A DNA stretch of 45,901 bases from a virus: positions 1 through 45,901 of the IMG/VR virus record IMGVR_UViG_3300000969_000002, one strand, 5' to 3'. How positions within the stretch are numbered: position 1 is the stretch's first letter; each line of letters begins with the position of its first letter. The notes under the pieces are model-generated. The model was not told the DNA's origin. It saw only the letters and a program-made list of their open reading frames with translations, and did no database searches. Shown here piece by piece: positions 1 through 45,901 of the stretch. The position numbers and the translations under genes were made by a program.

Positions 1-49
1 AGAAATACAAAGTTGATAACTGGAAGAAAGTACCAAGTCAAGAACGATA
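1..49. repeat. 49-bp exact terminal overlap with 45853..45901 (circular closure or permutation point of the assembly)
   Basis: nt 1-49 (agaaatacaaagttgataactggaagaaagtaccaagtcaagaacgata) are identical to the last 49 nt of the window. An ORF reads through the junction in frame. Confidence 0.95.
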
Positions 50-197
50 TTGGGATGCGTTAGAACGTCATTTAATTGCCTTTAAGAATGGTGAGGTTAA
101 AGACGAAGAGAGTGGCTTAGATCATATAGATCATATAGCTTGTAACGCAGCCTTTTTAATTGAATTAAAAAAACTACCACTAAGAGACGAGGAATAG
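1..197 (+). CDS. C-terminal part of the dCMP deaminase / DUF5664-like fusion protein (5' part at 45390..45901; the gene is split by the linearisation point)
   Basis: The frame is open from nt 3 to TAG at 195-197. After removing the 49-bp overlap the frame is continuous with 45390..45852 (463+197 nt = 220 codons). Confidence 0.85.
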   Translation, partial: KYKVDNWKKVPSQERYWDALERHLIAFKNGEVKDEESGLDHIDHIACNAAFLIELKKLPLRDEE

Positions 198-199
198 AA

Positions 200-523
200 A
201 TGTTAGGTGATAACGAACTAAAATTAAGGTTGAGTACAAGACCTGCGCCCAATGTAACTAAAGAGTACATGGAAGCAAGAATTGAAGATATAACGTATGT
301 ATATATGTATGACGTATCTCGTAAAGATGATACAACTACTATATGTACATTGTATCTTGATAACGGATATTCAGTAAGAGGTGAAAGCTCATGTGTTAAT
401 TTCGAAAACTTTGATAGAGAAATTGGCGCAAGATTAGCTTATGATAATGCTATAAGTAAGCTTTGGCCGTTATTCGGATTTTTATTAGCAGAAAGTCAAT
501 TTCAAAAAGTACAGGAGCAGTAA
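200..523 (+). CDS. conserved phage protein, N4 gp49 / Sf6 gp66-like (function unknown)
   Basis: ORF track, 107 aa; the ATG lies 3 nt after the upstream stop. The segment TTTICTLYLDNGYSVRGESSCV...EIGARLAYDNAISKLWPLFGFLL resembles that family from memory; not searched. Confidence 0.7.
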   Translation: MLGDNELKLRLSTRPAPNVTKEYMEARIEDITYVYMYDVSRKDDTTTICTLYLDNGYSVRGESSCVNFENFDREIGARLAYDNAISKLWPLFGFLLAESQFQKVQEQ

Positions 524-687
524 TGACAAGAAGAAAAATAGCAATACTATTAGCAATGTTTTGGTTATCAGTATTTTTATTGGTTGCCATGGGTTGCCAG
601 CCAATAACCCCAGAGCAAGAACAAGCATGGATAAATGAAAACATGCCAGCTCAAAATAAATTAGATATAGTTATAGAGGAGAAATAA
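523..687 (+). CDS. small signal-peptide protein / putative lipoprotein (54 aa)
   Basis: ATG 523 overlaps the upstream stop (TAATG), with AGGAG 5 nt upstream. The N-terminus MTRRKIAILLAMFWLSVFLLVAMG|C has a basic n-region, a hydrophobic core and an imperfect lipobox. The track ORF 463..687 is the same frame extended upstream. Confidence 0.6.
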   Translation: MTRRKIAILLAMFWLSVFLLVAMGCQPITPEQEQAWINENMPAQNKLDIVIEEK

Positions 688-688
688 C

Positions 689-1480
689 ATGGATATTGAA
701 GGTAAAGAAAATAAAATACTAGCTGTTGATGGTGATATTATAGCTTACCGAACAGCCGCAGTTTGTGAAGATCATTTTGAAGGTGCTGTTGAAGACATTT
801 TAGCTTCTACATTGGAAAAGATTGCAACTGATACTGGTATTAGTAATATGCGTATTTATCTTTCTGGTGAGAATAACTTTAGATATGATATTGGTAAAAC
901 ACGTCCTTATAAAGGCAATCGCGCTTCGATGAAACGTCCTCGTTATTTAAATCACGCTAAGGAATGGCTTATTAAAGAACATAAAGCAATTCGTGTACAT
1001 GGTTATGAGGCTGATGATGGTATAGCAACTGACATGACACTTAATGGTGCTATTCATTGCGGTATTGATAAAGATATTTTACAAGTACCCGGATTACATT
1101 ATAACTATGTGAAAGAAGAATGGATTGAAATATCGGAAGAAGAAGCAACACTTAAATTATGGCGTCAAGTGCTTATGGGCGACAATTCTGATAACATTCC
1201 TGGTTTACCTAAAGTAGGCGAAAAGACTGCAGAGAAGTTGATCTTTGATGCAGCAACAGCTGAAGCAGATGCATTGTCAGTTTATCAAGAAGTTTGTGAA
1301 GAGAAAATGGAAGGTACCGATTACGAAGTATATTTTAAAGAACAAACTAAGTTGATTTATATGGTACGTGATATTAACTTGTTTGACTTAATTACTACTT
1401 ATGTTGAACCGGATACTCAAGGCTTTGTTTCAGAAGATGATACAATGCAAGATGCACCAACAACTGGAGTAAGACTGTGA
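689..1480 (+). CDS. 5'-3' exonuclease / flap endonuclease (T5 D15 / T4 RNase H / Pol I 5'-exo family)
   Basis: 263 aa. PIN-like acidic motifs VDGDIIAYR, GYEADDGIA and DKDILQV, plus the H3TH motif GDNSDNIPGLPKVGEKTAEKL. Confidence 0.85.
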   Translation: MDIEGKENKILAVDGDIIAYRTAAVCEDHFEGAVEDILASTLEKIATDTGISNMRIYLSGENNFRYDIGKTRPYKGNRASMKRPRYLNHAKEWLIKEHKAIRVHGYEADDGIATDMTLNGAIHCGIDKDILQVPGLHYNYVKEEWIEISEEEATLKLWRQVLMGDNSDNIPGLPKVGEKTAEKLIFDAATAEADALSVYQEVCEEKMEGTDYEVYFKEQTKLIYMVRDINLFDLITTYVEPDTQGFVSEDDTMQDAPTTGVRL

Positions 1481-1680
1481 GCAGTAAGATTGAGATTGAC
1501 GACTTAATATATCACTTTGAAACAAAAGATGCTTATTGTGTTAGTACGGAAGAAGATGAATTTGGCGAAGAAGCTGAGCGTATTTTCCTCCCTAAGTCTA
1601 TAGTCGATAGATCAGGGCCAAAAGAACAATATGTGTTTACTATGAGTGAATATATCGCTCAAGAGAAAGGTTTAATTTAA
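1477..1680 (+). CDS. hypothetical protein (67 aa)
   Basis: ORF track; GTG start overlaps the upstream stop (GTGA), with GGAG 7 nt upstream. Confidence 0.55.
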   Translation: MSSKIEIDDLIYHFETKDAYCVSTEEDEFGEEAERIFLPKSIVDRSGPKEQYVFTMSEYIAQEKGLI

Positions 1681-1946
1681 TGGAAATGACTACAAAAGAG
1701 GCAATCTCGTACATTGCAGAAAATTTCGATGTAGCGTCAAAGTATGCTTTAGCTAAGATGTTATCTAGTGATAGTATAACGGTGCAGCCAATACAAATTA
1801 CTAATTATATAACTGGTACAAAACCACATGAAAAAGTTGCTAAACGTTTTCTTGAAGAATTTGGTATTGTGATTACTGATATGTATTCACCTTCAGACTT
1901 TAGACAACACATTAGAAAAGAAACAGTTGAGAATGTGGACTCCTAA
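1680..1946 (+). CDS. hypothetical protein (88 aa), possible HTH
   Basis: ORF track; ATG overlaps the upstream TAA by 1 nt. Confidence 0.6.
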   Translation: MEMTTKEAISYIAENFDVASKYALAKMLSSDSITVQPIQITNYITGTKPHEKVAKRFLEEFGIVITDMYSPSDFRQHIRKETVENVDS

Positions 1947-3189
1947 ACCTAAGCAAATTGAAAAAGCCGAGCTGGGTTTACCTATACTTAAAGAACATGG
2001 TATAGTCTATTTAGCTATGGAAGAACGTACAGGGAAAACATTAACAGCGATACTAATGGCTGAAGAGACAATTGCTGTTAATGTTTTAGTTTTAACAAAG
2101 AATGAAAAATCTGTTAAAGGTTGGAATAAAGCGTTAGACAATTATATCCACTTATGTCAATATGTTGTTACTACTTATGGTAAAGCTCATCATGTCAAAG
2201 GTGAATTCCAGCTTGTTATTCTTGATGAAGCGCATAACTATATTTCTAGTGTACCTAAAGAGTCTTCAACATGGAGCAGAATATACCCTATAGTATGGGG
2301 CAAGCCTATTATCTACATGTCAGCTACACCTCATGCTCAAGGGAGACATTTATTGTTTCATCAATTTGCACTTTGTGTGTTTAGTCCTTGGAAGAAGTTT
2401 AAAAACTTTTATGAATGGTATAAAGAATATGCGGTTAAAGATAAAGCTGGACGCCATAAACTTATATACAGAGGACAAGGACAAACGTCACCAGACTATA
2501 AAGCTGTAGATCAAGAGCGTATAGAACGGGAAGTTGAGCATTTATTTGTATCTGGTACACGTAAAGAAATGGGTATTGAACACGATCCAGAAGATGAGAT
2601 ACATTTTATCGAATTAAGCCCTCCTATTAAACATATCTACAATAGTGTTCTTAAGGATAAAGTACTTGATTTTAGCCATGAAGAAACAGGTAAGGATTAT
2701 CTTATTGAGTGTGATACATGCATTAAATTGCGTTGGACATTACACATGCTGGAAGGTGGTACGATTAAGTACACTGAAATTGTAGATAAGAAAGAAGTAC
2801 CTACTTATTTAGATTTAGCAAACACTGAAAAAGTCGACTACATTATGTCTACATGGGGAGATACTAAAGAACTTGTTATTATGTATCAGTATAAAGCAGA
2901 TAAAATTAAGCTTGAAAGATACTTTAAGAAAGCTAAGATATTACAAGCAACAAGCTATGCAGAAGGCGTTGACTTAAGTATGCATAAACACTTAGTTATA
3001 TACTCGCAAGACTTTTCTACTGCTCGCCATTCACAACGTCGAGCTAGGCAGGCAAATTACGATAGAAAAGATGAAATTAAAGTGCATTTCCTATTAGTTA
3101 AAAATGCAATTAGTCACCAAGTGTATAAGACTTGTAGCGAAAATAAAAAGAATTTTGTAGACAGTAGATTTGAGGAGATAGAACTATGA
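1933..3189 (+). CDS. SF2 (SNF2/DEAD-like) helicase
   Basis: Motif I EERTGKTL, motif II LVILDEAHNY, motif III MSATP, motif VI-like HSQRRARQANY. The track ORF starts at TTG 1927; ATG 1933 is preferred. Confidence 0.8.
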   Translation: MWTPKPKQIEKAELGLPILKEHGIVYLAMEERTGKTLTAILMAEETIAVNVLVLTKNEKSVKGWNKALDNYIHLCQYVVTTYGKAHHVKGEFQLVILDEAHNYISSVPKESSTWSRIYPIVWGKPIIYMSATPHAQGRHLLFHQFALCVFSPWKKFKNFYEWYKEYAVKDKAGRHKLIYRGQGQTSPDYKAVDQERIEREVEHLFVSGTRKEMGIEHDPEDEIHFIELSPPIKHIYNSVLKDKVLDFSHEETGKDYLIECDTCIKLRWTLHMLEGGTIKYTEIVDKKEVPTYLDLANTEKVDYIMSTWGDTKELVIMYQYKADKIKLERYFKKAKILQATSYAEGVDLSMHKHLVIYSQDFSTARHSQRRARQANYDRKDEIKVHFLLVKNAISHQVYKTCSENKKNFVDSRFEEIEL

Positions 3190-4412
3190 TATTACAGACA
3201 CTAAGAAGAACTATGAGTAGAAAAGATAAAGAAGAAATTATGCGTTCAGCTACGGATAATGAGAAACGAATATTTAAGGCGGCTTATGATCCTAAAATAA
3301 CTTACGGTATACGCTTCGATAAAATCAATTGGTCTTCTGTTAATGAACCTGAAAAGGGTATGTTTGATATACTAGGGCAATTAGCAGATAGAAGTCTAAC
3401 AGGTGGTGCGGCAGAAAACGTTGTCACTAACTACGCTAATACTTATGGTGATTTAATTAAACTAATTTGTAATCGTGACCTAGATTGTGGCGTTACTGCA
3501 ACTACGTGTAATAATACATTTGGTAAAGATTTTATACCTCAGTTTAAAGTGCAACTAGCTAAGGAGGTACCTTTAGATAAAATACAATATCCTTGTATTG
3601 CACAAGTTAAATACGATGGAGTACGTGTATTAGCTTTTGTCAACAGTAAAACTCAATCAGTTATCTTTAGAACACGTAATGGTAAAGTGTTTGAATATCC
3701 TGAGTTAGCTAAGTCTCTTTTGAATTGTTCAATGCCTGATTTAGATTTTGTATTCGATGGTGAATTAACTGTTGGAAATTCTGCTCACTCAAACCATACT
3801 AATGTTGCAGGTAAAGTTAATTCTGCAATTAAAGGTAATCCAATAACCGGTATGCCTTTTAACTTTCATGTATTTGACGGTATGCAAATAAACGACTTCA
3901 ATAGACAACAATGTGATATGGTTTATAGTACTCGCTACGCCATGACTAAAACGTTAATTGATAATATGTTTAACAATCGTATTATTATGGCTGACTACGT
4001 TGATATTGATACTATGAAACAAGCTAATAAAGCATTTACTGAATTGTATGCTCAAGGCTTCGAGGGTATAATAATTAAGCAATGGAACCACCTGTACACA
4101 TTTAAACGTAGTACTGATTGGGTTAAGGTTAAAGCAATTAAAACCGCTGATTTAAAATGTGTCAGTTGGGTAATTGGTACTGGTAAGTATAAAGATGTAA
4201 TAGGTACATTAATTTGTGAAGGAATGGTTGAGGGAAAATTTGTAAGTGTTAAAGTTGGTTCGGGTTTAACTGATAACGATAGAGCGGAAGCACCAGCACA
4301 TTTTTTAATGCGCACAATTGAAGTTAAATATAATAGCTTAATACAAGACGCAAAGACAGGTAATTGGAGTTTATTCCTGCCTCGTTTTGTTTCTGTGAGG
4401 ATTGATAAATAA
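3186..4412 (+). CDS. ATP-dependent DNA ligase
   Basis: 408 aa. Nucleotidyltransferase motifs: I KYDGVR, III FVFDGEL, IV FEGIIIK, V DWVKVK. ATGA overlap with the upstream gene. Confidence 0.9.
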   Translation: MILQTLRRTMSRKDKEEIMRSATDNEKRIFKAAYDPKITYGIRFDKINWSSVNEPEKGMFDILGQLADRSLTGGAAENVVTNYANTYGDLIKLICNRDLDCGVTATTCNNTFGKDFIPQFKVQLAKEVPLDKIQYPCIAQVKYDGVRVLAFVNSKTQSVIFRTRNGKVFEYPELAKSLLNCSMPDLDFVFDGELTVGNSAHSNHTNVAGKVNSAIKGNPITGMPFNFHVFDGMQINDFNRQQCDMVYSTRYAMTKTLIDNMFNNRIIMADYVDIDTMKQANKAFTELYAQGFEGIIIKQWNHLYTFKRSTDWVKVKAIKTADLKCVSWVIGTGKYKDVIGTLICEGMVEGKFVSVKVGSGLTDNDRAEAPAHFLMRTIEVKYNSLIQDAKTGNWSLFLPRFVSVRIDK

Positions 4413-4723
4413 TGGCTAATCCACTTCAACCAAATATTATTAAAATGTTAGAAACTGAGTTTGAAGCGCTTGTAATTAATGTAGTTGGCTCATCTAAAAG
4501 CGGTATGCCTGACTTGATAGCTTGTATTCAAGGGCAGTTTTTTGGTTTTGAAATCAAATGGAAAAATGATCGCCCATCAGAGCTCCAAAAAACTAAGATT
4601 AATAGTATTATAGACGCAGGTGGGCGAGCTTATTTTATCCGTTCGACTGAGCAATTACGCTTTATATTGAACCAAGGTTTGGAACCTGAGCGCTACACTT
4701 TGAAAAATAAGTTTAAATTATAA
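4412..4723 (+). CDS. VRR-NUC family (PD-(D/E)xK) nuclease
   Basis: 103 aa. GMPDLIA...FGFEIKW gives a D...ExK arrangement typical of VRR-NUC; start overlaps the ligase stop. Confidence 0.7.
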   Translation: MANPLQPNIIKMLETEFEALVINVVGSSKSGMPDLIACIQGQFFGFEIKWKNDRPSELQKTKINSIIDAGGRAYFIRSTEQLRFILNQGLEPERYTLKNKFKL

Positions 4724-4781
4724 AATAAAATCAATTCTACTAGGTTTTCTGCAACCTTTTAGGCTTCCGAGCATAAAACTA

Positions 4782-4821
4782 AGGCCCCAAATCCATTGAT
4801 TATATGGACATTCTGGGGCCT
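4782..4821. terminator. hairpin between convergent transcription arms (candidate bidirectional terminator)
   Basis: aggcccca (4782-4789) pairs with tggggcct (4814-4821). It lies between the last + gene (ends 4723) and the last - gene (ends 4863). Confidence 0.55.
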
Positions 4822-4862
4822 TCGTATTTGAAGATATAGTATAAGACTAATACATGATTCCT

Positions 4863-5120
4863 CTATTTATTATGTAAAGTAGTACATAAGTCATTGTATT
4901 TAGCGTTGTGCTTTTTTATCTCTTCAACTGTTTCTGCTGTATCACCTTCTATTGCACAAAGTGTTTTTTCACTGTGCAAAGGTTGAGGGCATGAATAACT
5001 AATCTGAGTAAACACTTTACACGATGTATCAATTACTGCGGGACCTGTTGTTTGGGTCGTTATGCACGCTTGTAACATCAACGGACTTAGCAGCACGCTG
5101 AGCACTTTCAATCTTTTCAT
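4863..5120 (-). CDS. o-spanin (Rz1-like outer-membrane lipoprotein)
   Basis: Internal ATG 5120 has GGGAG upstream. MKRLKVLSVLLSPLMLQA|C is a signal peptide plus lipobox. The mature part carries the ...DTSC..F..I......DT.ET..EI..HN..Y..LC pattern recalled from Rz1-like proteins. The gene starts inside 5029..5256 in another frame. Confidence 0.7.
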   Translation of the reverse strand: MKRLKVLSVLLSPLMLQACITTQTTGPAVIDTSCKVFTQISYSCPQPLHSEKTLCAIEGDTAETVEEIKKHNAKYNDLCTTLHNK

Positions 5121-5256
5121 CTTGCTTCTCCCGAGCTTTAGCTCTTTCATCTGTACGAACTAAGTTATCACGTTCGCGTTGTTCAAATAAATGACTGAGC
5201 TTTTTTAAGAGCCCAGTCACGTTACCAAATATACCTAAGATGCTACTCAACATCAT
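5029..5256 (-). CDS. i-spanin (Rz-like) candidate
   Basis: 75 aa. Hydrophobic N-terminus LSSILGIFGNVTGLL followed by a charged helical region. It contains the start of the lipoprotein gene in a +1 frame, the classic overlapped spanin architecture. Confidence 0.55.
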   Translation of the reverse strand: MMLSSILGIFGNVTGLLKKLSHLFEQRERDNLVRTDERAKAREKQDEKIESAQRAAKSVDVTSVHNDPNNRSRSN

Positions 5257-5416
5257 CTAACTCATCTTGAGAAGGTGCTTCTGAAGCACGTTCTTCTTGA
5301 ATGGCCTGTACCTTCTCAGTTACAGTAGATGTAAATGCAACAACTGTGTCATTAGTCACAATAGTGTAAACACCGGTTAAAGCTAATAGCATTAATATAA
5401 TTTTAAGAATTTTCAT
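5243..5416 (-). CDS. small membrane/secreted protein (57 aa), lysis-cassette associated
   Basis: Not in the track (<60 aa). ATG 5416 is preceded by AGGAGG. MKILKIILMLLALTGVYTIV is hydrophobic and the C-terminus is acidic. The ORF overlaps both neighbours. Confidence 0.55.
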   Translation of the reverse strand: MKILKIILMLLALTGVYTIVTNDTVVAFTSTVTEKVQAIQEERASEAPSQDELDDVE

Positions 5417-5699
5417 TGGTACCTCCTAATTTAGTATCAAGTTTATCAATAGCATGTCGACCACCGACAATACCTCCACCTAAGCCAATACCAACAAGCA
5501 TTTCCGTTAGGCTAACACTACCAGCAAAAAAGCCAAGTACACTAGATACTTTAGTCATCCAACCAAAGATATACGTTTTTTTACCATTAACTTTACTTAG
5601 TAGTCTTTCTAGTAAAGGTGAAGCTAGGAATGCTTTGTATTGCTCATCAATAAGTTGCAACGTGCCCTTATCCTCTACATTGTTTTGATTATCTGTCAT
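5403..5699 (-). CDS. holin candidate (98 aa, two hydrophobic segments)
   Basis: Hydrophobic segments IFGWMTKVSSVLGFFAGSV and MLVGIGLGGGIVGG; position directly upstream of the spanin genes. Confidence 0.4.
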   Translation of the reverse strand: MTDNQNNVEDKGTLQLIDEQYKAFLASPLLERLLSKVNGKKTYIFGWMTKVSSVLGFFAGSVSLTEMLVGIGLGGGIVGGRHAIDKLDTKLGGTNENS

Positions 5700-5713
5700 T
5701 ATTTTGTCCTTTC

Positions 5714-6058
5714 TTATAACTTTTCAGATACGAATAAAACACCATCATCAGCACCATACTTTAGTACAGATATATGAGTGTCCCTAATTTTGGAAACGTT
5801 ATCATCTATTAAAGCAACATCGTAGTAAACTCCTTTTGGAAAGAAGTGACTAGATGTGGTTGCTTCAACAGTTGCGTCTCCTACCTCAACATACACATTT
5901 TCAGTTGCGTATAAAGAAATTACTCTACAATTTGTGTTAAAATCGCTTGTGTTACGTGTAGCAGTAGCTGTTGCATTTATAGCATGAGCTCCTCCAGTTG
6001 ATAGTCTTAATGCAGGGATTGGATACCCATTTTGGTCTTTAGGCATGTTACTTGTCAT
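5714..6058 (-). CDS. hypothetical protein (114 aa)
   Basis: ORF track; tightly packed within the late arm. Confidence 0.6.
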   Translation of the reverse strand: MTSNMPKDQNGYPIPALRLSTGGAHAINATATATRNTSDFNTNCRVISLYATENVYVEVGDATVEATTSSHFFPKGVYYDVALIDDNVSKIRDTHISVLKYGADDGVLFVSEKL

Positions 6059-6071
6059 TATTTTATTCCTC

Positions 6072-6227
6072 TCATTTTATAGTTGCCCCTATTTCTATTG
6101 CTGTAATTAACCGAGGATCACCTCCATTTAATACATCTTTTTGTAAAGTAATCTTGGGTTTACCGTAAGGCTCTACAGAGCTACAGGCAGTTAAACCTAA
6201 GATTAGTATAAATAATAAGTTTTTCAA
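6072..6227 (-). CDS. small lipoprotein (51 aa, TTG start)
   Basis: Not in the track. TTG 6227 overlaps the upstream TGA, with AGGAG 8 nt upstream. MKNLLFILILGLTA|CSS is a canonical signal peptide plus lipobox. Confidence 0.55.
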   Translation of the reverse strand: MKNLLFILILGLTACSSVEPYGKPKITLQKDVLNGGDPRLITAIEIGATIK

Positions 6228-6454
6228 TGTGAATGCTCCTCTAAACTAGTTATACGGTGGGCGTGGTCCATGGCATCTTCATGGATCCTTGTAATGTTGA
6301 TATCGATCTTCTCCACATCGCGGGATAGCTCTTCCACTTGATGAGTAAGGGACCAAACCTGTGACACTGCTATGACCATATAAACAATAGCTGCGGATAT
6401 CAATCCTCCTAGTATCTTATAGAACATCTTCTCTAGCTCATTGTTATTGCTCAT
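6224..6454 (-). CDS. membrane-anchored coiled-coil protein (76 aa)
   Basis: ILGGLISAAIVYMVIAV is a TM segment, followed by a heptad-like charged helix. ATGA overlap with the upstream gene. Confidence 0.6.
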   Translation of the reverse strand: MSNNNELEKMFYKILGGLISAAIVYMVIAVSQVWSLTHQVEELSRDVEKIDINITRIHEDAMDHAHRITSLEEHSH

Positions 6455-7116
6455 GGTTGATCCTTATGTTGTGCGTAGGCAGCATCGTGTTTTGATTTAA
6501 GTCTAGCCATATCATTCTTAAGTTGGTCGATCTTTTTTACTAATTTTTCTATAAGAACCTTGTTCTCAGTAGCGAGGTAGTTATTGAAAGCTATGTCTTT
6601 AATACGTCCTGCAGCTCGCTTAGGTTGTTCAGCAGTAAAGACGCTATTTAAAACTATCTTTTCTGTAGCTTGGTTTAAGTCACTCCTAACTTGGGAAAGC
6701 TCCTTCTCAAACTCTACATTTTTAGAGCGGAACTCTCCGAACTCCTGACCTAAAGAGTTTACCTTCTCATAGGAACTCGTGGACGACTTTTCCACAGCTG
6801 AGAAGTTATTAGACAATCTAGTTAGCTCAGCAGAGGTCTTCTTATGAACAGCCTCTAAATCGCTTTGTCCTTCCATCTGCGTTTGAAGTTTCAAGACGCT
6901 ATCAGACAAGAACTTATTAATCTCTTCCTGCTCTCCCACGAATATACTAGCTTTTTCAATCTTGTCGGTGGCCGTAAAGATTTCACCTATAGGACCTCTG
7001 AAGGCAATCAGCGCACCTACTACAAGAACGAAGCCAACAGCGACGAAAGCCACACCTCCTGCGCGCTTGCCTATTTCTCCTAGCGCTCCGTCTGTTACTC
7101 TATCTTGTTTACTCAT
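6451..7116 (-). CDS. membrane-anchored long coiled-coil protein (221 aa)
   Basis: N-terminal TM segment GVAFVAVGFVLVVGALIAF, then about 170 aa of helical, charged sequence. Confidence 0.65.
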   Translation of the reverse strand: MSKQDRVTDGALGEIGKRAGGVAFVAVGFVLVVGALIAFRGPIGEIFTATDKIEKASIFVGEQEEINKFLSDSVLKLQTQMEGQSDLEAVHKKTSAELTRLSNNFSAVEKSSTSSYEKVNSLGQEFGEFRSKNVEFEKELSQVRSDLNQATEKIVLNSVFTAEQPKRAAGRIKDIAFNNYLATENKVLIEKLVKKIDQLKNDMARLKSKHDAAYAQHKDQP

Positions 7117-7128
7117 TATTGATTTCTC

Positions 7129-9597
7129 CTATTCTGGCAAAGCCCATCTAATTAAAGTACCAACTGTCCCAGCCGTTCCACCGCCACCCCAGCCTGATAT
7201 GTGGTATGTCACACCAGCAGTTAATTGAACATAAACAGTCTGTGTTTTTGCGGCTGCAGCTCCATTATCAATACGAGCAAGCGAACCGTCATGTAGATCT
7301 TTATGACCGTCATTATCATCATTTGCCATTTCTGTACCTAAGCTCGCCCATACCTGATTATTGTTTGTAACTTCCCAGTATTTAAACTCATAAAGACCTG
7401 TATTCGCTGGCGTAAATTCACCAACAACACGAGGGCCGTTTGAATTATTCGCATTACCTGTGACAATATTACCAACAAAGCTATTCGTTGCGACTTGTAA
7501 AGGTGGTGTAGAAGTAGCAGGGTAAACGCTAACCTTGTGGAAGTTACCGTCCCTAGTATGAACAAACCATGCACTACCAGTTATTTTAATTTCTTGATTT
7601 GGTGCTTGCGCGACCACTTCAACTAAGCCATTCGTATAGTCATTGAAAACAAAGGCGGCATCACTGACACCTATCCATTGAAAGCTAGGTGTGAAATTTA
7701 CAGGTATATGATAAGTGTTAGCATCTACTGAATTTTTTAAATCTAAAGGCATACCAAAAGTACCATTACTATTAATCGTACGTGTTGCATTTGCCGGGTA
7801 TGTATAACCACCAACCACCTCCATAGCATCCCAAAACGTAGCTGTCATAGGGTCGGGAGTTGGTGTTGCGTGAGGTTTTACAATGTAGGTATTCCCAAAG
7901 ACTTCATTGGCTGTATTCTCTGGAGCTATAGCTAAATATTCCGTATCAGTATCAACAACATCACCAATAGGTAGCGGTCCATAATTAACTTCTGGCGCGG
8001 AGATATCAGCTATTATTCTATAGTTTGCATCTTCAACACCATTAAACTCTTGACCGTCCGTACTTGTATTTCTCCATGTGCCTGAACCCGCAATGTTTAA
8101 AATTGCACCACCGCCAAATGTTAAGCCAGTAGCGTCAGCCAGATCGTTATAACCGTAAGATAATATCTGCCCGCTTATGCGAGTGAAGTTTAAATTTGTG
8201 GCAACAAAAGTGTGAGTTTCATTACTATGATTTCTCCATGTACCAGCATAGTTTCCACCCTTTCCTACAATAATATACTGACCTGACTTAACGTCCGTTG
8301 TGTTAGCGGTTGTAAAATCATCCACATGAATTACTTGTTCTTTAGATACCGACAGTATTTGCTCCATTGACGTTTGACCGAATGTAGAGTAGTCTGCATT
8401 ATCAGGATCTATCCAAGCAGGAAGAAGCTGGACAGGCTCACCACCACCAGCCGTTGCTGAATTAACTAACGCTAATCTACCATTTGTCGCGCTTGTCAAT
8501 GTCGTAGAGTCCTCATCTATACAATAAACAGCCATTAAGACGTTAACTAACATACTAGTAGATGGCCTCTCGTACTGAGGATACTGATAAAGAGCAGCGG
8601 CGGTTGTGGAATAACGCTGGGTACCGTACTGCATAAAGAACTGCCCTGTAGAGGGGTCTAAAAATAATTGCTGAGCTTGTGCGTCATTGACATCAGCCGT
8701 ACTTTCATCGCCGATATTTACTAGTGTACCGCTATCGCTTGGATCATACTGAAGGTTATCAACATCAGTCACTGTAGATCCAATATTAACACCATCACCA
8801 CCTATATATTGCAAGTTAATAGGGTCTTGTGCAGGTACAACGAAACTCTCTTCCACACCGTTTACAACCCTGATAAATTCACCGCCTGAATAAGCAAGCT
8901 CTTTACCCGTACCTTTTGTTATTGCGCCTGAATTAGCAGATTGCCAACCAGCCGCCGCAAGAAAGTTATTATGTTTATCTGAGTAAGCTTTTGAAGATCG
9001 CTGAGAAGGGGGTTTTGTTGCATCATCAGAAGCAAAATCATCTTCATCTAAAATCTCAATATTATTATCACCAAAACCAACCGCAAACATCCAGCCAGAT
9101 CCTTGATTAGCTCCGCTTGTATAAATTCCCTTTGGGTATTGTGGATTATCAACATCGCCTGTTCCAATATCGTCAGCCGTTAATATTGTCCAATAAGATA
9201 TATCACTTGAAGCGTCCGAAGGCACAGGAGACAGTCCTGCAAATGTAGCAGAGATAGGGATTATGATTTGTCCTGTTGAAGATGTAAGAGATGGGCCTGA
9301 ACCTATAGTTGCACTAGTCCATACAGAACCATCGTCATTCCGTGGATATAAGCCAGCAGGAGCGGTAGCAACAGCTTCCCAAATTTGACCTGCATCAAAA
9401 CTAAATTCACCTTTTTCATAAGGGCGCGAAGCATCATGCTTAATAGTAAAGCTGGAAGATTGAATATTCAAAACAAGTTGAAATATTGTCGCTAAATCCT
9501 TCAAACTTAAATCACTTAAAGTCTTTCCTGATAGATCCGCCTTAAGCAAGTATTTATTGACCTTTTCTAAAGCGAGATTAATGTTTTGGTGTGTCAT
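7129..9597 (-). CDS. tail fibre / tail spike protein (822 aa)
   Basis: Large Gly/Thr/Asn-rich ORF following another fibre gene in the late arm; no enzymatic motif recognised. Confidence 0.55.
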   Translation of the reverse strand: MTHQNINLALEKVNKYLLKADLSGKTLSDLSLKDLATIFQLVLNIQSSSFTIKHDASRPYEKGEFSFDAGQIWEAVATAPAGLYPRNDDGSVWTSATIGSGPSLTSSTGQIIIPISATFAGLSPVPSDASSDISYWTILTADDIGTGDVDNPQYPKGIYTSGANQGSGWMFAVGFGDNNIEILDEDDFASDDATKPPSQRSSKAYSDKHNNFLAAAGWQSANSGAITKGTGKELAYSGGEFIRVVNGVEESFVVPAQDPINLQYIGGDGVNIGSTVTDVDNLQYDPSDSGTLVNIGDESTADVNDAQAQQLFLDPSTGQFFMQYGTQRYSTTAAALYQYPQYERPSTSMLVNVLMAVYCIDEDSTTLTSATNGRLALVNSATAGGGEPVQLLPAWIDPDNADYSTFGQTSMEQILSVSKEQVIHVDDFTTANTTDVKSGQYIIVGKGGNYAGTWRNHSNETHTFVATNLNFTRISGQILSYGYNDLADATGLTFGGGAILNIAGSGTWRNTSTDGQEFNGVEDANYRIIADISAPEVNYGPLPIGDVVDTDTEYLAIAPENTANEVFGNTYIVKPHATPTPDPMTATFWDAMEVVGGYTYPANATRTINSNGTFGMPLDLKNSVDANTYHIPVNFTPSFQWIGVSDAAFVFNDYTNGLVEVVAQAPNQEIKITGSAWFVHTRDGNFHKVSVYPATSTPPLQVATNSFVGNIVTGNANNSNGPRVVGEFTPANTGLYEFKYWEVTNNNQVWASLGTEMANDDNDGHKDLHDGSLARIDNGAAAAKTQTVYVQLTAGVTYHISGWGGGGTAGTVGTLIRWALPE

Positions 9598-9639
9598 GTT
9601 TTATTCCTATATCTTTTCATTTTTATTCAAATAATCTAA

Positions 9640-12354
9640 TTAGAGTTTTGTCGCCATTAAAGTATCAAGCGCCGCTTGCATGTCATCCCTTGGGTCAGTA
9701 TCAGACGCAAAAAAGACAAAATTACCAGATTCCGAATTTAATGGTACGTGTGGTTGTGCAGCATTAAATAAAAATACACTACCATTCGTTCCGGTAACTA
9801 AACCAGCAGTATCTCTGTGCTCGCCACTAAATAGGTTATCAAGACTATTTACACCCGCAGAAGTGAAAACGTTTGTACCCGCATCAGGAGTAAAGTCAAT
9901 AAACCCGGTGAAAACAGCTCTTTCATCACCTACAACACCAAAGTCAGTAATATCTAGGTCTTGGTCTGTTGCCTCATAGAAAGGGTTATCAGGATGTAAC
10001 GCAAAACCAAATTCTCCGCTTCCTCTTGTACTAAACGTGATTGTATTCACAGCAGGATCAGAAGTAACTAAACCTTCTGCCGCAATAGCATCAGCTTCCG
10101 TACGGAAAAACCTTATTCGAGTTGGGTTAAAACCTGGATTAGGAGTAACATTCATCCAATAATCACCATTCTCTAAAGCTAATCCTGTGTCGTCAGCAAT
10201 AGGTCTTGTTGAACCTTCGGGAAACCATATCGATACCCTTAATGAACCATCATCTAGTAATTCGTCAGCTTCAAAAGTAAAGCGCATTTCACCTGTGTCA
10301 GGATACCATGTTGTAACGCTATCCATGTTTACAGACTCATCTTTTAGGGAAAAGCTAGGTGTTATCATGTGTTGTGTCCCGTCAGCATAATTCCAATCAA
10401 TAAGATATTGATTCCGACCGACGGTTGACCCTACTTTAGCTGGGTTTTTAATAATAAAGAATCCTGTACCAGTATCAGTAAGATCAGCCGCATTATTATT
10501 GTTTACGGCATCATCAGCCGTAGGATGGAAAGTTAATCTAAAGGAAGAAACACGCCTGACATAGCCGCTTACTGGTAATCCAGTAGGTAATGTAGCGCCT
10601 GGATACGTCGTGGCTTCATAATAATCACCTGTAGACATATTATGATTTCTACCATTGCTTAATTGATTTAATGCTACATCAATTTTTGAGCTGTCACCCC
10701 TAACATAACGAGATGAATTTGATTGCGCCACACTCGGTTTACCAACAGCAATCATACCAACATATCTTTTTCCACTATATAAAGCTGAAAAAGCAGCATT
10801 AGAAATATTATCTGGCACAGTTTTACCATTAAATTCAGATTCCGCAGCATCAGGTGTTCTTGTTAATACACCCCTGTTTAATAAACGACGATTTGAACCA
10901 CTACCAATAACTTCCATAAAGTCATTAATTCTTGTACTAGTTTCCGCAAATCCTATACCGCCACCGTCACTTGCAAAGGTGGTTAATAAGTCGTTTGTGG
11001 CAAAACTATTCGTACCTACACCAACGTCTGTAAAATTAATGGCATTTAAGTCTTCACTGGCATTTTGAGCAGGAGGGACAAACTGCCCTTCGTCAAAAGC
11101 TGGGTGGGTTGCATAATCAGCATCAGTTAAATATTCATAAACAGTGGCGTTACCATCAGCATTTTTATCCCAAAATAGATAAAGCTTACCCTCCACTAAA
11201 GGAGTTGGTAAAGCCCCACCTTCTGTAAAAGTTACGGGTGTCCAGTTACTACCATCAAGATCATTAGTGAAGTCATATACGCTATTGTCATACGCAATGG
11301 TGTTATTAACTAAATCAACGGCAGTTGTTTCAAAATCTTGAGAAAATGGAAATGGGTCGTTAACTGCATCAGCTATGTCAAAGCTCTCAATTACACTAGG
11401 TAATGAAGATATTTCAGTAAGTGGAGCGGTTGTTGTTATTTCATTTGAATACCCACGAACCTCAGTAGGCAACCCTCTATCGACAATAGTTTCAAGCCTT
11501 GCATCACCATCAACCGAGCCAGTTGTTGCAGGCGCATTTGTTGGTAAGGAAGTTAAGAAACCTCCTTCAGCGACAAACGTACCGTCTTTCTCTGGATCAA
11601 CTTCATAACGATATTCCACCGTTGTTGGCGTGCCTGTAATAACAGGTTGAGTAACAAGATTTGGAGCAACAAATACTTGATTTGACTCATATACTTGGTC
11701 AGTTGGCAATTGTGCTGGCGTTGTGATCGCTATTGACATGGACGCATCTAATACTATTGGAGTAGAGCCTTGCACTGTCACACCGGCAAGCGAGTTTGTC
11801 GCAGTAGTTTGAATACCTAATTCAACAGGCGTATTACCAGCAGCTATTTCAGCATCAATCGCATCTTGCGCTTCTTGTGTACCATCCCACGTTAATGTAC
11901 CTTGCGCTAGTGTAGTCATGGAGATAGGCGTATCATTCACTGTAATAAGGTATGTAATAGAAGGGGTCGGCGTTCCAGTTGCTTCTGCTTGTGTTGCAAT
12001 ATTGTAAGTCGTACCAACTTCAAAGGTAGCATCTCCTGTAATTTCAGCAACTGTCGTAATCGTTGGTATAACATCACCTGAACCGGTGACTGTAGGAGCG
12101 AAGCTACTTGTAGATACATATGCATCGCCAGCATGGTTTTTAAAATAAAACTCATTAGTATCTAATAAAATAAAGTCTGGAGAGTCCTCGTTAACAGTAG
12201 TAGGTAAAGCAGTAAGCTTATGGTATATTCCGACGTTGTCTACAATTTCTTCTAATACAGCTCTATGTCTATCTGGTGTAATAAAATTAGTACTATTAGT
12301 TGGTAAATTAGTATTAATTAAAGTAATTAATTCTGATCGTTTTTTAGTTGTCAT
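9640..12354 (-). CDS. tail fibre protein (904 aa)
   Basis: The N-terminus MTTKKRSELITLINTNLPTNSTNFITPDRHRAVLEEIVDNV resembles a conserved fibre attachment N-terminus, followed by long T/G/N-rich sequence. Confidence 0.6.
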   Translation of the reverse strand: MTTKKRSELITLINTNLPTNSTNFITPDRHRAVLEEIVDNVGIYHKLTALPTTVNEDSPDFILLDTNEFYFKNHAGDAYVSTSSFAPTVTGSGDVIPTITTVAEITGDATFEVGTTYNIATQAEATGTPTPSITYLITVNDTPISMTTLAQGTLTWDGTQEAQDAIDAEIAAGNTPVELGIQTTATNSLAGVTVQGSTPIVLDASMSIAITTPAQLPTDQVYESNQVFVAPNLVTQPVITGTPTTVEYRYEVDPEKDGTFVAEGGFLTSLPTNAPATTGSVDGDARLETIVDRGLPTEVRGYSNEITTTAPLTEISSLPSVIESFDIADAVNDPFPFSQDFETTAVDLVNNTIAYDNSVYDFTNDLDGSNWTPVTFTEGGALPTPLVEGKLYLFWDKNADGNATVYEYLTDADYATHPAFDEGQFVPPAQNASEDLNAINFTDVGVGTNSFATNDLLTTFASDGGGIGFAETSTRINDFMEVIGSGSNRRLLNRGVLTRTPDAAESEFNGKTVPDNISNAAFSALYSGKRYVGMIAVGKPSVAQSNSSRYVRGDSSKIDVALNQLSNGRNHNMSTGDYYEATTYPGATLPTGLPVSGYVRRVSSFRLTFHPTADDAVNNNNAADLTDTGTGFFIIKNPAKVGSTVGRNQYLIDWNYADGTQHMITPSFSLKDESVNMDSVTTWYPDTGEMRFTFEADELLDDGSLRVSIWFPEGSTRPIADDTGLALENGDYWMNVTPNPGFNPTRIRFFRTEADAIAAEGLVTSDPAVNTITFSTRGSGEFGFALHPDNPFYEATDQDLDITDFGVVGDERAVFTGFIDFTPDAGTNVFTSAGVNSLDNLFSGEHRDTAGLVTGTNGSVFLFNAAQPHVPLNSESGNFVFFASDTDPRDDMQAALDTLMATKL

Positions 12355-12461
12355 TTTTGATATCCTTCATTGTATGCTGATGATGAGTATGAAGCCGGTA
12401 GAGGCACATTGTTATCTTCTGCTGTTTTTACTACAGCTATTGTTATTCCAAGTCCTAACAT
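12351..12461 (-). CDS. small hydrophobic ORF (36 aa), translationally coupled on both sides
   Basis: Its ATG shares 1 nt with the GH108 stop (TAATG), and its TGA overlaps the fibre ATG (ATGA). Sequence starts MLGLGITIAVV... Confidence 0.35.
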   Translation of the reverse strand: MLGLGITIAVVKTAEDNNVPLPASYSSSAYNEGYQK

Positions 12462-13003
12462 TATTGCACCCTATTTTTCATCCAGCCGAAAACAAAATCT
12501 TCATCTTTTTTACGTCGTTGAGACAGTCTTAAATAGAATGAACCTTGTAAGCAATTTAAGCAGCGTAACATAACCACATCACCATCAGAACCTTTACGCT
12601 TTCTTTTATACGCTTTTAACGCGCTTAATGTTGCAGGACCTAAGTCACCATCGACTGATAAGTCGTTATAGTCCTTACCTTGTCTATTAAGTGCGTTAAG
12701 AGAGTACTGTAAATATTCTGCAGCACGACCAATACCCTGATTAACACCTGTATCAAATAACTCATGTACAATAGCAGGTAATATTTTATTAATTGCGTCT
12801 AATTCTAGAGGTTTCCAGTACGCTTTGTAATAAATTTCCGTCGCTTTAGCTTTACTCATTCTTGACATAGCACCCTTATAACCATGCCGACGAGCAACAA
12901 CTTCGATAATACCATACATGGTTTTACCTCCACTGTCGCTTTTATGATTGGAATATTTACCTTCCAAATCTAACACTTTTTCTAATTCTTTTGAAAAGCT
13001 CAT
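12461..13003 (-). CDS. GH108-type muramidase with C-terminal peptidoglycan-binding domain (endolysin candidate)
   Basis: LEGKYSNHKSDSGGKTMYGI matches the GH108 EGGY..H..D.GG.T..GI signature. The C-terminal part resembles PG_binding_3. ATG 13003 has AGGAG 6 nt upstream; the track start at 13069 is an alternative. Confidence 0.75.
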   Translation of the reverse strand: MSFSKELEKVLDLEGKYSNHKSDSGGKTMYGIIEVVARRHGYKGAMSRMSKAKATEIYYKAYWKPLELDAINKILPAIVHELFDTGVNQGIGRAAEYLQYSLNALNRQGKDYNDLSVDGDLGPATLSALKAYKRKRKGSDGDVVMLRCLNCLQGSFYLRLSQRRKKDEDFVFGWMKNRVQ

Positions 13004-13061
13004 GCTCGTCTCCTTTTTCTTTTCTACTTGTTTAGTCTTTTTAAAAATATTGTGTAACCAT

Positions 13062-15818
13062 TTAATCATTGAATAACATCACCTTATTGTCAATTTTAAT
13101 GCCGTCAAAATCATTTTGTTTTAGTATTTCTTGTATTTCCGGTAGCTTACGAATTTCTTTCGGGTCAATTGTACGACCCATAACATTACTAATGTCTTCG
13201 ATACCTGCCATTCGTGTTAAATTAACTTCTTTCTTAACAACTTTTGACGCAGGATTTCGGTTAGAAATACTCTCGCGTAAATATACACCATCACCTAAAG
13301 CGCCCTTAGAGGCTCTTAATTTACCACCTGCATCTTGTTTGTAGTAATTTTTAAACTGCTCATCTGTCTTAGTTGCCTTAGCACCTGCTTTAGCCATCTC
13401 AATCTGTAGATTTTTAACTAATGATGTCATAACTTCTTTTTCAGTGTCTGGAAATCCTTTAATAAATGCATCAGCAGTTTTTGCATTCAAAGGGTTTTCA
13501 AGTAACTTGGCTGTCTTACTCATTAGAGCTAAGTTATTCGCTGATTTACCTGGTACAAATTTCTTTACAGTATTAAAGGACTGCGTAGCAACTTCAAACT
13601 TAATTCGAACAATTGGATCTGTTGTTAAGTAACTTTGGAATTTAGGTGTAGCCAAGTTACCCGATACTTTAGATAATTGTACATCATTTTTAAAAATATC
13701 CGCGTACTCGTCTATAACCTTTTTAACGTGCATACCCTCAGGTGTAGTTAATTTAACTTTATTCAAAGCCTTAGAAATTTCGGGGAAGTGTAATGCTTGT
13801 TGATCAGAAGCTGAACCTAGTGTAAATCTATCAGTCCAGGTTTTAATAACAGCACCCTCAGCTTTCGCTCGAGAAGCCTTAGGTAACTTCTCCATAACTT
13901 CTAAAAATGTGTCATCTAGGGAGTCAATGTATACTTTGGTTGAACGCTCAATAGAAGCTTCTGTAGCTCCTTTTTTCGTCATAGCCTTATACAGTACGTT
14001 CTCTTCCATACGTTTCATTTTGGAGTATTCTTTTTTAGCTGAGCTAAATTGATTTAACCATTCTTTACCATTAACCGGCATATACTCTTTTACCGCTCTG
14101 CCTATTTGACCGTCAATCTTATTCACAACGGTATTAAGTGCATCTATGTCGGGTTTCTTTAGACCTGTTTTAGTATATTTAAAATTATTAACTGATTGGC
14201 GCAACTCTATTAAGCTTGAAAAAGATCGATCTTCTGATGCATTACCAACCTTAGCCGCAAAAGACACAAACGCGTCTCTCTTTCTAGGATCTGTTACTAC
14301 TTTATTTATAGACTCCACAACTGGTTCGATAGCTAACTTATCGAAATCAAACTCAAAGTCTGTACCATCAATTGATTTAGCACCAATATCTTTTACATCT
14401 CCGTAAAACGTTTTAACGTCATCTGTGTATCTAAATAAATCTTTACGTATTACATCGCCCATATTTTCCGGTTGTGTGGTCTCATCAATAAATTTAATTA
14501 AACCTTTAGCACGTTGGTCAACATCTCTAATAACTGAAGTAGCTAATTTAGGATCAACAGCAGCAACCGGCTTAACAAATGCTTCCGCACCTTGTTGTGT
14601 AGATGTAACAACAGATATTGCTTTTTCCTCAGGTGTTTTGCCTGGCGCTGCAGTACCATTAAAACGTTCCCATTTGTCAACTAAGAGATCTGCTTGTTCA
14701 CGACTAATATGCATACTCTCAGTTAAAGCTTTAAGTGCACCTTTTGAATTACCCTTACCTACAAAATCATAGGCTTTCATCATCTGTTTAAGACTGCCTT
14801 TACCTAGTTGCCAAGCTGCCGTACCCATAACACCAGCAACACCATCCCATATAGCAGCTTCTTTCATTTGTGTACGGTAAACTTTTGCTTCCAATTGCTC
14901 ACCTAGTCGCATTGCATTAACTGTTAAGTCAATAGCCCTACCAAGTGCTGCACCTGACATACCACCAGATATACCTCCGATAACACCACCAATTTTTGAA
15001 CCAATAGCCGCCCCCGCTGGTCCAGTAACAACTTCTTCAGGTAGGACTAAACCTGCGCCTGTTAAGTTACCTGCAACCAAGCCCACTCCAGTACCTACGG
15101 CCGAACCCACCTTTGAACCTGCTTTAGCTCCAGCGGCAGCACCTGCTATTGCTGTGCCTATCTCTGCTTTTGAATTAATCAAACCATTAATGAAACCGTC
15201 ATCCACTTCTTGATAACCACTTTCAGTATTCATTAATAAATCACCAGTCTCAGGTGAGACCATTACATCATGCCCAAGCTCTTCTAGTTTTAAAGCGATA
15301 CCTTGGTTAAGAGCTGTTAATTCCTGTCTAGCTTGTATACCACTCTCAGCATCCCACATACCTTTAATTGCTTTACCTGTGGTAGAATACTTACCAAATA
15401 CATTGCGATACAAATCGCTTAAATCTTCTACTTCTTCAATATTTGTTTTTGGATCAAAATTTAAAGGTTTTATTTTTCTTTGCTGTTGTTGTATGGGCGA
15501 TTGAAATAAAGCAGTATCTATGTCTTCTTGTCCATAGGACTTAGCTGTCATTGTTTCTTTTATCTGCTCATCAGTATAACCATAATCGCGGGCTTCTTCA
15601 ACCTTAGCACGTAACTCGTCACCAGCTAATCTAACTGGCGTGTCAGGATCCTGAAACTCTTGTGAGTGTTGAGTAGTGCCGGCAGCATGAGTAGTGTCAA
15701 TAGGTTGAGTAGTGTCAATAGGCTGAACCTGTGCACTTATATCATTCTGTACTGGCTCGGCCTCTTGGTAAGGCTGAGCTTCGTAATCTATATTGGAATT
15801 TAACTGTTGATCTTCCAT
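13062..15818 (-). CDS. large internal virion / ejection protein candidate (918 aa)
   Basis: Position next to the portal; a Gly/Ala-rich hydrophobic block (GTAIAGAAAGAKAGSKVGSAVGTGVGLVAGNLTGAGLV...GGVIGGISGGMSGAALG); no enzymatic motif recognised. Confidence 0.5.
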   Translation of the reverse strand: MEDQQLNSNIDYEAQPYQEAEPVQNDISAQVQPIDTTQPIDTTHAAGTTQHSQEFQDPDTPVRLAGDELRAKVEEARDYGYTDEQIKETMTAKSYGQEDIDTALFQSPIQQQQRKIKPLNFDPKTNIEEVEDLSDLYRNVFGKYSTTGKAIKGMWDAESGIQARQELTALNQGIALKLEELGHDVMVSPETGDLLMNTESGYQEVDDGFINGLINSKAEIGTAIAGAAAGAKAGSKVGSAVGTGVGLVAGNLTGAGLVLPEEVVTGPAGAAIGSKIGGVIGGISGGMSGAALGRAIDLTVNAMRLGEQLEAKVYRTQMKEAAIWDGVAGVMGTAAWQLGKGSLKQMMKAYDFVGKGNSKGALKALTESMHISREQADLLVDKWERFNGTAAPGKTPEEKAISVVTSTQQGAEAFVKPVAAVDPKLATSVIRDVDQRAKGLIKFIDETTQPENMGDVIRKDLFRYTDDVKTFYGDVKDIGAKSIDGTDFEFDFDKLAIEPVVESINKVVTDPRKRDAFVSFAAKVGNASEDRSFSSLIELRQSVNNFKYTKTGLKKPDIDALNTVVNKIDGQIGRAVKEYMPVNGKEWLNQFSSAKKEYSKMKRMEENVLYKAMTKKGATEASIERSTKVYIDSLDDTFLEVMEKLPKASRAKAEGAVIKTWTDRFTLGSASDQQALHFPEISKALNKVKLTTPEGMHVKKVIDEYADIFKNDVQLSKVSGNLATPKFQSYLTTDPIVRIKFEVATQSFNTVKKFVPGKSANNLALMSKTAKLLENPLNAKTADAFIKGFPDTEKEVMTSLVKNLQIEMAKAGAKATKTDEQFKNYYKQDAGGKLRASKGALGDGVYLRESISNRNPASKVVKKEVNLTRMAGIEDISNVMGRTIDPKEIRKLPEIQEILKQNDFDGIKIDNKVMLFND
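15689..15724. repeat. in-frame 18-bp tandem duplication inside the 918-aa gene
   Basis: gagtagtgtcaataggtt / gagtagtgtcaataggct, with a partial copy at 15671-15680. These encode QPIDTTQPIDTT. Confidence 0.85.
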
Positions 15819-17662
15819 TATACACCTTCATTTGTATTTTGTGGTAGTTTAGCTTCTTGACTACCTGGTTGTCCACCCGCTTGTGGCTGAGGTGGTGGAG
15901 CTCCTTGCTGTAGTAACGCGGCCGTCTGATCAAGTATATCTGCTATATCTAAGCTGTTACGCATTTTCATTGTCTTAATGGTTAGAGAAGTTGCTTTAAA
16001 GAACCCTGCTGGATTAACATTCATTAGAGCACCACCAATATTACCTTGTAATACATTTTCCATCATTAACTGATTTTTCTCGTCTTCATCGTTGTAGACA
16101 ATACTATCAATACTAATGTCTACGTCCGAAAACGCAATTTCTGTTTCTTGTGTGGGTACCGGAGCTATAATAATATTACCGTCATCATCAGTTTCAGGCT
16201 CTTGTGAAGCTGGATCGAGTACTTCGTCGTACACGTAATCCATGATAGGTTCACCAGTTTGAGGATTAATTTGACCTGTAAACTGCGTCATAGGTTGATT
16301 TAATGAGATCCAACGCTCCCCAACAATTTCATCTGTAACACGTAATACTTGCTCACCTGTAAAATACTGCTTCATTAGATTAACCATGTCACTACCTAGT
16401 AAACGATAAAACTGCTCAATACGCACGGTTATATAACGTAATGCTAATGCAGTTGCATTCTGCTGTAATTTAACTTTACGACCACTATCGGAAGCAAATG
16501 CATTTCCTAAGAAGCTGTCGTTAACGCCTAATACTTTTTGAATTCGTTCAAAACCTTTATCAATAATAAGATATTGGTCAACAACTTCACTGTGTAAGTT
16601 TTCAATCTTAATTTTACTTAATTTTCTAACGGGTATAACAGCGTTAACTCTGTTGTACATATCAGTAAAATCATCGATATTTTCAACTCCATTATCTTCA
16701 ACAAATGCTTTTTGTGAATTAACCATAAGTTGTATTTTTAACAACGCTTGGTTAATAGCTTTTTGGCTTTCAACAACTTCCCTGAAAATACCGTAGTACT
16801 CGACTTTATTACTAGTATGAATTTTATGTACGCGGTAATTAAATTTAACTTCTTTGTAGGTAATTTTCTCGCGATACAGCTCTTCATCTGCGCACCAATA
16901 AATAGACCAAGCGTCACCATCATCATCTTCTATAACAGTGTTAACTATAAGGTAGTTATCATAAATTCTATAATAACCTGTAAATTGATCACTATACTTA
17001 TATTCAAATTCACCTTCATCAATGTCTAAATGATTTTCGTAAGAGTCTAATCTTTCAATTAAATCGTCAATCTTTTTATTTGTCATATCACTGAATTCAC
17101 GCATCAATTTTTTAAGTTGATCTTCAGACATCCATTTAAACCGGTGTAAAAAGCGAGCGTCAGAATAGTCTTCTAACGTACTCATAGGGTCTAAAACTAT
17201 CTCTTCGGCTGGTACATGTGATAACGATAATTGCTTTAACTTACGACCAAATCTATCAGTTTTGCCTGTTTCTTCAACATCGACATAAGTACACATTAAT
17301 CCTTGTAAAATGCCATCAAGTTTAATTTTATCTCCTTCTGTTTCAAACTGATTACGCTCCATTGACTTACGAATTAAATCATTTAAAATAGAAGCGGTAG
17401 GGATATCTTGCAGCTGCTCTGGTGAAACTTTAACAGTATTAACAACACTTGAATAGTAACCTAATAATAAACGACCAAACAGTTTTATAACATTAAAAGT
17501 CTCTGCGGGCTGACCTCTATTTTCTAGTGTTGCTAGTTGGCTATGATTATACTGTCTGTTATGGAATAGGTCCATAACTTCTGCCGCTTCATAACGACTA
17601 TGTTCATAGGCTTCGTAGCCAATTTTAAACAAGTCTTGTAGAGTGTGTATATCTGTCTTCAT
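15818..17662 (-). CDS. portal protein candidate (614 aa)
   Basis: Size, position, and an N-terminal ...LATLENRGQPAETFNVIKLFGRLLLGYY pattern recalled from podovirus portal proteins; acidic/Gln-Pro-rich C-terminal tail. Confidence 0.6.
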   Translation of the reverse strand: MKTDIHTLQDLFKIGYEAYEHSRYEAAEVMDLFHNRQYNHSQLATLENRGQPAETFNVIKLFGRLLLGYYSSVVNTVKVSPEQLQDIPTASILNDLIRKSMERNQFETEGDKIKLDGILQGLMCTYVDVEETGKTDRFGRKLKQLSLSHVPAEEIVLDPMSTLEDYSDARFLHRFKWMSEDQLKKLMREFSDMTNKKIDDLIERLDSYENHLDIDEGEFEYKYSDQFTGYYRIYDNYLIVNTVIEDDDGDAWSIYWCADEELYREKITYKEVKFNYRVHKIHTSNKVEYYGIFREVVESQKAINQALLKIQLMVNSQKAFVEDNGVENIDDFTDMYNRVNAVIPVRKLSKIKIENLHSEVVDQYLIIDKGFERIQKVLGVNDSFLGNAFASDSGRKVKLQQNATALALRYITVRIEQFYRLLGSDMVNLMKQYFTGEQVLRVTDEIVGERWISLNQPMTQFTGQINPQTGEPIMDYVYDEVLDPASQEPETDDDGNIIIAPVPTQETEIAFSDVDISIDSIVYNDEDEKNQLMMENVLQGNIGGALMNVNPAGFFKATSLTIKTMKMRNSLDIADILDQTAALLQQGAPPPQPQAGGQPGSQEAKLPQNTNEGV

Positions 17663-17670
17663 AACTTACC

Positions 17671-19644
17671 TTAAAATAACGTGTTCAAATCAGGAGCTTG
17701 AGGATCTACAGTTTTAGTTGCAAATCCCGTTTTTCCTTGGTCTTGTCGAGCAGTAGGCTCACCTGCTTGTAACCCTTGCAAATAGTCTATTCTTTGTTGT
17801 AAACTTGTTTTAACAACTTCTAATTTATCTTGATCTGCGCCAAGTCTAACTTTAGCAGAGTAAGGATTCATTAAATTCGCAGTACTGTCAAGTTTTGCCT
17901 CAACTTGTGAAAGAGCTGTCTGGAATGATTGTAAAACAGGCCCTAATTTTTTACCTAGTTTACCATAAGCTTCATCAAAAGACTTAATCTCTGCTTCAGT
18001 TAAAGCTGAACCAAACAATGCATTTCTTACACTGTTTCTAAAGGCGGCGTAAGCTGATTTTGCCTCGGCACCTTTTACATTGTCTGAAACATATTGTTTA
18101 GCATTACTTAAAGTACTATCTAATAACCCAGTCTGACTTGCAGACAACTCAGAACCAGGACCACCTAAAGCTAGTAACTGCCTAATATCAGTTATGGATT
18201 TTTTATCCGCAGGTGTTAATTTTGTACCCTCAAGACGTTCAATTTTTACTATTTCTCGATATGCTTTGTTATAAGTTTTTTGATCGGAGAAATCAGCTTG
18301 GAAAAATTGATCTTCACCTCCAAATTGTTGTAACAAACTGTCAGTAGAATTGGCTGCAGCAGCTAAATCTTTTTGTGTCGCTGTTGAACCTTCAGTACGT
18401 AACTTAGCTATGATTTGTTGTTGCTTTAAATCGTTACCTTGCGCGTCTAGCGCTAAATCAACATCTTTTTGATCTTGCTGCCTATCAATTTGTGCGACTT
18501 TTCTATCTTCTAAACTACTTGTTGTACCTCGATCAGCATTTGCTATATCTCTTCTATGTTGTAAAATAGTATCAACAGGATCTGCATACTGACCTTTAAT
18601 CAACTCAGCTGTTTCATCTGCTGTTCCTCCATCGTATGTTTCGGCAATGTCAAAATTAGACATAATTTTTTTAACGTAATCTTTTGTCTCTTTAAAAGGT
18701 GGTATTCCACCATATTTATCAACATTACCCATACCGCCATTATAAGCAGCTAAAGCTAGTTTGACGTCACCCTTATAACGTTTAAGTAACTGTGCCATAT
18801 ATTTGGTACCACCCTCAATAGACTGTTTAGGATCAAATCTATCAGTGACACCTAAATCTTTAGCTGTAGGCTCCATAATTTGCATTAAACCACCTGCGCC
18901 AACAGGTGAAACTGCATCTGGATTATTATTACTCTCTTGCTTCATCATGGCGGCAATTAAATTAGGTGGTACATCGTATTTATCAGATGCGCTTAAGATT
19001 AAATCTTCGTACTTATGGCCTTTATGATGCCATGTGCTACCTTTGGGACCTTGAACTAAGTCAACAAAGTTTTTGTGATTAGTATTAGCGTCTTGCGCTT
19101 TTCGTTTACCTAATCGGTTCATGGATCCTGACTCTGACATTGCTTTATTAGCAGAGCCAATATTCCATTTCTTACCGTCATAAACTTTATATAAGCTTTT
19201 ATTGACAATATCTTGCTTTTCAGGTGTATCATACATTGCAGGTCTTATACCTGCTTTATTCAATAACGAGGTATCTTTTTGGTAATCAATGTTAGCAATG
19301 TTATGCACACCTTGCTGCTTCCATATCTCTGCTAATTCCGGTTCGCGTGCTAATGTGTTTTGCAGATAGGATGCATCGCCAGTTGCAGCAAAATCTTCAA
19401 AAGCTGCATCTGTTGTTTGAGCGTACAATTTAGCTTGTAAACCTTTAGCTAGTTGTGTTGCTTCTAATGCTTGTAACTGGTCCGCTTCTGCTTTGGATCC
19501 AGACCGAACAGCTAGTTGATTTTTGTCATCAAAGCTGTAACCATGAATTTGTAACTCTTGGTTTCGCTGCTGGGCTTGAGCTCTGGCTGCCTTGCGTCTA
19601 TCTGCAACGTTAGCGCCTATTGAAAATCCTTGTGCTAAAGTCAT
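17671..19644 (-). CDS. virion protein with lytic transglycosylase (SLT) domain (657 aa)
   Basis: Central motif MKQESNNNPDAVSPVGAGGLMQIM...ALAAYNGGMGNV matches the SLT family E-S...GLMQ...AYN.G signature. Confidence 0.85.
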   Translation of the reverse strand: MTLAQGFSIGANVADRRKAARAQAQQRNQELQIHGYSFDDKNQLAVRSGSKAEADQLQALEATQLAKGLQAKLYAQTTDAAFEDFAATGDASYLQNTLAREPELAEIWKQQGVHNIANIDYQKDTSLLNKAGIRPAMYDTPEKQDIVNKSLYKVYDGKKWNIGSANKAMSESGSMNRLGKRKAQDANTNHKNFVDLVQGPKGSTWHHKGHKYEDLILSASDKYDVPPNLIAAMMKQESNNNPDAVSPVGAGGLMQIMEPTAKDLGVTDRFDPKQSIEGGTKYMAQLLKRYKGDVKLALAAYNGGMGNVDKYGGIPPFKETKDYVKKIMSNFDIAETYDGGTADETAELIKGQYADPVDTILQHRRDIANADRGTTSSLEDRKVAQIDRQQDQKDVDLALDAQGNDLKQQQIIAKLRTEGSTATQKDLAAAANSTDSLLQQFGGEDQFFQADFSDQKTYNKAYREIVKIERLEGTKLTPADKKSITDIRQLLALGGPGSELSASQTGLLDSTLSNAKQYVSDNVKGAEAKSAYAAFRNSVRNALFGSALTEAEIKSFDEAYGKLGKKLGPVLQSFQTALSQVEAKLDSTANLMNPYSAKVRLGADQDKLEVVKTSLQQRIDYLQGLQAGEPTARQDQGKTGFATKTVDPQAPDLNTLF

Positions 19645-19654
19645 TATCTATCTC

Positions 19655-20302
19655 CTATAAAAATCCTAAGCCAATGCCGACTAAGTCCCCGATTGCGTTT
19701 TGATTTTGTGATTGTTGTTGTACAAAAGCACTGTTATTGGCACTAAACTGACCTCCATAAGCACTTATACCAGCATTAAATGCTGAACCGACACCACCGT
19801 ATGCAGAATTAACATTAGCCGTAGCTTGTAGACCAGCTGATGTACCATCATTCAAAAATTGTAATTGTTGACCAGCAACAATTTCATCACTTTGTGTTCT
19901 AATCGCAGAACGCACTTCGGCGTTGTTAAACTCAGAAGCAGTCTTAGTAGCAAACTCAATACCGCTTTCACTTATCCCACGTTGCGCAGCATCTCTTTCA
20001 ATTTGCGCAACTGCCCTTTGGTGCTCGAGCTGTTGGTTTTGTAGTCCTAAAGCTGTAAGCTCATCACCATCTAAGTTACCATAATACTCACCTAGATTTT
20101 CACGGATAGGTCCGTAAATAGCTTCCCAATCTTCGTAAACCCCACGTTGAAAATCTACATTCTCTTGTTGTAATTTAATAGTTTCATCAACTAACCTACT
20201 TTGCTCAGCAGATGCGGCCGAAGCTGCGCGACTAGAAGACTTCGCAGCTTCAGTGTCTGTTAAACCAATTGCGTCTGTAACTGAGCTAAATACACTACCC
20301 AT
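19655..20302 (-). CDS. virion structural/internal protein candidate (215 aa)
   Basis: ATG 20302 (MGSVFSSVTDAIGL...) has AAGGA upstream and overlaps the GNAT-like stop by 8 nt. The track start at 20368 would overlap the neighbour by 74 nt. Confidence 0.55.
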   Translation of the reverse strand: MGSVFSSVTDAIGLTDTEAAKSSSRAASAASAEQSRLVDETIKLQQENVDFQRGVYEDWEAIYGPIRENLGEYYGNLDGDELTALGLQNQQLEHQRAVAQIERDAAQRGISESGIEFATKTASEFNNAEVRSAIRTQSDEIVAGQQLQFLNDGTSAGLQATANVNSAYGGVGSAFNAGISAYGGQFSANNSAFVQQQSQNQNAIGDLVGIGLGFL

Positions 20303-20726
20303 CTTTTTGTTCCTTTTGTATGGCTTTTTTATACCTGGTGTATTGTTTTTCAGCCCCATATTTTTCAACTATGGAAGCAATGTTATCATTAGTTGCATCT
20401 ACTTCCCAAAATTTGAACCCTTTTTCTTCTACGTAATTAAAACAATACTCGATTAAATTTTTTGTATCTTTTGTATCTTTTATTTCTAAATAAATACCTG
20501 TAAATATGAATGAATGCTCATTTAGAGCATGCCCACTAACAAAACCCATAAGTGTGGTTTCGTCATACAAACCAATAGATACAAACTGCGGTCCATTGTT
20601 TATAAAATGAATAAGCGTATTAGTGGCTTGAAACTCATTGATTTCGCTATTTATGTCAGAATACATCTTAGCATTTAATTCTGCTAATTGCATAAAATCG
20701 TCATTAGGTATTTCTTTAATTTCCAT
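20295..20726 (-). CDS. GNAT-fold (acetyltransferase-like) protein, low-GC insert
   Basis: 143 aa. ...GFVSGH...FIFTGIYLE...NLIEYCFNYVEEKGFKFWEVDATNDNIASIVEKYGAE follows the beta4-alpha3-beta5-alpha4 GNAT core layout, but the R/QxxGxG/A loop is replaced by KDTKDTK. The region is visibly more AT-rich than flanking late genes. Confidence 0.55.
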   Translation of the reverse strand: MEIKEIPNDDFMQLAELNAKMYSDINSEINEFQATNTLIHFINNGPQFVSIGLYDETTLMGFVSGHALNEHSFIFTGIYLEIKDTKDTKNLIEYCFNYVEEKGFKFWEVDATNDNIASIVEKYGAEKQYTRYKKAIQKEQKDG

Positions 20727-20871
20727 TTTCAATCTTTTCTAAACGCTCTTCTAATTCAGACATCTTAGTTGCTACATCAGTTAAAAAGCGAAATAATGCT
20801 TCATTTTTCTTAGTCACTTGAATTTCAACAATGTCCGCCACATCTTGTGGTATGTTTATACTACCTACCAT
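20716..20871 (-). CDS. small RHH-like ORF (51 aa) coupled to the GNAT-like gene
   Basis: Not in the track. ATG 20871 overlaps the 508-aa gene stop by 11 nt, and the TAA overlaps the GNAT-like ATG by 11 nt. MVGSINIPQDVADIVEIQVTKKNEALFRFLTDVATKM fits a strand-helix-helix pattern. Confidence 0.4.
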   Translation of the reverse strand: MVGSINIPQDVADIVEIQVTKKNEALFRFLTDVATKMSELEERLEKIENGN

Positions 20872-22387
20872 TTTGTCTTCCATTTACTTTAAATTCATAT
20901 TCAAAAATTGTGCCTGTGCCAGTTATTTCAAATTGCACGGCTGAACCTCGCTGTTTACCTGCAGGCGGTTGTATGTCAAATATCGTGTTACCCGTAATAC
21001 TTTTTGTGAGAACAAGCTCGTCGTCAATAAACATTTTTATAGTAAAATCACCATCACAACGAATATAAACATTATTATAAGTTTTAATAACGGAATGAAA
21101 ACTTTCCGTAAACTTAGGTGATAAATAAGTAAACTCTAAGTCATCACCGTCAAACAAGGTTACTAATTTGTCATTTATTCGACCATAACGACTACCATCA
21201 ATAGATAATATATTGTCCAGTCTTTTGTCATATTGATACTCTGCAAATGTATAAGAGCCAAATCTATTGTCAACAGCAAATAAATTACCGTTAGTTAGAC
21301 ATAAATAATACACTTCATTATGCACCATACTATTAACTATGTCTAATGGACATAAACCTAACTTATCCTGGCTTAGCAAAGTTATATAGCTACCATCAAA
21401 AGTGCAAATACCAGTCTCTGCTAACCATACAGGTCTAGTTTTTAGTATTTGAGCGGATAAATGTGATATAGAGCCGTGCTCAGATGTCAAGTCTAATTTT
21501 CTAAATGTATCGCTTGTAGTACCGGTTAATAGATGTGACCTATGTCTAGAACATACTAGTAAACCACCTTGAACTGGTAATATCATAGTTATATCTAGTG
21601 AGAAGTCAATAAAATTTAAAGGCGGCCAAACATCAGGTTGTCCTATATCAGAAAAATGTAACCGTTCATCTACTGCACAAAACAATATACCGTACGCCTC
21701 AACCAGGAATTGTGCTCCATCAGGCGCCGGGAAATGAGCTTGAGATTCTAACAATCTACCTTCTAATTCTAAATCACTCTTAGTATCTATATAACTGGCT
21801 GTATTGTTTGGAATTTCTTCTACTAATGTAGTAACTGTTATATCACCACCAATTCTATATATACGTATGATATCGACCTGTATATCAGCTGTAACTTCTA
21901 TACCTGATAATGTAATTCTTTGATCTGCGTCAACCGAAAATTCATCTGATAACGGAGCAGGCGCACTTTCAATATCATCACTAGAATTGTAATAGGTATA
22001 TGTATACTGCAAAACAGTAGCATCCGCTGACACATGTGCACCGTCAATAGCATCGCTCTGCGTTATTTCAACACTTGAGCTTGGCGGTTCTATACCTAAC
22101 TTACTATCTCTATTACCATCAAATTTACGCGCCTCTTTGCCTGCTTCAGTGTAATAAAGTTTATTTTGATACTCAACGTAAGATCTCTCAGTTGATGAAC
22201 TAAGATAGGTACCTCTAAATAGGTAAAAATAACCAGAAACTAACGTGCCAGTCTCAGTATAATTTTTACTGGACTTAAGTGTTAACTCTGAATTATCAAC
22301 ATTCAATAGCTCAACGGCCTCATTTGATAAAATCAAAGAAGGATCTACTCGTTTAGATATACCACCATCAAATGTTCTTACTTGCAT
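20861..22387 (-). CDS. tail (tubular/nozzle-type) structural protein candidate (508 aa)
   Basis: ORF track; position between the fibre and internal-protein genes; ATGA-type coupling with the upstream gene. Confidence 0.45.
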   Translation of the reverse strand: MQVRTFDGGISKRVDPSLILSNEAVELLNVDNSELTLKSSKNYTETGTLVSGYFYLFRGTYLSSSTERSYVEYQNKLYYTEAGKEARKFDGNRDSKLGIEPPSSSVEITQSDAIDGAHVSADATVLQYTYTYYNSSDDIESAPAPLSDEFSVDADQRITLSGIEVTADIQVDIIRIYRIGGDITVTTLVEEIPNNTASYIDTKSDLELEGRLLESQAHFPAPDGAQFLVEAYGILFCAVDERLHFSDIGQPDVWPPLNFIDFSLDITMILPVQGGLLVCSRHRSHLLTGTTSDTFRKLDLTSEHGSISHLSAQILKTRPVWLAETGICTFDGSYITLLSQDKLGLCPLDIVNSMVHNEVYYLCLTNGNLFAVDNRFGSYTFAEYQYDKRLDNILSIDGSRYGRINDKLVTLFDGDDLEFTYLSPKFTESFHSVIKTYNNVYIRCDGDFTIKMFIDDELVLTKSITGNTIFDIQPPAGKQRGSAVQFEITGTGTIFEYEFKVNGRQNGR

Positions 22388-23475
22388 TATCTAACCTTAA
22401 TCTGCCACATTACGGCAATGTTCTTAGGTCTTGTCTCATCACCGCCTGTGTTACCTGTATTACCATTAATGCTATGCATGTGGTCACCGGCTGGATCTGT
22501 GGTTCCTAAACCAACAGAGGTACCATTATTAAAATTACTTCCACCAACGATGCCTCCTTGATACCCATGTGTGTGGTTGCCTGAATTATCTGTTTCTAGT
22601 GTACCTGCGTCATGGTTATGCTGCTTTATAGAGTCTTGTTGTTCAGAACCTAGGACTCTACCTGGATCAATACCTCTATTATTGTCCCAACCACGTAAAA
22701 AGTAACCTCTGTAATCTGGTAAATTAAAGGTAGTTATGTTATCGCCTGACCCATGAGTTACACCTATTTTAGTAAATAGAGCAGAAAACTCTGTTCTACT
22801 AACTTCCTGTCCAGCACATTCCATATAATTATCATCAGGTGTTGAATAAGGTACAGGCATTAAAGAACCAATAGGTGAACCTGTCACTAAATTAGTTAGT
22901 AAAGAACCATCTATAGCAGGCAATTTACCTTCGTCTGTTAATTGCACTAAGTTATTTGGAGCTGTACCTGTTTCCAAATTTTGTACGTTAGAGACGGAGT
23001 TGGCTAAATCTTGTACTAAAGTTAGTATATTATCATCAGCCTCGTTAAACGCCGTAATAATATCATTATCAGCAGCAATAAAATCAGTACCACCAGGTAT
23101 GTAAATATTACCTGCAACCGGATTATACTCAAACATTAATACAGAGCCTAAGTATATACCATGCCTGTCTGCTGACAATTCTTTTTGCCAAATTCTACTT
23201 GGCAAGTTCAAATCTACTGTGGAGGAGTTTATCAAACCTATTAAAGCATTACCATCAGCGTCAACAACATTAGGTAACGTATCTAATTGTAGTTGTAACT
23301 GATCTACTAACTCCTTCATAGACCTTGTTTCATCGTAAGGTAGAACTGAGCCATTGATCCTAGTAATACTAACTGGAGCTGTACCACTAGGACCACGCTC
23401 TTGCTCTTGAAGCCCTGTACCTATTAACAGATCTTCTAAACCAATTAAATTTTTCTGTACGTTAATTTTAATCAT
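22387..23475 (-). CDS. tail fibre protein with phage tail collar domain (362 aa)
   Basis: FNLPDYRGYFLRGWDN, the HxH-rich repeats (HNHDAG...GNHTHG...GDHMHS) and the C-terminal ETRPKNIAVMWQIKV are typical of tail-collar / short-fibre proteins. Confidence 0.75.
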   Translation of the reverse strand: MIKINVQKNLIGLEDLLIGTGLQEQERGPSGTAPVSITRINGSVLPYDETRSMKELVDQLQLQLDTLPNVVDADGNALIGLINSSTVDLNLPSRIWQKELSADRHGIYLGSVLMFEYNPVAGNIYIPGGTDFIAADNDIITAFNEADDNILTLVQDLANSVSNVQNLETGTAPNNLVQLTDEGKLPAIDGSLLTNLVTGSPIGSLMPVPYSTPDDNYMECAGQEVSRTEFSALFTKIGVTHGSGDNITTFNLPDYRGYFLRGWDNNRGIDPGRVLGSEQQDSIKQHNHDAGTLETDNSGNHTHGYQGGIVGGSNFNNGTSVGLGTTDPAGDHMHSINGNTGNTGGDETRPKNIAVMWQIKVR

Positions 23476-24271
23476 TTGGTCTGTACCTTGTTGTGTGTCG
23501 TACCCGTGCGAATAACTTAGACTTTTCTAGTCTGTACTCTTCCTTAAACATTGTGTAATAGCTTAATTCTTCACTTGCCATTTGTCTATTCTGTGTGTCT
23601 TGATTGTCTCTTAAAGCCATACCAGTTACATAATGAATTAACGGTTGCTCTATTAAATCATCAATTATTAACTCATCTGTTAAAGATGTTACTTTTTCAT
23701 GCTTACGCACGTAATAAAATTTAATTAACCCTGCATCGCCAATACCACTAATATCTCCAATAGCATAACCTTCATTATATTGCGTTTGGTCATAAACTTC
23801 ATCAGGATTGTTATCAACTATAACTGTAGGTATAATGTCACTATAGCTAATGTGTGTTGTTACACCAAATAGCTGGTTATACTCTATGTGATCATTTTTT
23901 GCATTAGTGACAATAGGGTATTGTTTTATTAACCCGTTTCTTTGTCTATTAAACACTAACGCTTTTACTTCTTCACCCTCTTCTAACTGCCATTCAGGAT
24001 TATCCTCATCCATTTCTTGAAACGTTTTGAACGGTAAAGGTTCATCTAAATATTCAGCGCGTAAAATCTTCGTAGAATACTCTGTTAAATCGATATCAAC
24101 TAATTTATTTCGAACTTCCCAAATAAGAGTTTCGACAAAAACAGTTGTTGTCTTAGCTAATTCAGTGATACAGTTATTCAATAACGAAATAAGGCGGGCA
24201 TCAGTCCACCTATCTTTATCTTCATCTGACAATGTATATCTACATTGTGTTAATATATCTTGTACTAGCAT
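23468..24271 (-). CDS. head-tail adaptor candidate (267 aa)
   Basis: The N-terminal ...LSDEDKDRWTDARLISLLNNCITELA pattern is recalled from podovirus adaptor/connector proteins; position just downstream of the capsid genes. Confidence 0.4.
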   Translation of the reverse strand: MLVQDILTQCRYTLSDEDKDRWTDARLISLLNNCITELAKTTTVFVETLIWEVRNKLVDIDLTEYSTKILRAEYLDEPLPFKTFQEMDEDNPEWQLEEGEEVKALVFNRQRNGLIKQYPIVTNAKNDHIEYNQLFGVTTHISYSDIIPTVIVDNNPDEVYDQTQYNEGYAIGDISGIGDAGLIKFYYVRKHEKVTSLTDELIIDDLIEQPLIHYVTGMALRDNQDTQNRQMASEELSYYTMFKEEYRLEKSKLFARVRHTTRYRPND

Positions 24272-24288
24272 AATAAAATCCTAAAATA

Positions 24289-24323
24289 AAGCATCACGAT
24301 ATAAGGGAGGTATCGTGATGCTT
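24289..24323 (-). terminator. rho-independent terminator after the capsid gene pair
   Basis: Perfect 13-bp stem (aagcatcacgata / tatcgtgatgctt) with a 9-nt loop, followed on the - strand by tattttagg. Confidence 0.75.
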
Positions 24324-24328
24324 ATTAC

Positions 24329-24742
24329 TTAGTTAGTAGCGTAGTCTGTAAGTTCACCAGTACCTTTATCATATTCAAGGTACTCAACAAATACAGATAC
24401 ATTACCTACTGTCGGTAATGCGCTAAATGTTAAATCTAGCGTCATTCCTGTTTCTGTTGCAATAGGTGTACCTAGGTCGGCACGTTTTGGATCGGTGTCA
24501 TCAAGGTCAGCTGCTGCCAACACTTCTGAACCACCTGCAACACCTAAGTCAGCTGTAATACCTGCATCCATTGCTGTTGTAACAGCAACTCCTGCAGCAA
24601 CAATCACTGCATCTTTAGGCAAAACTAATGCTGGATGAGGTCCTGCACCATCTAAGGTGTCAGTATTCATATTAACATTAATTGCAGATACGCAAGTTGA
24701 TTTTTTCTCTGAGTTATCTCTCAATCGTGTAAGATCAGTCAT
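24329..24742 (-). CDS. capsid accessory/decoration protein candidate (137 aa)
   Basis: Lies directly downstream of the major capsid gene and upstream of the strong terminator; Ala/Gly/Thr-rich. Confidence 0.35.
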   Translation of the reverse strand: MTDLTRLRDNSEKKSTCVSAINVNMNTDTLDGAGPHPALVLPKDAVIVAAGVAVTTAMDAGITADLGVAGGSEVLAAADLDDTDPKRADLGTPIATETGMTLDLTFSALPTVGNVSVFVEYLEYDKGTGELTDYATN

Positions 24743-24759
24743 AATTTTCTTTCCTTATC

Positions 24760-25902
24760 TTAGATTTCAACATCAACTGCAACTACACCCCAGTCGAAAC
24801 CAGCAACTTTAGCGTCAGCATAGTCAGAACTCTCAGCAACAAGACGTGCTTTCTGAGTTTCCATCCAAACTTCTACTGCAGATTCTGATTTAATACCAAA
24901 GTCTTGGCTTTCTTGGAATTTGTAGTCAGGCATTTTACCAAACGCCATTTGAACAGCGTTAGCACCAACAATCAAACCACGTGATTTAAGAGTTGATGTA
25001 TGGTCAAATCCTTCTTGTCCAGTCCATGCATTGTTAGCAGTATCAAACTGACGTAAACCTGCAATCTCAATAGATGAGTCATCAAGACCAAGATTGGCAG
25101 ATGCACCTGATGTACCTGCAACGCCAGGAATACCAACGCCTGCTGAAGTACCAAAGAATTGGTCTGCTTCAATAACAAGCATACTACCAATTTTACCAAT
25201 CAAGCCTTTAATGGCGCGATTTTCGTTACCACGAAGATCGGCATTAATAACAATCGTTTGGTATTGATTAGACTTTTTAAGCTTTGCGCACATTTTTGCA
25301 TCTGCAATAAGTGCCCAACAAGGCATACCGCCTTCAAGCTTAAATGGTTGTAGAGGTCGTCTACGTCCACCAACAGAAAAGTCTGTACTTGTTTTAAGTG
25401 CTACTTCGATATCCAATAAAGAATTGTAATCAAAAGTGTTACCTAAATCAATAACATGAGAAGGAGCTTGTCCTTTAACACCTTGCATGGCATCAAAAAT
25501 CGCTTGGTCTTTAAAACGAGTGAATAAGTCACCCAATTTACGACGCGAGTCTGCATGTTCTGATAAACTTAGGTCACCAACGTCAACAGCATCAAATGCA
25601 TCACCGTTGTCAACAACCAAACGATAACGTTCAACTGTTACTTTGTCACTAAATTTACGTTTTTGTTCACCTTTACCAAAGGCAGTTTCTTTACCTTTAA
25701 TAGCTTTACCTGCAAGGCTACCATCGTAATCAAATACAACAGTGTGCCCGTCGGCTGCGTTAAGGTTATTTGCTTGGAATACTACAGAGTCTGCAGACAT
25801 TCCTGTGTAAGAAGCCCAGAAAGATTGTGACTTTGCTTGTAGCAAACCTTCACTCATCCATCTTTTACGCTTCAAATCACTATCAATGCTAATATAAGCC
25901 AT
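24760..25902 (-). CDS. major capsid protein (380 aa)
   Basis: Follows the scaffold-like gene; higher-GC, expression-type codon usage. The N-terminal ...KRKRWMSEGLLQAKSQSFWASYTG...DGHTVVFDYDGSLAGKAIKGKETAFGKGE pattern is recalled from N4-like/DUF4043-type capsid proteins. Confidence 0.7.
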   Translation of the reverse strand: MAYISIDSDLKRKRWMSEGLLQAKSQSFWASYTGMSADSVVFQANNLNAADGHTVVFDYDGSLAGKAIKGKETAFGKGEQKRKFSDKVTVERYRLVVDNGDAFDAVDVGDLSLSEHADSRRKLGDLFTRFKDQAIFDAMQGVKGQAPSHVIDLGNTFDYNSLLDIEVALKTSTDFSVGGRRRPLQPFKLEGGMPCWALIADAKMCAKLKKSNQYQTIVINADLRGNENRAIKGLIGKIGSMLVIEADQFFGTSAGVGIPGVAGTSGASANLGLDDSSIEIAGLRQFDTANNAWTGQEGFDHTSTLKSRGLIVGANAVQMAFGKMPDYKFQESQDFGIKSESAVEVWMETQKARLVAESSDYADAKVAGFDWGVVAVDVEI

Positions 25903-25962
25903 GATTTTTACTCCGTTTTAAATGTTGTTATATTATGAACCATTTCATAATAAAAGTTAATC

Positions 25963-26733
25963 TTAAAAAGCAGTCTTTGCATATTGCTGATTAAAATCTT
26001 CCGCTACAGCATTTGGATCTGGACTTCCGTTACCTGCCGCTTTACTCAGGTTGGGCTTGCTAGTAACATCTTCTTGCTTAATGACTTTACCTGTTTTGAG
26101 ATAGTCACGGCATTCAACGAGAAATTCTTCAAACGATACGTTGCCAGTCTCCAACTTCTTAGTGATGCGTGGAGGAATGTCATTTTTAAGTATATCATCA
26201 TTAATTACAAAACCTTCGTTTTCTGCAATAAATTGATTTAATACTTGTACTCGTCTTTCTTTTTCATCGTTATCCAAACTTGAAGTAGAAACCTGCTTGA
26301 GTTCTTCATCAATCTCGCTTGCACGTCTCGTTCTTGCCTCTGTTTCAAGAGTATTCATCTGCCGTCTCCAAGCCTCAGGATCCTCGAATTTCAAGTCGTC
26401 TAATTCGGCTTTTTGCTCAGCTGATAAATTGAGCGAAACATTACCAACGGATTTCTCAAGAAGTAATGCTTTTTCGTTTTCTAGTGCTTTAACTTTCTGA
26501 CGATCCTTACTAAAAGCGGATTGCGTATCTCTTAAGCGTTTTTCTGCAGTTGCAGCATAAATTACTTCTTCTGAATGCTCACCTTCAGGCATAACCCATT
26601 CACCGTTACCATTTTGTGTCATTCCTTTTACTACGTCGTTGACTTTATCAGCAAAAGAAGGTTCACTATTGTTAGCAGCGTCCTGATCTTGATTTTGCTG
26701 AGTGTCATTTGCTTGCGCATCTGGATTACTCAT
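25963..26733 (-). CDS. scaffolding protein candidate (256 aa)
   Basis: Acidic, helical, low-complexity protein immediately upstream of the capsid gene; first gene of the late arm. Confidence 0.55.
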   Translation of the reverse strand: MSNPDAQANDTQQNQDQDAANNSEPSFADKVNDVVKGMTQNGNGEWVMPEGEHSEEVIYAATAEKRLRDTQSAFSKDRQKVKALENEKALLLEKSVGNVSLNLSAEQKAELDDLKFEDPEAWRRQMNTLETEARTRRASEIDEELKQVSTSSLDNDEKERRVQVLNQFIAENEGFVINDDILKNDIPPRITKKLETGNVSFEEFLVECRDYLKTGKVIKQEDVTSKPNLSKAAGNGSPDPNAVAEDFNQQYAKTAF

Positions 26734-26776
26734 TAAAATTCTCCTAAGTTTTTAGTTATTTTCATCATTATTTAAT

Positions 26777-26805
26777 ATTATATCTTATTTATATGTACAT
26801 GTACA
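26777..26805 (-). promoter_or_regulatory. leftward sigma70-like promoter of the morphogenesis arm (-35 TGTACA, 17-bp spacer, -10 TATAAT)
   Basis: On the - strand, TGTACA at 26805..26800 and TATAAT at 26782..26777. The -35 is one half of the 12-bp palindrome. Confidence 0.5.
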
Positions 26806-26822
26806 CAAAAAAACGATATAAT
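26794..26822 (+). promoter_or_regulatory. rightward sigma70-like promoter of the packaging operon (-35 TGTACA, 17-bp spacer, -10 TATAAT)
   Basis: TGTACA at 26794-26799 and TATAAT at 26817-26822. The -35 is the other half of the palindrome TGTACATGTACA (26794-26805). Confidence 0.5.
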
Positions 26823-26845
26823 TTGTATTATTAAACTTAATAATT

Positions 26846-27034
26846 ATGAAATTAACTATTAAAAGTGATATTATGACTGAAAATAAAATAATCAGCTTCT
26901 CTATTCCTCCTGCAGACAGAGAAAGCCATGATAATGTAGCTAAATTAAAAAAACATTGTAAAAAAACGGGTATGAATTTTAGCTTCTTAATGTTAAAAGC
27001 AATTAAACAGCTTAACAAGGACTTAAAATTATGA
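26846..27034 (+). CDS. ribbon-helix-helix (Arc/CopG-like) DNA-binding protein candidate
   Basis: KIISFSIPPADRESHDNVAKLKKHCKKTGMNFSFLMLKAIKQL fits strand-helix-helix. First gene of the packaging operon. ATG 26873 is an alternative start. Confidence 0.5.
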   Translation: MKLTIKSDIMTENKIISFSIPPADRESHDNVAKLKKHCKKTGMNFSFLMLKAIKQLNKDLKL

Positions 27035-27468
27035 TATCTGCATCAGAAAAAGCACAAGTTATAGCTCAAATTAAACGTAACAAACCATTATCAATAATTG
27101 CTGAAGATCATGAACTACCTATTAAAGTGGTCGAAGAATGGGCTAATGAATGTAGTAAAAATCCAAACGATCTAATAGCTATCCATAGCAACATTGAAGC
27201 CGTAAAGGACGTAACAAGTGGTAAAGTTCTAGAAATTGATGAAGACTTACTAGAAGATATACTGATTGAAACAGCCATGGATGTAGCTAAGCATGTTTCT
27301 ATACCAGCTCAACAAGGTGACCCTTATGCTGCTAAAGCCGTTAAAGAATGTGCAGATGCTGTTTCTAAGCTTTATAGTACATTTGTTCTTAAAAATGGTT
27401 CCGGCTTACCTTCGGATGCAGGAACCCAAAATGGTCTTGCTATGTTTACTGCTACTATGAAAGACTAA
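27031..27468 (+). CDS. terS: terminase small subunit candidate (145 aa)
   Basis: Directly upstream of TerL; N-terminal HTH-like segment AQVIAQIKRNKPLSIIAEDHELPIKVVEEWA. Confidence 0.45.
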   Translation: MISASEKAQVIAQIKRNKPLSIIAEDHELPIKVVEEWANECSKNPNDLIAIHSNIEAVKDVTSGKVLEIDEDLLEDILIETAMDVAKHVSIPAQQGDPYAAKAVKECADAVSKLYSTFVLKNGSGLPSDAGTQNGLAMFTATMKD

Positions 27469-27470
27469 TT

Positions 27471-29117
27471 ATGAGTAAACCACGTTTCAATATTACTCGT
27501 GAAGAATTCCGTGAAATATACAAGGGCTTACCTATATTAGCTCATGAAGACTTGTTCTTTACTTTACCTAAAGATGTAGGTCATTTAATGACTGAATACT
27601 TCCCAAGTAAGTTATGGCGCCTAAATAACATCTACACTATTATTGATAAGTGGGGCCAAAAGTCGATATTTACGATGAATAGAGCGCAGCACATAGTTTA
27701 TGCAACTTCTATGCGACACCCACGGTTGCTTGTGTTAAAATCTCGTCAGCAAGGTATCTCAACACTATGGCTTATCTCCTACTTTGATGATTGCTTCACA
27801 CTACCAGACCTCAGCATCGGTTTGATGGCGCAAGGTCAAGATGAAGCTACTACACTACTTGAAAGAACAAAGTTATTATGGGATGAGCTTCACCCAGATT
27901 TTAAGAACTATCTAGGTCGTGTCGTCGTCGCTGATAATGCTAAATTATTCAAATTAAATAACGATAGTAAAATATTTGTTAGAACTTCCTTCCGGTCAAC
28001 AACTTTGCAGCGGTTACACGTCTCAGAGATGGGTAAGATCGCTAATAACTACCCTGAGAAAGCCCGTGAGGTTAAAACGGGTACACTACAAGCCTTAGCT
28101 AAGGGTAATACTGGGGTCATAGAGAGTACAGCGGAGGGTGATAACTTATTTAAGGATATGTGGGATAATGCAGTCTTGCATATAGGTAAGATGGCGTCTA
28201 AGGACTTTATGCCAGTATTCCTATCATGGGTTGACGATCCAGACTGTGTTGAAGAAGTAGACCAACCTATAGATAACAAAACAGCTAAGTATTTCGCCGC
28301 CATTGAAGAAGAACTAGGCCAACCATTAACTCAGCAGCAGAAAAACTTCTGGATTGTGCAATATCGTGAGCTAAGTGATAGAGTGTACCAAGAATACCCT
28401 GCAACGGCCACTGAAGCATTCATGGCAACACGCCAAGGTGCTTACTACGCCGAACTCTACATGAGACATGTCGTAGCTAATAAGCGTGAGAAGAATAACC
28501 TTTACGATCCCAACCTCCCAGTACAATGCGCTGTGGATTTAGGTATGAACGATACTAACTCACTAACTATAGGTCAAAACTATAGGTCAGAAAAGCGCAT
28601 CATTGACGAGTTTGCAGACAACGGCCAGAAAATCTCATATTATACGGATTGGATGAAACAACAACCATGGTTTAGCAATCTAGTACATGTTATCCTACCT
28701 CATGACGCCGAGGTCACGAGTATGAATGACGGCAAGACACGTGAGGATATATTTAGAGAAGAACTATATGACCCTGAGCGTGATGTACAGATAAAAATAA
28801 CAGTGCTTGAAAGAACATCAAATGTTAATGCTGACATAGAACATGTCCGCGTCGCTATCCACAACCTATGGATTGACAAGAAGTGTGAGTATCTACGGAA
28901 GTGCATTTTAGGTTATAAGAAAGAGTGGGATGAGAGACGAGAGCGCTGGCGTGACAAACCAGACCATACAGGTGATGAAAGTCATGGTGCAGACTCCATT
29001 AGATACTATGTTTTAGGTAGCGATGATAGTGACCAAACTATTAGAGAAACCTTATCATCAACTAAGCAACGAGGTTCAAATGGTCGACGCAAGCAAAATA
29101 CAGGATTTGCTATTTAA
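27471..29117 (+). CDS. terL: terminase large subunit
   Basis: 548 aa. Deviant Walker A LKSRQQGISTL, Walker B-like RLHVSEMGK, and a C-terminal RNase H-like nuclease region (AVDLGMNDTNS, ILPHDAE, HGADSIRY). Confidence 0.85.
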   Translation: MSKPRFNITREEFREIYKGLPILAHEDLFFTLPKDVGHLMTEYFPSKLWRLNNIYTIIDKWGQKSIFTMNRAQHIVYATSMRHPRLLVLKSRQQGISTLWLISYFDDCFTLPDLSIGLMAQGQDEATTLLERTKLLWDELHPDFKNYLGRVVVADNAKLFKLNNDSKIFVRTSFRSTTLQRLHVSEMGKIANNYPEKAREVKTGTLQALAKGNTGVIESTAEGDNLFKDMWDNAVLHIGKMASKDFMPVFLSWVDDPDCVEEVDQPIDNKTAKYFAAIEEELGQPLTQQQKNFWIVQYRELSDRVYQEYPATATEAFMATRQGAYYAELYMRHVVANKREKNNLYDPNLPVQCAVDLGMNDTNSLTIGQNYRSEKRIIDEFADNGQKISYYTDWMKQQPWFSNLVHVILPHDAEVTSMNDGKTREDIFREELYDPERDVQIKITVLERTSNVNADIEHVRVAIHNLWIDKKCEYLRKCILGYKKEWDERRERWRDKPDHTGDESHGADSIRYYVLGSDDSDQTIRETLSSTKQRGSNGRRKQNTGFAI

Positions 29118-29310
29118 TCCCACAGATGAACCTGAGATAAGGTCATTTTTTATTGACTTCTTTGATCCTCCAATGCATATAATGCCTTTACATGACTATA
29201 GGGAGCACGAAACATCAAAAGAGTGTTGGTGTAATCCGACAGTTGATGAGGACGAAAACTTAGTGACACATAACTCTTTAGATGGCCGAGAATATGCGGA
29301 ATATCAGTAA
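29080..29310 (+). CDS. small His/Cys-motif protein (76 aa)
   Basis: ATG 29080 has GAGG 5 nt upstream and overlaps the TerL 3' end by 38 nt. Motif HDYREHETSKECWCNPT...LVTHNSLDGRE. Confidence 0.5.
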   Translation: MVDASKIQDLLFNPTDEPEIRSFFIDFFDPPMHIMPLHDYREHETSKECWCNPTVDEDENLVTHNSLDGREYAEYQ

Positions 29311-30213
29311 TTATTAAATACTACAGATTTATTAAATTTAATAATACTTTTATTTCGGCGAATAATCCAAACCCAGCCATACATGCGAGTGCCCGCGGCC
29401 AGACTGGCCCCACCCCCTGCTACATTCTGTAATTATGGTAATACTATTTTAATTTTATTTTCTATAATAGTATTACATAGCACCGAAGTTTTAATCTAAT
29501 GTTATGGTGCATGCATTATGTATAACTAAAGGTGGATTGTCATAGTAATAATTATGTATAACCTCTGTAGTATATCTTATTATGTTAAGCTTTTATATTT
29601 ATAGTATATTATAATAATTATTAATTAAGTTAAAAGTCTTAAAAATTAATATATTCATATCCTACAGAAAATAAAGTACTAATTTATTATGGAAATACAT
29701 TATGTAAAGAGCCAACACTGTGCGCATCGCTGCTGGGTTAACCGGAACCGCTAATTAATTAATCAAAACCCCTATTTATTTTATAATCATTTATATTATA
29801 AATTATTATAAACCTCTACGGTTTTGATGCCTACTGGCAAATATTGTCCTACTGCAACTGTTGCTAACTGACAACCATTTCTTTTTATCTTATAGCCCTT
29901 TAGTACTCGGAGACATGATCAAAATGCATGGCTAAAGTGCTCTAAACTCAGCTCAAAATCAGGCCCATAAAAGCTCAAAAAAGTAAAGCCTTTTTTATAT
30001 TTATTTACCACAACCACTAACCATAATACTGTAATAATACTTCAGTCCATAGGACCACTCTAAAGGCTATAAAACCATTTTTGTGAGTAATCATAAGCCA
30101 ACTTAAACCATCGCTCTAGGTGCTCCAAATGACCAAATAGAGAGTATTCCCATTTAAGACCGCTCTCTTAGTTTGAACAAGGGGATTTACTAACAAACTA
30201 TGGTAATAAAATT

Positions 30214-30275
30214 GAAATAATATTTCGCAAATAATTGCATTTTTTAGTTTACTTTTAATATTGGCATGCTATAAT
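30214..30275 (+). promoter_or_regulatory. early promoter P1: UP-like element + TTTACT-16-TGcTATAAT
   Basis: GAAATAATATTTC at 30214-30226; -35 TTTACT at 30248-30253; extended -10 TGcTATAAT at 30267-30275. First rightward promoter after the ORF-free region. Confidence 0.65.
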
Positions 30276-30329
30276 TAATAATAATTGAGATTAACCATTA
30301 ATTAAAATAAAATCATAAGGAATATTAAA

Positions 30330-30464
30330 ATGACTAAAGAAACAGAATTAAGGCATTTAAAATCAGATATTAAAGAATTATTAAATAACGTTAGAACTGA
30401 TGACGTTAAAGAATTAGAATTGATAGTTGAAAAGCTTGAAAAAATCTCTTATTATAACGATTAA
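30330..30464 (+). CDS. hypothetical early protein (44 aa)
   Basis: Not in the track. ATG 30330 has TAAGGA 8 nt upstream; helical, charged sequence. Confidence 0.45.
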   Translation: MTKETELRHLKSDIKELLNNVRTDDVKELELIVEKLEKISYYND

Positions 30465-30594
30465 TAATTTATTTTTCTTAATAGCATTATACTCTGATGC
30501 TATTATGTGAAGTAAACAATACTTCTAATATAATACTATGTAAAAGTAGTATTATATATATATAAAACAAATATACATTAAAAGGAATAAGCGA

Positions 30595-30810
30595 ATGTCA
30601 TATACAAATGACCTTATTAAAATAACTTATTATGATTATAATCGATATCATGTGCTTGATATAATAAATGAATTAAAAGATACGTATGAATTAGAAGTGA
30701 TTAAAGTTGATTTAAATTCATTTATATTTTTGTCTAGTGAATATGATACGGTTAAAGAAGAATTGTCTTATATGGACATGAAATTTGAAACTAAATTAAT
30801 TAATATATAA
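30595..30810 (+). CDS. hypothetical early protein (71 aa)
   Basis: ORF track; AAGGA upstream. Confidence 0.6.
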   Translation: MSYTNDLIKITYYDYNRYHVLDIINELKDTYELEVIKVDLNSFIFLSSEYDTVKEELSYMDMKFETKLINI

Positions 30811-30823
30811 TAGGAGGCTTAAT

Positions 30824-30988
30824 ATGACAATTACTGCATTTGCATTATTATTATTTAAAGGTTTTATTCAATTCATGGTTATGGCAATGATTGCATCATT
30901 AGCTATTGAGGCTGGTGATAAAGAAAAAAGGCAATTATATAGAGATAGATATAATAAATTAAAGGAGGCTATTAAAGATGTTCGATAG
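30824..30988 (+). CDS. small membrane protein (54 aa)
   Basis: Not in the track. AGGAGG lies 5 nt upstream of ATG 30824. ITAFALLLFKGFIQFMVMAMIASLAI is hydrophobic. Confidence 0.55.
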   Translation: MTITAFALLLFKGFIQFMVMAMIASLAIEAGDKEKRQLYRDRYNKLKEAIKDVR

Positions 30989-31340
30989 GCTCTCATATAC
31001 ATTTTGGAAAGTAAGTGACACTATATTCATAATAAAGAAAGGAAATAACTATGAAAAACCTACTCACAAAGGCATTAATATATGCAATGGCCTCAACTGG
31101 CTGGAGGCTTCCCCATCATATACAGAGCTTTCAGACTTTGAACGGCGATGCAAACGAATATCTGCGCTTCCAGACAATATCGAGGAATTTGTAGACCATT
31201 ATAATAATGACACATTTAATCATATTAAAGGGTGTACAATCAGTATGAATTATGGTATAATGAAAGCTGGTTTCTATTGCTCTTATATAAATAGCAGGCC
31301 AATCCATAAACCAAACTTAGTTATAGCAGGAGGAGCATAA
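30978..31340 (+). CDS. hypothetical early protein (120 aa)
   Basis: ORF track; AGGAGG 9 nt upstream of ATG 30978. Confidence 0.6.
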   Translation: MFDRLSYTFWKVSDTIFIIKKGNNYEKPTHKGINICNGLNWLEASPSYTELSDFERRCKRISALPDNIEEFVDHYNNDTFNHIKGCTISMNYGIMKAGFYCSYINSRPIHKPNLVIAGGA

Positions 31341-31341
31341 T

Positions 31342-31503
31342 ATGGAAACGTATACATTCAAATGCAGTTACTTAGATGACTTATATATTTCGACAGTCGC
31401 AAAAGATGAAGAGGACGCATTATATAAAGTTGCCAACAGGTTAAATGATGTTACAGCAGTCCGTTTACTAAAATCAGATTTTAAATTAGTTAAAGGAAAG
31501 TAA
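31342..31503 (+). CDS. hypothetical early protein (53 aa)
   Basis: Not in the track. AGGAGGAG upstream of ATG 31342. Confidence 0.5.
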   Translation: METYTFKCSYLDDLYISTVAKDEEDALYKVANRLNDVTAVRLLKSDFKLVKGK

Positions 31504-31504
31504 T

Positions 31505-31666
31505 ATGGCTAATCAGCATAGAATTATACTAGATGGTGATGAATTATTAGATTTAATTGAGACTATTAACTTTACTATCGAGAAGAGTGCTAATGAGTAT
31601 ACCACTGAAAGACTACAAATCATTAAAAATAAACTAACACAAAGAGGATTACATAATGTTACATGA
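31505..31666 (+). CDS. hypothetical early protein (53 aa)
   Basis: Not in the track. The ATG lies 2 nt after the upstream TAA, with AAGGAAAG upstream. Confidence 0.5.
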   Translation: MANQHRIILDGDELLDLIETINFTIEKSANEYTTERLQIIKNKLTQRGLHNVT

Positions 31667-31742
31667 AAATCAAATTACGGAAATAGAACCAGACACAATC
31701 GATGATGTGAATACAATATTATATGTTCATACAAATACATAA
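31656..31742 (+). CDS. very small ORF (28 aa)
   Basis: GAGG 8 nt upstream of ATG 31656; overlaps the upstream gene end. Weak support. Confidence 0.25.
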   Translation: MLHENQITEIEPDTIDDVNTILYVHTNT

Positions 31743-31756
31743 AATAATGTAAAAAA

Positions 31757-31808
31757 GAAATAATATTTCAAAAATAACTGTTTACTTTTTAAAATAATGT
31801 GATATAAT
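31757..31808 (+). promoter_or_regulatory. promoter P2: UP-like element + TTTACT-16-TGaTATAAT
   Basis: GAAATAATATTTC at 31757-31769; -35 at 31781-31786; extended -10 at 31800-31808. Precedes the 171-aa gene with a ~130-nt leader. Confidence 0.7.
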
Positions 31809-31940
31809 ACTTAAATAATCGAAACACACGATGGCAATATAAATTGTGTGTCTGTAGAAATTGAGCAAAGCTGCACTGATGAGAACGCTCTTAACCATGA
31901 GCACGTAAGTGTTCTAATTTAAATATAAAGGACTAATAAA

Positions 31941-32456
31941 ATGGCTGTTAAAAAAGCATATCAAGAAATCGTAACATTCTTACAAGAAAATGAAGGTGTT
32001 AAGGTAAATAAAATCTTACCACAAGTTATCGAAATGGCAAGCGCTAAGCGTGGCGGTGGTTCAACTTCTGATGCTGTATTGAAAGATGCAAATGGGAATG
32101 TTGTTGCAATCCAAGATTACTACTTCAAGCGCTATATGCCAATTGTTGGCGATAATGCCGTTGAGTTTGGTGCGAAAAAGAATTCTCCTACTGGACTAAG
32201 TAATATGTCTAAGTTAGGTACTTCTTTGTACACAAAACAACAACGTGTTGCCAAACAAGAAGGCGCTAACCTATTGACACGTGTTGCAGCTGGTGAAGTT
32301 GCTCCTACTGATATCGAAGCAGAACAAGCAAAGATTGAAGAAGCACGCATGGCAATTCAAGAAACAGACTTAGGTTTTGCGACAAAAGACGAAGTGATTG
32401 CTCATCTTGCAACACAAGGCGTTGAAGCGCTTGACCCAACTGCTTCAGCCGAGTAA
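31941..32456 (+). CDS. abundant-type early protein of unknown function (171 aa)
   Basis: ORF track; AAGGA upstream. Has its own strong promoter and a long hairpin/terminator. Visibly higher GC and codon choice typical of highly expressed genes, compared with the neighbouring early genes. Confidence 0.8.
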   Translation: MAVKKAYQEIVTFLQENEGVKVNKILPQVIEMASAKRGGGSTSDAVLKDANGNVVAIQDYYFKRYMPIVGDNAVEFGAKKNSPTGLSNMSKLGTSLYTKQQRVAKQEGANLLTRVAAGEVAPTDIEAEQAKIEEARMAIQETDLGFATKDEVIAHLATQGVEALDPTASAE

Positions 32457-32479
32457 TATATACTAGTTATACTCGACTT

Positions 32480-32575
32480 GGGAGGCGTTTGTATTCCCCT
32501 TGATATCATGGTGGTGTAATGAGCCACGTTTATGGAACATGATATATTAGAACAAACGCCTCCCTAAATTTTTTT
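32480..32575 (+). terminator. 85-nt compound hairpin + T7 run (terminator and/or RNA processing site)
   Basis: 13-bp perfect outer stem gggaggcgtttgt (32480-92) / acaaacgcctccc (32552-64). Inner 8-bp stem atatcatg / catgatat and an apical gtgg/ccac stem. TTTTTTT at 32569-32575, 4 nt after the stem. Confidence 0.6.
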
Positions 32576-32596
32576 ACTTAGATAAAGGAAATTATC

Positions 32597-32827
32597 ATGA
32601 ATATGACAAGAAAGAATACATTAACAGATGTTATAGGTGGATTAAATAATTTAGATGTTAATTCATTCCATTCAAAATCAAGTGGTACGACAAAATATGC
32701 AGGCGCAATATCTCAAGCAGAACGTACTAAACGCACAGCGCATAAAAAGAATGTTAAGAAGATGCAACGTGCAGAACGGTTAAAACGTACGGCAAAAGGC
32801 CGAAAGAAACTCGCTGCAATTAATTAA
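32597..32827 (+). CDS. small highly basic protein (76 aa)
   Basis: ORF track; AAGGA upstream; Lys/Arg-rich C-terminal half (KRTAHKKNVKKMQRAERLKRTAKGRKK). Confidence 0.6.
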   Translation: MNMTRKNTLTDVIGGLNNLDVNSFHSKSSGTTKYAGAISQAERTKRTAHKKNVKKMQRAERLKRTAKGRKKLAAIN

Positions 32828-32844
32828 CATAATATCATAATTTT

Positions 32845-32945
32845 ATTACGGTCCATAGGAGCTCCGTGAGGCCTCCAATATTTTGGCTTATGATTATATA
32901 CAAAAATCAAAACAAGCCTCATACGGATGAGATATGGATCGTAAT
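32845..32945 (+). other. ~100-nt imperfect RNA hairpin (candidate RNase III-type processing site or structured RNA)
   Basis: Outer 13-bp stem attacggtccata (32845-57) / tatggatcgtaat (32933-45) with one G-U pair that only works in the + sense. Inner stems ccgt/acgg and gaggc/gcctc with an internal loop and a ~43-nt apical region. Confidence 0.45.
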
Positions 32946-33025
32946 ATTATTACATTTTTAAGAGTAACACATCAAAATCACTTACTGACAGTATTAATTA
33001 ACATAATATTGAAATAAAATAATTG

Positions 33026-33054
33026 TTTACAAATATAAAAATATAGCGTATAAT
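33026..33054 (+). promoter_or_regulatory. promoter P4: TTTACA-17-TATAAT with a truncated UP-like element
   Basis: -35 at 33026-33031 and -10 at 33049-33054; upstream GAAATAAAATAATTG at 33011-33025. Confidence 0.6.
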
Positions 33055-33082
33055 CTTATTCTTTACATAATTGGAGATCCAA

Positions 33083-33265
33083 ATGCCAGCATACATTTCA
33101 TTTACTATAGGTGCATTGTTTGTGATATTTACTATCATACTTGATTACAATACACCACTTAAAGTCGATATATTCAAAACTATACCGATTCCTTATTTAA
33201 TCTTATCTTACTTTATATACTTAATACCTTGTATGGTTACGTATAAGCTTTTGTGGAAAGACTGA
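33083..33265 (+). CDS. small membrane protein (60 aa)
   Basis: ATG 33083 has GGAG 6 nt upstream (the track starts at TTG 33071). Two hydrophobic segments. Confidence 0.6.
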   Translation: MPAYISFTIGALFVIFTIILDYNTPLKVDIFKTIPIPYLILSYFIYLIPCMVTYKLLWKD

Positions 33266-33269
33266 CACT

Positions 33270-33587
33270 ATGGCGAGACCGATGATATTAATTCCAAAAT
33301 TACTACTGGAGGAGATATACGAGCGCTATCAAGCTGGCGTCCCCACGACTGTATTAAGGCGTAAGAACCAATTAACTATGTCCAGACCTACTCTTGCAAA
33401 GCTCTTAGCTATACGTGAGAAAATGGATAAAATACAAGATACTGAGACACACAATAAAATCGAAGCGTCAATATATCCAGAATGGTTATATAATATAAAG
33501 ATGGAAATTAAACAACCCATGGGCTGGCGTTACCGTGGACAATTCCCATTAGGTGAGTGGGAAGAATATGATTGGAGCGAAGAATGA
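33270..33587 (+). CDS. hypothetical protein (105 aa), possible HTH
   Basis: ORF track; segment LTMSRPTLAKLLAI. Confidence 0.6.
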   Translation: MARPMILIPKLLLEEIYERYQAGVPTTVLRRKNQLTMSRPTLAKLLAIREKMDKIQDTETHNKIEASIYPEWLYNIKMEIKQPMGWRYRGQFPLGEWEEYDWSEE

Positions 33588-33832
33588 AGAACCTAAAGAC
33601 GTATAAAGTTGTAGTAACTAAGTGGGTACCTACAGATGTTGAAATGGAAATTGAATGTGAAAACGCTACATGGGCGAAGACATTAGCTAAGGCTCAAGCG
33701 CATAGAAAATCAAAACTAAATCCGGGTGATAAATTAGAACGTGCTCACGGTACTATAAAAGTAATTAAAGTTAAAGAATATGCACGCTCAACTAAAATGA
33801 CGTTATTAAGATTAGTGAGGATTAAGAAATGA
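33584..33832 (+). CDS. hypothetical protein (82 aa)
   Basis: ATGA overlap with the upstream stop (the track starts at TTG 33572). Confidence 0.55.
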   Translation: MKNLKTYKVVVTKWVPTDVEMEIECENATWAKTLAKAQAHRKSKLNPGDKLERAHGTIKVIKVKEYARSTKMTLLRLVRIKK

Positions 33833-34026
33833 AATATTATAAAGACCTTGCTTATCATGAGCAACAAAAAGTGTTAGACAACCTACAAGAGCTACCTTTG
33901 TTTAAAGTATTCCGCAATAACGCACATAATATGCTTATGACATCAGTATTACACATGTTTGATGATAAGTTAGGTCTTCATACATTAGCGGAACCAGTGC
34001 AGAAAGTGGCAAAAAACAAATCATGA
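33829..34026 (+). CDS. hypothetical protein (65 aa)
   Basis: ORF track; ATGA overlap with the upstream gene. Confidence 0.55.
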   Translation: MKYYKDLAYHEQQKVLDNLQELPLFKVFRNNAHNMLMTSVLHMFDDKLGLHTLAEPVQKVAKNKS

Positions 34027-34589
34027 ATATATTCTTAACTACTCCATACACTAGTTGTGCTAAAGATTTATGCGACCTACGCCTTAATAAAATGATATTA
34101 GAAACGGCTCAACTGTTATCAACTGCATATAGGCACTTATTTGGTGATTTAGACGATTTGTATAAAGTAACTCATGTCAATCATCCTTGCTCTATATGGG
34201 CGCGTAAAAATGTAAACAACTATGCATGGCTGTATGAGTACTGGTATTTACTAGTACAAGAACGTCAAAAACGTTTTAATAAGTCTCACCTTAGTTATGA
34301 CAAATTAAAGTTCTTATTACTACCTCCAGAAGCAACAATAATAATTTATAATAACGAACCTATAACATTTGATTTTAATTGTTCTAATATACATCCAAGC
34401 ACAAATGTGTATATGGACTACCGTAAATGCCTTATACAAAAATGGTTAACAGATAAGCGCGAACCTAAATGGACTAATTCAAGCAAGCCTGAATGGCTTA
34501 CAGAAGATATTACAGCGCAGCGTACAGCACTATCTACGCTATCTGACTTTAGTAAACAAGTATACATTAGAAAGTTATTATTTACATGA
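34023..34589 (+). CDS. conserved hypothetical protein (188 aa)
   Basis: The N-terminal ...LCDLRLNKMILETAQLLSTA...HVNHPCSIWAR pattern is recalled from a widespread phage/bacterial family of unknown function; no function asserted. Confidence 0.65.
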   Translation: MNIFLTTPYTSCAKDLCDLRLNKMILETAQLLSTAYRHLFGDLDDLYKVTHVNHPCSIWARKNVNNYAWLYEYWYLLVQERQKRFNKSHLSYDKLKFLLLPPEATIIIYNNEPITFDFNCSNIHPSTNVYMDYRKCLIQKWLTDKREPKWTNSSKPEWLTEDITAQRTALSTLSDFSKQVYIRKLLFT

Positions 34590-34789
34590 CAAAGCATAGA
34601 AATAACAATAATAGAACATTGACAAGTAGATGTTTAGGGGAAAGTGTTAACGGGCCACGAGCTACACTAGTTAAATATTATGAAAAGTTAGCCTATAACA
34701 CAAGAGATGTTATAGATCAACAAACATTCTGGCAACATGCTGAACATTATAAACGGATGGAGGGGAACAATGGCCAAAGGAATAACTAA
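34586..34789 (+). CDS. small protein with DUF4167-like motif (67 aa)
   Basis: YYEKLAYNTRDVIDQQTFWQHAEHYKRM resembles the ...YEKY..LA.......E.Y.QHAEHY.R signature recalled for DUF4167. Confidence 0.5.
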   Translation: MTKHRNNNNRTLTSRCLGESVNGPRATLVKYYEKLAYNTRDVIDQQTFWQHAEHYKRMEGNNGQRNN

Positions 34790-35063
34790 TGACATAAAAG
34801 TCATACTAATGAGAAGTAAGACAAGTATGAATGCAGTGCAATTATTGCATGCGTTAGATGTTGAAGTACATACTGATACTGAAGAGAGTACTATTAAATC
34901 AATAGTTAGTCAAATGAAACGCAGAGGTCACTTAAAAGCAACTAAGACGTATTGTAAGTGTTGTTTGGCGCAAAGGTATTACTACACGTTAACAGATGAG
35001 GGGCGTATGACTACTAATATTGATATTGCTCATGGTGTTTTGGATTTAGAATTAGTAGGTTAA
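34770..35063 (+). CDS. winged-helix DNA-binding protein candidate (97 aa)
   Basis: ATG 34770 has GGAGGGG upstream (the track starts at 34737). ...MNAVQLLHAL...IKSIVSQMKRRGHLKAT...YYYTLTDEG fits a MarR-like wHTH layout. Confidence 0.5.
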   Translation: MAKGITNDIKVILMRSKTSMNAVQLLHALDVEVHTDTEESTIKSIVSQMKRRGHLKATKTYCKCCLAQRYYYTLTDEGRMTTNIDIAHGVLDLELVG

Positions 35064-37331
35064 ATGTTACACGATTTATTTATAAATGCAGGAATGCATA
35101 CAGTGCCGCTTAAGGGTAAGTTAGAACGCTTGGAAACAGGTAAAAAGACTATACCTATATTTGAGGAAGACTGGCGCGCTAAATACACAGAAACGTTTCA
35201 CAAGAAAGCAGTGCCACTCGCTGGTGTTATTACAGGCGCATGCTCTGGGATTATTGCTATTGATTGCGATAACCAAGCGACCTACGATATATTTAAAAGT
35301 TTTGATCCTACCTACAAATTTCATTTTGTATCTGAGGGTAAACCTGAAGGCGGCGGAACTATTATATATAAATACACTGATGAAGTAGGAACCTTTAAAC
35401 TTGCTAATGACGATATGAAATTAGACTTTTATGCCGATGAGGGTTTTGTGTACCTACCTACTGAAGCTAATAAGACTAAGCAATCTTGGGCTAATATGAC
35501 AATGTTGCCTCCAATGAAAGAAGCTCCTGAAGTAATTAAGATATTGCTTAAGACATTTGCAGCTAAAGCACCTAAGGTTGGTGTTGCCTCAGACACTTCT
35601 GTCCGCACAGCTATATCTAATAGGTTAGCTCCTATGATTGAAGACTTTTGTACAAAAGGCGAATACTCACCAGCGTTATTTAAAATTCTTACCCCAAAAT
35701 CATTTAGGGATTTACCAACTTATGTAAAACAAGGACATCTGCACCCTGATGAAATACCTGAAGGTAGAGGCTCAGAATACTTAAGCAAGGTTTCGGCCAT
35801 TCTGGGCTCAGATATATCCGTTTCTGCAGAATTATATACCAAGACTATAGGATTAATTAATAGCTTCTGGAAGGCTCCTATGGACCGTGGACAGCTTTTG
35901 AAAACGGTTATCAATCCTATGTTAAATGAACAAGCCACTATTGACGGTGACGTTATATGGAAATATGACGAGCACTGGGAAGATATGGGCTTTATCGCAA
36001 CCGCAAGTAATGGAGATTATATTGAAAGTTTCTTTGATGATGTTAAGAGTTTATACTACCTTATTAACTATACTGTGCCGTATATCAAAACGTTTACCGA
36101 TAAGCGACCGTTACTTACAACCCTTAAGACGTTGCTTGCAAGGAATGTTACAGAGGGGCAATATGATGCTTGTAAGCAAATTAATAGAACGGTCCTCTCG
36201 CCTGCGCTTGAATTTGGACACGTTGAGGCGTCAGATGAATTCAATTTATTTAGGCAAACCGAAGGATTAACAATACTTAATGATCCTGAGCCTTATAAGC
36301 ATCATTACAATCGCCCTACACATATATTAAATTATTTTGAAAGTCTTATACCTGATGATTATATGCGTGGTTATGTACTATCGTTTTTACGCACAAAACT
36401 AACGACATTTAAATATAGTCCTGTTGTTCTGTATCTTATAGGTAAGCCCGGCTCAGGTAAAGATACTATGGTTGGTATACTGCGGCGTATTATTGGTGAT
36501 GCTTATGTTGCTAAGCCAGATACAAAAGTATTCCTTGAACAATACAACGGCTGGATGATGGATAAATATATCATTCAGTTAGATGAGTATGGGAATAAAC
36601 TGGTTAAGACATCAGATAAGCAAGAAGCTTTAGGTAAAATTAAAGCATATACAGGTTCTGAAGAAGTACAGATACGTGCTATGCGCCAAGACGGTTTTAA
36701 CTATATGCATAGCTCAACATTTATAATGACTGCTAACTCTAATCCATTACCTGTTGAAACTGATGATCGGCGTATAGCTTTTGTACAGACGCCAAACAAA
36801 CTTGAAGCGCAACCATGGGTTAGGGAAGCTGGTGGTATATCACATGTTATTGAAATGATACAAGGTGAAACATTAGATTTTTGCTATTACTTAGCTAATG
36901 AAGTTGAAAACCTTAATATGGATGAGTATGTTATTGCGCCAGAAACAGAAGATAAAGAGAAACTTATTCTATCTCATCTTCCTGCTGTTGAACAAATTAT
37001 ATTCTACGTTAATAACTCGCGCTATAAAGAGTTGTGCTTACTAGCTGATGAATATGGCGTAGGTGATTTTAAGCTTAATTGGGATAAGAATAAATTGCTA
37101 CATGAGAAATTAATGGAGCTATATGATCTAATGACTGAAGGTGCTGGAACAAGCAGAACACTTATTAGAATGATGAAAGACATTGGTATGAAGCGAAGTC
37201 ATACAACATTTATGGGTAGTAATTGTTTTTACTATTATATACCTGACTTACACAACTTTGCATCTATTGAAACTAAGAATGATGGTTTTGTGCCAATGAA
37301 AGAAGAAACCGTTAAACCGAAAGGACTATAG
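35064..37331 (+). CDS. bifunctional primase-polymerase (prim-pol) / SF3 helicase
   Basis: 755 aa. N-terminal prim-pol-like HTVPLKGK...GIIAIDCDN; C-terminal Walker A LIGKPGSGKDT and Walker B IIQLDEYG of D5/P4-type helicases. Confidence 0.8.
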   Translation: MLHDLFINAGMHTVPLKGKLERLETGKKTIPIFEEDWRAKYTETFHKKAVPLAGVITGACSGIIAIDCDNQATYDIFKSFDPTYKFHFVSEGKPEGGGTIIYKYTDEVGTFKLANDDMKLDFYADEGFVYLPTEANKTKQSWANMTMLPPMKEAPEVIKILLKTFAAKAPKVGVASDTSVRTAISNRLAPMIEDFCTKGEYSPALFKILTPKSFRDLPTYVKQGHLHPDEIPEGRGSEYLSKVSAILGSDISVSAELYTKTIGLINSFWKAPMDRGQLLKTVINPMLNEQATIDGDVIWKYDEHWEDMGFIATASNGDYIESFFDDVKSLYYLINYTVPYIKTFTDKRPLLTTLKTLLARNVTEGQYDACKQINRTVLSPALEFGHVEASDEFNLFRQTEGLTILNDPEPYKHHYNRPTHILNYFESLIPDDYMRGYVLSFLRTKLTTFKYSPVVLYLIGKPGSGKDTMVGILRRIIGDAYVAKPDTKVFLEQYNGWMMDKYIIQLDEYGNKLVKTSDKQEALGKIKAYTGSEEVQIRAMRQDGFNYMHSSTFIMTANSNPLPVETDDRRIAFVQTPNKLEAQPWVREAGGISHVIEMIQGETLDFCYYLANEVENLNMDEYVIAPETEDKEKLILSHLPAVEQIIFYVNNSRYKELCLLADEYGVGDFKLNWDKNKLLHEKLMELYDLMTEGAGTSRTLIRMMKDIGMKRSHTTFMGSNCFYYYIPDLHNFASIETKNDGFVPMKEETVKPKGL

Positions 37332-37333
37332 AA

Positions 37334-37759
37334 ATGTTTGAAGAACTAAAAGTACTATTAGATATGTTAGGTAATGTTGACGACATTGCTTTGTGGATTG
37401 TTGGAGGCTTCGCTGTATACAAGTTGATTATATACTTAAGTAGTATGGGCGCTGTTGTAATGATTATTAAGTTGATTGTTAATAAGCTGTATGACGTATC
37501 TCATGAGGGTATAACCAATAAGAAAGAAATTGAAAGTAATAGGCTTAAGATAAGAGAGCAAGAACTTGATTATGAAATTGCAAAAACAAGTCTTAAGTCT
37601 TTAAATCGTATTTTCGATGCTAAAACAATAACTCATGATGGTACACAAGAAGCTTTTGTTTCATTGTTAAACAGGATGCGCTCGGATGGTTCTGACTATG
37701 TACATACGTCTGATGTTGTAAAATTAGAAAAAGCGTGGGCGGAGTATAATAAAAAGTAA
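37334..37759 (+). CDS. membrane-anchored protein (141 aa)
   Basis: Hydrophobic segments IALWIVGGFAVYKLIIYLSSMGAVVMIIKLIV, then a helical domain. Confidence 0.6.
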   Translation: MFEELKVLLDMLGNVDDIALWIVGGFAVYKLIIYLSSMGAVVMIIKLIVNKLYDVSHEGITNKKEIESNRLKIREQELDYEIAKTSLKSLNRIFDAKTITHDGTQEAFVSLLNRMRSDGSDYVHTSDVVKLEKAWAEYNKK

Positions 37760-37941
37760 TGCCCGGTACAGTACCTAAAAAGAAAAAAGATTTAAGCGAC
37801 GCCAAGAAGCGCAAGTGCATGTCATGCAAGAATATGTTTTATTCTTTGTGGCGAGGTAACAGAATTTGCGATAGGTGTAAAACACATGACGCATGGCAAA
37901 ATCAAGATTATGAAGAAGGTTATAATATAAGTAATGACTAA
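37759..37941 (+). CDS. small zinc-ribbon protein, paralogue 1 (60 aa)
   Basis: CMSCKNMFYSLWRGNRICDRCK (CxxC-14-CxxC) after a basic N-terminus. Confidence 0.6.
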   Translation: MPGTVPKKKKDLSDAKKRKCMSCKNMFYSLWRGNRICDRCKTHDAWQNQDYEEGYNISND

Positions 37942-38134
37942 TAAGACAAGAAAAGATAGGCGACCAGATGAAAATAGCATTGAACGTGCTTGTCTAAGAT
38001 GTAGAGAAAAGTTTTTATCTTTATGGAAAGGTAATAGACTTTGTGACAAATGCCGCTCTTATGCGAATAGGCATAATAATATTGATGCACAAGACAGAGT
38101 GCAAACAGGAGGACGCCATGGAAGAGCGGATTAA
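37934..38134 (+). CDS. small zinc-ribbon protein, paralogue 2 (66 aa)
   Basis: CLRCREKFLSLWKGNRLCDKCR, the same CxxC-x2-F-x-SLW-x-GNR-x-CDxC core as the upstream gene. Confidence 0.6.
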   Translation: MTNKTRKDRRPDENSIERACLRCREKFLSLWKGNRLCDKCRSYANRHNNIDAQDRVQTGGRHGRAD

Positions 38135-38399
38135 TATCTTAGTAATAGCTTACTTTGCATTAATAATAATCACAGCTGTAATAAGTACACATTTATTAGC
38201 AGCAAGAACTGATAAAACAACGTATAAAGTAATAAACGAGAAGAATAAAATTACTATCGCTAAATATCTTGAATTAGTGAATGAGCTTGAAGTTGATAAT
38301 TTAGATTTAGGCAAACAAATAGAGTATTTAGAACAAGAGAATAGAATACTACGATATAATCCTATATGTGATGTTAGAGGAGAGAACATTGTTAGATAA
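38118..38399 (+). CDS. membrane-anchored coiled-coil protein (93 aa)
   Basis: ATG 38118 has AGGAGG upstream (the track starts at 38043). TM segment ILVIAYFALIIITAVISTHLL, then leucine-zipper-like LELVNELEVDNLDLGKQIEYLEQENRIL. Confidence 0.6.
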   Translation: MEERINILVIAYFALIIITAVISTHLLAARTDKTTYKVINEKNKITIAKYLELVNELEVDNLDLGKQIEYLEQENRILRYNPICDVRGENIVR

Positions 38400-39696
38400 A
38401 TTTGTTGAGTTTCTTGAAAGTGACGCACCAGAGATGTATATCCAAGGTACAGCAGGTACTGGGAAGACGACTATACTATATGAGCTGATGGATTATTGTA
38501 TAGATGAAAACATTGGTTCAGTTGCCGCTGCATATACTCATAAAGCTGTTAAGGTTTTACGTGAGAAATTACCTCGCGAGACAGATAGAAACATTATACG
38601 AACATTACATAGTTATTTAAAGAAACGTCCAACTATCAATGGTTCAGCAACTAAGGTTTCTCAAGTTGATGGTAATTCACAAGCAGATAAACCTGAATAC
38701 GCAAAAGTTATATTCCTTGATGAGTTTAGTATGGTTGGGGAAAAGGATTATACTGATATATTAGATTTACAGTATGATGATGAAGATGGTGAATTAATAA
38801 CTAAGGTAGTTTACATAGGGGATAAAAACCAACTTCCTCCTGTTAAAGATCAACAGACAATTGAGCCTCACGGTGATTTTGTAGTAACACTAACTAAAAT
38901 ATATAGACAAGAAGGTGATAATAAGATAATAGATACTTTATTAACTATCAATGACTATATTAATGGTAAACCAGCTAAACCTTTAGTCGAACACAACAAT
39001 TTTAAAAGAGGTGTTAACATTGCTGACTATTATAAAGCTTGTCGTGAGGATAAGATATTACTAGCTTATACTAATGAGCAAGTAGAAGAGTTGAACGCTG
39101 ACATACAAGGTTATAGAGTACCGTTAAACAATGATAGATTATTTAGCCCGACCTTACGTAAGTTTTTTGATCTTGGTTCTATAAACAAGAAATCAGAACA
39201 GATATTTAATATAATGGGTGAAGTGCTTGAGCTTAATTCAACATTTAAAACTCTTGAAACAATACATGAACTTGAGGGAGTTAAATTTTATACTTTAACA
39301 CAGGGTGTTGATGAATACGAATATGCCGCAGTGTTCGGACATAAAACGTACTTAGATATACAAAAGAAACTTGCTAATAAAGCAGTATTTATAAATAAGA
39401 AGATTGTATCTCAATTTAATGAAGATGCAAAACAATGGGCAAAGCGTAATTGGAAGCATGATTTAGCTAAAGCAAGAAGTGAAGCTTGGCGTAAATATTT
39501 GGCTTTCAAACAAAATGTAATATGTATTGATTTTCCGCATGCTATGACTGTACACAAATCACAAGGTAGTACGTATAAAAATGTATTCCTTGACACAGAC
39601 GACATAGCTAAGTGTGCGGATAAAGATTATGCTTTGTACTTGAAGTTGATGTATGTCGGGATTAGTCGTGCATCTGATATGGTATATACTAACTAG
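38371..39696 (+). CDS. Dda/RecD-like SF1 helicase
   Basis: Walker A GTAGTGKTT, Walker B VIFLDEFSMV, YIGDKNQLPPV, MTVHKSQGSTY, YVGISRA. Start is uncertain: ATG 38371, or TTG 38389 which has GAGGAGAG 4 nt upstream. Confidence 0.8.
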   Translation: MLEERTLLDKFVEFLESDAPEMYIQGTAGTGKTTILYELMDYCIDENIGSVAAAYTHKAVKVLREKLPRETDRNIIRTLHSYLKKRPTINGSATKVSQVDGNSQADKPEYAKVIFLDEFSMVGEKDYTDILDLQYDDEDGELITKVVYIGDKNQLPPVKDQQTIEPHGDFVVTLTKIYRQEGDNKIIDTLLTINDYINGKPAKPLVEHNNFKRGVNIADYYKACREDKILLAYTNEQVEELNADIQGYRVPLNNDRLFSPTLRKFFDLGSINKKSEQIFNIMGEVLELNSTFKTLETIHELEGVKFYTLTQGVDEYEYAAVFGHKTYLDIQKKLANKAVFINKKIVSQFNEDAKQWAKRNWKHDLAKARSEAWRKYLAFKQNVICIDFPHAMTVHKSQGSTYKNVFLDTDDIAKCADKDYALYLKLMYVGISRASDMVYTN

Positions 39697-39705
39697 GAGT
39701 TAACG

Positions 39706-39891
39706 ATGGAAGATAAAAGTATAGCAGAACTTATAGAAATACGCGACAGCTTAAAACCTAAACGTGTTAGAGTTGAACGAACTTCATCACCAGCGCAATT
39801 GCGTATGTATAAACTTAATAAAGAAATGAAGCTTAAGAAGCGACGTTTAGCGTTACTAGAAGAGATTAACTTACTCAAAAATATTACGTAA
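39706..39891 (+). CDS. hypothetical basic protein (61 aa)
   Basis: ORF track; AGGAG upstream. Confidence 0.55.
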   Translation: MEDKSIAELIEIRDSLKPKRVRVERTSSPAQLRMYKLNKEMKLKKRRLALLEEINLLKNIT

Positions 39892-39921
39892 ATTAACATA
39901 ATTTAATATGGTAATTAAAAA

Positions 39922-39974
39922 GAAATAATATTTCAAAATTTTATATTTACTTTTATACAATAATATAATATAAT
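39922..39974 (+). promoter_or_regulatory. promoter P3: UP-like element + TTTACT-17-TATAAT
   Basis: GAAATAATATTTC at 39922-39934; -35 at 39946-39951; -10 at 39969-39974. Precedes the SSB gene. Confidence 0.65.
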
Positions 39975-40055
39975 GATTTTCTAATTTGAGCGGAGGCTCG
40001 GATCGCTGTATCGCAAGTGCAATATACAGTGTAATTAAACTGAAAGGAAGACAAT

Positions 40056-40745
40056 ATGTCTGATAAAAAACCAAGACTAGTAACCGGTAAAGGTGAATTG
40101 CATTATGTAACTTACAACGGTTCAGGTAAAGAAAACTTTAATGAAGATGGATTTGAATACGTTGCGGATATTCGTTTAACCGGTGAAGCAGCTGAAAAAG
40201 CAATAGCAGAAATTGATGCTATTATTGATAAAGAATGTCCAGAGGGTTACACTGTTACTTCCTGTGGTTATAAAGAAATGGTACAAGAAAAAGGTAAGCC
40301 TGATACAGCTCGTGTACCTACTAAGAAAAAAGGTAAGCAAGCAAATGAAGAAGGTACAGGTATTTACAATTTTCATTTTAAAACTAATGTTGAATTTACT
40401 GGTAAAGATGGTAAAGTTTTTCAGTCTAAGATTAACGTTTACAATGCATACAATAAGATTATTTCTCTTGGGGATAAACGTATTGGTAATGGATCACTTG
40501 GACACTTATCCGGTACAGTTGGTACATACAGCGATAAAAAGAAAGAAGAGTTTTCTATTGGGCTATACCTAAAAGGTATTCAACTAAAGAAATTTATTGA
40601 GTACACAGGTGACGATGGCTTTGAAGACGATGAAGACGATGACGATGGCTTCGAGGGCGTTGAAGACAATGAAACAGGTTTTGTGGCACAAGATGAAGAC
40701 GCTACAGCTGACGCTCCTGTTGAAAAGGTCAAGCCTAAGCTTTAG
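40056..40745 (+). CDS. single-stranded DNA-binding protein, T7 gp2.5-like
   Basis: 229 aa. ...IGNGSLGHLSGTVGTY...FSIGLYLKGIQLKKFIEYTGDDGFEDDEDDDDGFEG parallels the gp2.5 GGGSKLKV...VKLQLESVMLVE...GGEDDW layout with an acidic aromatic tail. Has its own strong promoter and terminator. Confidence 0.65.
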   Translation: MSDKKPRLVTGKGELHYVTYNGSGKENFNEDGFEYVADIRLTGEAAEKAIAEIDAIIDKECPEGYTVTSCGYKEMVQEKGKPDTARVPTKKKGKQANEEGTGIYNFHFKTNVEFTGKDGKVFQSKINVYNAYNKIISLGDKRIGNGSLGHLSGTVGTYSDKKKEEFSIGLYLKGIQLKKFIEYTGDDGFEDDEDDDDGFEGVEDNETGFVAQDEDATADAPVEKVKPKL

Positions 40746-40756
40746 AGTACCAATAT

Positions 40757-40796
40757 GGCGGAGCAGATACGGAAAACAGCTGCTCCGCCTACTTTT
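40757..40796 (+). terminator. rho-independent terminator after the SSB gene
   Basis: ggcggagcag (40757-66) / ctgctccgcc (40780-89), followed by tactttt. Confidence 0.65.
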
Positions 40797-40818
40797 AACA
40801 TTATTAAGGGAGATTATA

Positions 40819-41046
40819 ATGGAAGTTAAAGAAGTAACTGTAGGAATACAGCGAGTTATCAACTTAGGTAACTATGAAAATGTGCGTTATGAATGTAGTG
40901 TAACTGTTACTAAAACTCATGACGACGAAACACCTCAAGATTTATATAACCAAGGTTTAGATTTTTGTAAAGAAAATGTTGGTGCTGAGGTTGATCGTTT
41001 AGAAGCTTATAAGAAAGCCGCTAAAGCAGCAAAGTCAAAAGCATGA
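40819..41046 (+). CDS. hypothetical protein (75 aa)
   Basis: ATG 40819 has GGGAG upstream. The track ORF 40597..41046 is the same frame running back through the SSB gene and the terminator. Confidence 0.6.
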   Translation: MEVKEVTVGIQRVINLGNYENVRYECSVTVTKTHDDETPQDLYNQGLDFCKENVGAEVDRLEAYKKAAKAAKSKA

Positions 41047-41228
41047 CAACAATAATACTTTGGGCGTTAATAGTTTTTGATACTTATACAAAAGATTATT
41101 TTCAAGTACACATGTATTTTGAGACTGAGTTGGAATGTCAAACAGCAGCTGAGTATATAGTAACAACTAAAGATGAAGAAGCAATTTGTATTAAATCACA
41201 ATTTGAAGTAGAGGGGATAGAAGTATGA
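41043..41228 (+). CDS. hypothetical protein (61 aa), N-terminal hydrophobic segment
   Basis: ORF track; ATGA overlap. Confidence 0.5.
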   Translation: MTTIILWALIVFDTYTKDYFQVHMYFETELECQTAAEYIVTTKDEEAICIKSQFEVEGIEV

Positions 41229-41458
41229 AATCAACAAAAGAACTAGTACCATTAGTAGTTTACCATGAGCATGAAAATTATAGTGCTAGAGTATATAAGT
41301 ATCAAGTTTATATCGCTGAATACGATAGAAGTAAACATATACCTAAAAATATCTCTACTAACTATGTATGTTTTAATTCACAAGAAGAAGTTGAAGCATA
41401 TTGTCAAGGATTGGAAGCAGCAGGAATAACCTATAAAGGTAAGAGGAAACAGCAATGA
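41225..41458 (+). CDS. hypothetical protein (77 aa)
   Basis: ORF track; ATGA overlap. Confidence 0.55.
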   Translation: MKSTKELVPLVVYHEHENYSARVYKYQVYIAEYDRSKHIPKNISTNYVCFNSQEEVEAYCQGLEAAGITYKGKRKQQ

Positions 41459-43137
41459 GAGAAGTACCGTTTAAATTCATTCCAATTACAGAGCTAAAAA
41501 ATCATATAGATTTAGAAAAGCCTGTTATGGCTGATACTGAGACAATAGGATTATACGGTAAAATACGTATTATTCAATTCTTTCAGGAAGGTTGGGAAGA
41601 AGTATTAATTGTTGAAAATCCTGATCCATTCCAATTAGTTGCAGCAATATCAAAAGCTCATCTTGTGTTTCACAATGCTCACTATGATATATCAACTATT
41701 CAAGCAAACTTGGGTGGAATTACATGGCTCCCGGAAAAGTACGATTGTACATTCTTATTGAGCCGTTTGCACTTCTTTAAGAAAGAAAAATTCTCACTTG
41801 ATGAAGTTGTTAAATATGTTTTAGATGTTGACATATATGGTGACGATAAGAAAGAAATGCATAAAGCAGATTGGAGCGTGCCGGTATTATCTACAAAACA
41901 AATTGCTTATGCTGCAAGTGATGTGTTATATTTGTATGATGTATATAATGTTGTTAACACTCAAGAAGAGAACATTAATTATAGATTAGACATTTTATCT
42001 ACTAACTATGCATTAGACTTTCAGAATAATGGTTTTCCTTTTGATGAGACAAAGCTTAACGCACAATATGCTCATAACTTAGCTCGTATTGAAGCCATTG
42101 CTTTACCTATCAATTGCAACTCGTACCAGCAAGTACGCGAGTATATTGGTTCTAATATGTCAGATGATTTAGGTTTATCAACATTAATTGCTCAAGGTAA
42201 TACACGTGCTAAAGATGTTAAAGAAACCCGTAAACTAACTAAAGAGAATTCATTCCTTAAGAAATTCTTAGACACTGCTGATGATGGTTGTATCTTTGGT
42301 AAGTTTAAATTCTCACCACGTTCTGGGCGCTCGGCTTCAGATAGTCAAAACTTACAACAATTACCGCGTTCAACTAAAGGTATATTTGGCGTTAGCACGG
42401 AAGACGATATAGTTATTATATACTCTGACTTCTCACAAATGCAATTGCGTGGTGTATGTGCGGTGACTGGTGATAAAACTATGGAAGAGTTATTTAGGAA
42501 AGATGAAGATATACATAGTTATGTGGCAAAAATTATCTTTGGTGAAAACTATACTAAACAAGATAGGCAAATTTGTAAGACTGCTAATTTCGGTTTATTA
42601 TTTGGTGCTGGAGTTGCAACATTCCAAAACATTTTGCTGAAACAAGCGGGATTAAATCTACCTGAAGATGAAGCAGCTGCGATTAAAAAGAAATGGTTGC
42701 AACTATGGAAAGAAGTTGCTGCATGGCAAACTGAAGGTATTCGTGCATGGAAACGCAAAGAAGCCTGGGAAACTCCCCTAGGTAGGCGTTACACAGCAAG
42801 AATGATGACTGACCAACTTGCTATGCAAATTCAAGGTTTTGAAGCTGAGGTAGCTAAATTGTCAATGCATTATATGATGCCAAAGCTTAAAGAGCTTGAT
42901 CCTGGTATTAAGCTGCGTAACTTTGTACATGATAGTTACATATATACATGCCCAAAAGATGAGCAACTATATAAAGCTGCAAGTTTAATAATTGCTGAAA
43001 GTATGCAAGAAGGCTGGCAAGAAATGTCACAGTCAGTAAAAATTAAAGACTTACCTATGCCTGTTAATGTTCGCGCGGGCTACAATTGGGGTGATATTGA
43101 AGATGGCGAATACATTTACGAACTAAATAAGGACTAG
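41455..43137 (+). CDS. family A DNA polymerase with 3'-5' exonuclease domain (T7-like, no 5' nuclease domain)
   Basis: Exo I MADTETIG, Exo III-like HNAHYDIST / YAASDVLY. Pol motif A IIYSDFSQMQLRG, motif B RQICKTANFGLLFGAG, motif C NFVHDSYIY. Confidence 0.9.
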   Translation: MREVPFKFIPITELKNHIDLEKPVMADTETIGLYGKIRIIQFFQEGWEEVLIVENPDPFQLVAAISKAHLVFHNAHYDISTIQANLGGITWLPEKYDCTFLLSRLHFFKKEKFSLDEVVKYVLDVDIYGDDKKEMHKADWSVPVLSTKQIAYAASDVLYLYDVYNVVNTQEENINYRLDILSTNYALDFQNNGFPFDETKLNAQYAHNLARIEAIALPINCNSYQQVREYIGSNMSDDLGLSTLIAQGNTRAKDVKETRKLTKENSFLKKFLDTADDGCIFGKFKFSPRSGRSASDSQNLQQLPRSTKGIFGVSTEDDIVIIYSDFSQMQLRGVCAVTGDKTMEELFRKDEDIHSYVAKIIFGENYTKQDRQICKTANFGLLFGAGVATFQNILLKQAGLNLPEDEAAAIKKKWLQLWKEVAAWQTEGIRAWKRKEAWETPLGRRYTARMMTDQLAMQIQGFEAEVAKLSMHYMMPKLKELDPGIKLRNFVHDSYIYTCPKDEQLYKAASLIIAESMQEGWQEMSQSVKIKDLPMPVNVRAGYNWGDIEDGEYIYELNKD

Positions 43138-43140
43138 AAA

Positions 43141-43398
43141 ATGTACTATATATTACAATCATCAGTCTATTTTCACGGCTGCAATGGTCCATATGAAACT
43201 ATAGAGGACGCAAAGAAAGAATTTAATAAAGCTTATGAAGAAGCTAAAGTGTCACGCAAAAATTGGCGTGCTTTTGACGGTCATCATATGTTTCATATTG
43301 TAAAAGAACTGCCAAAGCTACCGTTTCAATTACATGAGCAAGAACAAATAGAAACAATTGAATTTGAACCTTTACATAAAATACTGGGAGACTATTAA
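43141..43398 (+). CDS. hypothetical protein (85 aa)
   Basis: ORF track. Confidence 0.6.
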   Translation: MYYILQSSVYFHGCNGPYETIEDAKKEFNKAYEEAKVSRKNWRAFDGHHMFHIVKELPKLPFQLHEQEQIETIEFEPLHKILGDY

Positions 43399-43623
43399 AT
43401 GTATGTAATATTAAAAACAAATACTGATATTAAAGAAACAATGATTGCGCGTGATATTCATGATAAATATGTCTGGGACAATTACGATGCTGCTGAAAGA
43501 CGTATAAAACAATTAGCGGAAAATAACAACGATGAGAAACATACTATTATTTATAAAACGGTAGACATTGAAACCTTCATTAAAACATTAATAGCACATA
43601 ACAAAATAAAGGATATACTATGA
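43399..43623 (+). CDS. hypothetical protein (74 aa)
   Basis: ORF track; starts directly after the upstream stop. Confidence 0.6.
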   Translation: MYVILKTNTDIKETMIARDIHDKYVWDNYDAAERRIKQLAENNNDEKHTIIYKTVDIETFIKTLIAHNKIKDIL

Positions 43624-43787
43624 GCGCGATAACTGTAACTGACTTACATGACAGAGATCATGAATTTGACAACGTAACAATAACACACGATAAGCACCTA
43701 GTTATTGTAACAAACATAAAGACAAAAAATACTGTTGGTATGTTTGCTAATCCAGTAGCTGTAATAGTTGAAAGAGAGGAAGACTAA
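43620..43787 (+). CDS. hypothetical protein (55 aa)
   Basis: Not in the track. ATGA overlap upstream and TAATG overlap with the TS-like gene downstream. Confidence 0.45.
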   Translation: MSAITVTDLHDRDHEFDNVTITHDKHLVIVTNIKTKNTVGMFANPVAVIVEREED

Positions 43788-44623
43788 TGGAAAATTGGGA
43801 AAAACTACAATACGCAAAACTAATACAAAAGATTATGCACTCAGGACAGAAGCGTGAAACTCGTAATGTCTCAACTTATTCAATATTTGGGGAGTTGATT
43901 GAGATTGACATCAGTACTCACTTCCCTTTATTGAATGGGCGTAAGTTATTTTATAAACCTGTCTTAGGTGAGTTAGCAGCAATGTTAAGAGGACCTAAAC
44001 ATATAGATGACTTTAAAAAGTTTGGTTGTAACTATTGGAATAGTTGGGGGTATAAAAAAGACGCTCATGATATTAATAACGCACATGGACCAGATGAAGG
44101 GCATATAGAGGTAGATTATGGTAACGCTTGGCTTGATTTTAACGGCTTTAACCAACTTGAAGACGTGGTTAATAAATTACAAAACAATCCTGCAGATCGT
44201 AGAATTATTGTGTCTGGTTGGAGGCCTGATCGTCTTGATAAACTCAGTCTTCCTTGCTGTCATATGCTATACCAGTGGTATGTGCGAGGGGACACACTCG
44301 ATATGGTATGGTATCAGCGCTCTGTGGATACTATGGTCGGCTTACCTTCTGATATTATTCTTTGCGCTGCGTGGAATATTATATTGGCTAACCAATGCGG
44401 ATATAAGCCAGGTGTTATTAAGCTGGTATTGGGCGACACTCATATATATGATAACCATATTAACGGAACTTTAGATTATTTGCGCCAGTTAAATAACTGT
44501 GAAGAAGCTAAGGTACCTTATGAGATAGATCCTAAAGCGACAATTAGTAATTTTAGACCTGAGATGTTAACCTTAGGTGAATATCAACCCCAAGATAAGT
44601 TAGGATTTGAGTTAAATGTCTGA
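43787..44623 (+). CDS. thymidylate synthase (ThyA) family enzyme with Asp at the pyrimidine-specificity position: predicted dCMP methyl-/hydroxymethyl-transferase
   Basis: 278 aa; full-length ThyA-like. It carries RRIIVSGW, LPCCH (catalytic Cys), YQRSVD and GDTHIY. GLPSDI replaces ThyA GLPFNI, so Asn177 (E. coli numbering) is Asp. Confidence 0.85.
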   Translation: MENWEKLQYAKLIQKIMHSGQKRETRNVSTYSIFGELIEIDISTHFPLLNGRKLFYKPVLGELAAMLRGPKHIDDFKKFGCNYWNSWGYKKDAHDINNAHGPDEGHIEVDYGNAWLDFNGFNQLEDVVNKLQNNPADRRIIVSGWRPDRLDKLSLPCCHMLYQWYVRGDTLDMVWYQRSVDTMVGLPSDIILCAAWNIILANQCGYKPGVIKLVLGDTHIYDNHINGTLDYLRQLNNCEEAKVPYEIDPKATISNFRPEMLTLGEYQPQDKLGFELNV

Positions 44624-44771
44624 TAAAATATATAAAATAGAGTTTGATGGTTTTGAAGGTACTATGATCGGTTCTTACACAACTCGTGAAGGTCGAGAAG
44701 GTGTTGTACTCCAACAAACTGGAACTAAGATTGTACATGTATACGGTAAAAATCATATAGAAGGGCAATAG
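44616..44771 (+). CDS. hypothetical protein (51 aa)
   Basis: Not in the track. ATG 44616 overlaps the TS-like 3' end by 8 nt; the stop lies 1 nt before the next ATG. Confidence 0.45.
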   Translation: MSDKIYKIEFDGFEGTMIGSYTTREGREGVVLQQTGTKIVHVYGKNHIEGQ

Positions 44772-44772
44772 C

Positions 44773-45393
44773 ATGAATGATAAATTAAAAGTTATAAGTG
44801 ATGAAAAAGATGGTAGCGAGGCTACGGTGTCTGTTACAGATAGAGTTATACTATGGAATGCTAAAAGATACGAGCAAAAGTATGACTATAACTTAGCTAG
44901 TAGATTACTACTTGAAGAAACACAAGAGTTATATGACGCTAACGGTTATATTCAACAAATGGATGCTGTTGGTGATATATTCTTTGTTGCAATTGGTGTA
45001 TTCTGGAAGCTTGGTTTAAAATCTAGTACTATAAATGAAATCTTTATGTCTCAACCATTACATGATATGACTTTAGTCGAACTTCATGAATGGGCCACAC
45101 ATGTTGAATGGCGTATGTTAGAAATGATTGATGGTGAAATCGAAGGTGCTTATCCAGGTATCAAGCTTGCAACATTTGCGCCATTTATTATTGCTATGCC
45201 AATGTTACAAGCCATGGGTATGGGACACTGTATATTTGAGATTGTTAAAATCATTTGTGATAGTAATGACACTAAATCAATTGATAAAGTTGCACATGAT
45301 GTAAAAGCAAATCTTGATAAAGGTGAAGATTACAGATCACCTACTGCTGCTTTACAAGTATTATACTCAAGAGAGAAAGGGCGTATACAATGA
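44773..45393 (+). CDS. all-alpha NTP pyrophosphohydrolase (MazG / T4 gp56 dCTPase-dUTPase-like)
   Basis: 206 aa. RLLLEETQELYDA...QMDAVGDIFFVAIG is the EExxE...(E/D)xxD metal-binding helix pair of the MazG/dimeric-dUTPase superfamily. Confidence 0.6.
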   Translation: MNDKLKVISDEKDGSEATVSVTDRVILWNAKRYEQKYDYNLASRLLLEETQELYDANGYIQQMDAVGDIFFVAIGVFWKLGLKSSTINEIFMSQPLHDMTLVELHEWATHVEWRMLEMIDGEIEGAYPGIKLATFAPFIIAMPMLQAMGMGHCIFEIVKIICDSNDTKSIDKVAHDVKANLDKGEDYRSPTAALQVLYSREKGRIQ

Positions 45394-45901
45394 TAAAAAC
45401 AGTAACAGGTAGAAATCAATTACATAAATACTTAATTGAAGTTGCAGCTAAATCACCTTGTAATAAACGCAAAGTAGGCGCTGTAATGGCACGAGAAATT
45501 TTTGAAGGAGAAATAGATTATGAAATTCTTGCTGAAGGCTATAACTTTAATCCTGATGGCGGAAGTTGTGAAACTGGTGAAGGCGAAACGAAAGATGAAG
45601 TAATTCACGCTGAAGTTGCTTGTGTTAATAACTTTCAAGACACTTTAAACACCGGTGCCGAAACACCTGCAGGTACTACATTATTTGTTACCCATCCACC
45701 TTGTGATGGTTGCAAAGCAACTTTACTTAGGCATAAAATACCCTATGAAGTTATGGGTGACTTTATGAAGTTTGATAGTGATAAACCAAGACTGTCTTTA
45801 GTACCTGGTTCTTTAGTTGAAGCTGTTGGTAGAGTTGTTACATACGGAGCTAAGAAATACAAAGTTGATAACTGGAAGAAAGTACCAAGTCAAGAACGAT
45901 A
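45390..45901 (+). CDS. dCMP deaminase fused to a DUF5664-like domain, N-terminal part (continues at 1..197; 219 aa in total)
   Basis: ATGA overlap with the upstream gene. Zinc motifs VIHAEVACV and THPPCDGCK. From ~45780, KFDSDKPRLSLVPGSLVEAVGRVVTYGAKKYKVDNWKK runs through the window end. Confidence 0.85.
   Translation, partial: MIKTVTGRNQLHKYLIEVAAKSPCNKRKVGAVMAREIFEGEIDYEILAEGYNFNPDGGSCETGEGETKDEVIHAEVACVNNFQDTLNTGAETPAGTTLFVTHPPCDGCKATLLRHKIPYEVMGDFMKFDSDKPRLSLVPGSLVEAVGRVVTYGAKKYKVDNWKKVPSQER
45853..45901. repeat. second copy of the 49-bp terminal overlap (identical to 1..49)
   Basis: Exact identity read directly from the sequence. Confidence 0.95.

Follow-up and report, generated by a model that had tools for sequence, protein, structure and literature searches.

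A gene cluster on the plus strand of a podovirus contig of about 46 kb probably encodes an XP12-type pathway for the pre-replicative synthesis of 5-methylcytosine (5mC), in a phage of the KF-1 (Kafunavirus)-like group. The central gene codes for a homolog of thymidylate synthase (TS, ThyA) with an Asp in the place of the Asn that, at position 177 of E. coli TS, reads the uracil O4/N3-H. The gene set is already known from phage XP12 and from modified-cytosine viromes described in 2021 and 2024 (PolA, TS with Asp177, PRA-PH, and deaminase), so that the basic idea has been published and the gain is incremental. What is new here, modestly, is the fusion of the deaminase to a DUF5664 domain, the Asn "revertants" scattered in the Asp clade, and the recognition of cultured relatives in which the prediction can be tested.

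Genomic context of the module

The window, that is, the entire stretch of 45,901 nt that was analyzed, has 49 identical bases at its two ends (1-49 = 45853-45901), which indicates a circularly closed contig of 45,852 bp. The genome has an A+T content of 64% and encodes no tRNAs. A megablast search with 16 kb against 50,697 phage records yielded zero matches and no close cultured relative; at the protein level, KF-1 is the best relative (48% identity for the TS). A family A DNA polymerase with a 3'-5' exonuclease (41455..43137, plus strand) lies 0.65 kb upstream of the module, and the order PolA-TS-NTPase-deaminase is also found in KF-1 and in metagenomic relatives.

All four ORFs proposed for the module in an earlier note on this DNA are present. 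The stop codon of the TS gene overlaps the ATG of a 51-aa ORF by 8 nt, the stop codon of the latter and the following ATG of a 206-aa ORF are 1 nt apart, and the 206-aa ORF and the deaminase ORF share an ATGA overlap; the genes of the module are presumably translationally coupled. Promoter- and terminator-like sites occur near the module at chance level. The 6-bp palindromes containing G/C (mean z of -0.33, none strongly avoided) and the CpG observed/expected ratio of 0.81 could inform on modification only for a known host.

The ThyA homolog and its Asp189

The first gene (43787..44623, plus strand) encodes a ThyA homolog of 278 aa that, based on its PF00303 match, alignments, and residue mapping, is a predicted dCMP C5-methyltransferase (5-methyl-dCMP synthase). 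The protein matches Pfam PF00303 (Thymidylat_synt) over residues 8-276 (E 8.7e-62, 209 bits, cutoff 24.3), phrog_160 (6.9e-75), and T4 TS (E 6.5e-40). This full-length match, which bears out the homology proposed before, and the presence of Cys146, Arg126/127, Arg166, Glu58, Tyr94, and Asp169 (E. coli numbering) place it in the superfamily of TS and pyrimidine C5-(hydroxy)methylases.

The segment from YQRSVD to GLPSD aligns without gaps with both T4 TS (1TIS) and E. coli ThyA, at a constant offset of 12, so that Asp189 (GAT codon, 44351..44353, plus strand) is aligned with Asn177 of E. coli ThyA, the pyrimidine specificity switch. As far as alignment can tell, the earlier claim of an Asp at this position is thus correct, and the protein differs from a canonical dUMP-specific TS (EC 2.1.1.45), in which an Asn would be expected. 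The other residues map to E. coli ThyA as R26=R21, E62=E58, W84=W80, W87=W83, Y111=Y94, R138/R139=R126/R127, L155=L143, C158=C146, H159=H147, Q177-R178-S179=Q165-R166-S167, D181=D169, H219=H207, and Y221=Y209. Among the catalytic residues, the exchange of N177 for Asp is the sole exception to conservation. A further difference, not stressed in the earlier note, is the replacement of F176 by S188, which is found throughout the clade, in Asp and Asn members alike. The C-terminal tail, ending in ...GFELNV, has the length typical of TS in the alignment with E. coli ThyA, again as proposed before.

The protein resembles two engineered enzymes, the N177D mutant of E. coli TS and the N229D mutant of L. 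casei TS, the preference of which is switched to dCMP (Hardy & Nalivaika 1992, Liu & Santi 1992, as summarized in PMC8670742). It can be viewed as their natural counterpart, with a canonical TS site and a lone Asn-to-Asp exchange, but it is not a laboratory product, is conserved in more than 100 relatives, and carries F176S in addition.

A methyl rather than a hydroxymethyl product is predicted

The predicted product of the enzyme is 5-methyl-dCMP, because Leu143, Trp83, and the TS C-terminal tail are kept and all three signatures of the T4 hydroxymethylase are absent. The T4 enzyme has Asp145 where TS has L143, has Val85 where TS has W83, and has lost the C-terminal tail; Asp145 is acidic and activates the substrate water (PMC6400193, PMC13326640). 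Here, the corresponding residue is Leu155 (CTT codon, 44249..44251, plus strand), a hydrophobic residue that, according to the rule from the same two studies, fits a methyl over a hydroxymethyl product, and a Leu is present in 120/120 homologs; W87 is conserved and the tail is present. Thus, the protein lacks the features of a T4-type dCMP hydroxymethylase, and it retains, as L155, W87, D181, and the C-terminal tail, the TS apparatus for hydride transfer. A 5-hydroxy-dCMP synthase of the type of RB69 gp48 or DLP3 gp80 would require L143E in addition to N177D, along with arabinosyl or glycosyl transferases; position 143 is a Leu here, and genome-wide Pfam scans gave no glycosyltransferase. The residue-143 rule is not absolute, given that the XP12 enzyme itself has Asn143. 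The earlier suggestion that the TS-like C-terminus hints at methylation is supported by the retention of the tail together with L143 and W83. Of the two bases that had been proposed for the virion DNA, 5-methylcytosine is favored by these residues, whereas 5-hydroxymethylcytosine is disfavored by the missing signatures.

The 51-aa ORF and a putative NTP pyrophosphatase

The 51-aa ORF (44616..44771, plus strand) has no Pfam or PHROG match and no homolog in 93 related loci; it may stand outside the pathway. The next gene (44773..45393, plus strand) encodes a 206-aa all-alpha NTP pyrophosphohydrolase of the MazG/PRA-PH/dimeric-dUTPase superfamily, a candidate dCTPase, as indicated by phrog_671, a sequence motif, and an AF2 model. 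The protein matches phrog_671 ('nucleotide pyrophosphohydrolase') with 1.1e-9, whereas its match to Pfam PRA-PH (0.0098, 16.7 bits) is below the cutoff of 21.3, and PF01503 is carried by 4/43 of the homolog clusters listed. E48, E49, E52, D64, and D68 are invariant (EExxE...D...D), and the AF2 model has eight helices and zero strands (pLDDT 93). In Foldseek, dimeric dUTPases were the best matches (E 0.07, prob 0.98), and hhalign aligned the protein with the PRA-PH protein of XP12 (E 1.6e-4); a sequence-profile search against the PDB gave no significant match. The modeled helical fold, together with the EExxE...D motif, argues for membership in the all-alpha superfamily. The protein had been described as a MazG/T4-gp56-like all-alpha NTPase. 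Its all-alpha nature holds up in the model and the motif, but the likeness to gp56 is at the superfamily level only; a direct homology to T4 gp56 was not significant (hhalign probability of 2%).

The deaminase is fused to a DUF5664 domain

The deaminase gene extends across the circular junction. The window contains its first 170 codons and two bases of codon 171 at one end (45390..45901, plus strand; PF00383 and motifs), and the rest of the DUF5664/PF18909 domain with the stop codon at the other end (50..197, plus strand). The complete protein (45390..197) has 219 aa, and an identical 219-aa protein is encoded unsplit on another contig (P0164). The deaminase domain (residues 10-118) matches PF00383 with 41.3 bits (cutoff 25) and contains HAE (73-75) and PCxxC (104-108, PCDGC), with H73, A74, E75, P104, C105, and C108 invariant. 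It matches the dCMP deaminase 4P9C both in a PDB profile search (1.4e-18) and in Foldseek (2.5e-7), so that motifs and fold are those of a Zn-dependent dCMP deaminase. This part of the earlier note stands; however, the fusion to DUF5664, hidden by the window edge, had been missed.

The second domain (residues 127-211) matches PF18909 with E 1.1e-28 and 99.6 bits (cutoff 27), and its conserved residues are Y152, G153, A154, K156, Y157, K158, N161, W162, R177, and H178. A member of the DUF5664 family, a protein of phage Wayne, was shown experimentally to be a dNTP pyrophosphohydrolase (PMC12884076). The trait of 5mC-selective deamination (mSCD) is reported to be polyphyletic and to lack a sequence signature (bioRxiv 10.1101/2024.12.05.627091); what the present protein has in common with such deaminases is its genomic setting, in cis with an Asp177 TS. 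In the Asp lineages the partner domain of the deaminase is DUF5664, and in the sole Asn lineage that retains a deaminase it is DUF6378-like. The C-terminal domain of the latter is not recognizable as a diverged DUF5664, in that hhalign aligns the deaminase half only and Pfam gives weak DUF6378 matches instead.

Genes absent from the genome

Genome-wide Pfam and PHROG scans revealed no second TS or ThyX, glycosyltransferase, DNA methyltransferase, TET, or carbamoyltransferase, and genome-wide Pfam scans revealed no sugar-nucleotide genes. A P-loop dNMP kinase for 5-methyl-dCMP was not found by genome-wide Pfam, PHROG, and Walker-A scans; apart from a Dda-like helicase, the Walker-A scan detected nothing but two matches in structural proteins that are due to chance, and no kinase emerged when 13 unassigned ORFs, early or small, were compared with PHROG. 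These scans agree with the earlier failure to recognize an Asn-type TS, a glycosyltransferase, or a P-loop dNMP kinase. DHFR and RNR are not encoded either.

Asp and Asn variants among the homologs

Of the 120 closest homologs, 114 have the Asp at position 177 (about 95% of the clade), as do 87 of 94 loci; L143, C146, and H147 are invariant across the 120 homologs. The Asn variants are nested at several places within the Asp clade, and their codon (AAT/AAC) is a single transition away from GAT. The Asn lineage L004-L007 has kept the whole gene order, which suggests that the scaffold still performs TS-type methylation. Full flanks were available for 48 distinct Asp-type loci; within 3 kb, a deaminase is encoded in 45 of these and a MazG-like protein in 36. 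Asn-type sisters also retain the MazG-like gene and the deaminase, and therefore neither gene is specific to cytosine modification. The Asp is shared by the cultured relatives KF-1, PH1, Amaethon, VPMS1, and Kolga, so that the prediction is directly testable; among the papers searched, none reported modified DNA or resistance to restriction for cultured KF-1-like phages. We know of no assayed enzyme from this TS clade.

Comparison with known systems

The closest counterpart is phage XP12 (and the Pamexvirus PaMx74), which has PRA-PH, TS with Asp177, and deaminase genes in one co-directional cluster, and the TS of which also retains the C-terminal tail. The Asp177 of the XP12-type dCMP C5-methyltransferase (EC 2.1.1.54) is present here. 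In XP12 DNA, 5mC replaces C (bioRxiv 10.1101/2024.12.05.627091), and by analogy, 5mC DNA and dT nucleotides derived from deaminated 5-methyl-dC nucleotides would be expected. However, the identity with the XP12 and PaMx74 TS is just 29-31%, and a profile search and phylogeny, as suggested earlier, gave the PF00303 match and placed both enzymes outside of the clade in an NJ tree; the shared Asp may reflect common descent or convergence. The two systems also differ in TS residues (Leu143/His147 here, Asn143/Pro147 in XP12), in gene order (TS-NTPase-deaminase here, NTPase-TS-deaminase there), in the fusion of the deaminase to DUF5664, in the absence of DHFR and RNR here (XP12 encodes DHFR), and in the type of phage (a 46-kb podovirus versus a 64-kb siphovirus).

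By its Pfam neighborhood (Thymidylat_synt, dCMP_cyt_deam_1/MafB19-deam, PRA-PH, DNA_pol_A, DNA_pol_A_exo1) and the Asp rule, the module also resembles the MetaGPA virome contigs (PMC8670742; bioRxiv 10.1101/2024.12.05.627091). Among the markers of virome contigs with modified cytosine, the Asp177 TS ranks first (Yang et al. 2021, PMC8670742), and its Asp separates modified from unmodified contigs (PMC8670742). Of the deaminases on modified contigs, 70% adjoin a TS, with PRA-PH and PolA domains; 5/7 virome TS homologs made 5mdC in vivo, in an assay that needed T4 gp1 for entry of 5mdC into E. coli DNA, and 2/7 gave none; and one in-cis deaminase converted 5mdCTP to dTTP (bioRxiv 10.1101/2024.12.05.627091). 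The virome deaminase mSCD-B5 is a single-domain protein of 154 aa, in contrast to the two-domain fusion found here. The proposal of a candidate module for C5-modified cytosine is thus supported by the residues, the 114/120 homologs with Asp, and the published neighborhood.

The earlier note had taken gp42, gp56, and cd of T4 as the model. The logic is indeed shared, namely a dCMP-directed Asp-type TS homolog, an all-alpha dNTP pyrophosphatase, and a deaminase, but the XP12 triad is the better fit, as gp42 has Asp145 and Val85 and lacks the C-terminal tail, none of which applies here, and the profile match to gp56 is not significant. Furthermore, the glucosyltransferase and the gp1 kinase of T4 are absent here. 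T4 has a separate Asn-type TS besides gp42.

Discussion

In the pathway that we favor, the all-alpha NTP pyrophosphatase would convert dCTP to dCMP, depleting the canonical precursor and supplying the substrate for the ThyA homolog. The latter would bind dCMP, since Asp189 replaces the uracil-reading Asn177, and with Leu143, Trp80/Trp83, Asp169, and the closing C-terminal tail would form 5-methyl-dCMP and dihydrofolate from methylene-THF. For this step, the residues are present in the protein, and the chemistry is extrapolated from E. coli N177D, L. casei N229D, and the virome homologs. A kinase, either of the host or an unrecognized phage protein, would then produce the 5-methyl-dC triphosphate for incorporation by PolA, the weakest step of the scheme; the polymerase (41455..43137) would need to accept 5-methyl-dCTP. 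By analogy to 5mC-selective deaminases, the deaminase would turn part of the 5-methyl-dC nucleotide pool into dT nucleotide, in which case no separate thymidylate synthase would be needed in a genome with 64% A+T. The fused DUF5664 domain would be a second dNTP pyrophosphohydrolase, possibly for the removal of dUTP or dCTP or for supplying the deaminase with monophosphate. The earlier idea that the deaminase feeds dUMP to the host TS appears less likely than this methylate-then-deaminate order, which had been mentioned as an alternative and has been proposed for such deaminases (bioRxiv 10.1101/2024.12.05.627091). Several observations speak against the pathway: the two of seven virome TS homologs without 5mdC, the missing dNMP kinase, the residue differences from XP12 and the position outside its branch, the Asn-type sisters that carry the MazG-like and deaminase genes as well, the sub-cutoff PRA-PH match of the MazG-like protein, and the lack of a DHFR.

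The missing kinase for 5-methyl-dCMP would be accounted for if essentially all 5-methyl-dCMP were deaminated to dTMP, the module serving as a thymidylate bypass with canonical virion DNA. This would also suit the high dTTP demand of the A+T-rich genome and the deaminase in 45/48 Asp-type loci, and for the Asn-type sisters, which possess all three genes as well, the canonical sequence of steps would lead to dTMP. We regard this as unlikely, as Asp177 TS and adjoining deaminases are strongly enriched on modified-cytosine contigs, 5mC replaces C in XP12, which has the same triad, and the advantage of a detour to what the Asn enzyme makes is not obvious, although the Asp occurs in about 95% of the clade. 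An active site that is canonical, including H147, save for N177D and F176S, the interchange of Asn and Asp forms within an unchanged gene order, and a deaminase domain with 4P9C and other ordinary dCMP deaminases as its nearest relatives would each also fit a ThyA homolog that in practice is still a TS, or has dual specificity, with the deaminase supplying dUMP for ordinary dTMP synthesis. The preference of the E. coli N177D and L. casei N229D enzymes for dCMP, as summarized in PMC8670742, the separation of modified from unmodified virome contigs by the Asp, and the 5mdC made by 5/7 tested virome homologs render this quite improbable.

There is only a slim chance that the enzyme is a dCMP hydroxymethylase or catalyzes another C5 chemistry (5hmC, 5-hydroxy-C), with subsequent hypermodification of the kind known from T4 or RB69. 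Asp177 is common to T4 gp42 and RB69 gp48, one metagenomic relative is labeled 'pyrimidine hmase', and many ORFs of the genome lack an assigned function. However, residue 143 is Leu rather than Asp or Glu, W83 and the C-terminal tail are kept, the Pfam scans gave neither a glycosyltransferase or carbamoyltransferase nor a sugar-nucleotide gene, and true TS are closer relatives (T4 TS, E 6.5e-40), with no hydroxymethylase in the best 60 of 122 PDB matches. The 5-methylcytosine pathway remains the preferred reading. A bolder extension, which we consider doubtful, is that the fusion serves 5mC phages as a specialized bifunctional enzyme, which acts on C5-methylated dC nucleotides and links their deamination to the release of pyrophosphate (5mdCTP -> 5mdCMP -> dTMP, or the reverse order), closing a self-contained methylate-then-deaminate thymidylate pathway; the G/A transition at the Asn177 codon would then be an evolutionary toggle by which sister podoviruses have repeatedly switched their genomes between 5mC and canonical C, and the partner domain of the deaminase would be swapped when the toggle is thrown.

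The pairs of Asn and Asp sisters with like gene order represent a natural experiment on the specificity switch, and the deaminase-DUF5664 fusions are candidate 5mC-selective deaminases that would be useful for methylome sequencing. If the favored pathway is correct, widespread podoviruses of about 40-47 kb, including cultured phages of Edwardsiella, Dickeya, Vibrio, Pseudoalteromonas, and Pelagibacter, would hold 5mC in place of C although annotated with an ordinary thymidylate synthase. This would bear on the evasion of restriction and CRISPR, on the suitability of phages of fish and plant pathogens for phage therapy, on sequencing and cloning bias, and on estimates of the prevalence of modified DNA in aquatic viromes.

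Organization of the gene module

The first 49 bp of the window (1-49) are identical to the last 49 bp (45853-45901), so that the contig closes into a circle of 45,852 bp. All four ORFs that the earlier note had read at the end of the window were recovered by ORF calling where it had placed them. They are located on the + strand and encode a ThyA homologue (43787-44623, 278 aa), a small protein (44616-44771, 51 aa), an all-alpha NTP pyrophosphatase-type protein (44773-45393, 206 aa), and a deaminase-DUF5664 fusion that is cut by the arbitrary start point of the record (219 aa after joining of the ends, 45390-45901 plus 50-197). The identical 219-aa product (P0164) is also encoded in one piece in another assembly, by a contig of 28.5 kb. 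Within the module, the ORFs overlap by 8 nt at the first junction, lie 1 nt apart at the second, and share an ATGA at the third, and this tight packing suggests that the genes are translationally coupled. A homologue of the 51-aa ORF was found in none of the related loci, and this ORF may have no part in the pathway.

The interval between PolA and the thymidylate synthase (TS) homologue (43141-43787, + strand) contains three small ORFs of 85, 74, and 55 aa, the starts and stops of which overlap or abut. They have no family matches, and other small genes occupy this interval in related loci. Directly after the deaminase fusion follow a gene for a protein of the N4 gp49/Sf6 gp66 family (200-523, + strand; PF13876, E = 1.3e-22) and a small ORF for a probable membrane protein (463-687).

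The TS homologue and its predicted product

The 278-aa protein matches the Pfam family Thymidylat_synt over its whole length (E = 8.7e-62). In a search against solved structures, its best matches are true thymidylate synthases, with T4 TS (1TIS) at the top (E = 6.5e-40), and no hydroxymethylase entry was present among the 60 matches listed of 122. When the protein is aligned with T4 TS and E. coli ThyA, its segment YQRSVDTMVGLPSD pairs with YQRSCDVFLGLPFN without gaps. Therefore, Asp189 (codon GAT, 44351-44353) is the equivalent of E. coli Asn177. In E. coli numbering, the enzyme retains R21, E58, W80, W83, Y94, R126, R127, L143, C146, and H147, as well as Q165, R166, S167, D169, H207, and Y209, and its C-terminal tail has TS length. 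The full-length PF00303-type match and the gap-free alignments thus bear out the proposed ThyA homologue with an Asn-to-Asp switch. The switch had been described as the one difference from ThyA; N177D is real and the other residues checked are kept, with the sole exception of F176, which is replaced by Ser throughout the clade.

The N177D exchange underlies the preference for dCMP (PMC13326640, NAR 2026, on 5-hydroxycytosine). In the T4 dCMP hydroxymethylase, the C-terminal tail that closes off the active site of TS is missing, Trp83 is replaced by Val85 and Leu143 by Asp145, and this Asp145 activates a water molecule for attack on the exocyclic methylene (PMC6400193). At position 143, a bulky hydrophobic residue keeps water out, and Asp or Glu marks hydroxymethylases and flavin-dependent 5-hydroxy-dCMP synthases (PMC13326640). 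The window enzyme has Leu at 143 and keeps both Trp83 and the tail. Because all three hydroxymethylase signatures are absent, its product is predicted to be 5-methyl-dCMP, with release of DHF. The rule for residue 143 is not absolute, because in the alignment the enzyme of XP12, the classical phage with 5mC replacing C, carries Asn at this position (and Pro at 147).

Distribution of Asp and Asn among the relatives

The best 120 homologues in a collection of 5.8 billion proteins share 49-100% identity with the window enzyme, and many are encoded on contigs of 40-47 kb. L143, C146, and H147 are present in all 120; position 177 is Asp in 114 and Asn in six (P0030, P0032, P0037, P0049, P0052, and P0058). 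Similarly, 94 loci drawn from phage records, IMG/VR, and Logan comprise 87 with Asp and 7 with Asn. The Asn177 (GLPSN) loci include L004 (6001-6807), L005 (6001-6858), L006 (6001-6822), L041, L048, and L049, in all of which a gene for an Rv2179c-like exonuclease lies just upstream of the TS gene. The codons for the two residues are one transition apart (GAT versus AAT or AAC), and the Asn members branch at no fewer than four separate places within the Asp clade, a count that is approximate for a neighbour-joining tree without bootstrap. The Asn forms are presumably working thymidylate synthases. Their repeated appearance within the clade suggests that the shared scaffold carries out TS-type reductive methylation, which favours a methylase over a hydroxymethylase. 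Hydroxymethylation by the window enzyme appears very improbable.

A more distant Asp sub-clade (IMG/VR contigs L072-L092 and L014-L016) has Phe at position 147 (LPCF). Its gene order is XP12-like, with a MazG-like gene upstream and the TS gene overlapping that of a single-domain deaminase of 150-156 aa. The variation at 177 and 147 agrees with the MetaGPA study, in which these two positions were the most discriminating (PMC8670742).

The NTP pyrophosphatase and the deaminase fusion

The 206-aa protein is all-helical in a confidently predicted model (pLDDT 93), and its residues E48, E49, E52, D64, and D68 are invariant. It is matched by phrog_671 'nucleotide pyrophosphohydrolase' (1.1e-9), its PRA-PH match is below the Pfam cutoff, and the top Foldseek matches, dimeric dUTPases, are marginal (E = 0.07, prob 0.98). 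In addition, its profile matches the motif region of the XP12 PRA-PH protein (E = 1.6e-4). The protein is a member of the superfamily of all-alpha NTP pyrophosphatases, as the designation 'gp56-like NTPase' implied; T4 gp56 itself was not matched significantly in the profile comparison (probability 2%).

The 219-aa protein contains the proposed dCMP-deaminase domain, in which the HAE and PCxxC motifs are invariant and whose closest match is the dCMP deaminase of cyanophage S-TIM5 (4P9C); a DUF5664 domain (PF18909, E = 1.1e-28) is fused to it. A DUF5664 member of Arthrobacter phage Wayne hydrolyses dATP, dUTP, and dGTP to monophosphates (PMC12884076). The fusion is widespread, because PF00383 and PF18909 occur together in 119 of the 120 best listed clusters, of 318 returned by the protein search. 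It is also encoded, annotated as hypothetical, by the cultured phages Amaethon (L100, 3891-4490) and PH1 (L099, 3848-4597), and is not mentioned in the preprint on 5mC deaminases (bioRxiv 10.1101/2024.12.05.627091).

Synteny and comparison with known systems

In Edwardsiella phage KF-1 (Kafunavirus) and in metagenomic podoviruses, the genes follow one another as in the window: PolA, TS, NTPase, deaminase, nucleases, SNF2 helicase, and ligase. In 48 distinct Asp-type loci whose TS gene is flanked by at least 2.5 kb on either side, a deaminase is present in 45, a MazG-like gene in 36, and DUF5664 in 24, in 19 of which it is fused to the deaminase. Asp177 and Leu143 are shared by the cultured Edwardsiella phages KF-1, IW-1, and ETP-1, Pseudoalteromonas phage PH1, Dickeya phage Amaethon, Vibrio phage VPMS1, and Pelagibacter phage Kolga. 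The NTPase gene is also present in the Edwardsiella phages, PH1, Amaethon, and VPMS1. In the literature searched, DNA modification was not reported for these phages.

The Asn sisters L004-L007 retain the order TS-NTPase-deaminase, and both the MazG-like gene and the deaminase domain (43% identity; deaminase gene at 7368-8102 in L004) are orthologous. Therefore, the MazG-like gene and the deaminase do not in themselves signal modification; in the Asn phages, they would, together with TS, convert dCTP via dCMP and dUMP to dTMP. The C-terminal domain of the L004-L007 deaminases is not DUF5664 and weakly matches DUF6378 instead. DUF5664 is present in none of five Asn loci versus 24 of the 48 Asp loci, a comparison of a small sample of phylogenetically non-independent loci.

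In XP12, a PRA-PH protein, TS(Asp), a deaminase, and DHFR are encoded in a single operon, and the layout in PaMx74 is the same. The XP12 gene just upstream of TS (L094, 46207-46980), annotated as 'hydrolase (HAD superfamily)', encodes a clear PRA-PH (MazG-like) domain (E = 6.6e-15), which gives XP12 the NTP pyrophosphatase of the triad as well. In MetaGPA, thymidylate synthase was the domain most strongly tied to modified cytosine, with Asn177/Asp as the key residue (PMC8670742). Of the deaminases on modified contigs, 70% lie within 3 kb of a TS, versus 6% of those on unmodified contigs, the commonest co-located domains were PRA-PH, DNA_pol_A, and DNA_pol_A_exo1, and 5/7 such TS homologues produced 5mdC in E. 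coli with co-expressed T4 gp1 (bioRxiv 10.1101/2024.12.05.627091). The neighbourhood of the window module is exactly that of these published modified-cytosine virome contigs.

Genome context and alternative readings

Pfam and PHROG scans over essentially all ORFs characterize a podovirus whose portal is P22-like and whose adaptor is of the SU10 type. For replication, it encodes a primase-helicase, a Dda-like helicase, a gp2.5-like SSB, PolA, a 5'-3' exonuclease, an SNF2 helicase, a ligase, and a VRR-NUC nuclease. The three module proteins are the only recognisable enzymes of nucleotide metabolism. In agreement with the earlier note, these genome-wide scans found no second TS/ThyX, glycosyltransferase, or dNMP kinase, nor any DHFR, RNR, DNA methyltransferase, TET-like dioxygenase, or carbamoyltransferase. 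A 188-aa protein (34023-34589, + strand; phrog_624) matches Pyr_excise (pyrimidine-dimer DNA glycosylase) in its N-terminal half (E = 5e-9); this is the T4 endonuclease V family, here a DNA-repair glycosylase of a small podovirus. The terminase gene is separated from the early genes, which run rightward, by about 1 kb (29310-30330) that is devoid of ORFs of at least 40 aa and in which just weak AT-rich repeats were found; the G+C content reaches the genome minimum of 27.8% in the 30-32 kb stretch. This region could be an early promoter, an origin, or the region of the physical ends.

The module most likely serves an XP12-like 5-methylcytosine pathway, a reading that we hold with reasonable though not high confidence, and the DNA of the podovirus probably contains modified pyrimidines. 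The proposed logic of T4 gp42/gp56/cd is supported as regards a C5-modified-cytosine module, but XP12, not T4, is the better model. Alternatively, 5-methyl-dCMP might be just an intermediate to dTMP and the virion DNA canonical. The methylate-then-deaminate route, raised as an alternative by the earlier note, gains support from the same published neighbourhood: the in-cis deaminase mSCD-B5, the description of which resembles the single-domain deaminase of the Phe147 sub-clade, converts 5mdCTP to dTTP but does not deaminate dCMP, and the authors propose that 5mdCTP deamination replaces a separate thymidylate synthase (bioRxiv 10.1101/2024.12.05.627091). A 5-methyl-dCMP kinase was not recognisable in the Pfam and PHROG scans of the genome, and the published 5mdC assay needed T4 gp1 (same preprint); candidates for this step would be the host Cmk and products of unassigned early ORFs, such as 31941-32456 and 37334-37759. 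As the sole role of the module, with the modified-contig association set beside it, such a bypass is nevertheless unlikely. Slightly less likely still is that the enzyme is effectively an ordinary TS, a reading for which the module order shared with the Asn sisters can be cited, and against which Asp177 stands.

The principle of a 5mC module and its gene neighbourhood are already published. The useful additions made here are the deaminase-DUF5664 fusion, the Asn/Asp sister lineages, and a set of cultured, testable relatives.
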